64,000 bases of DNA from positions 3,782,001-3,846,000 of the forward strand of contig CM035359.1 in assembly GCA_020137815.1 (NCBI GenBank). The letters are read 5' to 3'. Under the pieces are notes generated by a model. The model ran no database searches. It was given only the letters and a program-made list of their open reading frames with translations, and was not told the origin of the DNA. Origin of the DNA: Hormiphora californensis. Lineage: Eukaryota > Animalia > Ctenophora. Below are positions 1-64,000 of the stretch, piece after piece; positions within the stretch are counted from its first letter, which is position 1; the number at the start of each line of letters is the position of its first letter. Position numbers and translations under genes: made by a program.

Positions 1-1500
1 ACACTCGCATCACATACAAGTATGTAGTGTGAGACACTCGCATCACATACAAGTATGTACTGTCAGACACTCGCATCACATACAAGTATGTAGTGTCAGA
101 CACTCGCATCACATACAAGTATGTACTGTCAGACACTCGCATCACATACAAGTATGTACTGTTGCAGACACTCGCATCACATACAAGTATGTAGTGTCAG
201 ACACTCGCATCACATACAAGTATGTACTGTCAGACACTCGCATCACATACAAGTATGTAGTGTCAGACACTCGCATCACATACAAGTATGTACTGTCAGA
301 CACTCGCATCACATACAAGTATGTAGTGTCAGACACTCGCATCACATACAAGTATGTACTGTCAGACACTCGCATCACATACAAGTATGTAGTGTGAGAC
401 ACTCGCATCACATACAAGTATGTACTGTCAGACACTCGCATCACATACAAGTATGTAGTGTGAGACACTCGCATCACATACAAGTATGTAGTGTGAGACA
501 CTCGCATCACATACAAGTATGTAGTGTGAGACACTCGCATCACATACAAGTATGTAGTGTGAGACACTCGCATCACATACAAGTATGTACTGTTGCAGAC
601 ACTCGCATCACATACAAGTATGTAGTGTCAGACACTCGCATCACATACAAGTATGTACTGTCAGACACTCGCATCACATACAAGTATGTAGTGTCAGACA
701 CTCGCATCACATACAAGTATGTAGTGTGAGACACTCGCATCACATACAAGTATGTACTGTCAGACACTCGCATCACATACAAGTATGTACTGTCAGACAC
801 TCGCATCACATACAAGTATGTACTGTGAGACACTCGCATCACATACAAGTATGTACTGTGAGACACTCGCATCACATACAAGTATGTACTGTCAGACACT
901 CGCATCACATACAAGTATGTAGTGTGAGACACTCGCATCACATACAAGTATGTAGTGTGAGACACTTGCATCACATACAAGTATGTACTGTGAGACACTC
1001 GCATCACATACAAGTATGTACTGTGAGACACTCGCATCACATACAAGTATGTACTGTCAGACACTCGCATCACATACAAGTATGTAGTGTGAGACACTCG
1101 CATCACATACAAGTATGTACTGTGAGACACTCGCATCACATACAAGTATGTACTGTCAGACACTCGCATCACATACAAGTATGTAGTGTGAGACACTCGC
1201 ATCACATACAAGTATGTACTGTCAGACACTCGCATCACATACAAGTATGTAGTGTTGCAGACACTCGCATCACATACAAGTATGTAGTGTCAGACACTCG
1301 CATCACATACAAGTATGTAGTGTGAGACACTCGCATCACATACAAGTATGTACTGTCAGACACTCGCATCACATACAAGTATGTAGTGTGAGACACTCGC
1401 ATCACATACAAGTATGTACTGTTGCAGACACTCGCATCGCATACAAGTATGTAGTGTGAGACACTCGTATCACATACAAGTATGTAGTGTGAGACACTCG
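1..1500. repeat. 33-bp minisatellite, block 1 (AGACACTCGCATCACATACAAGTATGTA[G/C]TGT[G/C])
   Basis: About 45 tandem units read directly; occasional 35-bp TGTTGC variant. The RHSHHIQVCSV-type ORFs are translations of this repeat. Confidence 0.97.
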
Positions 1501-1878
1501 GAACACGGCGCATGTTAAGACCCAACCTCGACAAACTATCCCATCTCAATGAAAACCACGCATCTACCTTGATGTCCTTTACACAACACAACAACAATGC
1601 CGGCCCCACTGGCGCCATGTCATGCCCGGTGAAGAGCCATTCCACTGACGCTATTAGTCATGTTTGGTGAAGATGCCGGCCCCACTGGCGCCATGCCATG
1701 CCCGGTGAAGAGCCATTCCACTGACGCTATTAGTCATGTTTGGTGAAGATGTGCAGAACAGGTGCATCCTCTCGGTCTGTCTGCAAGAACTCTTCGGTGA
1801 TGTGTCAGCGGTTGGAGTGTATGCCGTTTATGCGATTGAACGTGTAGGAGTGCGAGCGAGTATGCGTCTGCGTGCATA

Positions 1879-1883
<5 letters not shown>

Positions 1884-1976
<93 letters not shown>
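1884..1976. repeat. (GT)n microsatellite
   Basis: Direct reading. Confidence 0.95.
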
Positions 1977-1977
<1 letters not shown>

Positions 1978-2068
1978 ATGTGGGTGTGCGTGTCTAGGAT
2001 CTAGCAACACAGTACAAGTGTTTTGATCTTTATTTGTTTAATTCTCGTTTAATTCTCGTTTAATTCTC

Positions 2069-2776
2069 TCACATACAAGTATGTACTGTCAGACACTCGC
2101 ATCACATACAAGTATGTAGTGTTGCAGACACTCGCATCACATACAAGTATGTAGTGTGAGACACTCGCATCACATACAAGTATGTAGTGTGAGACACTCG
2201 CATCACATACAAGTATGTAGTGTGAGACACTCGCATCACATACAAGTATGTAGTGTGAGACACTCGCATCACATACAAGTATGTAGTGTGAGACACTCGC
2301 ATCACATACAAGTATGTAGTGTGAGACACTCGCATCACATACAAGTATGTAGTGTGAGACACTCGCATCACATACAAGTATGTACTGTCAGACACTCGCA
2401 TCACATACAAGTATGTAGTGTCAGACACTCGCATCACATACAAGTATGTACTGTCAGACACTCGCATCACATACAAGTATGTAGTGTGAGACACTCGCAT
2501 CACATACAAGTATGTAGTGTGAGACACTCGCATCACATACAAGTATGTAGTGTGAGACACTCGCATCCCATACTTGTATGTAGTGTGAGACACTCGCATC
2601 GCATACAAGTATGTAGTGTGAGACACTCGCATCACATACAAGTATGTACTGTCAGACACTCGCATCACATACAAGTATGTAGTGTGAGACACTCGCATCA
2701 CATACAAGTATGTAGTGTGAGACACTCGCATCACATACAAGTATGTAGTGTGAGACACTCGCATCGCATACAAGTA
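2069..2776. repeat. 33-bp minisatellite, block 2
   Basis: Same unit as 1-1500, about 21 copies, ending about 40 bp before the first visible exon. Confidence 0.97.
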
Positions 2777-2814
2777 TATGTACTATACTGTACATAATAA
2801 TACACTCTTTTTAG

Positions 2815-5800
2815 AGAGCGACCACTTTTTAATAAAACGAAAAGATACGACTAACTTGAATTGCTACTATGGTGCGGATGCAAAGACCAAGTACAGTACC
2901 ACGGCATCAACAACATGTGGTAGTGATGGCCTTGGGTCAACTGACTCTTATGATGTTTACAAGTTCTCGTGCAGTGAGTTTTTATTAAACATATTAAGCC
3001 ACATGATAATACACGTGTTTGGATATTTTAGGGTATTCGACATACCTTACTTTCGTTAATTAAGCTCGCATATTTCAAGAAACTTTTAAATAAGAAACTT
3101 TTTTCTAGGAAACTACAGGTGTAAGCAATCCAAAAACAAAAAGAATTTCTCCTTTATCAAGAAACTAAACAAGTTAGGGGTGTTCTATTTTGTTGTGGTG
3201 TCTCTGAATTGCGTGATTTACATTTGAAAAGTTTCTTATAAAAAAGTTTCTTACTAAAGCGTTTCTTAAAAAACGAGAGTAAGGTATTATATGTTACTCG
3301 CCTGTAAAGCATTATGCTAACAGTTAATCAGGTGTTTTCTGTTCCGCAGCTTGTTACGGTGTGAACTACGATGCTAACGCTCAAAAGTGCTACTTTCTTC
3401 GCGGACCCCCATATAAGGCAATGTTTGTGGCGAACATGGCATCAGCATACATTCGATGGTGAGCAAACAGAACGATGATCGTGCCCCGATATTGCAAACC
3501 CCTGTAATTGTTTAGGCAATTTTTTGCAGCATGAGTGATTTTTTAGCAGCCCAACATGTAACATCTTGCCAGCGCCCATGTCGCACGTGCCAATGCACCA
3601 CGCGCAACAGGCGTTCACAACTGAACGCCTGTTAATTTGAAGAACCAACCAAACTTTTCAGTGTGATTCAGTTTGGATCTTCGAAGCAATTGTTTCGAAG
3701 ATCCTGGTGTGATCGCGCCCTAATAGAGCCACACACACCTTTTTAATTTCAGGTGTTATGGGGAAATAGAGAATGTGGCAGCTCTAGGGGAGGCGACGAG
3801 CTCCAAATATACCCACAGTGGTGCTCCATCACGCATTATAGACCAATATCCCAATGGAGTTTGGTCCGCAGGTAAAATCAAAAATGTTATATTCTTTTCT
3901 TCTCTTCTTTCGTTTATATACCATGCAGAACTATCCAGTAACCATGGCAATTATCCAGTAACCATGGCAATTATCTTGCAGGGACTACGACCCATACGGT
4001 GGCGGATTCAGCCCGAAAGATTTGGATAAATATCGATTTTCCCGAGCTAGTGACAGTTTACTCCTTCACAATCATGCACCGGTATTCTTGTTGTACCTAC
4101 AGGAACAAAGGCGTCCAGGTACAATATTACATCCCTTTGTTGTCGTCCAGGTACATGATACAATCTGCAATCCTTCATTCGTTGTCTTTGATCAATCCGG
4201 GGGGAAATCTCATCGCGATATGTAGCGGTTTGGGTTTCACACCGCTCCCTATGACCTTGGTAGAATGTTGGCAACCGACCAACATATAATAATAATTGGG
4301 CTATAAATATTGTTACTCTGACAGATATCATTCGGAACGACAGTGATTGCCACCACACAAACAAAAACCACGTGGCATGTGTACGAGTTTGAAGAGGGGA
4401 AGGAGGCAGGGAGTGTGTATCTGGAACAAGTGGAACAAACTGTTAGTATCATAGTGTCAGTTGGGATATATTGTTATGTTCTAACCCTCCTTTACATTTG
4501 TAAAGAAGGGGCGCGCAAAACAGAGTCTAGCTAGGCAAGGGATGTATTGAAATAAATATATTATGATAAACAGAGAAAAATGCTCATATATATCCCCATT
4601 TAATCACATCCAATATATTCTAGGTGCTAAACCTTGCCGAGATTTTCGTAATGGGGGTGTTCTGGACCCAGAAGATCAAGTTTTACGGGACTAAGAAAGA
4701 GGTGACCAAGGAGGACAGTGGTCAGGCGTTCTATCTGCAGATCGAGTCGGGAGAAAACCAGTTTAATTCGGATGCTGCAGGCATAGTTATTTTAGGTCAG
4801 TTTATCTAATGATGAGAAGTTCATTGACACCAAAGAACTCTGTGATACTATACTATATATTTTTACATTTGAGTTATCCACTGTCAGGCCAATGTTCTCA
4901 CGCACTCATGCCAATGCTCTGACAGGTTGCCCACGTACGCTTTCCCCTACAATAATTGTCTTCCTATTGCATATCAGATATATCTTTGGGGGAACCGGAC
5001 AACTTTGGAAAAGATCGAAAACTCGAGGCGCTCAATGGCACTTCCTGGGCAATCACATGTCGTCTGGACGGGGCAGCGGCATCTGCCATTTCACCCATCA
5101 AACTCTTCTTCGACAATAAGGACACAAGTAAGAGATTTAGTAACGAAATAACCCCTCCCTTACCAGCTCTTTCAAGGGGGTTATTTCGTTACCAAGTAAG
5201 AGACAAACGCCCCGGCCCCCGACCTTTTACTGCAGATTCACCAGGCACCCCAATTCACCAGGCAAATTGCAAAACCCTCCTCCCCCCCCCCCCAAGCATC
5301 CCTGTTGACTGATATTATTTCAGAGTTAATGGGCTAAACCGTATTGCAGTGGTACGGTAACCGCGTCGTTTTTAGCAGGGTCCTTTTGTTGATTTTGTTT
5401 TATATTCTTTTGGTGGTCTGTGTGTGTGTGTGTGTGGCAGTGTTTTGTGACCTGTTGTATTAACTCTCTATGTTGTAGGATGTACTGAAGATGGCATTTT
5501 AGCCGAAAGGCCTTTACACCTGACACCTCGTCGTTTTCTTAAGCCCTACCCCAATCCCCTATTTGCTGTGTAACACCATGCTGAGGGCGGGAGGAGACGA
5601 CTAGGTTCAGTCCAACACTCGTCGGGGGAGCTGCATCTCGTTCCAAACACAAATGTTATCTACCACTGTCTTTATCAGAGGGGAAAGGGAACAGCGATTA
5701 TACCAGTTTTGGGGCCCCTGAGTGTAGTGTGGACGTTTTAACATTTGAGTGATGATACGAGAGGTCACACAGCTAGCTAGAAAGGTTGCCCAGAGGTCCC

Positions 5801-8800
5801 TTCTGGTATCTTCATTGGATCCTAGCTTACTCCAATCGAGCATACTCCCATCCTTGTGGCCCAGGGTCGGTAGATCTTTTGCCTATGAAGACTTAGCCGA
5901 GAAATGCAGTGCCATCCTCCTGGAAGCCCGGCGAAAAATCATCCTACACTGCTAAACACCCGGACCTGCATATCCCATCCAGGAACCACCCTGATTTTAC
6001 ACACCCAGGACTGGACGACGTTAGGACTCGTTTGTTGGGATATGTGAAAAATCTTCAGGGCATACCGGCAAAGCCGAATATGACTAATGCGGAACGCTGT
6101 GGGAAGAATTGGCTGCTGAAGAAATTGAAAGAAGAAGTTCTGTTCATAACGAAGGCGGATAAGGGAGGAGCAACCCTTATTCTCGACTATGACGTAGTTT
6201 TGGGAACCGTTGAAGCCGCCTTGAGGGATGAAAGTGTATTTCAGAAGCTAGAGGTACCAGTCGAGGTCCATATGGCTAGGACAACGGCCCTAATCAAGGA
6301 TACTGTAAGAGCAGAGAACGCTGCAGGAAGGTTGGAGAACCTCGACAAAAAACTCATCACTGGTCTCAACCACCAGGACAATATGGTAACCTCCCCGGTA
6401 TTCAGAGCGATGACCCCTTATGTCTACCCGCTCTTCAAAATTCACAAGTTGAGTAAGGAGGACATCGAGGCTAAGGTGACGCCGCCGACTAGATTGGTAC
6501 ATGCTACTAAGATGGGGCCTTTTTACAGATTAGAAAAATGGTTGGCTCCCGCTCTTACGGAAATTAGTAGGCTCTACTGTGAGCAGGAGGGTGGGCGGAC
6601 TCTAGTGCTAACGGACTCTTTATCTAAACTCAAGGCGGACTCTATATCTAAAACCGGACTCTTTATCTACAGTTAGACTTTGAAAAAAGTTTAGATAAAG
6701 AGTCCGCCCAGTTTAGACTTTTTAGATATAGAGTCCGCCCTGTGTAGACTTTTTAGACATAGAGTCCCCTGGTACATTTTGGCGCCAAATCCCCCAACCC
6801 GGACTCTATGTCTAAATTCCTAAACCAACCCAAAACCTAACCCTAACCATAACCCTAACCCTAACCTCGAACCCAAATAATGGCCCTAACACTTCTCAAT
6901 TAGTATAGAGGTACAGCAAACTCTCGTTTCCGGCCTAACGGCCGAAATCTCGAGTTCGCCGAGAATGGCGGACTCTATGTCTAATTTAGATTTATGTAGA
7001 TATAGAGTCCGCTCTTTGTAGACTTTTTAGATAAAGAGTCCACCCTGTTTAGACTTTTTAGAGATAGAGTCCTCCTAGAGTTTAGACTTATTTGGACTCT
7101 TTATCTAAATCTAAATTTAGATATAGAGTCCACTGTAGACTTAGAGTGTAGCACTAGAGTCCGCCCACCGAGCAGGAGTTCCTGTTAGATTCGGACGACC
7201 TTCTCGAACAGCTTAGGAGTTTGAATATGACATCTTACTCAGGGATGAGGCTATTCACTCTAGATGTGATAGCCTTGTACCCCAGTATAGACCCGAACCT
7301 GGCCCTGGAAGCTTTGGACGATGCTTTAAGGAACTGCAGAACACCTCTGGATGTAGCAACTACTGTACGTAATCTCACAGCTCTGATCCTGAAGGAATCA
7401 TTTGTCACATTCAGGGGAACGGTCTACAAAGGAGTGAAGGGGATCCCGACGGGGAATTGTATATCCCGGCAGGTGGCAGACATAACGCTGCACTACCTGC
7501 TGTTCTTCAAGCTACCAAGGGCGATACCCACACAGGCGAACTTCTGGAAAAGATTCATTGACGATGTGTTCGGGTTTTGGCAGGGCACCGAGAGGTCTTT
7601 CAAGATTTTTGTTGACCATCTTAACTCCTTGGCCGGTCCTCTTGGAATTAAATTTGGAGACTATCAAGTTGGCCACACGGTGAACTTTTTGGATATGGTT
7701 TTGTCAGTATCATCATCAGGGGTCTCCCATACCCTGTACAGGAAGGAGACCGATGCAAGACTATATCTGAAAACTGATAGTTTTCACCCGGAACACGTGT
7801 TCCGTTCCGTGGTACTGTCTCAAATGATCCGCATTATCAACAGGAACTCCAATCCTTCCCCCTTAAAAAGAAATTTGGACGAACTGCGTGAGGATCTCAT
7901 GAGAAGTGGTCACTCCAAGGAAGTTTTGGATGAGTTGGAACCATTGGCTAAGCGGCGGGCTACGGGGATTGAGGAGGTAAATAGGAGGGAACCGGAGAAC
8001 GGTGTGACGCTGGTATACAGTGTCAAATATTATGCGGAGGTAGAGGATCTAAGAGCGCTGATAAGGGATTGTCAGGGGAGCATTGATTTGGTTACTGGTT
8101 ATCCTACTAGGGTGATAATGGCCTTGAAGAAGGGAGCTGCTATCGGTAATGAGGTGGTTCGGAACAGGAAGTTGAGCCTGAGTGAGGCACAGCCTACAAT
8201 CACCCCACAAAATCAACGGTGTAATGGAAAAGGCTGTAAGACCTGTCCCATCTTATTCGAAACCCCTCAGACAGTAGTAGTTAACGGCTCTTGTTTGAAA
8301 TTGGACTTAAGATTGACGTGCAAGTCATCAGGCGTCATCTATGTGGCTAATTGTGTAGTTTGTGGGGAATCCTACTTTGGACAAACCCACTCGGCATTAC
8401 ATATAAGGATGAACGGCCACCGCTCCAAGTTTAAAACTGACCAACTCGCGTTCGAACAAAGTGCCCTTTCATACCACTGTTTCCTCAAACATAGAGACAA
8501 AGACAATTTTAGTATTTCCTCTTTTAGGATTGGGATAGTAAAACGTGTGTCGGCCATGGAGTTAGATAGGTTTGAGGAATTTTTTATTGAATCGTTTGGG
8601 ACCAGAGTTAATGGGCTAAACCGTATTGCAGTGGTACGGTAACCGCGTCGTTTTTAGCAGGGTCCTTTTGTTGATTTTGTTTTATATTCTTTTGGTGGTC
8701 TGTGTGTGTGTGTGTGTGGCAGTGTTTTGTGACCTGTTGTATTAACTCTCTATGTTGTAGGATGTACTGAAGATGGCATTTTAGCCGAAAGGCCTTTACA

Positions 8801-11800
8801 CCTGACACCTCGTCGTTTTCTTAAGCCCTACCCCAATCCCCTATTCAGGTGGGGATGTTGCATATAAAATGAAGAATGAGGCAGATAAGAATTTGTGTGT
8901 TAAACCCAACAATGACCCAACATTTGATGGAGATATCCTGGTATTTGGCGACTGTAAAGGTACTATTATATGCGTAAAGTTGTAAAGGTATTGTAATTGC
9001 ATTATTCAATTGCTTAAAACACCCATTGCTTTTCACTGTTTCCAATGCCAACTGATATTACTGTTTGTGTGTGTTTCTGTGGGCAGCATCGTGTTCAGCG
9101 GGTCCAAATTAGTCGGTAAAAACCGAGATTTGTCCAATTTAAACAAATGGTAAGAAATTTTACTTTTCTGGGAGATCAACGGGGGACGTCCCTGGGAGAT
9201 CTCCGGAGGTGCAAGGGAGGCCGTAAGATTTGATTCGTCAATGATATTACTATTATCCTTGCTCGAACATAACAAATTACTATCACCCTTATTTCAGTTG
9301 TGAATGATAAGTTTTATCTAACCAACGAGACGAAGATACTCCATTCACAGACGGGATACTGTCTTGGGGTAAATTCCTATTTTTAATAAATTTAATGATA
9401 CACAATTATTATAAAACACCGCCCAGGCCAAATCAACAGGGCCAGAAAATTGAGGTTTTAACCAGTCATATGACTGGCACTGTTCGGGATCAGAGGGGTA
9501 TATACCATTGATTACATATTCCTGGCTCACTGAAAGCCCACTCACTGAAAACAACTCATTTAATTGTTGAATATAAGTGATTTCCTGTTCTCATTAAGGT
9601 ACAAGGAACGGTCGCTGAGGGGGCAAAGATCCAAATTTCGGAGGCGAACTGTTACGACACAGCCTGGTTCTCGACATGGGCCGTAGGGAAGGGAGTTATC
9701 TATTACAACACGGATGCAAAGAAGGCGTTTTGTATCACTGGTGGAGCGGTAGCACCCCTTGTCGGGCAAGTGGTAGGTGATCTCTCCTTTATTTTGTCGC
9801 AACAGTCGAACCCCGATTTACCGGATGTGTCCTCAATGTGCCCTCAATGTGTCCTCAATGTGTCCTCAATGTGTCCTCAATGTGTCCTCAATGTGTCCTC
9901 AATGTGTCCTCAATGTGTCCTCAAACGTTCCGTAGGCAGTATGTCATACTACCGCTAAGGGTAGATGGTTTTACCCGGTAAATCGGGGTCCGACTGTATA
10001 TCAAAAACTTATCACGGTGTAAATGTGCCGTGTAAGTCACGACAGTGTCACAACTCACACGACAGTGTCACAACAACACATACTCCAAACCCATTCCTAG
10101 AAAAACATATTCCAAACCGATTCCTAGAAAAACATATTCCAAACACCGATTCCTAGAAAAACATATATTCCGATTCCTGTTTTTTAGCTCCAACTGACGG
10201 CAGCTGCTACATGTGTCAAGACAGCATGGACGGACACCTCTAAATTCCAAGTAGCAAGTGTCGACCTGACAGCCCTGGAAACGACCCGGGCGAGCATCAC
10301 AACAGAGGAAACGGCCTACACGGACACAGTACATGCCATACCGGTCTTCACCAGTGCTACCGTCGGAAAGTACTATTGTGCTGTTATGTGTTCTGAGTCG
10401 GCACGTTGGGCGTCAACTACACAGGTGTATAGCATCGGTAAGTCAGATTAGAGAAGTTACATATGTTTATCGGTAAGTCAGATTATAGAAGTTTCACAGG
10501 TGTATCGAATCGGTAAGTCAGATTAGAAAACTAAGCTGGCTAATTGTTGCTAAACCATGGATTGCAACATTATTGTTGTCCCCAAAGGGTTAAACTCAAT
10601 TTCGTTTACTATTTCCATTAGTTGTCAGCACCCAACCGGAGGATAAGAAGGGAGTAACGCTAGGAACTGAGGCTCAACTTACAATCAAATTCACTGTAAG
10701 TTAACCAAACCTCAATTTTTCCCTAACAATTCATATAAAAAATCATGTTAAAGATTTAATTTTCTGTTACACAATCATTTTACAGGATAAGTATCGGATA
10801 ATTGTTTATGAGCCGCATGATATTATATATAATAGTAATCTGTAGAGATCGTGGTATCTCCTTCCGGCTGGGTCAACAGGGACGAAATGAAAATACGGTG
10901 GTTTATTAACCAGTATTAATTGATTAATAAACCACCATATTTTCATTTCGTCCCTGTTGACCCAGCCGGAAGGAGACACCATCTCTATACAGATTACTAT
11001 CATTTTATCAATCAAATCAAAGATTTAAGACCCTCCCTTTTTTATTGGCCCACGCAGTATATTCTTATTCTCAATCCCAGATACCAGGAACGATGGCAAG
11101 TAAGAGGTTTCCTACTGCAAAAGATGTGGATGTAATAATGGTGGAAGAAGAGGGAAAAGATCCAAAACCAAAAGTCGTCTCCACCAATAGCGTCTCAGTA
11201 AGTGCACTCTATAGGGTATCTTTAATTAATTTAGATCACATGCAAGTGTCACACAAACTCAGGAACACGAGACGTTATTCAGTTATTAAATATTCATTCG
11301 TACACTAAAGTAAAATCGATTTAACTGGAATCTCACCACCAAGAAATTATTGCGTCATTATCTTACACGGCGTCATACACATTTCTATTTGGAATTTCTA
11401 TCTGGAGTTTCTATTTGGAATTTCTATCTGGAAGAACCGCACGTGCAGATGCGCCGCGCCGCGGCTCAAATTCACGTGCGAGATTAAAGAGAGAGACACA
11501 CATTAACGTTATACGATTGTCTCTCACTCTCTCTGGAAAAACCGCACGTGCAGATGCGCCGCGCCGCGGCTCAAATTCACGTGCGTGTTATACAGATTCT
11601 GACCGAAAATACGAGCAATAAATTCCAGTTGGAAATGTGTATGACGAACTGTTACTACTGTAATTGATTGCATACTGATTGCACAATACTACTGCAATTG
11701 ATTTCATCCTGATTGCACAATACAACTGTAATACTGATTGCACAACACTACTGTAATACTGATTGTGCAATTATTGCAGGGCTCAGCATCCAGTGGGGAA

Positions 11801-14800
11801 CTCAGTGTGGAGGTCAGTTTCAAGATAACCGATGCGGAAGTTCAAAGCATGCAATACTACCGGATCAGGACTAACTTCACTAACATCGCTGGAAATGGAT
11901 CTTATATCGGCGATCCGACACTCATTGTTGCACAAAGTACATAAAGTGTACATATTATAATTATATTATACTGAACCTTGATTTATCGTACCTCGATTTA
12001 TTGTGCAAATGCACCCTTCGTTCTGGTAAATCGAGGATCCCGGTAAATCGGGGTCCGGCTGTATTTTCATGATCAAAACTTCCAAAAGTGCCATTTTTCA
12101 GGATCGAAACTTCCGAAAGTGCTATTTCTGGGCCTGATTGGTCTTAGTGCACCTGTTCTGTGCGAGGGATATACCGTCATCAAACCCTCATTGGCATGGT
12201 TACTTAAGGTACAAACTTTAATTCCTGAAATATTATACGGGTATGAAACTGTGAACCAGCTTATTGGGAAACAGTTGAGCACTTGAGCACAGGAGAGATA
12301 AACTTCTTCCACTTGCTGCAGGATCTAGGATTTGTCCCTAAAACCATTACCATATAATTACCATGACAACTGATTACCATGACAACCGATTACCATGACA
12401 ACTGATTACCATGACAACCGATTACCATGACAACTGATTACCATGACAACTGATTACCATGACAACCGATTACCATGACAACTGATTACCATGACAACTG
12501 ATTACCATGACAACTGATTACCATGACAACTGATTATCATGACAACTGATTATCATGACAACTGATTACCATGACAACTGATTACCATGACAACTGATTA
12601 CCATGACAAATTATTACCATGACAACTGATTACCATGACAACTGATTATTCAGGACGGGAAAGGAGATGAAATTGGAAAAGTGGCATCTACCGCGTGGGA
12701 TGCAGACAAAGCCACCGCAACCTTCAACCCAGCCGTCCCGAAGACAACAGTGGACAGTGTCGGGAATTACAAGTGTGTGATAAAATTCTCGAATGATGAA
12801 GTCATGTCAACTGAAGCTGCTTACCTCAAATTACTCTGTAAGCATACTCCATTTTTTTGTCAACCCCCAAAGTCGTGCGCAGAATTGTTTTGAGACTCAT
12901 AACTTCAAAGAGAGATGGTTAAAATTACTATAGAGAGCAAAAAATTTACTATAGAATATGACAGAGTTGGATCCGATATTACACAGACACAAAAACCAAA
13001 GACGACTAAAATGTATCCACTATTACACAGATATAGAAGGGGAGCCAGCTGTGGCGTTTGCCGGCCAGCGAGGGACAACAGTTACGGTAACGGCGTACGT
13101 CTCGTACCCAGAGGATGAGACGGGCAGTTTGGAGGTGGAGGAGCCTAAAATAGACTGGATGAAGGTAATTATAACAAGCTGCCAGGTGGTAGAGACCATG
13201 GTGGGTGGATAAAGGTATAATCATTCATACCAGCTTCTTTTCCATTTACTATGCTTTTTATTTTATCAGTATTTTCTATTTACCAGCTGGTTGTCGATAT
13301 ACCGCTTGGTAATGGTACTTAGAGTCCCTACATACACCACTTATATGACGTGTCGATTTCTCTTGCTACTGTGTTTAACATTTATGTTCTTCCACAGATA
13401 GATTACAAGGAAAATGGCACAGAAAATTTGGTTTCCGTGTCAACGTTTGATGGTATTTCATCGAGCGAGGGAACGAATGATGCGGAAGGCTTAAATTCTG
13501 GTCTTACTCGCACACTATTATCAACGTAAGAAATCATTTAAATATACGCTCTAAAATACTACATTTAAACACAACACCGACTGTTATTGGATCTTTTGGT
13601 GAAGACATTGCTTTTACCTTTTTTACTTCCACGTTCAATACAAATTATCACAAAACTAGATCATGACATAAATCAACTGAATTCTCTGATGCAGGCTAAC
13701 TGTGGATGCTGCAGAGAACGCCGACAAATTTAGGATGACAGTCACGTACCCTAAGTATCCGAACAACACCCTCATATCTACTAAAACAGCTTTGATTATT
13801 CTGGGTAAGTACTGAGTTAGTACTACTGCAGCTGTAATCATCGGGGTGCCAGCCGAACAATCGAATACATGGGACATGTATACTTTTTGCCCAAAATCTC
13901 AAACATGACTTTCGCGGTACAGCTCGATCCAATTAAAACATAATGTGTATAAAACTATTGCAGATGTGAATATGACTTCGGAAAGTGTCATGGGCGTCTC
14001 GGGAGGATCAGAGTTTGCTATAACGTGTGCCGCTTATGACTCTAAACAAGTGCTCGCGGTATGTTTGCCGCTCAATCTGTCCTTCCCCGAAATAGGATAT
14101 AAAACTTATCAAAATAAGAGACTTCCCAGAACAAGAGACTTCCTAAAATGAGAAGCTTCCTCATATATATTGTACATCTGAGAGGCGAGAGCTGCAGGAT
14201 TTACTATGGAGTTGGTGACATAGACATCTGGGGCGACCCCCACGGGGTCGCGCTAGGTGTCTATGTCACCAAACCTGGCGTGTGCGGGGGGTCGCACCAG
14301 GTGTCACCAAACTATATATAGAGTACATCTTCTTTTTAGTATACGTGGTATAAGGATGGTAAAGCGTATACTGGATCCGTGAAGCAGGGCGTGAAGTTTA
14401 ACACAGAGTTGTCACGAACAGAGATAGTCCTGGAATTCCTTTCGGTAGGCATAATCATGATGATAACTGTTTGTGTATATCTTATACTATAGTACTTTTC
14501 AGGCTACTTTAAATAGTGAAACAATCTAAAATATAATTGGTATACCTTTCAGTTGCCTAGCTAGACTGTGTTTCGCAAATGTAAAGGAGGGTTAGAACAT
14601 AACAACCTATTTCAGGCGACTAAGAGTGATGAGGGTTTCTATTTCTGTGGGGTCACGTTTGCTACGGAAGGAATTGAAATGTTGGCATCATCAGCAGCAG
14701 GGACAAAAATTACGCAGCTGATATTCATAAACTATTTAGATGGTTACCCTCCTCCATACACCTTCGTCACTCCGAGTATGTAGAATAATGTGCCCAATAT

Positions 14801-17800
14801 AACAGGCTGGACTATGGATGAATTATATGACTACATAAAAGTATACATAGTCATAATACATGTAGTAGGCAATTTTGCATTTGCGGGCATCGCACTATAG
14901 ACGCATTACCCACGTACTATAGACGCATTATAAACGCATTATAAACGCATTATAGACGCATTATAGACACACGCAATATAGACGCAATTTCGTAAGCAGC
15001 ACTATAGACGCAATATAGACGCATTATAACAGCAATATAAACGCATTTTTATAGACGCGACGCAGTATAGCCGCATTATAGGCGCACTACCCACCCCAAA
15101 ATCACCTTATAGACGCACTATAGACGCATTATAGACTGACTATAGCAGCACCATAAACGCTACATAGACCCATATAGACGCATGATAGAAGCATTATAGA
15201 CACAAATCGCTTTTTATAGACGCCGCGTCTATAAAAAACGTGCTTTTTAAAGAAGCACTTTAGACGTACTCCAGGCTACAGTGCGATATTTGAGGCGCAG
15301 TTGGGCGTTTTATAAACGCATTTTTGTCGCATATAAAAGGAAGCAGTACAGACGCATTATAGCCGCATGTGTGCGAAATCGATAAAGACGCAATATAGAC
15401 GCAAAATAAGAAGGAGAGGGAGAGAGAGGCGAGGGAGGGAGGGAGAGGGAAGGAGAGGGAGGGACTGAGGGAGGGGTACAGGGACAGAAACAGACGGATA
15501 AAGACCTGAGGCAGAAGGACAGAGTAAGATGGAAAGAGAGTAAGATGGAAAGATAGTGATATATAGGGACGGAGTGAGACATAAAAAGAGTGAGACAGAA
15601 AAAGACAGAGATGGAAACAAACGGACAGAGACAGACGGACGGACAAACACGCGCTTACTATCTCCCTCTCTGTCTCACTCTCTCTCTCTCCACTCTCCAT
15701 CTTAATCTCTCTCCATCTTACTCTGTCCGTCTGTCTCAGATCTGTGTCCATCTGTCTCTGTCTGATCTGTCTCTGTATCCCTCCCTCTTCCCCTCTCCTT
15801 CCCTCTCCCTCCCTCCCTCCCTCCCTCTAGTCTCTCTCCCTCTCCTTCTTATTAATTGCGTCTATATTGCGTCTTTATCGATTTCGCGCACATGCGTCTA
15901 TAATGCGTCTATAATGCGTCTATACTGCTTCCTTTTATATGCGACAAAAATGCGTTTATAGTTCGCCCAACTGCGCCTCAAATATGGCAGCGTGCGTCTG
16001 AGTACGTCTATAGTGCTTCTTAAAAAAGCACGTTTTTTATAGACGCGGCGTCTATAAAAAGCGATTTGCGTCTATAATGCTTCTATCATGCGTCTATATG
16101 GGTCTATGTAGCGTTTATGGTGCTGCTATAGTCAGTCTATAATGCGTCTATAGTGCGTATATAAGGTGATTTTGGGGTGGGTAGTGCGTCTATAATGCGG
16201 CTATACTGCGTCGCGTCTATAAAAATGCGTTTATATTGCTGTTATAATGCGTCTATATTGCGTCTATAGTGCTGCTTACGAAATTGCGTCTATAATGCGT
16301 GTGTCTATAATGCGTCTATAATGCGTTTATAATGCGTTTATAATGCGTCTATAGTACGTGGGTACTGCGTCTATAGTGCGATGCCCGCAAATGCAAAATT
16401 GCCCATGTAGTACATGTATTATGACTATGTATACTTTTATGTATTACATGACTATATATAATAATTTGTATCCGCTAGTGAAATGAACTGAATAGTATTT
16501 TTTAGATTTCAACGCTTCGATATCCGTCATTGCTCGGTTTCCGGAAGGACTCGATGAATCTGATAGCAATAACTTGACAGTCTCATGGACCGATTCAGTG
16601 GTAAGTGAATTAACGTACGTGTGTGAAGTGTTGTTTTATTCAAGGGTCACCACACACCAAAGTTAAAATTAAAATTAAAATTTTAATTTTAAACCCGCAC
16701 ACACCAGCAGCCGTTAAAATTTCTCTCCCCATTCTAAAAGTAACAATCTCACGCACGATTTTGACGGTCGCGTTGGATGATAAAATTTTAACACGCCGTT
16801 AAAATCGCGCGCGAGATTGTTACTTTTAGAATGGGGGAGAGAAATTTTAACGGCCGCTGGTGTGTGGGGGTTTAAAATCAAAATTTTAATTTTAATTTTA
16901 ACTTTGGTGTGTGGTGACCCTAACCCCTTTTTATTTTATTTTATAAAATAAAAGGGGGTAGCTTGGCAATTGGTGACATAGACACCTGGCGGGGGTCGCG
17001 CCAGGTGTCTATGTTACCAAGCTTGGCAAGTGAAGTGATGCTCTTGGTAATACTGCCACACGTTTTTAAGTGTCCCAGCTACTACTATAATATTATATAT
17101 ATTATATTATATGCCATGTCCCTGTAATTATGTTGATCCCGTATATTGACCATATTGAGATTACCCCACATATGGTTCATACTCGAATTGAAACACTTCC
17201 CCAGATATGTGAAATATATAATGTGTTTGAATAGCTCCGGGGGGGATCAACACTTAACTTTATGACACTCATGCCAGTTAGGGTGGGTGGGTGTACGAGG
17301 GGTCCGACAGTTAAGTTTTACACTTAACTGCCTAAAAATAGGGGGTCTAGGGGTGTTTATATGGTGAAAATTTAAATAACTGCGCCTAATGGCCGATTTT
17401 TTGAAGTTTTCAACCCCCTTTTTCGCGCGCTCGTTATTTTTTGTGCACCTATCACATGTGTGTGGCGAACATTTTTTTACGCATGCCACTCTAAGTGTCT
17501 CATACTAACCAATTCGGAATTCGGATCCGTTACCTAAAATGGTCTGTGTTGTTCTTAGTTGATGGCAGTTGATTTTAGACACAATATATAAGTCTCTCCG
17601 TGTCTTTCGTGCTATTTTTAGCTCCCTTTTAGCTAGATTTGGGGGGTGGGTCTACATTTTCAGATGTGACGGCAGTTAAATTTGGCACTTAAGTGCAAAA
17701 TATGTGGGGGGTGGTGGGTGTCAAAAATTTTTTGAAAATTTGGCAGTTATCGGCATGAGTATCATGCAGTTAAGTGTTGATCCCCCCCCCCCCCCCCGAT

Positions 17801-20800
17801 AGCTCTGCAATTTCGGGAGGTATAATTGCAATAAACATATTCCCAGGGAACAAGCTACACCGAGGAAGATTGGGAGTTCGATTACTATACCCACAACGGA
17901 GTTCGGTACATTAACGTTACCTTGACAACAAAACAACCAACTCCAGTCGTAGGTAATATATATTGACGGGGCATACAAGTCCCAATTGTTCACTATAAAA
18001 CTGTGCAGTAGGCAATATTATCATTACATAAAATTATCATTACATAATAGCTGCAATGCAGCCATGCTGCATACAATAACGCATTGAAAACCACGTCTGC
18101 ATGAACCGTACACCTTCGGAGGATCACCCCTTCCTTCATAATCATCATCTGGCCATCTCCAATTGCATGCAATATTTACACCACGCCGAAACTGTATAAC
18201 ACCAACAAAAAACACTATGAATATGTTTAATTCAGACACGCAATTTAAGGCAAAATTAACTTACCCAAATGTGGCTGGGAAAGGAACTCTCACATCTGGT
18301 ATATCGAAGATTAGACAAAGGTAAGAACTCTTTATCTAAATAAAAATCTCGCTGCTAAGTTATTAGGGGGTATGCATAAACCCGGATAGCGTGGATAATC
18401 CGGACTATCTGGATTATCCGAGTTTATGCATACCCCCTATCAATATTTATGCTCGGTAAATCGGAGTCCAACTAACAGTATATCTGTTTCACAATTATTC
18501 CTCTCATTTAGAACCGCTAGTATTGTGGAGCATGACATAGCGGAGAATGCGGATACTAGTAACTTTTACCCTGCCATACTGGGACAACAACTTCGCATCA
18601 CTTGCTCCTGGCTAACAAACAAGGCAGTCGAACCCTCTGACGTTCTGTAAGTCACTAATCAATTCGCAAATATATTTTACTATTATTGGTTCATTCCATT
18701 GACAGACTGAACGTGTTCGTTGGTGTACTACTCAAAGATTATTTCAATTAAAGAGAAACAACGATTTTGCAGTACTTAAATATTCAATTAAGAACAGGAG
18801 CTTTAAGCTGATCTATGTCAGTCGTCTTCAGCAATTTTTCATTTCTAGTTTCTACATTTAACAGGTGGATGTACGTGGAGAAGGATAGCTTTACACAAAT
18901 AAAAATTGACGAAGAAGTGGACGACGTGGCGTGCACAGTGAACTGTTCAGGGATTATTCAGGGGAGTGTGTTTAATCCGGACACGAACGATAAAACAAAG
19001 TGGTTAGTAAGGGTAGTTTGTTTAATCCGGACACTAACGATAAAACAAAGTGGTTAGTAAGGGGGAGTGTGTTTAATCCGGACACTAACGATAAAACAAA
19101 GTGGTTAGTATAAGGGGGAGTGTGTTTAATCCGGACACTAACGATAAAACAAAGTGGTTAGTAAGGGGGAGTGTGTTTAATCCGGACACTAACGATAAAA
19201 CAAAGTGGTTAGTAAGGGGGAGTGTGTTTAACCCGGACACTGACGATAAAACAAAATGGTTAGTATAAGGGGGAGTTTTGAAGTTGTCAGTTGTCACCCC
19301 CAATCTGGCTTTAGGTGTACACCATATAACACATACATATTGAAACTACCCCCATGCAAGGTTACCGTTATCGTTATATTAGATCGACAGATCGTTACGA
19401 ATGTTGCTCTTATCTAAGCAGAAAACCAAGTCTGTTTCTTCACAGTGGGGCTCTATAAATTGGGAAGTTCGGAAATGCATCGAAAAAAGATATATCTGCG
19501 ACTTGTGAGAGCAAATTGTGAGAGTATGACTGCTAATAAACCCTTTCCTATAAATACAGGTACAATGTGATGACTATCAAATCACTGACGGATGACTACC
19601 ATACGAAACAGGTGAAGTGCAATGTGACATATTCTACCGAGGATGGGTCTTCCGTGATATCGGGAGAATTCGCTAACATATACGTGCTCAAGGTATATAA
19701 CTCAAATTAGTTTGAGTGTTTAATTTAACCAAATAGCTAAGTAGGATGTTCTATCTATGCTCTCTCTCTCTCTATCTCTGTTTTATTTTCAGATAACGAG
19801 TCAGCCCAACGAGTACGGATTCCAAAGTAAGAACCAGGAGATCTCTGGGGTGGCGGTTAGCTACCAAAACATGCAAAGCACCATCCTGAAACAGTCGGTG
19901 ATCTGGTGTAAGAGTAAAGACGAGAAGGACACCTACCTGACGGCGGACTGCACAACACCCACATCAGACTTCGAATCGACCTATTTGAAGACGCAGCTGA
20001 AAGTCAAGATGACAGTGGAGTTGTCAGGGTATTATTGGTGGGCTGTGGTAAATTATACTACCCTGTTGGAAACACATATCTCTAATATGAGAAGCCTGGT
20101 GTCCAATAAGAGCTACGTCATTGTAACCAGTAAGTATAATGGCTGATCACTTTTTTCATCACTTTTTTCCATCTTTTTTTTTCCATCTCTTATCATCTCT
20201 TATCATCTCGTATCATCTCTTATCATCATCTTTTTATCATCTCTCATACTTAGTCTTTCCTGAAATATGTTTTTTTCTTCAATATTTCTTGGCTGCATAT
20301 ATATGTTTGGGTTACCAATCAATATTTCTCTAGGTCTGTGCTCATCGACGGAACCTCAGAAGTTGTCAACATTTCCGGTGCCAGAGACCGTGGACCTCAG
20401 TAAAATCGTGGTGCAAGTTGGCGACTTGTTCTACTTTTTCGGCACCACCAATGTCACGTTTGCCGAAACGGAATCTTATTTTAGCATCAAGTGTAGCTCA
20501 TCGGGAAGCCTCATTGATGTAAATATACAGTCGGACGTCGGACCCCGATTTACCAGGATGCTCGGGGGCATAATTATATCTAACAATTATTTATTTAATT
20601 AATTAATTAATGGTCCCTGCATCTGACAGGTGATGGTTGATGGAAAGAAGTCGAATATGGAGCTGACACACTACAAGGATGACTGCAACGGAACTGCCGA
20701 ACCAGAGGACGCGTACGATATCGCATACTCCACCTCAGGCATCTCTGAACTTATCATGGTGGCTACAGAGAAAGACTTTACAACCTGGACTAAAGGCAGC

Positions 20801-21442
20801 AAGAAGAGCAACAAAATAAATGTGTTCTATACGATCAAGACGCCCGAGATTGTTAACGGATCAAACACTATTCCAGCGGTATGTATACTGTTCAATTGTA
20901 ACACGCAGTATAAAACTGCAGTAATCAGTTCTGAGATTCAACAAACCGGTGGTCGTGGTAAAAAATATTTCGGAAACTGCAATCCTAAACTCTAGGATAC
21001 TCTAAACAGCACAAAACATGTTTGCGGGTTTTATTTTATAAATCCTACTAAACCTCCCTTCTCTCTCTCCCAGACATACAAATCTGACTATCTAAAGCTG
21101 ACGGGGATCACTCCTTACAAAACAGCCGGAGTGGAGCAAATGTGGACCATGCGAGGGGTCATCATTTGCCCCACTGAGCGGGGTCAACAGATTCTAGACA
21201 ACAGTGTGGAGGAGCCAGTTAACGGGGCTGGAGCAAAGTACTATGTTAGTACCCGGGGAATAACAGGTAAGGATGTTACCATGGTTACTGCATGAATCAG
21301 ATATTAGCAGCATAATTATGCATAACTCACTGATCGAGCCATTGCATATATCATGGCAGTTCTAATCCTGTGTTTCATGGTAACTGCATCGTCATTATAT
21401 TGCAATGGCTTTCTTTATTATCTTTGGTCTGGCATCTGGTAG
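2815..21442 (+). CDS. Large multi-exon Ig-superfamily/lectin cell-surface protein (5' end outside window): PAN/WSC-like, F-type lectin, ricin-B lectin, ~9 Ig-like domains, possible GPI/TM tail
   Basis: Phase-compatible GT-AG exons without stops: 2815-2973, 3332(or 3350)-3458, 3753-3871, 3982-4118, 4325-4441, 4624-4795, 4978-5127, 8849-8959, 9298-9368, 9599-9772, 10188-10437, 10622-10695, 11081-11197, 11780-11936, 12102-12208, 12654-12837, 13031-13164, 13398-13525, 13695-13804, 13964-14058, 14340-14444, 14616-14775, 16506-16600, 17847-17952, 18236-18320, 18512-18646, 18865-19002, 19560-19692, 19793-20129, 20334-20518, 20630-20878, 21074-21266; tentative last exon 21360-21442. Ig motifs: AITC..YTWYKDG..DEGFYFC, VLC..LAWLLKDG..VGNYKC, VGKYYC. 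Confidence 0.88.
3753..4656 (+). other. F-type lectin (fucolectin) domain, four exons of the Ig/lectin gene
   Basis: Spliced translation NVAALGEATSS..APSRIID..GTTTHT..WINIDF..VYSFTIMHRYSCCTYRNKG..VLNLAEIFVMG follows the F-type lectin pattern (NVA, S..D, HT, W.vDl, R.xCC..R, L.l.Ev.V.G). Confidence 0.8.
5477..5521 (+). ncRNA. Minimal type I hammerhead ribozyme in 5' pLTR
   Basis: AGGAUGUA-CUGAAGA-UGGC AUUUUA GCC-GAAA-GGCC-UU-UACACCU: CUGANGA and GAAA..UH core, stem I UGUA/UACA, stem II GGC/GCC, palindromic stem III AAGGCCUU as in PLE minimal hammerheads. Confidence 0.85.
5909..8642 (+). CDS. PLE reverse transcriptase-GIY-YIG endonuclease, interrupted by a MITE at 6590-7169; N-terminus disrupted
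   Basis: Motifs KADKG, LDVIALYPSI, KGIPTG, RFIDD, NFLD, LYRK, Cys linker CNGKGCKTC, VIYVANCVVCGESYFGQT, terminal GLN. Removing the MITE and one TSD restores the frame (..YCEQEFLLDSDDLL..). Confidence 0.93.
6590..7169. mobile_element. Non-autonomous MULE-type TIR element inserted in the PLE ORF
   Basis: 21-bp TIR GGTGGGCGGACTCTAGTGCTA, 9-bp TSD GAGCAGGAG (6581-6589, 7170-7178), subterminal GGACTCT.TATCTAAA repeats, internal AACCCT tract. Confidence 0.9.
8759..8803 (+). ncRNA. Minimal type I hammerhead ribozyme in 3' pLTR
   Basis: Identical to 5477-5521. Confidence 0.85.
8849..10250 (+). other. Ricin-B (R-type) beta-trefoil lectin domain of the Ig/lectin gene
   Basis: Three repeats, each with a Cys pair: NLCVKP..DGDILVFGDC..KF / TGYCLG..EGAKIQISEANC..STW / AFCITG..GQVLQLTAAATC..KF. 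Confidence 0.72.
9802..9997. mobile_element. Tc1/pogo-like MITE (CAGTCGGACCCCGATTTA family) with internal 11-bp tandem repeat
   Basis: Inverted ends CAGTCGAACCCCGATTTACCGG / CCGGTAAATCGGGGTCCGACTG(TA). Partial relatives near 12040, 20528, 36344, 41930-42189. Confidence 0.7.
10831..11000. repeat. ~170-bp imperfect palindrome (MITE-like)
   Basis: ATAGTAATCTGTA...TACAGATTACTAT arms with a near-symmetric interior. Confidence 0.8.
12357..12649. repeat. 16-bp intronic minisatellite (CCATGACAACTGATTA)n
   Basis: About 18 copies directly abutting the acceptor at 12652-12653. Confidence 0.93.
14868..16403. mobile_element. Foldback/MULE-type non-autonomous element, almost wholly palindromic
   Basis: TIR begins GGCAATTTTGCATTTGCGGGCATCGC; long inverted arms built of TATAGACGCA repeats; 9-bp TSD CATGTAGTA (14859-14867, 16404-16412). 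Confidence 0.9.
16644..16920. mobile_element. PIF/Harbinger-like palindromic MITE (GGGTCACCACACACC)
   Basis: Long TIRs GGG...CCC with TNA-like flanks; same family at 22452-22722 and 28959-29229. Confidence 0.78.
17238..17798. mobile_element. Non-autonomous TIR element with 7-bp TSD (superfamily unassigned)
   Basis: TIR C(G)nATCAACACTTAACT; ATAGCTC duplicated at 17231-17237 and 17799-17805. Confidence 0.8.
18960..19275 (+). repeat. ~51-bp tandem repeat of an exon end plus its splice donor
   Basis: About 6 copies of GGGGAGTGTGTTTAATCCGGACACTAACGATAAAACAAAGTG|GTTAGTAA; the first copy is the coding end of exon 18865-19002. Confidence 0.9.
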
Positions 21443-21671
21443 GCCAGGTAAGTCGGAAGAACCTGTCCGTTTGTCTCATGAGCGCTCATGAGTGTATCAT
21501 GAGTGTGTCATGAGTGTATCATAAGCGCTCATGAGACGTTTTTCGGTGTTTCAACGTCTCATGAGTGTATCATGAGTGTATCATGAGTGTATCATGAGTG
21601 TGTCATGAGCGCTCAAGAGACGCTGCTCATGAGACATATGTCTCATTCCATCTCTGTTTCAATTTCTCATA

Positions 21672-22276
21672 AAGTGCGATTTTTAATATAGTCAAATTTT
21701 TAATAAAGTGAACCGCTTGCGCGCGAAATGGTTTTCCCACGCACCGTGGGAAAGTTTTTTTCCCGATTTTTTCGATCATATCTCTGGCTCCTGATAACAC
21801 GGTCGCTTGTAGTGGGAAAACGGTAATGAAAAACGAAAGATACAGTAAGACGACGCGCAACCGTGACCAATCAGGGCGCTAGTACGTGCTGACACATGAA
21901 CTTTTTGCCGCGCATTATGCACCGTGCGCGTCTCCTTACTGTATTTTCATTACGGTAATTTGACTACAAGCAGCACTGTAAGATAAAGACTTCATCTTGG
22001 TTGCGTTAGAAAGAGAAAAACTGTATCTTTCCAATGCGACCAAAAAAGTCTCTATCTTATCAAGAACCGGATTTAGCACGCGCAAAAACTTTTTGCGCAC
22101 AGTGTGCGGAAAGTTTTTGCGTGCAAGCGGTTCGCTTTATTAAAAATCGGACTTTAAAGCGAACCGGGGGCGCACAAATCAGAGCATTTCACACACATCA
22201 CACGTCACGCACTACCAATTTCAATTCAAAACTTCATTTTGCGCGCCCCCCGTTCGCTTTCTTAAAAATCGGACTT
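21672..22276. mobile_element. AAGT(C/G)-TIR, TA-target MITE nested in a CTCATGAG-repeat element
   Basis: TA|AAGTGCGATTTTTAA...TTAAAAATCGGACTT|TA; flanked by TCATGAG arrays (21475-22358) and degenerate TTAGGG tracts. Confidence 0.65.
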
Positions 22277-22451
22277 TAAGCGCTCATGAGATGTTTTGAC
22301 CTGCATATGCTTATGAGTGTATCATGAGACATGTCTCATGAGACATGTCTCATGAGACGTTAGGTTTATGGTTAGGGGTAGGTTTAGGGTTGGGCTTGGG
22401 TTAGGGCTATCCATTAGGCCTAGGGCACCGTAGGGGTAGGGTTAGGGTTGA

Positions 22452-22722
22452 GGGTCACCACACACCAAAGTTAAAATTAAAATTTTGATTTTAAACCCGC
22501 ACACACCAGCGGCCGTTAAAATTTCTCTCCCCATTCTAAAAGTAACAATCTCACGCACGATTTTGACGGTCGCGTTGGATGACAAATTTTTAAAACACCG
22601 TTAAAATCGTGTGCGAGATTGTTACTTTTAGAATGGGGGAGAGAAATTTTAACGGCCGCTGGTGTGTGCGGGTTTAAAATCAAAATTTTAATTTTAATTT
22701 TAACTTTGGTGTGTGGTGACCC
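22452..22722. mobile_element. Harbinger-like MITE, copy 2
   Basis: Near-identical to 16644-16920. Confidence 0.78.
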
Positions 22723-22974
22723 TTACCCATAGGCTTAAACACCTAGCCCTACCCTCTACGGGTCCCTAGACCTAAGGAATAGCTCTAACCCTAGGCTAGG
22801 GTTGGGCTAGGATCCCTAGCACAACCCTAATTAATTAATTAATTTTGACTATTCCCACTTTTTGTAGATCATTTTTTATGCATGCGTTTTTTTTCTCTGT
22901 TTTCTCTGTATTCATAATTATGTATAATTATTAGGGTGTGCACTGTGCTAAGTTAATTTTTGTCGACTTGGTTG

Positions 22975-23078
22975 ATATCAAACTATGAACAATTCTTTAC
23001 AACATCCTAAAAACATAATTGAGGTATACCTCAATTATGTTTTTAGGATGTTGTAAAGAATTGTTCATAGTTTGATAT
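22975..23078. repeat. 104-bp perfect spacerless palindrome
   Basis: Centred on GAGGTA|TACCTC; repeated in the duplicate near 29482-29585. Confidence 0.92.
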
Positions 23079-23421
23079 ATAGTGGGGAAACAGTCGTGTC
23101 TGAACCTCAGGTCCAGTGCACAGCTATTTTCCACTGAGACCTAAGATCTCCGGTTTCAGTGACGGGAAATAGCCGTCACTGACACCTGAGTTCTCAAAAT
23201 GATCGTAGGAGCTCTAGGGGTAAGCTAAAATTGGAAAATTGGATTTGATTTATGAGTTGGGACAAATAGCACATCACGGTGTGCCTGAACAAAGTTTAAC
23301 CTCGGATGAAAAATGGTTCATCAGAGATTTTCAAACATAACAAAAGTAAACGATAAATACGCTTTAAATCGTTTTTCGTAAAAAGTGTAGGGTGAGCCGA
23401 GCCGTCAGCACGGACTGTTAA

Positions 23422-25675
23422 CCCTTTGACAGCGAGAAGGATTGGCTCGATAGAATTGTCTAATTTTTCGTTTATAAGTAGATGTTATCAACACAAAACG
23501 CCTCGAAAAGGAAATTTGTAATTCCGACATGTAGTTTTTGCTGGGCCCACTGTAGCATATATGATACTATCGCCCGTAAGGGAATTCTAGTAACAAATCT
23601 AAATTGTACAAGTTTGTGGGTGTTATGGCATAAATTCATGCATTCATGAGGTTTGTAGCTACAAGTTCTACATTCGTGAACGGTTTTTACCAGGAAAAGG
23701 ACCCAAATTAGAGATTTGTATCATATATGATACTATCGTCCAAAGGGTAAATTCTCCTAAAACATACATAATTCGGGCTAGAAAAGGAGCTAAGAGACAA
23801 ATGGGGGCACTAAAATGTGTAGAATCATCGCATTAGTGGGGGTAGAGCACATATTTAGGTCGCTATCTGGACCCCTAATTGAGATAATTGCATAATTAGC
23901 TAATTATCTGTCCCGCGCGTGCTAATTATTCGTGAAACTTTGCTCTGGGAAGGAGTTATGAGACAAATGGGGGCACTAAAATGTGTAGAATCATTACATT
24001 AGTGGGGGTAGATCACATATTTAGGTCGCTATCTGGATCCATAATTGAGATAATTGGATAATTAGCTAATTAGTTGCCCTGGAGCGCTAATAAATGAGAC
24101 TTTGTGGAGTATTCAAGACAAGTAGGGGCACTAAAATGTGTAAAATCATCGCCTTAGTGGAGGTAGAGCACATAGCTGAGTTTCTATTCCAACTCCTAAA
24201 TGAGATAATTGGATAATTAGCTAATTGACGGTTGCACACCGTCCACTTTTCACTAAATCCCGTGGTTTCTAGGTAATCCTGAGCTCTTTTGTTCAATCTA
24301 AGGATCTTCTGACATCCCCTAATATCCCTAAACCCCTATAACCGTGTGTCCAAACAATAAATATGGGAAACTGTAGTACATTAGAGGTTGAACGTGTTGT
24401 AGGAGCAATAGGATATACAAATTCTATAGGATTGTAGTTGGATCTTGGATGTATGAGAGGTCTAGGATGGAGCAAGAGGGTTCTAAAGAGCTGAAGGCAG
24501 TGTCTAGGGTTGTATCGAGTGCTATACTATTGTGTAAAACGAGTCATAGGTGATACAAATGGGGTAAGGGGTTGTCAGAAGATCCTTAGATTGAACAAAA
24601 GAGCTCAGGATTACCTAGAAACCACGGGATTTGGTGAAAAGTGGACGGTGTGCAACCGTCAATTAGCTAATTATCCAATTATCTCAATTAGGAGTGGGAA
24701 TAGAAACTCAGCTATGTGCTCTAACCCCGCTAAGGCGATGATTTTACACATTTTAGTGCCCTCACTTGTCTTGTATACTCCGCCTAGTCTCATTTATTAC
24801 CGCTCCAGGGCAACTAATTAGCTAACTATCCAATTATCTCAATTATGGATCTAGATAGCGACCTAAAATGTGCTCTACCCCCACTAATTTGATGATTCTA
24901 CACATTTTAGTGCCCCCATTTGTCTCATAACTCCTTCCCAGAGCAAAGTTTCATGAATAATTAGCATGCACGGGACAGATAATTAGCTAATTATCCAATT
25001 ATCTCAATTAGGGATCCAGATAGCGACCTAAATATGTGCTCTACCCCCACTAATGCGATGATTCTACACATTTTAGTGCCCTGATTTGTCTCTTAGCTCC
25101 TTTTCTAGCCCGAATTATGTATGTTTTAGGAGAATTTACCCTTAGGACGATAGTATCATATATGATACAAATCTCTAATTTGGGTTCTTTTCCTGGTAAA
25201 AACCGTTCACGATTGTAGAACTTGTAGCTACATACCACATGAAAGCATAAATTTATGCCATAGCACCCACAAACTTGTACAATTTAGATTTGTTACTAGA
25301 ATTCCCTTACGGGCGATAGTATCATATATGATACGGCGCCTTAAATGTTAATAACTCATTCAATTTTCAATATTTTTTGATGCGGCTTTTTGCATTCGGT
25401 CGGTTATGACGAGCACTTTTATTCCTTCAAAGGATTAGTTGTGCCCCCAAAAAATAAAAAAATGAGAAATGTTTTTAAAAAAAGGCCGAAATTAGCCTCC
25501 TTAGAAGGGCTATAAAATTTTTTTCTTGATTTTCTGAGCTGATCTGGACGTGGTTTTAGGTTCATAATCCCTAAAACTAGCTTGTGACAAAATATGGGCC
25601 ACCTAGATAAAACATAAGGACTTCCAGGCCGCCTAGAATAGACTGTAGCATATATGCTCTGTCGCCGTCAAAGGG
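23422..25675. mobile_element. Non-autonomous piggyBac element
   Basis: TTAA TSD (23418-23421, 25676-25679), TIR CCCTTTGAC[A/G]GCGA, ~750-bp internal inverted repeats; empty TTAA site in the duplicate at 29925-29928. Confidence 0.93.
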
Positions 25676-26535
25676 TTAAATGCTAGGCGCTACAAGGGTA
25701 ACTAGACCTCCCCTTGAGCGTGCTCGACAACCTACGGACTGGGGTTTCCAGCCCAATAAACCTTGCTGGTCTAGCAGCGTGCAAGACCCATATCCTTGCA
25801 CCGATCAGTATCCTTAGGATTTGTGACTGGCCGAGATCCAACCATACGTGAAGCTCCTATTGCCGATACTAAGTGTCCCCACTTATAGAGAGTTGCCAAT
25901 GTGGCTAGAAGTGAGACTGGAGGCACTTTGTATCCCAAACTAAGCATAAGGAGTTTCCTTATCCGATACCTAGTGTTCCCCTAGAGTGAGCATTGCCAAT
26001 ATGGCAAGAAGAGATGATATAGAGAACCCCTCGAGAATATTGGGGAACACCGAGTAGAGTTGTACTAATTGAAATGGGTCGGTTAAAAGGTTGTAACTAA
26101 TGTGCCCCTAATTTAACTACAATCATATATACAATAGATAATACAACATAAATTGCTAATAACTCAACTCCCTCAAACAACTCTTTCTCCTCCAATATAT
26201 AAGAGAGATGGTTCCCCACCATCTCCCGAACTACATATTCTACTCCCCTCAAAACAGAACACTCTTCTCTCTTCTCTCCTCTCTCGCTCTCTGGTCACCT
26301 CTTTCTCAGATCACGCGATCCACGCCAGCTTAGGCTGACGTGGCACCTTCTCCTCTCGGCACGTCGCACAATCCCCTGTACGCGGCTTCTCGCTATTCCT
26401 ACTCATCTAAAACAGTGACCCAAATTCTTATCTTCTAATATCTCTCCATAACTATTGTAACAAATAAATAATAACGAAGTAAAACAACTACGTATTTGGT
26501 ACGCTACAATTGTTTCATCGCAACCCTTACGGGAA

Positions 26536-29500
26536 ACGCAGCTGAAAGTCAGTACTTTCTCAATATAGGAACTTCTAATGAGAAGCTGGTGTCCAATAAG
26601 AGCTACGTCAGTGTAAACCAGTAAGTATAAATGGCTGATCACTTTTTTCATCACTTTTTTCCATCTTTTTTTTTCCATCTCTTATCATCTCTTATCATCT
26701 CGTATCATCTCTTATCATCATCTTTTTATCATCTCTCATACTTAGTCTTTCCTGAAATATGTTTTTTTCTTCAATATTTCTTGGCTGCATATATATGTTT
26801 GGGTTACCAATCAATATTTCTCTAGGTCTGTGCTCATCGACGGAACCTCAGAAGTTGTCAACATTTCCGGTGCCAGAGACCGTGGACCTCAGTAAAATCG
26901 TGGTGCAAGTTGGCGACTTGTTCTACTTTTTCGGCACCACCAATGTCACGTTTGCCGAAACGGAATCTTATTTTAGCATCAAGTGTAGCTCATCGGGAAG
27001 CCTCATTGATGTAAATATACAGTCGGACGTCGGACCCCGATTTACCAGGATGCTCGGGGGCATAATTATATCTAACAATTATTTATTTAATTAATTAATT
27101 AATGGTCCCTGCATCTGACAGGTGATGGTTGATTGGAAAGAAGTCGAATATGGAGCTGACACACTACAAGGATGACTGCAACGGAACTGCCGAACCAGAG
27201 GACGCGTACGATATCGCATACTCCACCTCAGGCATCTCTGAACTTATCATGGTGGCTACAGAGAAAGACTTTACAACCTGGACTAAAGGCAGCAAGAAGA
27301 GCAACAAAATAAATGTGTTCTATACGATCAAGACGCCCGAGATTGTTAACGGATCAAACACTATTCCAGCGGTATGTATACTGTTCAATTGTAACACGCA
27401 GTATAAAACTGCAGTAATCAGTTCTGAGATTCAACAAACCGGTGGTCGTGGTAAAAAATATTTCGGAAACTGCAATCCTAAACTCTAGGATACTCTAAAC
27501 AGCACAAAACATGTTTGCGGGTTTTATTTTATAAATCCTACTAAACCTCCCTTCTCTCTCTCCCAGACATACAAATCTGACTATCTAAAGCTGACGGGGA
27601 TCACTCCTTACAAAACAGCCGGAGTGGAGCAAATGTGGACCATGCGAGGGGTCATCATTTGCCCCACTGAGCGGGGTCAACAGATTCTAGACAACAGTGT
27701 GGAGGAGCCAGTTAACGGGGCTGGAGCAAAGTACTATGTTAGTACCCGGGGAATAACAGGTAAGGATGTTACCATGGTTACTGCATGAATCAGATATTAG
27801 CAGCATAATTATGCATAACTCACTGATCGAGCCATTGCATATATCATGGCAGTTCTAATCCTGTGTTTCATGGTAACTGCATCGTCATTATATTGCAATG
27901 GCTTTCTTTATTATCTTTGGTCTGGCATCTGGTAGGCCAGGTAAGTCGGAAGAACCTGTCCGTTTGTCTCATGAGCGCTCATGAGTGTATCATGAGTGTG
28001 TCATGAGTGTATCATAAGCGCTCATGAGACGTTTTTCGGTGTTTCAACGTCTCATGAGTGTATCATGAGTGTATCATGAGTGTATCATGAGTGTGTCATG
28101 AGCGCTCAAGAGACGCTGCTCATGAGACATATGTCTCATTCCATCTCTGTTTCAATTTCTCATAAAGTGCGATTTTTAATATAGTCAAATTTTTAATAAA
28201 GTGAACCGCTTGCGCGCGAAATGGTTTTCCCACGCACCGTGGGAAAGTTTTTTTCCTGATTTTTTCGATCATATCTCTGGCTCCTGATAACACGGTCGCT
28301 TGTAGTGGGAAAACGGTAATGAAAAACGAAAGATACAGTAAGACGACGCGCAACCGTGACCAATCAGGGCGCTAGTACGTGCTGACACATGAACTTTTTG
28401 CCGCGCGTTATGCACCGTGCGCGTCTCCTTACTGTATTTTCATTACGGTAATTTGACTACAAGCAGCACTGTAAGATAAAGACTTCATCTTGGTTGCGTT
28501 AGAAAGAGAAAAACTGTATCTTTCCAATGCGACCAAAAAAGTCTCTATCTTATCAAGAACCGGATTTAGCACGCGCAAAAACTTTTTGCGCACAGTGTGC
28601 GGAAAGTTTTTGCGTGCAAGCGGTTCGCTTTATTAAAAATCGGACTTTAAAGCGAACCGGGGGCGCACAAATCAGAGCATTTCACACACATCACACGTCA
28701 CGCACTACCAATTTCAATTCAAAACTTCATTTTGCGCGCCCCCCGTTCGCTTTCTTAAAAATCGGACTTTAAGCGCTCATGAGATGTTTTGACCTGCATA
28801 TGCTTATGAGTGTATCATGAGACATGTCTCATGAGACATGTCTCATGAGACATGTCTCATGAGACGTTAGGTTTATGGTTAGGGGTAGGTTTAGGGTTGG
28901 GCTTGGGTTAGGGCTATCCATTAGGCCTAGGGCACCGTAGGGGTAGGGTTAGGGTTGAGGGTCACCACACACCAAAGTTAAAATTAAAATTTTGATTTTA
29001 AACCCGCACACACCAGCGGCCGTTAAAATTTCTCTCCCCATTCTAAAAGTAACAATCTCACGCACGATTTTGACGGTCGCGTTGGATGACAAATTTTTAA
29101 AACACCGTTAAAATCGTGTGCGAGATTGTTACTTTTAGAATGGGGGAGAGAAATTTTAACGGCCGCTGGTGTGTGCGGGTTTAAAATCAAAATTTTAATT
29201 TTAATTTTAACTTTGGTGTGTGGTGACCCTTACCCATAGGCTTAAACACCTAGCCCTACCCTCTACGGGTCCCTAGACCTAAGGAATAGCTCTAACCCTA
29301 GGCTAGGGTTGGGCTAGGATCCCTAGCACAACCCTAATTAATTAATTAATTTTGACTATTCCCACTTTTTGTAGATCATTTTTTATGCATGCGTTTTTTT
29401 TCTCTGTTTTCTCTGTATTCATAATTATGTATAATTATTAGGGTGTGCACTGTGCTAAGTTAATTTTTGTCGACTTGGTTGATATCAAACTATGAACAAT

Positions 29501-30787
29501 TCTTTACAACATCCTAAAAACATAATTGAGGTATACCTCAATTATGTTTTTAGGATGTTGTAAAGAATTGTTCATAGTTTGATATATAGTGGGGAAACAG
29601 TCGTGTCTGAACCTCAGGTCCAGTGCACAGCTATTTTCCACTGAGACCTAAGATCTCCGGTTTCAGTGACGGGAAATAGCCGTCACTGACACCTGAGTTC
29701 TCAAAATGATCGTAGGAGCTCTAGGGGTAAGCTAAAATTGGAAAATTGGATTTGATTTATGAGTTGGGACAAATAGCACATCACGGTGTGCCTGAACAAA
29801 GTTTAACCTCGGATGAAAAATGGTTCATCAGAGATTTTCAAACATAACAAAAGTAAACGATAAATACGCTTTAAATCGTTTTTCGTAAAAAGTGTAGGGT
29901 GAGCCGAGCCGTCAGCACGGACTGTTAAATGCTAGGCGCTACAAGGGTAACTAGACCTCCCCTTGAGCGTGCTCGACAACCTACGGACTGGGGTTTCCAG
30001 CCCAATAAACCTTGCTGGTCTAGCAGCGTGCAAGACCCATATCCTTGCACCGATCAGTATCCTTAGGATTTGTGACTGGCCGAGATCCAACCATACGTGA
30101 AGCTCCTATTGCCGATACTAAGTGTCCCCACTTATAGAGAGTTGCCAATGTGGCTAGAAGTGAGACTGGAGGCACTTTGTATCCCAAACTAAGCATAAGG
30201 AGTTTCCTTATCCGATACCTAGTGTTCCCCTAGAGTGAGCATTGCCAATATGGCAAGAAGAGATGATATAGAGAACCCCTCGAGAATATTGGGGAACACC
30301 GAGTAGAGTTGTACTAATTGAAATGGGTCGGTTAAAAGGTTGTAACTAATGTGCCCCTAATTTAACTACAATCATATATACAATAGATAATACAACATAA
30401 ATTGCTAATAACTCAACTCCCTCAAACAACTCTTTCTCCTCCAATATATAAGAGAGATGGTTCCCCACCATCTCCCGAACTACATATTCTACTCCCCTCA
30501 AAACAGAACACTCTTCTCTCTTCTCTCCTCTCTCGCTCTCTGGTCACCTCTTTCTCAGATCACGCGATCCACGCCAGCTTAGGCTGACGTGGCACCTTCT
30601 CCTCTCGGCACGTCGCACAATCCCCTGTACGCGGCTTCTCGCTATTCCTACTCATCTAAAACAGTGACCCAAATTCTTATCTTCTAATATCTCTCCATAA
30701 CTATTGTAACAAATAAATAATAACGAAGTAAAACAACTACGTATTTGGTACGCTACAATTGTTTCATCGCAACCCTTACGGGAAACG
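26536..30787 (+). repeat. Tandem duplicate of ~19990-26538, lacking the piggyBac
   Basis: Near-identical sequence and ORFs at offset 6492/6493; indel-rich junction at 26536-26630. Confidence 0.93.
26826..27935 (+). pseudogene. Duplicated 3' exons of the Ig/lectin gene, frameshifted
   Basis: Copies of exons 20334-21442; extra T in GTTGATTGGAAAG (~27133) versus GTTGATGGAAAG; upstream exon scrambled. May be an assembly artefact. Confidence 0.7.
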
Positions 30788-32131
30788 AATCATATATATT
30801 CTCCCCTAAAGAATTCCTAAATATTTGTATCCTCCTAACTCACTCTCAACCATCATAAGATCATCAAATACCTATCATCTGACTAACTCTCAGTCACTCT
30901 GAGAGAGAAACAATGTAGGAACACGAGGAACCTAACTCGTGTGCCCTACAAAAGTCTGAAATACATACACCGGTCTTTATGCTAATAGTCAAAAATAAAA
31001 TATATTCACTGATTAAGTACATGCATGCTACATCTAGTTATTTTCTATTAAATGTGGTTAGATAGAGCAGAGAGAGATAGAGCAGAGAGCTTGGGTGTGC
31101 TGTGCACAGACTGATTAAAATTGATCATGACCACATGTAGTCAAGATTTTGATCAAGTCGCACAGACTGATCAAACTTGATCATTTGATCAAGCTTGGAG
31201 AGCAAAAACTGAAACTAACTGTCCCTAATTGAGCAATAAGACCCAACTATATTCAATTAGGACACTTTCCCGGCCTCTGAGGAATTGGAAATTGCTGACG
31301 TGATTCAGCGTATCAAAATTACTCGGGTACAGTGGTTTTCGCTTTGATCAAAAACTGAAACTAATTTATGTCAGTATAAATTAGTTTCAGTTTTTAATCT
31401 CCAACCTTGAATGATGAAGTTTGATCAGACTGCACGACTTGATCAAAATCTTTATAACATGTGGTCATGATCAAGTTTTATTAATCTGTGTGCGCCCAAA
31501 AGCATCGTATCTGCGGTTAGCTGCCATAAAGAACTACTGCCGGCAATGGTAAAGATCTTCACTGCCAGGCGGCTTGATCCAAAGGTATCATGCCGGGCCA
31601 CACTTGGTGACATAGACACCTGGCGCGACCGAGATTGAGCTCACACGGGGGTCGTGCCAGGTGTCTATGTCACGAAGGGCCACACTTCAAAAATAAGAGT
31701 AAGTGCTACGTCATAGCTTGTACCATTTGTAACAGGACATTAATATTGTCATCACTCAACTTGTTCACTTCTTCTAGCAATTTTGCTTTCCCATTTTTAA
31801 GGTCAAGATTATTGTAGAACTTGCCAGAGGTAATGGCAAATATTTTAGCACTAACTTCATCCGAAAAATGTTTCCTTTGAAAAAAATAAACTTGCCTTGG
31901 TAATGGTATCATTCCAAACCAATCTAAGAAAAAACAAATTTTTTCACTGATTCTAATTAGTTTTATCCTTCCTACCCTGCCAGAAATAGATGGTCCATAT
32001 AGGTCAATATTAGCTCAATTAACGGGGCTATATCGTGCAAAATTACATTGTGGATTGGGCGATTTATTGATCAATACAGGTCCGTATTGTGCCCAATATA
32101 TTGGCCAAATTGAGCAATATACCGTGGAATA

Positions 32132-35902
<3,771 letters not shown>

Positions 35903-36554
35903 TATTGAACAAATGTGGTCCAAATGCGCGCGCATCCGTGGTGCTGAAACGTTGTACTCTCAACATCTCAAATACTGTGCGCGCTCCCGTACCATGAGGA
36001 GCGGCGTCCCAAAATACGCTGGGCGACTGCTGCACCCAATAACGATTTGAAACCAACGTTATACTTGTTACTTTCGTAACCCTCGCTCACGCAAGCCGGC
36101 TCAGCGTTTACAAAAGAGGGTCGCGCAATCTGACAACGTTATACGAACCAATTGTCGTATGCACTTACCGAGTGTAGGAAAACTTCCACTTACTGAAAAT
36201 TGTACTTGCCATGTTCGAACCTCTCTTCCCCTAATGGAATAAAAGTTTTTTATTTGGATGTAGTTCTTGTTTAATTGGTTGCTGTGTGTTTGTTAGAAAT
36301 GTGGTAAAGAAGCACATAATATGATATATAATATATACATATACAGTCGGACCACGATTTAACGGCACCCTTGGGGAAAAGGGTTTTGTCCGTTAAATCA
36401 TAATTGGGGAGACTGGAGAGTAATGGGGATGCAAGAGTTAAAGAACTGCAAATCTATGAGTTCCCCAGAAAACAATAAACTATAGATTGTTTTGTTCAAA
36501 CCACGAGCTTTATTGGGTCGATCTAGGCAAAAACATGACGTACAACGTACGTAC

Positions 36555-38209
36555 CTTGCTGATTTCTACATGTGTCATTGCCTGTCTGTACCCGATAATA
36601 CTGAAAATCACAAGTCCTCCCAGAATAGTCGTGGAGCAGTTGACCACCGTGATAATGATACTGGGAGGAACTTGTTTTAATTTCAGAAACTGACAACCAA
36701 TCAGAAATCTGTATTTAGGTCACGTGACTGGTTATCAACCAATCAGGGACAAGTATTTCCTGAATCCGGCAGCTCCTTTAGCTAACCTGTCTCGAATGAT
36801 GTTATCACAGTTCTTGGTGAAAGACACGATCTAGCTCCAAACCCGATACCCAGTGAGTAGAAGATCTGAGAGGCTGCCGCAGACCAGACACGGACATCTA
36901 GCAGTTGTTGGGCTGAAATGGGATTGGAAGTGATAATAGTAACCATGGTAACCTTGGACCAGACACGAACATCTAGCACTTGTTTGGGCTGGAGGGAGTG
37001 GGAAGTGGTAGTTAGTGTTACACCATGGTATCAAAATGGTAACACCATGGTATCACATTGTGATAATCACAATGGTATCACAATGGTAACACAATGGTAA
37101 CACAATGGTAACACAATGGTAACACAATGGTAACACAATGTTAACACCTGCACCATGGTAACACAATAATTACCTCAGGTGTAAGAAAGTAGACAATACC
37201 GTCATTGGCTCCCTCCAGGGTAACTCCCCGAAACAACAGAATAATCAGAACAACGTAGGGTGCAGTTGCCGAGAAATAATACAACCTGAATAGAGAGATA
37301 GAAGTAAACAACCAATCAGAACTCGTTATTTAGGTCACCTGACTGGTCATCAGCCAATCAGAGACCAGCTAGAACTGACTTACTTTTCCAGTAGTTGCGA
37401 TACCCCGGGCAATGCACACGAAGATGGTAACCCAAGCAATAACGAGACATATATAACAAGGGTCGGGTTAAAAGTCCCTATTTCCGATATGTTTTCGGTT
37501 ATTCCGAGATGTCCATAGTACCTACAAAACAGAGCTGGGTTAGTGAGATGAACTAGACTGACCCACACAAGTAAACAGCAAATCACGAATCTTTATTTAG
37601 GTCACGTGATTTTTTGTCACCCAATCAGGGACCAATATTTCCTAATCTCTCACCAGTAAAACTGTGTCTTGTCTGTTTCACAGCAGGTATGGTTTGTTGT
37701 ACAGGGTGCAGCCCAGGGTAATGGATCAACAAATGACTCAAATAAGTATCTGTCAGGAGAATATCGGATTTAATAAACAACCAATCGGAACTTGTTATTT
37801 AGGTCACGTGACTGGTTATCAGCCAATCAGGGTCCAGTATTTCATGGCACATACCTTATGATCCACATTATTATATAGTTGTAGTAGAGCATACATAAGA
37901 AGCACACTGCCATAGTACACCACCCCACAGTCCACACCAACCAACGCCTTGTGGATGTGCTGCGAGAAGGGGAGGATTAGAGTCAGGCACCGACCGAAAC
38001 AAGTAAACAACCAATCAGAACTCGTTATTAAGGTCACGTGACTGGTTATCAGCCAATCAGGGACCAGTATCGGGGGTAAAAGATATAGATATGTACCTTC
38101 ATAGAGCCAGTTACGCTCTTATTAAAGTGGTTTCCAATGGCCAGTTCTAAACAGAAGAGAGGTAGTCCCTCTACCAGTACCATCACGATGTATGCGAACA
38201 GGAAGGCGC
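36555..38209 (-). pseudogene. SLC6: SLC6 (sodium:neurotransmitter symporter family) transporter fragment, about TM2-TM7, frameshifted
   Basis: Exons encode [112 protein letters not shown]. Several small indels break the frame; no TM1 exon and no TM8-12. Confidence 0.9.
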
Positions 38210-39137
38210 CTGATAAATGAAAGGGAGGTCATTGGAGATTCTAGGTTGGTAAATATCAAAAAACTGGTGAAAAAATTACAGACTTTATTAAATAAGGGTG
38301 ACAAAGCCAACAACCCGCACACTAAAGTGAAAATGGTGAGCACGCCACTGTTACCTTCAATAGTAACCCTCTGTCTCGTTAAAACGGTGAAACTTAGCCC
38401 CCTGAGGGTTGAGATAAATTGCCCATAGTATGAAACGAAACGAAAAAAATTTGAAAAAAAATAAACGAAACGAAACGAAACGAAGAAATTCTTGAAAAGA
38501 AATAAACGAAACGAAAAAATATTAACCAACAATAAACGAAACGAAACGAAACGAAAAATTTTTGAGAAAAAATAAACGAAACGAAACGAAACGAAAAAAT
38601 ATTGACCAAAAATAAACGAAACGAAAAAAATCGAGAAAAAATAAACTGCAATCGGTCAAGAAACAAAATTTAAAACTAGCGTGAATAGGTGTGAAAGGAA
38701 CAATTAAATTATATACCTCATTAGCTGTTATGGATGGTGGATGTGCGGCCGCGGCCGGAGCGTACATGAAAGGTGTAGGCATCTGATATTCTCCAATATG
38801 ATACATGTGCTATAGAGATTACAATAGGGACGAATTAGGAAAGGGAAATTTTGTTAATTTATGTAGACTGGACACGCAGATTATACTTTATAGAAATCTA
38901 TTGTAGAAAAGGACGTATAAAACACTTCAGTTCAACAGTGCACAAATCCTCTCTTACACTCAACGCACAAATCTATCGAATAATAAGTTAAAAACACAAA
39001 GAAACGCTTGCTACACATGCTTTACGTGTACTGATTATCATCAGTCAAAATCATAATGAAGCAGGCAATAAATAATAAGTTATACGATCATTAAAAAGAC
39101 TGTAATTTTAATTTAGAGCTATGATAAAAAATACAGT

Positions 39138-40282
39138 ACCGAAACAAGTAAACAACCAATCAGAACTCGTTATTAAGGTCACGTGACTGGTTATCAGCCA
39201 ATCAGGGACCAGTATCGGGGGTAAAAGATATAGATATGTACCTTCATAGAGCCAGTTACGCTCTTATTAAAGTGGTTTCCAATGGCCAGTTCTAAACAGA
39301 AGAGAGGTAGTCCCTCTACCAGTACCATCACGATGTATGCGAACAGGAAGGCGCCTGATAAATGAAAGGGAGGTCATTGGAGATTCTAGGTTGGTAAATA
39401 TCAAAAAACTGGTGAAAAAATTACAGACTTTATTAAATAAGGGTGACAAAGCCAACAACCCGCACACTAAAGTGAAAATGGTGAGCACGCCACTGTTACC
39501 TTCAATAGTAACCCTCTGTCTCGTTAAAACGGTGAAACTTAGCCCCCTGAGGGTTGAGATAAATTGCCCATAGTATGAAACGAAACGAAAAAAATTTGAA
39601 AAAAAATAAACGAAACGAAACGAAACGAAGAAATTCTTGAAAAGAAATAAACGAAACGAAAAAATATTAACCAACAATAAACGAAACGAAACGAAACGAA
39701 AAATTTTTGAGAAAAAATAAACGAAACGAAACGAAACGAAAAAATATTGACCAAAAATAAACGAAACGAAAAAAATCGAGAAAAAATAAACTGCAATCGG
39801 TCAAGAAACAAAATTTAAAACTAGCGTGAATAGGTGTGAAAGGAACAATTAAATTATATACCTCATTAGCTGTTATGGATGGTGGATGTGCGGCCGCGGC
39901 CGGAGCGTACATGAAAGGTGTAGGCATCTGATATTCTCCAATATGATACATGTGCTATAGAGATTACAATAGGGACGAATTAGGAAAGGGAAATTTTGTT
40001 AATTTATGTAGACTGGACACGCAGATTATACTTTATAGAAATCTATTGTAGAAAAGGACGTATAAAACACTTCAGTTCAACAGTGCACAAATCCTCTCTT
40101 ACACTCAACGCACAAATCTATCGAATAATAAGTTAAAAACACAAAGAAACGCTTGCTACACATGCTTTACGTGTACTGATTATCATCAGTCAAAATCATA
40201 ATGAAGCAGGCAATAAATAATAAGTTATACGATCATTAAAAAGACTGTAATTTTAATTTAGAGCTATGATAAAAAATACAGT
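39138..40282. repeat. Tandem duplicate of 37993-39137 (1145 bp), including the first SLC6 exon and a putative CACTA end
   Basis: Identical ORF sets at offset 1145. Confidence 0.95.
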
Positions 40283-40508
40283 GCCAGACAACTAGATATA
40301 TTATCTATTTGTCTGGCACTGTATTTTTGTGTATGTATACATACATACACAAAAAACACAGACACACACTCACAGAAAGTACATTATACAATAATGAGGG
40401 GTGTGATACCACGCAATTCAACCCAAGACTCGAGAACAAACTAAAAATACGACTCTGCACCTTGTTACGCAGCAATTTAAAGCTATTACACAACATCTGT
40501 GTGTCCCT

Positions 40509-41075
40509 GTGATAATGATACTGGGAGGAACTTGTTTTAATTTCAGAAACTGACAACCAATCAGAAATCTGTATTTAGGTCACGTGACTGGTTACCAACC
40601 AATCAGGGACAAGTATTTCCTGAATCCGGCAGCTCCTTTAGCTCACCTGTCTCGAATGATGTTATCACAGTTCTTGGTGAAAGACACGATAGCTCCAAAC
40701 CCGATACCCAGTGAGTAGAAGATCTGAGAGGCTGCCGCAGATCAGACACGGACATCTAGCAGTTGTTGGGCTGAAATGGGATTGGAAGTGATAATAGTAA
40801 CCATGGTAACCTTGGACCAGACACGAACATCTAGCACTTGTTTGGGCTGGAGGGAGTGGGAAGTGGTAGTTAGTGTTACACCATGGTAACACCATGGTAT
40901 CACAATGGTATCACAATGGTAACACCATGGTAACACAATGGTAACACAATGGTAACACAATGGTAACACAATGGTAACACAATGGTAACACAATGTTAAC
41001 ACCTGCACCATGGTAACACAATAATTACCTCAGGTGTAAGAAAGTAGACAATACCGTCATTGGCTCCCTCCAGGG
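40509..41075 (-). pseudogene. SLC6: Second partial copy of SLC6 exons (duplicate of 36649-37220)
   Basis: Near-identical; lacks the 2-bp insertion after GFGA seen at ~36830; longer AATGGTAACAC array. Confidence 0.85.
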
Positions 41076-42329
41076 AGTGTCGGCCCGCTCACACTTAAAT
41101 AGCCTTGGTGGTTAATCACCGGCTGGAAAGCGGATTGTGCGTCGAAGCAGCTTCCACTTGTTGTATTACAATTGTATAAAACATCCTTCTGAAACGAAAA
41201 AGAATATAAAATGGTTAAGCAAAACGACATCCGATACGCTGCACCGATCCGAAACACGATTCGGACGGGGCTGGTATTCCTAAAAAAATATTTCACAATT
41301 TTTTTTGCAAATTTTTGCAGAATGATTGCCAATGCTTTGATCAGTGCTCCCCACAAATTTTCTGAGAAAAAAATTATTTTGAAATTTTGACACTTTATCA
41401 CGCCGCTTAGGATACTCTAATTCGGCATGGTATCACGTATCGGTTCGCTTCAAACCCGCCAATTAGCAAAGTGACATCCGATACGCTGCACCTATTCGAG
41501 ACACGATTCGGACGGAGCTGGTATTCCTAAAAGAATAATTCACATTTTTTTGAAAAATTAATCGTTAACACGGCGTCATAAACATTTTTAAAAGAAATTC
41601 CATCTGTCGCGAGCAGCATCTTGCGCTCAATATCGTTGTGCTTCATCACAGATGCAATGTGTCCTCGCGCGTTCAGGACACCACAACTATCCATGAAATA
41701 CTGGTCCCTGATTGGCTGATAACCAGTCACGTGATCCTCGTGCGCTTGCGACAAATGAAACTTCTGAGAGAAAATTCCGAATGAAAATGTGTATGACAAT
41801 CTGTTAGCCTTTTATTTCTAATCATCAGTATTGATCATTTTGGTCAATTCATGCATTTACTTACAGTTAGAGGTGTCTTAGAATACCATTTTTGGCATAA
41901 AATAGGTTTTTATGGGCCAAATATGGCTCACCCCGATTTAGTGACACCCCGATTTAGTGACATAAAAACCTTCCCCCGAGAATGTCACTAAATCGGGGAC
42001 TGTATTAGTAATGATCATGTCATCAACACATGTCTGACATGCCTACTGTTAAATATGTCTTAGTAATGGATTTTGGACAAAAAATGGTTTTATCAGACAA
42101 ATATTGTCTACCCCGATTTAACGGACACGCCGATTTAACGGACAAAACCCTTTCCCCCGAGGGTGCCGTTAAATCGGGGTCCGACTGTAGTACCTATCAT
42201 CCAAGAGAGTTTATCTCGATCCTGGAGAGAGCTCACTGCTCTCACAGTATTGATTGAGCACTCTCCATGATCGAGATAAATTCTCTTGTCCCCCTATTCA
42301 AGAAAACAGATCTTCCTCATCATACTTAC

Positions 42330-45300
42330 AATGGCAGCTGCTGCCTGGTCCGCCTGGAGGAAAGGCTTGCGAACGTTGCCAATGAGTGTAACCAATTTAG
42401 TTTGGACTTTATTCATAGCCACATTCTTTTTATCTGCAACCACCTAGGCAAAAATAAAGAGTGGTAGGGTAAATTGGGGCTATTTAAAAGTAGGAACCAG
42501 ACGTTTATACGAAACGAAACGATAAACGAAACGAAACGGTCATTTTTTCACGAAAAATAACCGAAACGAAACGAAACGGTCATTTTTTCAGTCTTCATAA
42601 ACCGAAACGAACCGAAACGAAAAATTTTTCAGTCATCATAAACCGAAACGAAACGAAACGGTCATTTTTTCAGTGTTCATAAACCGAAACGAACCGAAAC
42701 GAAAAAATTTTCAGTCGGCACAAACCGAAACGAAACGAAACGAAAAAATTTTCCGCCTTCATAAACCGAACCGAAACGAAACGAAAAATTTTTGGGAAAA
42801 AATAAACGAAACGAAACGAAACGAAAAAATATTGACCAAAAATAAACGAAACGAAACGAAACGAAACATTTTTGAGAAAAAATAAACGAAACGAAACGAA
42901 ACGAAAAATTTTTGAGAAAAAATAAACGAAACGAAACGAAACGAAAAAATTTCGACCAAAAATAAACGAAACGAAACGAAACGAAACATTTTGAGAAAAA
43001 ATAAACGAAACGAAACGAAACGAAACGAAAAAAATTGAGAAAAAATTTTCGTTTCGTTTCGTTTCGTTTCGGATATCCGAAACGAAACGGGAAAAAATGA
43101 GAAAAAATGGAGCTAACACCCTGTTCTTGGAGTCCAGAGAGTCCCTTTTTTCAGATATTCTGAATAAAATTCCTTTTCGTTTCGTTTCGTTTCGGTTATC
43201 CGAAACGAAACGATTTTTTTTTCTCAAATGTTTTCGTTTCGTTTCGGATAAACGAAACGAAACGAAACGAAAATTTTTCTCCTTATATGTTTTCGTTTCG
43301 TTTCGTTTCGGATAAACGAAACGAAACGAAACGAAAAAATATTGACCAAAAATAAACGAAACGAAACGAAACGAAAAAATTCGAGAAAAAAATAAACGAA
43401 ACGAAACGGAAAAATTTTGAGAAAAAATAAACGAAACGAACCGAAACGAAAAAATTTTCAGTCTTCACAAACCGAAACGAACCGAAACGAGAATTTTTTC
43501 CGTCTTCATAAACCGAACCGAAACGAAACGAAAAATTTTTCAGTCATCATAAACCGAAACGAACCGAAACGAAAAAATTTTCAGTCTTCATAAACCGAAA
43601 CGAACCGAAACGAAAAAAATTTCAGTCTTCATAAACCGAAACGAAACGAAACGAAAAATAATTGAGAAAAAATAACCGAAACGAAACGAAACGAACTGAA
43701 AATACCCAAACCGTCTGGTTCCTATTTAAAAGGCTAGTACTGAGTCCCGATTTACTAGAACCCCGATTTTCTAGACAGAGGTTTGCCCGGTTACACATCC
43801 CTTGGGCCCTGTGATACTATGTGATATAATAATTGGACTGCATTGTGACAAAATGGTATTCTAACGGTGAAAAACACTAGCAGGGCTGGGTTAATATCTG
43901 CTACTTTAGAGGTATCTCGTTGTTTACCATTATTAGCGAGTCTGTATATTCCCTCGGGTACGGGTTCCGATCAAAAAATCGTGTTTTGGAGGGATTGGAC
44001 CAGATCCGGCGATTTCGCACCGACTTAGTCTCCCAATCCCCTCCCCTGTTGACCGGCGCCCTTCCCCCATCACCACCTTCCCAATCTTGAAACATGCCAA
44101 GATTCAACATCTTCGTTACTGACCAGTCTTTCGGTACATCTTTGAGGATTCGCTTAAATTTTTCAACATAATGTTGGTCGACATGGGATATGTCGAACTT
44201 GTGATTAAACGGATTGAAAACCTGATGGGAAGGATAACGGTGGTCTCGAAGTATAAATTAGCCTTTCTATCACGATTCACGTCGTAGTAATAGTGTGCGG
44301 AATATTATGCTCATTTAAATGGCATTAAACTGCAATCGGTCAAGAAACAAAATTTAAAACAAGCGTGAAAGGAACAATTAAATTATATACCTCATTAGCT
44401 GTTATGGATGTTGGATGTGCCGCGACCGGAGCGTACATGACAGGTTGAACTTGAGGCATCAATGGCCGATTATATATCGGTTTTTGGGAGTGAGCCATTT
44501 CAGATTCTATTGTTTCTATTCTCCTCTGGAGCTCTGCAACTGTGCCTTTGAGCTCTGTAACTGTGCTTTTGAGCTCAACAAATGCCTGGGATAGAAATGG
44601 TTGTTGGATAGCTAACCTCATTATAAAACCCATCCTTCACACTGTCCTCTGCATCCTATTTCTATTCTACAACCAAAATTCTATCGATAGAATTTTGGTT
44701 GTAGAATAGAAATAGGATGCAGAGGACAGTGTGAAGGATGGGTTTTATAATGAGGTTACTGAGTTATTAGACGATAAGAAACGATGGATACGTGATACAT
44801 GATTCGGGAAGCCTATACATATTGAGGAGTTTTAGACGATATGAGGCACGATTTGGAGAAGCGTTTCTCTTTCTTTACCTCCCAATACAGTATCCTCTTT
44901 TGGTTTACTAGCAAAACCGTACCCGTCCTACGGACGGAGGTTAATAACATTCTCCCCTCTCATTCCCTCCCTCTCCCAATCTCTCATCCCCCTGCCCATT
45001 CTACCTCTCTCTCATAATCTCTCATCCCCTTCCCATTCTCTCTCTCATTTCCTCTCTCCCAATCTCTCATCCCCTGCCCACTCTACCTCTCTCTCCCAAT
45101 CTCTCACCCCCTGCACATTCTGCCCTCTCACCCACTCTTTCTCCCAATCTCTCATCCCCCTGCCCATTCCCTCGCTCTCCCAATCTCTCATCCCCCGCCC
45201 ATTCTACCTCTCCCTCCCTCTCTCCCATTCTACCTCTCTCTCATAATCTCTCATCCCCTGCCCATTCTCTCTCTCATTTCCTCTCTCCCAATGTCTCATC

Positions 45301-48300
45301 CCCTGCCCATTCTACCTCTCTCTCCCAATCTCTCATCCCTCTGCCCATTCTGCCCTCTCACTCCCTCTTTCTCCCAATCTCTCATCCCCCTGCCCATTCT
45401 ACCACTCTCCCTCCCTCTCTCTCTCCCAATCTCTAATCCCCCTGCCCATTATACCTCTCTCTTTCCCTCTCTCTCTCATCCCCCTGCCCAGTACTGTCTG
45501 GCGGCGCCAGACAGGCCCAGTCTCCCTTCTCATTCCCTCTCTCTCCTAATCTATCATCCCTCTGCCCATTCTGCCCTCTCACTCCCTCTTTCTCCCAATC
45601 TCTCATCCCCAGCCCCCTGCCCATTCCCTCGGCCCTCGCTCTCCCAATCTCTCATCCCCCTGACCATTCCCTCTCTCTCCCAACCACCCTAATCTGTTAC
45701 CACCACGGAGCCGATATATCTGGAACATTCTAATATCCTGTATCTCTTAACAGATCAAGAAGAACTGAGAATATAATATTTCTCTCTATCTCTCTCTCTC
45801 ACACACACACACACACTCTCTCCCTCTGAGCTGCTGCTGCTATACGCTATGTCATGTGATCCCTCGCCTTTTCTCACTCTCTCTTTCTCTCCCTTCCCTG
45901 TATGTGATGTGACCCCTCAAGTTCTCGAGCACTTGTGATACGTGATACCTACGAATCACGTCGTCACAATGACGGATATTGACGATAGAGTGTCACATAT
46001 CTAGGCGAATCTGCATTGTATATAGTAAGATTGAAAACGTTGCATGGGGAAAGCGATAGGGAGAAATAAACGGGAAAAGAGAGTAGGGATTGAGGAGACC
46101 CCATCAAGTACAATTAAGTAAAATTTCTGTATTCTGCTGCGAAATATTAAGGTATTAACGTAAACGTACAGTTTCATCAATGTCCGGTGACATTTCGGTC
46201 GTATTCTTTGGTGGCGCAGCCACACCCTTAAAGCCCTTCAGCTTCTTTGCGTCATTCTTTGGGTCCTTTTTTTCGTTCAAATGGGTAGAGGGAGTTCGAG
46301 TCGGCAAGTCCTTCTTAGCGTTGTGTAACCTTAAAGTGCCACACTGTTTTTCTAATACCTGTAATTGGAGTTTGAAGCTGGAGGCAAGTGCATGTTAAAC
46401 ATATTCAGTGCAAAAATGTCCTAATTTTGTTAGCCATACTATGTGATGGATAGCAGATGGCATTCACTGTATATTTTTCAATGGAGAGAGTAATGGAGAA
46501 TGGGGATAAAAATCGATTAAACTTACCTCCATTTCTCTCATATTTTTGGTCGCCGAGTTATCCCTTCCAAATGTAAATACAGGTTCCTTATCCGAGTCCT
46601 GGAAAGGAAAAAGGGGTTGAAAAGACACCGTGTATAGAGTGGGGATACATACCCAATACCCAATATCAGGGGCTGTATGTGAGACTAGCAAATTTGAGTG
46701 GGCTGTACGAAAAAGAATTCAAGTGCATGTTGAACATATTCAGTGCAAAAATGTTCTAATTTTGTTAGCCATACTGTGTGATGAATAGCAGATGGCATGC
46801 ACTGTATATTTTGCATTGGAGAGAGTAATGGAGAATGGGGATAAAAATCGATTAAACGTAAAGACGGATTTTTTGAAGTTGTCACCCCTCTTTTCACGCG
46901 TGGCGTCGTATTTGCACGTGACAGCCCCCTCTTGCTCTCACTTTATGGCATTAAACCGCATATCACCGGAAAGAGCATAATTTTGTGAGTCCGTAAAACT
47001 TTTGATAGACGAAATCGGTCAAGAAACAAAGGCGTGAGAGCCAAAAACTAGCAAAAATGTTTCCAATGCGGAAATAAAACATTGCGCGTCACACAGGGGG
47101 TGACAACTTCAAAAAATCCGACTTTACCTCCATTTCTTTCATATTTTTGGTCGCCGAGTTATCCCTTCCAAATGTAAATACAGGTTCCTTATCCGAGTCC
47201 TGGAAAGGAAAAAGGGGTTGAAAAGACACCGTGTATAGACTATAGAGTGGGGAAGGGCTAAGTGATAATTTTTTCAAAAGATCAATTTTCCACACATCTG
47301 AGGTGAAACTTTGGACAATTCTCTATCACATCAAACAAACAGATTTGGGATAGTGTTTATGAGTTACGTTGGCATCGCGATTTAAAAATTTTACTTTTTT
47401 TACCGAAAATTAGCAAAATAAGGAAAAAATGTCTGTTTTAGACCAGTTTTTGGCATGTTCTTGATATCAACTTTTCATGGTAAGGGTCGTGGTCAGCGAC
47501 TAGAAGCTGATAAGATTTGATGAATATCATGAAAGTTCATTTTTGTTCATTTTTGTTCATTTTTGACGAAAAATGTTCATTTTTGACATGTTCTTAGCTT
47601 TTGAGACCGTTTTCATGAACGGGATCGTGTTCAGCGGGTCAAAATTAGTCGGTAACAACCGGAATTTGCTTTCTACCACATAAAAACACAAAAAATCAAA
47701 ATTCGTCCCCACAATACTGCAAGTTGGGAAAAATAGCAAGAAAAAAAGTGAAAATAAAAAATTTTTTCTTCATAAATTGGAGTTCTGAAGGTTCAAACTG
47801 AAAGTAACGATAGTATTAAAAGCCCTGAGACGATTAATAGGTGTGTTTTGTTCAAAATAACGCCCTAAAACACACTTTTTGAAATGAATATGCCCATATA
47901 TGGGCATAACCCGTGCCAACGTAATTGGCCAATGATATGGCTCCACTCTTTGTATTTACTGGTTCAGTAACATACTAGGAGCCACTTCAGATGTGTGGAA
48001 TTTTATAATTCGATTTAAAGTCCGATTTGGCGAAAATAGCCCACCCTGGGGATACATACCCAATACCCAATATCAGGGGCTGTATGTGAGACTGTGGCGC
48101 TGTGTGTTGCGCACAAAAGATACATACCCAATACCCAATATCAGGGGCTGTATGTGAGACTGCGGCACTGTGTGTTGCGCACAAAAGACTAGCAAATTTG
48201 AGTGGGCTGTACGAAAAAGAATTCAAGTGCATGTTGAACATATTCAGTGCAAAAATGTTCTAATTTTGTTAGCCATACTATGTGATGAATAGCAGATGGC

Positions 48301-49137
48301 ATGCACTGTATATTTTGCATTGGAGAGAGTAATGGAGAATGGGGATAAAAATCGATTAAACGTAAAGTCGGATTTTTTGAAGTTGTCACCCCTCTTTTCA
48401 CGCGCAGCGTCGTATTTGCGCATGACAGCCCCCTCTTGCTCTCACTTTATGGCATTAAACCGCATATCACCGGAAAGAGCATAATTTTGTGAGTCCGTAA
48501 AACTTTTGATAGACGAAATCGGTCAAGAAACAAAGGCGTGAGAGCCAAAAAATAGCAAAAATGTTTCCAATGCGCAAATAAAACATTGCGCGTCACCCAG
48601 GGGGTGACAACTTCAAAAAATCCGACTTTACCTCCATTTCTTTCATATTGTTGGTCGTCGAGTTATCCCTTCCAAATGTAAATAAAGCTTCGTCGTCCGA
48701 GTCCTGGAAAGGAAAAAGGGGTTGAAAAGACACCTTGTAACAAGGTTTTACACGGTTTGTGTGTGTGTGTGTAGAAATAGATCAAAACTTACGGAGTTTT
48801 CGCTTTCCGGAAACATCTTCTTGTATATTTCAACTTGGGTAGGGGGAACACGGGGAGTATTGGATGTAGGGGGAGCACGGGGAGTATTGGATACTGCCTT
48901 CGGGTTTTTTTTGCCTGTGATTAAAATTGTCAATTTCTATTATATAAGGGGTAAGGGGCTAGTAAGAAAGATGGAATCTGTCCCCGCCCGGCCTACTCCT
49001 GATAGAGAAAGACAACAAAACAGTCTGAATACTGGCCTTGAATATGACCTATTTAGGTGCCGGCAGGCACCTCCGACCCGAAGAAAACAGCAAAAACCGA
49101 AAAATTGAAAAAAATTTTTGCCCCTGCACCAAAAGTC

Positions 49138-49171
<34 letters not shown>

Positions 49172-50517
49172 CGTCGGCGGATTTTTGATTTTTTAATTAA
49201 TTAATTAATTATAGGTAATTAAAAATTAGCCCCTTCACCGTGCCCCTGCACATTTCGTGCGCGGTCCCCTGCACCGCGCCCCTGCACCAAATTCTATTTT
49301 CCGTTCTGCTTAAAATATCGACTTGAAACTTTGTAGGGATGTTCTTCAATCATAAAAGAAGATATTTGAAAAGTGGGAATAGTCAAAATTAATTAATTAG
49401 TTAGTTAGAGCCGTTCAAAAAATGGAATTTTGGTGCAAGGGCAGCAATGTGAATGGGCAACCCCCTGCACCGTGCCCCTGCACCAAAATTGTGATCGAAC
49501 TGTGGCCAGTGGCCACACCGTTTAATATTTTGACACGAAACTTTCTATGCATGTTCTAGTAGCATAACTACGAGTACTAGAAGAGCCGGATGGTTAATAT
49601 ATCAATTAGGTAATTAATTATAGGCAAATTGAAAAAATTTGCCCCTGCACATTTTGTGCAAAATGCCCCTGCACCCCCCTGCACCGTGCCCCTGCACATG
49701 TCGTGCCCCTGCACTAAATTTCGAACTGTGGCCAAACCGTTTAATATTTTGACACGAAACTTTCTATGCATGTTCTAGTAGCATAACTACGAGTACTAGA
49801 AGAGCCGGATGGTTAGTATATCAATTAGGTAATTAATTATAGGCAAATTAATTAAAATTTGCCCCTGCACAAATTGTGCAAAATGCAAACATGTGTACCC
49901 TTGCACCAAATTTCATTCCCCATATTTTCCGTTCTGCTTGAAATATCGACTTGAAACTTTGTAGGAATTTTCTTCATGCATATCTAAACCAAAAAAACCA
50001 AAAAATTTTAATTACTTAGAGCCATGCAAACTTGCTGGTTCGGCAAATCTCTATAAACCCAACTTCGGGTCGGACGAGGGGAAGCTTGCCTTTTGCGAAC
50101 ATATTTATGTTGCCGTCGGTTGAATTTCTCACCTTTCTTCACGGCAGAAGTGACGACAGAAGGGATAATTTTCCGCTTCTTGATGATGGCCGTTGGTTTG
50201 TTTTCTGTTTCACCTTTCTCAAACTGTAGAGCTTTGTTTCGATCTAAAAAAGTAAGGAAGTGAAGTACGGGCACTAATGTGTTACGGGTGATTGGGAGGG
50301 TGGTCTTCGGATTGTTAGTATGTATGTATTAGGATTAGCGAGGTGTGTTTGGAGCACGTCACGTTTACAATTACCGTTGAAAATCGCCATTGTTTTGCAT
50401 GGGTAGGTTTTCCCGCCTACTTTAGCCTTGCCCTCAGCCACAGATGACAGTTTGATGGTGGAGATTGTCCCCTCCTCTACCCACTCAACCACCGCCCATT
50501 GCTGCTCATTCTCTGAT
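42330..50517 (-). CDS. Spliced transposon-associated protein: N-terminal BEND5-like beta domain, low-complexity linker, coiled coil, C-terminal BEN-like domain
   Basis: Phase-compatible exons 50517-50375, 50243-50133, 48914-48793, 48703-48632 (copies 47199-47128, 46598-46527), 46358-46170, 44585-44391, 44221-43928, 42443-42330. Sequences: WAVVEWVEEGTISTI..GKTYPCKTMAIF; LKSTVTELKGTVAELQRRIETIE; SVTKMLNLGMF..KSVRN..YPREYTDSLIMVV..VQTKLVTLIGNVRK. The exon chain is solid; domain names are by-eye inference; start and stop not located. Confidence 0.7.
42491..43724. mobile_element. Non-autonomous hAT element with (AAACG)n subterminal repeats
   Basis: TIR TAGGAACCAGACG, 8-bp TSD TTTAAAAG (42483-42490, 43725-43732); fragments at 38433-38640 and 39578-39785. 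Confidence 0.93.
44613..44758. repeat. 146-bp perfect spacerless palindrome
   Basis: Centred on CTATC|GATAG. Confidence 0.92.
44908..46030 (-). mobile_element. Non-autonomous Helitron
   Basis: Minus strand begins A|TCTTACTATATA and ends with hairpin CCGTCCGTAGGACGG, 11 nt, CTAG|T; no TSD; internal CT-rich minisatellite at 44950-45690. Confidence 0.85.
46861..47124. mobile_element. AAGTC-TIR MITE with TA TSD, in a splice donor
   Basis: TA|AAGACGGATTTTTTGAAG...CTTCAAAAAATCCGACTT|TA; second copy at 48365-48628; empty site at ~46521-46530. Confidence 0.85.
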
Positions 50518-52321
50518 CTGTTTAAACAGGATTATTATTCCAAAATTAGGATACCGAATTCCAACAGATCTACAATCTACATCAGGTCTACATCAGGTCT
50601 ACATCCCTCTAGCGGGGGCGGTGGGGGGGGGTCACCCTAACTGTATCAGACATCTATGATGGTAGGGTGGGGGTCCCGATGACAGATAGGTGTTACCCAA
50701 AACGTCACAAATTTGGGATTTTCGGAAAATAGGGGGTGTGAGACAGTTAGAGGAGGACCAACATTTTGCATCCATTTGAATAACACTTACTTTTGCCTCC
50801 TTTTTCGAGGTTCCCGCACAGACAGCATGGAATTGGACTCTCTGGCTACATGGATAATGATGAGTTGGTTTAGAAAGAGAGGAGGGCGGAGTAGTAGAGG
50901 GTAAGAGAGAATTATATAGGTCGGTTATCGTGTAAAATAAAGTGATACGCCGGGTTACAATTGACTGTGGTTTGGTTTACCACAAGCAACGTGGTTGGGA
51001 AACTCTTTGAGGGAAAGCTAATATCTCAGGGCAAGAGGTTTACAAGGTTTACAAATAGATAGTTATATACAATAAAAAGGGCTTCCCATAGTGGGTCCCC
51101 CATATTTAAACGTTACTCCATACCGGCCTACACAGATATTAGACATGCCGTAGAGAGATTGATATGGAGTACCGGGTATACCCTAGTGGGGGACAGTCAT
51201 TGAAGGTGTTTAGGAACTTCCCCAGCTCCGCTTTGAATTCACCCAATAGTTGACAAAAGTTAACAGAATCGGTAGACAGTTCTACAGATGGGCCGCACGA
51301 CACCCGAATGAGTTATGGAGCTGATTAGCCCGTTTAGTTTCAGCTCTAGAAGGATAATTTGTTTAGGCCTTGACATTGTCTATCGGATAAACTTTGAATT
51401 AGCCAAAACGGTTGAGTGGTTCGGCGGCTAGAGCCGTTTTTTTGGAAGCACGCACCTATAAGCAGGCCACCAACCACCCAGATCGTATCGGCGCCCTACT
51501 CTTCAGTGCTTTATAGGAAATTCCGCTCTCGCTGAAGTTTGAAGTTCACTGTTCAGCAAAGATGCAGACAGATTTTCACTCATGAGTTAAAGTGCGTTTC
51601 AAGCGACTTGACCCTGAATTCTTGGAATTGGGAGCATCGCGTGTGTATTTAAACGTCAACCCAAACTAAAAAGACCCTCACTTAGGTTTTGTGAAATTTC
51701 CCACGGTCATAACTCCACTTCCTGATGAGATAGAGACTTGAAATTTGTTCTGTAGGAAGAACTCGACATGATCTCCTTACAAAACAAATTTCAAGTCTCT
51801 ATCTCATAAGGAAGTGGAGTTATGGCCGTGGGAAATTTCACAAAACCTAAGTGAGGGTCTTTTTAGTTTGGGTTGACGTTTACAAAGGGTAAATTCTCAA
51901 TTTCCAGGAATCTCAAGTCGGTTGAAACTTGAAAAGTGCAACTGAAATTTTTTGGATCGAAACGGAGAAAAAGTCAAATAAATTACACACACGTCATACC
52001 CATACCACTCGTACTCGTCGGTTGAAACACACTTTAGGAGTTGGCAAACGCTGCTACCCCAAATGGGATAAGGCAGCGCTTTTCAACTTTAGGAATTGCT
52101 GCAGAATCGAAATCTCAATCAAAAATAGCGGATCGCGACTCGCGAGCATAAGCAGTGCATGCAGCGCATAAAATTTGCAGACGCGCGCCGCGCGGCGAGT
52201 TTAATTTTCAGTATAGCAACAAATTTAAATTTTAATTTGAGCGATGTCGCAAAAGAGACGATGTACTTGGATGCTTGTAAAGAACATTCATTGGTGTCAA
52301 AAGTTCGGTGGTTAATTACCC

Positions 52322-53654
52322 AGCTCGGTGTTTGCATCGCATTAAAGTCCGTTTCAAACGACTTGAGCTAACGCGCAAAAATGGATCGATCATATCTCTG
52401 CTTCCAGATAAGATAAAGACTTGATCCTGGTTGCGTTGGAAAGAGAAAATTTTCTCTTTTCAACGCAAGTCGCTTGAAAAGGACTTTAATTAATGCATCC
52501 ACCACTGCCGCCCTCTCTCTGCCGCGAACTGTCTTGTGATCAAGCAGTTTTGTCCCCTTGATCATATACTTGACAACCCCCAGATAATTAGTATGGAGCG
52601 GGTCATTAGTAAACCATTTGTGGCTAAACCCGGGAAGATTGAGAATGACAAATTCCCTTCCAGCTGTAGGCTGGGTGTACTTTCTTTCTCCAAAAGTTAC
52701 AAGATGGCCAGACTCATCAAGAGTATCGTCCGGAACAGTTTTTCCACCAGTGCTTTTTTTGGAAGTGTTTCCAGTATTATCTTTCATCTGGACCCTCTTT
52801 CCGACGATCATGCAGTGCGGACAGCTACACTTCCCGCCATGGCCCAGCAACGGTACCAACTCAGGTCGCTGAACCGCGTCAACCGGAAAAGAATGGATCT
52901 GCACGAAGGTAATGCACACTCTGCCGTCGGGGTGATCCCACTTGATTCCCTGCTTGTGGCTCTTAATCAGATGTTCCACAGCTGGTTTCAGCATGGCCTG
53001 GTTGAACTTTATCTTTGCTGTTTTGATGAACACCAATGGAGTGCATATCACTTTCATTCTTAAAAATGGTGGTAACTCCATGATCGATATCTGCAATGGG
53101 TACAGATTTTTTGCAGAAGATTTCGAAATCTGGACCCCATCTATTGAAATTGAGACCGAAATATAGGGTAGCGGTTCCTTCGAGTTCTTAAATTCCTCCT
53201 TGAATGATAAGCACCGCTTAGAATTGTGCACATCTGACAAGTTATCAGAATCGTTCAGTTCGTTAACATAAGCGGCCATTTTTTCATGATGTGCCTCTAT
53301 TAAATCCTTAAAAAGGCCTATCAAGTCCGTATAGTAGAACTTTCCGTCAGTTGGTTTATTCCCGATCAACTGATTACACGTTCGGCAGTGTTGTGGGCAA
53401 AATTGGACTGGAGCTGTCGTCCTTTTCAGGCAGTCGTTGTTTTCACAGATCCGATATTGAACCGGTTTGCGTACGACAACCTTCTTATCTAGTTCCTGGT
53501 CAAATTTATAGGCGGTATTTATCATCAACAACTGATCCTCCGGGTAAGACCTAACTACAGGTAGAAGATTCAACATATCCTCCCATGCCACCTTTGAAAC
53601 AGAGTGCCTCGTTCTCCATCTTAAGAGCTGTAGCTGCAATTCTTCTAGGCCCAT
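52322..53654 (-). pseudogene. CACTA/EnSpm transposase exon 1, copy A (MITE-disrupted, downstream exons absent)
   Basis: Near-identical to 58022-59182 with a 10-aa extra segment; homology stops just inside intron 1. Confidence 0.88.
52345..52486. mobile_element. 142-bp AAGTCC-TIR MITE inserted in transposase exon 1
   Basis: Absent from the + strand copy (59150-59165 CATTAATTAATGCG); TA (or TTAA) duplication. Confidence 0.85.
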
Positions 53655-54282
53655 TTTAGAACATTTGAACTGTTAAATAAATCAGCTATGAGCAATGACT
53701 GAGCAAAAAATGGTTATATTGAAGCGGCACAAGAGGAGCTACAAAAAAATGGCTAAAAAGGTTCGGCAAGTTCGATCTTGCTCAGCTGATAGACCCCAAT
53801 GTCTGGGTTGACGTTGTGGGCCAGATTTTCTTCAGGTATAGTCAAATTTTTAATTTAAGGGACAGGCCGCCATGTTATATTGAAGCGGCACAAGAGGAGC
53901 TACGAAAAAAAAATGGCTAAAAAGGTTCGGCAAGTTCGATCTTGCTCAGCTGATAGGCCCCAATGTCTGGGTTGACGTTGCGGGCCAGATTTTCTTCAGG
54001 TATAGTCAAATTTTTGATTTAAGCGACAGGCCGCCATGTATCAAATACACGCCGGCCATATCTCCGGTTCCTGATTCATTTAAAGTCCATTTTTTTAATT
54101 TTTGTTCACCCCCCTGGGTGGCGCGCGACATTTTATTTGTGCGCCGGAAACTTGTTTTGGCTCTCACGCCCTTGTTTCTTGACCTATTTCGTCAAACAAA
54201 AACTTTACGGACTCACAAAATTATGCTCTTTCCGGTGATATGCGGCTTTTTGCCGAGAAGTGAGAGAAAGTGGGGGCTGTCA

Positions 54283-56461
54283 CACGCAAGTCGCTTGAAA
54301 AGGACTTTAATTAATGCATCCACCACTGCCGCCCTCTCTCTGCCGCGAACTGTCTTGTGATCAAGCAGTTTTGTCCCCTTGATCATATACTTGACAACCC
54401 CCAGATAATTAGTATGGAGCGGGTCATTAGTAAACCATTTGTGGCTAAACCCGGGAAGATTGAGAATGACAAATTCCCTTCCAGCTGTAGGCTGGGTGTA
54501 CTTTCTTTCTCCAAAAGTTACAAGATGGCCAGACTCATCAAGAGTATCGTCCGGAACAGTTTTTCCACCAGTGCTTTTTTTGGAAGTGTTTCCAGTATTA
54601 TCTTTCATCTGGACCCTCTTTCCGACGATCATGCAGTGCGGACAGCTACACTTCCCGCCATGGCCCAGCAACGGTACCAACTCAGGTCGCTGAACCGCGT
54701 CAACCGGAAAAGAATGGATCTGCACGAAGGTAATGCACACTCTGCCGTCGGGGTGATCCCACTTGATTCCCTGCTTGTGGCTCTTAATCAGATGTTCCAC
54801 AGCTGGTTTCAGCATGGCCTGGTTGAACTTTATCTTTGCTGTTTTGATGAACACCAATGGAGTGCATATCACTTTCATTCTTAAAAATGGTGGTAACTCC
54901 ATGATCGATATCTGCAATGGGTACAGATTTTTTGCAGAAGATTTCGAAATCTGGACCCCATCTATTGAAATTGAGACCGAAATATAGGGTAGCGGTTCCT
55001 TCGAGTTCTTAAATTCCTCCTTGAATGATAAGCACCGCTTAGAATTGTGCACATCTGACAAGTTATCAGAATCGTTCAGTTCGTTAACATAAGCGGCCAT
55101 TTTTTCATGATGTGCCTCTATTAAGGCCAGAGGGGGGGCTCCGGGGGTATAAAAAGTCACTTTCGGTATCTGGTCCGGCTCGAAGAGCCGGACCAGATGA
55201 CATACTCGGAATCGATTTTGCGTGCGCTGTTAGGGAGAAAATTGAGGTTAACTTTTGGCCCAAAATCAATGTTAACCTCTCTAATTCTTAGAGTTCGTGT
55301 ATTGAGACAATGAAAACGGTTCTAAAAGTAAGGTATCACTAAGGAGAGTATGTGGGAGCGATTTTATGGCGATATTCCTGGTAGTTCTTTAAATTTTGAG
55401 GTTAACATATTTCACCAAAAGTACCTTTTTGGTGAATAACTTGGAACATTTTTACGAATCGCCACTACATTCATCTCATAGACGGCTAAGAGTTGGGCCT
55501 TGAAATTTGGCAGGCATGATCCTTAGATAATAAACTGTGTTTTGAGTGTAACGATTTTTTATTGGAGCCTCCGTTCCCAAGATATTGAGGTTAACGTCTA
55601 AAAAATATCAGATGTGAAATATGTTACCCTCAATATCTTGGGAACGGAAGCCTCAATCAAAAATCGTTACACTCAAAACACAGTTTATTATCTAAGGATC
55701 ATGCCTGCCAAATTTCAAGGCCCAAATCTTAGCCGTCTATGAGATGAATGTAGTGGCGATTTGAAAAGTAAGGTGTGAAAAAAGACCAAAAAGGTTGTTT
55801 TTTGGGCGATAAGTTAACCTCAAATATCCGAACAACTATATGGCTTAGACCTCTGAAACTTTAAACATTTGGTCTCCTTGATCAGATCTATCGATTGGTA
55901 CCATTTTTATCTGTGAAGGCGACATAAATACAAGATTTTTGAGGTTAACTTACATTTTCGGTCAAAAGTTAACCTCAAAAAACAAGGCTTCCTGATACAC
56001 TTGGTGCGCAGCTAACCTACCCAAAAGTTTCCTACCACCGAGTTACATCATATATGTGAACCTCAGAAAAGTACATTTTTTGACCCTCGGACCCCCCCCT
56101 CTGGCCTTAAATCCTTAAAAAGGCCTATCAAGTCCGTATAGTAGAACTTTCCGTCAGTTGGTTTATTCCCGATCAACTGATTACACGTTCGGCAGTGTTG
56201 TGGGCAAAATTGGACTGGAGCTGTCGTCCTTTTCAGGCAGTCGTTGTTTTCACAGATCCGATATTGAACCGGTTTGCGTACGACAACCTTCTTATCTAGT
56301 TCCTGGTCAAATTTATAGGCGGTATTTATCATCAACAACTGATCCTCCGGGTAAGACCTAACTACAGGTAGAAGATTCAACATATCCTCCCATGCCACCT
56401 TTGAAACAGAGTGCCTCGTTCTCCATCTTAAGAGCTGTAGCTGCAATTCTTCTAGGCCCAT
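54283..56461 (-). pseudogene. CACTA transposase exon 1, copy B (tandem duplicate of A, split by a Kolobok element)
   Basis: 54283-57094 repeats 52463-54286; ORFs 56063-56461 and 54213-55160 are the two halves. Confidence 0.88.
55125..56106. mobile_element. Non-autonomous Kolobok-like element
   Basis: TTAA TSD (55121-55124, 56107-56110), purine-start TIR GGCCAGAGGGGGGG, GAGGTTAAC subterminal repeats; empty site in copy A at ~53300. Confidence 0.85.
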
Positions 56462-58021
56462 TTTAGAACATTTGAACTGTTAAATAAATCAGCTATGAGC
56501 AATGACTGAGCAAAAAATGGTTATATTGAAGCGGCACAAGAGGAGCTACAAAAAAATGGCTAAAAAGGTTCGGCAAGTTCGATCTTGCTCAGCTGATAGA
56601 CCCCAATGTCTGGGTTGACGTTGTGGGCCAGATTTTCTTCAGGTATAGTCAAATTTTTAATTTAAGGGACAGGCCGCCATGTTATATTGAAGCGGCACAA
56701 GAGGAGCTACGAAAAAAAAATGGCTAAAAAGGTTCGGCAAGTTCGATCTTGCTCAGCTGATAGGCCCCAATGTCTGGGTTGACGTTGCGGGCCAGATTTT
56801 CTTCAGGTATAGTCAAATTTTTGATTTAAGCGACAGGCCGCCATGTATCAAATACACGCCGGCCATATCTCCGGTTCCTGATTCATTTAAAGTCCATTTT
56901 TTTAATTTTTGTTCACCCCCCTGGGTGGCGCGCGACATTTTATTTGTGCGCCGGAAACTTGTTTTGGCTCTCACGCCCTTGTTTCTTGACCTATTTCGTC
57001 AAACAAAAACTTTACGGACTCACAAAATTATGCTCTTTCCGGTGATATGCGGCTTTTTGCCGAGAAGTGAGAGAAAGTGGGGGCTGTCACACGCCAATAA
57101 GACGCCGCACGGGGTGAACAATATTTTTAAAAAATAGACTTTAAGATAAAAACTTGATCCTGGAAGCGTCAATAATAATTAGTACTTACATTTATTTATT
57201 TTTATTGACATCATAAATATAATTTTTCCCTGCCTGGGTGAATGCCCGAAGGGCATTCACCCAGATGATGTTTTTAGCACGTGTGCCAAAAAGATCATTC
57301 AGGGCTTAGAAATCAGCACGGTTAACTAAAGTGTCCGATGATGATGATGATGTCTGTCCCGCGATACGCATAGTAACAAACATTGCTCCTTGATAAATCT
57401 TTCATATTACGCTTTGTTCCAGATAAGATAAAGACTTGATCCTGGTTGCGTTGGAGAGAGAAAATTTTCTCTTTCCAACGCAAGTCGCTTGAAAAGGACT
57501 TTAATTAATGCATCCACCACTTAGCAAGTCTCCCAAGCATGAAACTACTATCGCAAAATTGCAATGGACCCGAGTGAAGTAACCAACTAGGGTCTCCTAA
57601 GCAAATGTCTTGGTTACCATGATAGCAACCGTCTTGGTTACCATAGCAACCGTCTAGGTTACCATAGCAACCACACTGGATACAATAAAAATCAGCCAAA
57701 AACGCCCCAAATTCATCAGGAAATCCAATTTTGAAGCGTTTTCGTCAATTTTTCACCTATTTGTGGCAGGGAAACCTCGCGTTATGAGTTCATAATGCAA
57801 TAATTCTTGTTTTAATGTAATTAGTAATCCAATGCCCTATCAGGCGAAATGTCATTTTATTTCCTTAATTTAAGTTCTTTCTGGCGAAACGTAGACTTTA
57901 TCGAACTTGCCGAACCTTTTTAGCCATTTTTTTCGTAGCTCCTCTTGTGCCGCTTCAATATAACCATTTTCGCTCAGTCATTGCTCATAGCTGATTTATT
58001 TAACAGTTCAAATGTCCTAAA

Positions 58022-61000
58022 ATGGGCCTAGAAGAATTGCAGCTGCAGCTCCTAAGATGGAGAACGAGGCACTCTGTTTCAAAGGTGGCATGGGAGGATA
58101 TGTTGAATCTTCTACCTGCAGTTAGGTCTTACCCGGAGGATCAGTTGTTGATGATAAATACCGCCTATAAATTTGACCAGGAACTAGATAAGAAGGTTGT
58201 CGTACGCAAACCGGTTCAATATCGGATCTGTGAAAACAACGACTGCCTGAAAAGGACGACAGCTCCAGTCCAATTTTGCCCACAACACTGCCGAACGTGT
58301 AATCAGTTGATCGGGAATAAACCAACTGACGGAAAGTTCTACTATACGGACTTGATAGGCCTTTTTAAGGATTTAATAGAGGCACATCATGAAAAAATGG
58401 CCGCTTATGTTAACGAACTGAACGATTCTGATAACTTGTCAGATGTGCACAATTCTAAGCGGTGCTTATCATTCAAGGAGGAATTTAAGAACTCGAAGGA
58501 ACCGTTACCCTATATTTCGGTCTCAATTTCAATAGATGGGGTCCAGATTTCGAAATCTTCTGCAAAAAATCTGTACCCATTGCAGATATCGATCATGGAG
58601 TTACCACCATTTTTAAGAATGAAAGTGATATGTACTCCATTGGTGTTTATAAAAACACCAAAGATAAAATTCAACCAGGCCATGCTGAAACCAGCTGTGG
58701 AACATCTGATTAAGAGCCACAAGGAGGGAATAAAGTGGGATCACCCCGACGGCAGAGAGTGCACTACCTTCGTGCGGATCCATTCGTTTCCAGTAGACGC
58801 GGTTCAGCGACCTGAGTTGGTACCGTTGCTGGGCCATGGCGGGAAGTGTAGCTGCCCGCACTGCATGATCATCGGAAAGAGGGTCCAGATGAAAGATGGT
58901 GGAAAAACTGTTCCGGTCGATACTCTTGATGAGTCTGGCCATCTTGTAACTTTTGGAGAAAGAAAGTACACCCAGCCTACAGCTGGAAGGGAATTTGTCA
59001 TTCTCAATCTTCCCGGGTTTAGCCACAAATGGTTTACTAATGACCCGCTCCATACTAATTATTTGGGGGTTGTCAAGTATATGATCAAGGGGACAAAACT
59101 GCTTGATCACAAGACAGTTCGCGGCAGAGAGAGGGCGGCAGTGGTGGATTCATTAATTAATGCGATGCAAACACCGAGCTGGGTAATTACACGTTATTTC
59201 AACTTCCATTTTCTCAGTTAAAAAGACGCATCAGAGGTTCAAAATATTTCCTGAACCCCTCTAGCCCTCGCCCCTCCCCCGCGTTCGGCGGTTGGTTACT
59301 ACTAACTAACCCATGCACCACCCTCAGATCGAAAGAAATATAAGGACGACGGACGAGATGGCCCATTTTAAAGGTTTGTAACATTTTTTGTTGCATTTAC
59401 TAGAAAATGGGGTGATTGTACTGATCGCAAATCTGGAGAAAAGTGCCTGTCCCCGTGCTAGAATACTCAATTCTCTCTTTCTCTTTCACACACACACACA
59501 CTCTCTCTCTCTCTCACACTCTCTCTCTTTCCATGCATTAGATATACATATTTAGATTAGATCTCAACGGGGGGGGGGGGGGGGTGTTCAAGAGCTAACT
59601 GGTTGGAGGCCATGCCAGTTAGGGGCCAGGGGGTGCAGGTGGGCCTTAAGGGTTTCACAAAACAAGCTCTGTACAATACATCTTTGATGGGAAAGTTCCA
59701 AAATTTATAGGCCACCTAGATAATCGTTAGGAGCAACTATTTCCAGATTTTCATCACTGATGAAGCATGGGAACATTCTCAGCTAGCGTTTCAAAGACGT
59801 TAAAAAGTAAGCCGTTCTCATGGCTAGAAATGAGGTCCGTTTCAAAAATCCTTTTTTGGGCTTGTTCATCTTTATATCCTCTTCAAATTCCTAAATTTTC
59901 ATGCTTCTATCTCAAAAAATGTGTTCCTGAGGTCAAAAATGGCGAAAAATCCAGCAACAACTCCACTTAGAAAACAGGCTGTAGAAAAAATATGAATTCG
60001 ACTTTAGAGCTCAAATATATATATTTGAAGTCGTTTCGGCGGGCACTCGATGTTGAAAAACGCCAGATGTACCCTTAATTGACCCAGTTAATGCCCACAC
60101 CGACCGTACTGGACCAAATAGCTATAACCTCTCTGCACCACCACCACCACCAATAAAGTCACTAAGTTTGGTGCGCGATAATTTCATTAACGGGTCAGAA
60201 AAAGTGTGCACTCTCACAAAATGTACAAAAAATTGGGTGTTAGAAGCCAAATTTCAAGAAAAGTAGGCCGTTTAGGGTACCCTGGCCTAGTATAGTGGGT
60301 CCTTGTCACATGTGGTAGTAAAAGGTGGGTACCTAGCTGGCCGATGACCAGTTAACAAAAATTTAGGCATAGTCATCTTTATATTTTATGAAACACGTTT
60401 TTATTTCAGCCCGTGAATGGTGTCAATTCATCTTCTACGTTATCCCGGCCTCACTGATGAAGCTCCAAGAAACAGATCCGGTGAAGGTTTCCATTTCGGT
60501 TGGAAGGCATTGGCTGCTGCTGGTTAAATCACTGGTGCTGTTGTCGATGTAAGTAATGAAAAGAATAATATAATGGGCTATAAACTCTTGCCAGTCGCGC
60601 GATATACCAGATAGAGAGAAAGAGAGACGTATGTCACCCGAAAGAATCGTTTCAGGGATACTGTGGACAAGAAGGGAATTAGCAGGGCTGAGAAATACTT
60701 GCACGAGTTTGTGACCAGTGTACCAAACATCTACACTGAAAAGTTATGCACTTTTAACCTCCACCAAATGGTATAATGGTATAATTGCCCCAAAAATTAG
60801 GGGCTATAATAACTATAGGTTATCACCATTACCAGGAAATTACTACGAAATCTTTCTTTAACGAATCCATTCCCCTTTCAGGTTCACATTCCGGACTCAG
60901 TTAGAGAAAGTGGTTCCCAGGCATATACTACAATGGCGCCATTTGAATCAAGAAACAAGGTCTTAATATCTCTCTTCCATGGTATGATTATTTATATAAT

Positions 61001-61643
61001 ATATGTTCAGATCACTGCAATGGAAAATCCGGGTTTGATCTGACTTTTTCGCCTATTTTGATCTACGGGATTATATGATTCATTTCGCTATTTTAATGGT
61101 GGAACGAACACGTAGCTAACTTGAGATAAAATATTCTTTTCTTCAGGAACGAATGATGTTGGGCTCCAAATTGCCATGGGGCTCAACCGTTTGGAGGCAA
61201 CTGAAAAACTGGAGAGGTTTGTGAGAGCAATCAACCCGCTGTCACCTGCCCTCCGAGCCTCATCCACCGCCAGATTCAAAGGGGGCAAAATAATCCCAAC
61301 AACTCCCCTGCTGAATCAGCTTGGCTATTCCACATCTACTCCACTTCAAGAGGTAGAAGTCGGAAATTTCCGCTTATCTGTGGAAAAAGAATGCGATAGC
61401 TTCATTTATAGCCACAAAGACAAATGTTTTGGAAAGGTTATCGGAATATTTTTACAGCTTGACAAACTCTTCCTGGTTTGTTTGAAAGTTAAAGGCGAGC
61501 CTTTTGTGCCTCATGGGCTTATGAGCTATGTTGTAACCCAAGAGGTTTTCACTGGAGATTACAGTAAGGTTGGGAGCTTTGCTCCCTGCTTTCCAAATTT
61601 GAACAGTTGCATATTCCGTCGTGTTAATATGCTTGACCATTAA
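58022..61643 (+). CDS. CACTA/EnSpm (CMC superfamily) DDE transposase, apparently intact, ~685 aa
   Basis: Exons 58022-59182, 59328-59373, 60410-60548, 60656-60770, 60882-60981, 61147-61643 chain in phase. Motifs: N-terminal Cys cluster, ISIDG, FPVDAVQR, CSCPHC, NDPLH..LGV, HFKAREW..FIFY, TFNLHQMVH, APFESRN. An acceptor at ~58006 suggests an upstream exon or trans-splice site. Confidence 0.9.
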
Positions 61644-61674
61644 GCTGTTAAATGGTTAATGGTTGCCGGTTGTT

Positions 61675-62810
61675 TATATGGTCATTTTTTTTTTAACTTG
61701 TGCAAAATTTTTTCCGAAAATGACATAAGTTCAGTTTTTTCGACTTTTATCATAGTTTTTGTCAAAAAATATTATTTTCCAACGAATATTATGTGTAAAA
61801 GTGTATAGGGAATAGATTTACAGGCAAAATAAATTAAAAACTCACCTCGTGAGGTGCCGGTGACCATGTTTGCAAAAGCGTGTGCCATTCCGTCAAATTT
61901 TAATATTTTTTTCTAAAATTTTCGAAAATATGCTGAAAAATGCCCATAATAAACACCATTAAAATATGTAAGCAAACTTACTCAATCTATGAGGTGCAAC
62001 CGGTGTTTAAAGTTACACTGTATACTTACAGCTACTTTTAAGCCCGTAGCACCTCACGTTTCACGACTTTTCCTAGCTAGATACTTGCAGTAGACTCAAA
62101 ACCATCATTTGTACCAAAAAAGTTCCAAAAATTTTGCTCAATGAGTGAGGTGCACCCAAAAAACTGTATTTTCTTCAAACGCTAATTGCACCTCACTCAG
62201 TGAGTATATAGTTCTGAAAGTGGCCTTAATTTGCTCATATGACATCCCCAAACACTACCTAATCGATTCCAAGGTCATTGCTCAACCTGTGAGGTGCACT
62301 GGAGAAGTAGGTAAAATATGTCATTTTTTGAGGGTCTGCACCTCACTCGCTGAGTAATTTTTAGAGCAAATTTTCGGTAAATCAGGAGGGAAATTGTCTA
62401 ATCTTGCTTTATGCCAAGTTTCAATTCTTTATTTACTCATTTGACCCCTAGTGAGTAAACTTTTAGCTCTAAAATCGGCTTGCACCTCACCAAATGAGTA
62501 AATTTTTCCATGGTTTTCACCTCATCTGATGAGTGAGAAATATCCCCACCATTTCTGAAAGTTTGGAGATTTTTGATCAAACGGTATTTCTACAAATCGG
62601 GGGCACCTCACGATAGCACCTCACGGCGTAGAAATGCTATAGCACCTCACTGGAGTAAGCTAGAGACTTCGTTCTTTCACTAAATTGAACTTTTAATATT
62701 TCTCGATTTTTTGAGGTGCCGAGTAAATTTCCAGTGGCCACAGCTATTTTGCTATGATCATTTGAAAAAATTTGGTAGTTGCACAAGTTAAAAAAAAAAA
62801 TGACCATATA
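61675..62810. mobile_element. Non-autonomous TIR element with CACCTCA subterminal repeats
   Basis: TATATGGTCAT(n)AACTTGTGCAA ... TTGCACAAGTTA(n)TGACCATATA; TSD ambiguous (TA or AT). Confidence 0.8.
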
Positions 62811-63455
62811 TGTATAACGAATATGTATAACGAATATAATAATCTACTATCTAGCTATAATTATAAAGTTGTATTGTATTACTGGGTTTACTTACCAGTG
62901 GTAAATTGAGTGTTGGAGAGGATTTGTGCACTGTTGAACTGAAGTGTTTTGTACGTCCTTGTTTTTCTACAATATATATATTTCTATGAAGTATAATCTG
63001 CGTGTCCAGTCTCTGGAGCTTTTGTTCTGGTCTCAAGAGTCTCAAAAACACATTTTCCTATGAACACAATCATTTTTTAACAATATCCCGTGGTGTATAA
63101 TTGTACATATATGCATCCTTCAAAACATCAATTAACAAAATTTCCCTTTCCTAATTCGTCCCTATTGTAATCTCTATAGCACATGTATCATAGTGGAGAA
63201 TATCAGATAAACAAAGCAGTGAGATAACACCAGATACTATGGGCAATTTATCTCAACCCTCAGGGGGCTAAGTTTCACCGTTTTAACGAGACAGAGGGTT
63301 ACTATTGAAGGTAACAGTGGCGTGCTCACCATTTTCACTTTAGTGTGCGGGTTGTTGGCTTTGTCACCCTTATTTATTAAAGTCTGTAATTTTTTCACCA
63401 GTTTTTTGATATTTACCAACCTAGAATCTCCAATGACCTCCCTTTCATTTATCAG

Positions 63456-64000
63456 GCGCCTTCCTGTTCGCATACATCGTGATGGTACTGGTAGAGGGAC
63501 TACCTCTCTTCTGTTTAGAACTGGCCATTGGAAACCACTTTAATAAGAGCGTAACTGGCTCTATGAAGGTACATATCTATATCTTTTACCCCCGATACTG
63601 GTCCCTGATTGGCTGATAACCAGTCACGTGACCTTAATAACGAGTTCTGATTGGTTGTTTACTTGTTTCGGTCGGTGCCTGACTCTAATCCTCCCCTTCT
63701 CGCAGCACATCCACAAGGCGTTGGTTGGTGTGGACTGTGGGGTGGTGTACTATGGCAGTGTGCTTCTTATGTATGCTCTACTACAACTATATAATAATGT
63801 GGATCATAAGGTATGTGCCATGAAATACTGGACCCTGATTGGCTGATAACCAGTCACGTGACCTAAATAACAAGTTCCGATTGGTTGTTTATTAAATCCG
63901 ATATTCTCCTGACAGATACTTATTTGAGTCATTTGTTGATCCATTACCCTGGGCTGCACCCTGTACAACAAACCATACCTGCTGTGAAACAGACAAGACA
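63456..64000 (+). pseudogene. SLC6: Inverted copy of the SLC6 fragment (runs off window)
   Basis: 63234-64000 is the reverse complement of 37665-38431 with very few differences, including the same 7-bp frameshift. Confidence 0.9.

Follow-up and report, generated by a model that had tools for sequence, protein, structure and literature searches.

A candidate split immunoglobulin domain with a ricin-B-like insert in a long ctenophore gene

Animal proteins combining immunoglobulin (Ig) domains with lectins, e.g., the FREPs and VCBPs, carry these domains in series, and such mosaics have so far been described as serial beads. A gene within a 64,000-nt stretch of the Hormiphora californensis genome (the window) raises the question whether a lectin-like domain could instead be nested inside an Ig domain. 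The reading we favour, with a probability of roughly 55%, is an Ig-domain rod in which one Ig is split after strand C and a trefoil projects sideways as a binding head (Table 1).

The gene looks genuine. Its 33 GT-AG exons (2815–21266, forward strand) join into 1,524 codons without a stop, while the other five frames of the spliced exons contain 50–107 stops. AG precedes and GT follows all 33 exons, the phases agree at every joint, and the GC content is 47% in exons versus 36% in short introns. As the splice boundaries were picked by eye so as to preserve the frame, the lack of stops is partly by construction; the least secure joints are those of the 16-nt micro-exon and a few further sites, the lowest acceptor scoring 1.3 bits (leave-one-out). 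The start of the protein, including its signal peptide, would lie upstream of the window. The predicted motifs are in place, with WAITC and LFFDNKDT in 4978–5127 and TVGKYYCAV in 10188–10437, and 4624–4795 encodes the end of an F-type-like domain followed by VTKEDSGQAFYLQIE. RNA run X1, compared with 2800–11250 and 16480–21460, matched repeats only, left the exons uncovered and neither supports nor opposes the model. None of 32 exons reached the Pfam cut-off when scanned singly, and genes of this kind thus evade annotation.

Table 1. Features of the gene model, with window coordinates and predicted residues.
Feature	Position	Strand	Remarks
Exons 1–2, cysteine-rich module	2815–3458	+	aa 1–88; PAN/apple-like by eye only
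Exons 3–7, predicted F5/8 type C / F-type-lectin fold	3753–4656	+	aa ~90–217
Exons of the F5/8 domain	3753–3871, 3982–4081, 4103–4118, 4325–4441, start of 4624–4795	+	
Possible orphan Ig second half	4657–4795	+	E-F-G strands, aa 218–263, no F-strand Cys
Exon 8, putative split Ig, first half	4978–5127	+	strands A-B-C, Cys291, aa 264–313; ends at phase-1 intron
Penelope-like retroelement	5324–8848	+	terminal direct repeats; carries RT-like and GIY-YIG-like motifs
Three-lobed ricin-B-like (beta-trefoil-like) insert	8849–10253	+	aa 314–454, six cysteines, no QxW
Exons 9–11 and start of exon 12 (insert)	8849–8959, 9298–9368, 9599–9772, 10188–10253	+	
Rest of exon 12, putative split Ig, second half	10254–10437	+	strands D-G, Cys496, aa 455–516
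Exons 13–30, Ig-like domains in series (stalk)	10622–20129	+	about seven, aa 517–1315, by alignment
Exons 31–33, C-terminal region	20334–21266	+	aa 1316–1524
Candidate last exon	21360–21442	+	hydrophobic tail, then stop; possible membrane anchor

The case for a split Ig rests on profile comparisons. Their scores are all low (6–23 bits), the tests were numerous, and the limits of the domains were drawn by eye. Compared with the protein's own Ig first halves, the first half of the putative split domain reached a score attained by none of 500 shuffles; it did so as a first half only (426/500 as a second half) and, in leave-one-out tests, outscored the first half of every one of the six unsplit domains. 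On an outside Ig profile alone it fails, with 46 of 500 shuffles reaching its score. The second half is recognised by the outside profile (0/500) and matches a skate Ig-superfamily protein (E 5e-4). When rejoined, the halves score 11.2 bits (0/300 shuffles) on a profile built from the protein's six unsplit Igs, co-linear with its positions 11–95 of 112, and exceed both the native stretch including the insert (6.3 bits) and the single halves (1.8 and 7.6 bits). Cys291 and Cys496 occupy the canonical B- and F-strand cysteine positions of the Ig profile; the C-strand tryptophan is absent from this copy, the strand reading IKLFF. At moderate strength, these comparisons argue for one Ig domain split around a ricin-B-like insert.

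For the insert, a three-repeat ricin-B trefoil had been predicted. Its 141 residues contain six evenly spaced cysteines and score 9.3 bits on a ricin-B profile (shuffle maximum 8.7), the best of 15 segments (next 2.4 bits), with an envelope (aa 314–438) whose start coincides with that of the insert. With a single-lobe ricin profile, the middle lobe was matched (0/500 shuffles), while the scores of the other two were reached by 79 and 259 of 500 shuffles. Lobes 2 and 3 resemble each other (7/2000 shuffles), but lobe 1 has no significant pairwise similarity to either. Neither QxW nor QxF occurs in the insert, while QxW is present in 19 of 23 reference lobes, and an Asp just after the first Cys is found in none of its lobes versus 10 of the 23. 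A ricin-B-like identity of the insert is weakly supported. Ricin-B / CBM13 domains (PF00652) are alike in their ~140 residues and in what may be three lobes with paired cysteines, besides the weak profile match; the insert differs from them in lacking the QxW/QxF and sugar-binding Asp patterns and in its apparent nesting within an Ig rather than a serial position.

The same region could also be parsed without any nesting, as degenerate domains in series, with aa ~420–516 forming one complete Ig, the third lobe providing strands A'-B-C and the earlier pieces being partial or circularly permuted. We regard this as unlikely, even though the contiguous aa 405–516 outscore the rejoined halves on a combined own-plus-outside Ig profile (15.3 versus 13.6 bits), lobe 3 has no match to the ricin lobe profile and reaches a score as Ig first half attained by only 26 of 500 shuffles, and the orphan second half lies immediately before the split domain's first half, as in a permuted domain. 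On the own-Ig profile, however, the contiguous stretch scores 6.8 bits and falls behind the rejoined halves, so that the unsplit parse is ahead on one of two profiles. Moreover, lobe 3 recognisably repeats lobe 2, itself a ricin-lobe match, the orphan half lacks an F-strand cysteine, and a serial arrangement would leave a two-lobed trefoil as well as an unpaired B-strand Cys291. Insertion of the trefoil into an Ig, as originally predicted, appears to be the best parse of the sequence, although the contiguous Ig competes with it.

At the start of the spliced frame, the cysteine-rich module displays the pattern C-x-G-V-N-Y-x6-C-Y-F-L, which we take to resemble PAN domains. A narrow profile of 15 myxobacterial PAN_4 domains gave for aa 1–90 a score reached by 313 of 500 shuffles, and the proposed PAN-like identity was not borne out. 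The adjoining domain matched, at aa ~101–207, a profile of 18 bacterial PF22633 (F5_F8_type_C_2) domains with 23.1 bits (0/500 shuffles), which supports a predicted F5/8 (F-type) fold. The F-type fucose motif, given as HX24RXDX4(R/K) in PMC5712786, is missing here even in the relaxed form H-x(20-30)-R-x-[DE]-x4-[RK], a result that hinges on the micro-exon 4103–4118 being right. The cation motif h2DGx is not found either, the aligned place (IIDQ) being partly kept. At the sequence level, the F-type lectin prediction is supported for the fold, shared with F-type lectins and discoidin (F5/8 type C) domains, but not for the fucose triad. The end of this domain shares an exon with the possible orphan Ig half, whose scores in four tests were reached by 7/300, 10/500, 8/300 and 40/500 shuffles; no matching first half lies within aa 1–263. 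The proposed orphan half has no F-strand cysteine, and a second split, with the F5/8 cassette looped out of an Ig, is at best hinted at and would need an Ig first half upstream of the window.

Downstream of the split domain, the outside Ig profile clearly recognised two stalk domains (21.4 and 9.3 bits), the rest scoring at most 2.9. The C-terminal exons gave no Pfam match at the cut-off and no named ESM Atlas match at ≥0.9. The candidate last exon has a hydropathy of 1.84 over 19 aa and an acceptor of 2.3 bits; six acceptors were tried, none of them strong, leaving the possible anchor ambiguous. A second copy of 20087–23421, 99.4% identical, is located at 26578–29928.

The sequence itself yields the reading frame, the motif positions and the profile scores; splicing, fold, disulfide, anchoring and function are inferred. 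The product would exceed 1,500 residues and is probably a rod of Ig-like domains, either secreted or at the cell surface. One of these domains is probably opened after strand C, so that the predicted ricin-B-like beta-trefoil would project from the stalk. Such an insertion would be geometrically feasible, since the N and C ends of a trefoil sit side by side, and a Cys291–Cys496 bond would join both halves in one sandwich. The F5/8-type head further up is perhaps displayed likewise. As to function, the protein would most likely adhere to or recognise ligands on the surface of microbes, prey or neighbouring cells. The originally suggested glycan binding is weakened by the missing fucose motif and the lack of any QxW or QxF in the trefoil, and is hence unproven; as both heads are without canonical sugar contacts, non-canonical glycans, lipids or proteins are candidate ligands. 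One might go further and consider the heads, correctly nested, to be no lectins at all but structural or protein/lipid-binding modules of a matrix or adhesion protein. The absent motifs would fit, and F5/8-type domains are often phospholipid or protein binders. Deviant F-type domains may change specificity or lose sugar binding (PMC5712786). We nevertheless consider this quite unlikely, given that trefoils with altered QxW are still classed as ricin-B lectin-like (PMC9224602) and that the projected domains of bacterial split-domain adhesins bind ligand (PMC10865825, PMC12077191); moreover, it overlaps with the favoured reading, from which only the ligand distinguishes it.

Searches for relatives returned little. 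HMMER with exon 12 gave four matches, namely a true fragment (P0001), an Ig protein (P0004) and two that were treated as chance repeats (P0002, P0003). P0001 is a 61-aa homolog, 58% identical to the Ig second half of exon 12, and begins at the trefoil/Ig border; as it was the only homologous fragment to turn up, the proposed protein family is barely supported. Among proteins of up to 2000 aa, a word-based search yielded no homolog among 86 (exon 12), 30 (exon 30) and 23 (exon 11) candidates. The ESM Atlas gave no usable match, and a PDB sequence search with exon 12 returned a nanobody alone (E 3.1). AlphaFold models of single exons were unusable (mean pLDDT 37.5 for exon 12 and 41.6 for exon 30). 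Two metagenome loci turned out to be unrelated bacterial-type ORFs, and another metagenome scan was without match.

Split Ig-like domains are known from bacteria. In the RTX adhesins FrhA of Vibrio cholerae, Lap of Aeromonas hydrophila and MpIBP of Marinomonas, they project sugar-binding modules (PMC10865825 and PMC12077191). The present gene would have in common with them a long Ig-like stalk with some discontinuous domains and a sugar-binding-fold domain projected sideways. Unlike them, it is an animal gene rich in introns, and its Ig-like domains are of the disulfide type (IgSF-like). Its putative split lies about halfway along the domain, behind strand C, and not behind the first strand as in FrhA and in the second split domain of AhLap; its cargo is trefoil-like instead of a PA14-like or other CBM. 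As no sequence relationship was found, the likeness is one of analogy; identity with a bacterial, type I-secreted adhesin with RTX repeats is ruled out by the introns and the lack of an RTX family match among 32 exons. With FREPs, VCBPs and crayfish PcLec3, the gene shares Ig domains and glycan-recognition folds in invertebrate extracellular proteins, but these have tandem domains and other lectin folds, while nesting is predicted here. PcLec3 combines Ig with a C-type lectin (PMC4944128). Searches of mainly open-access literature brought up no case of a lectin nested in an animal Ig, and the word "ricin" does not occur in the main text of PMC11797021 on ctenophore immune genes. The proposal that the architecture is not known from described proteins thus holds for animals, but not for RTX adhesins: split-Ig display is a known bacterial design, of which an animal, trefoil-carrying version would be new among the literature searched.

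More speculatively, an animal lineage could have independently evolved this kind of display, with Igs opened after strand C, interchangeable cargo (a beta-trefoil in one Ig, a PAN-like and F5/8 pair in another) and a giant membrane-anchored stalk, as a modular family that standard scans miss; we regard this as possible but doubtful. If true, an IgSF C-D region bearing a 140-residue domain would mean that animals reached the solution of the RTX adhesins, and would offer protein engineers a natural insertion site, a value that falls if the heads bind nothing or the contiguous parse holds.

That key splice joints are wrong, the trefoil exons being skipped or part of a separate nested gene, or this copy being disabled by the retroelement in intron 8, is improbable: splicing to the duplicated acceptor at 5324, a strong one, would run into a stop, and in-frame AG sites (10252, 10255) lie at the trefoil/Ig border, where P0001 also starts, but the phases fit at all joints, these AG sites are no better than 21–38% of decoys, the acceptor at 8849 is stronger, and a nested gene would not explain why a single open exon holds both the end of the trefoil and the Ig half. 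Internal acceptors in this exon, shared by lobe 3 and the second half, are weak (≤1.5 bits). The retroelement adjoins the acceptor of exon 9, which thereby occurs twice (7.6 bits at 5324, 8.4 bits at 8849); if the upstream one were used, the frame would end after 4 codons, and the allele may therefore be impaired. The element has a weak reverse transcriptase match (TIGR04416, E 0.012) and no Pfam match at 0.01, and is presumably of the Penelope type, judging by its motifs. It is itself interrupted, at ~6590–7170, by a small inverted-repeat element.

The DNA of the window is of animal type, rich in introns and loaded with repeats. Manual placement of exon borders from the sequence, followed by joining with a script, gave a model of 33 exons, each with AG before and GT after it, whose frame runs through 1,524 codons with 0 stops as compared to 50–107 stops in each of the other five frames. 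This is strong evidence for the predicted gene, although not independent, since the borders were picked to preserve the frame. Exons have a GC content of 47% versus 36% in short introns, and leave-one-out splice scores reached medians of 6.5 bits for acceptors (decoy acceptors: –3.2) and 6.3 bits for donors. The open model agrees with the gene and order of parts given in the original prediction. Within the window, the N end of the predicted protein, which carries 17 N-glycosylation sequons, is open; at the C end, one of six acceptors tried (21360), scoring only 2.3 bits, leads to a stop at 21442 after a hydrophobic tail that could serve as a membrane anchor. Copies of the exon 28 donor could provide alternative donors, and a duplication including the last three exons reflects either a recent event or an assembly artefact.

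As none of the 32 exons scored singly reached the Pfam cut-off, small profiles were built from family members of bacterial genomes and the skate Ig-superfamily protein P0004 and applied to the spliced model (residues numbered accordingly). The F5/8-type profile (18 sequences) gave 23.1 bits at aa ~90–217, reached by none of 500 shuffles, in support of the proposed F-type-lectin fold; the PAN-like module suggested for aa 1–90 found no match (PAN_4 profile; score equalled by 313 of 500 shuffles). For aa 314–454, which contain six cysteines, the ricin-B profile (14 sequences) gave a weak match of 9.3 bits (best shuffle 8.7; envelope aa 314–438), the top score among 15 segments (runner-up 2.4 bits). 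Lobe 2 matches the ricin lobe profile (0/500 shuffles) and resembles lobe 3 (7/2000); lobe 1 showed no significant likeness to either. Downstream, aa 517–1315 comprise ~7 Ig-like units aligned by eye, two of them clear with the outside Ig profile (21.4 and 9.3 bits) and the remainder at ≤2.9.

The trefoil had been proposed to lie inside an Ig domain. On an own Ig profile (112 positions), made from six of this protein's unsplit domains, aa 264–313 and 455–516, when rejoined, scored 11.2 bits over positions 11–95, more than all 300 shuffles, either half or the native sequence including the insert, with Cys291 at the B and Cys496 at the F position. In half-profiles, aa 264–313 behave as a first half (0/500 shuffles; as second half 426/500) and aa 455–516 as a second half (20/500; as first half 152/500). 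The outside Ig profile matched aa 455–516 (0/500) but not aa 264–313 (46/500), and the former also match the skate protein (E 5e-4). A split-free parse, with aa 405–516 as a contiguous Ig stretch, is preferred by the combined profile (15.3, with the rejoined halves at 13.6), owing to a G-x-x-L-x-L motif in lobe 3 that looks like an Ig B strand; the own Ig profile reverses this order (6.8 for aa 405–516). The split is favoured since lobe 3 is a repeat of lobe 2, and since the contiguous parse would leave a two-lobed trefoil with an unpartnered cysteine. For the geometry alone, we consider one nested Ig-trefoil unit likely, with a probability of about 0.7. That the inserted exons form a separate nested gene has low probability, because the last part of either cargo domain lies in one exon together with an Ig second half, exon phases fit at all joints and the trefoil/Ig border has only weak AG sites in frame.

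A real complication for the splicing is a retroelement that occupies intron 8 and which we take to be Penelope-like from its motifs. It inserted exactly at the exon 9 acceptor and duplicated it (upstream copy 7.6 bits, downstream 8.4 bits); use of the upstream copy leads to a stop. A small inverted-repeat element separates its two frames.

For the second proposed split, aa 218–263 scored weakly as an Ig second half in four tests (7/300, 10/500, 8/300 and 40/500 shuffles). No first half was found in aa 1–263, which would fit a putative location upstream of the window. By eye, the first exon opens with a short strand ending K-D-T (2815–2850) that resembles the way the first half of the split Ig domain ends (5095–5127) and might be strand C of a host Ig domain upstream.

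The only true homolog found, the 61-aa fragment P0001, begins at the trefoil border and shares 58% identity with the second Ig half; it shows conservation of this half elsewhere and is uninformative on architecture. In RTX adhesins, split Ig-like domains carry sugar-binding domains off axis (PMC12077191, PMC10865825), and the predicted animal unit, a split Ig domain with a projecting head, would by analogy be a variant of this design. The accessible parts of open papers yielded no animal Ig domain with a nested lectin. The predicted protein would be a surface or secreted stalk that holds binding heads out sideways for adhesion or recognition. F-type lectins are defined by the fucose motif HX24RXDX4(R/K) (PMC5712786). 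This motif is absent from the spliced model, as are QxW/QxF motifs from the trefoil insert and an Asp directly following the first cysteine of its lobes, and the predicted heads are for this reason lectin folds rather than demonstrated lectins. The suggested glycan binding is doubtful.

Further elements include pieces of an SLC6 (sodium:neurotransmitter symporter) gene, one exon of which matches Pfam SNF (E 7e-7), and inverted-repeat elements of foldback or MITE type.

Features of the window
Feature	Position	Strand	Remarks
Spliced model	2815–21266
Tandem satellite	1–1500; 2069–2777		long, 33-bp; immediately upstream of first exon
Retroelement	5324–8848
Retroelement frames	7158–8639; 5897–6673		494 codons; 259-codon upstream piece
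Tandem repeat	18970–19270		~50-bp; ~6 copies of exon 28 3' end and donor
Direct duplication	20087–23421; 26578–29928		99.4% identical
Large inverted-repeat elements	14832–16443; 23552–25334; 33944–35408		arms ~750 bp, 91–98% identical
SLC6 pieces	~36770–38230	–	multi-exon
Near-identical SLC6 segments	~39140–41070; 63234–64000
Transposon-like ORF	52371–53672	–	DUF1258 match below cut-off, E 1.4e-6
Near-identical ORF copy	54216–55229	–
Near-identical ORF copy	58004–59218	+
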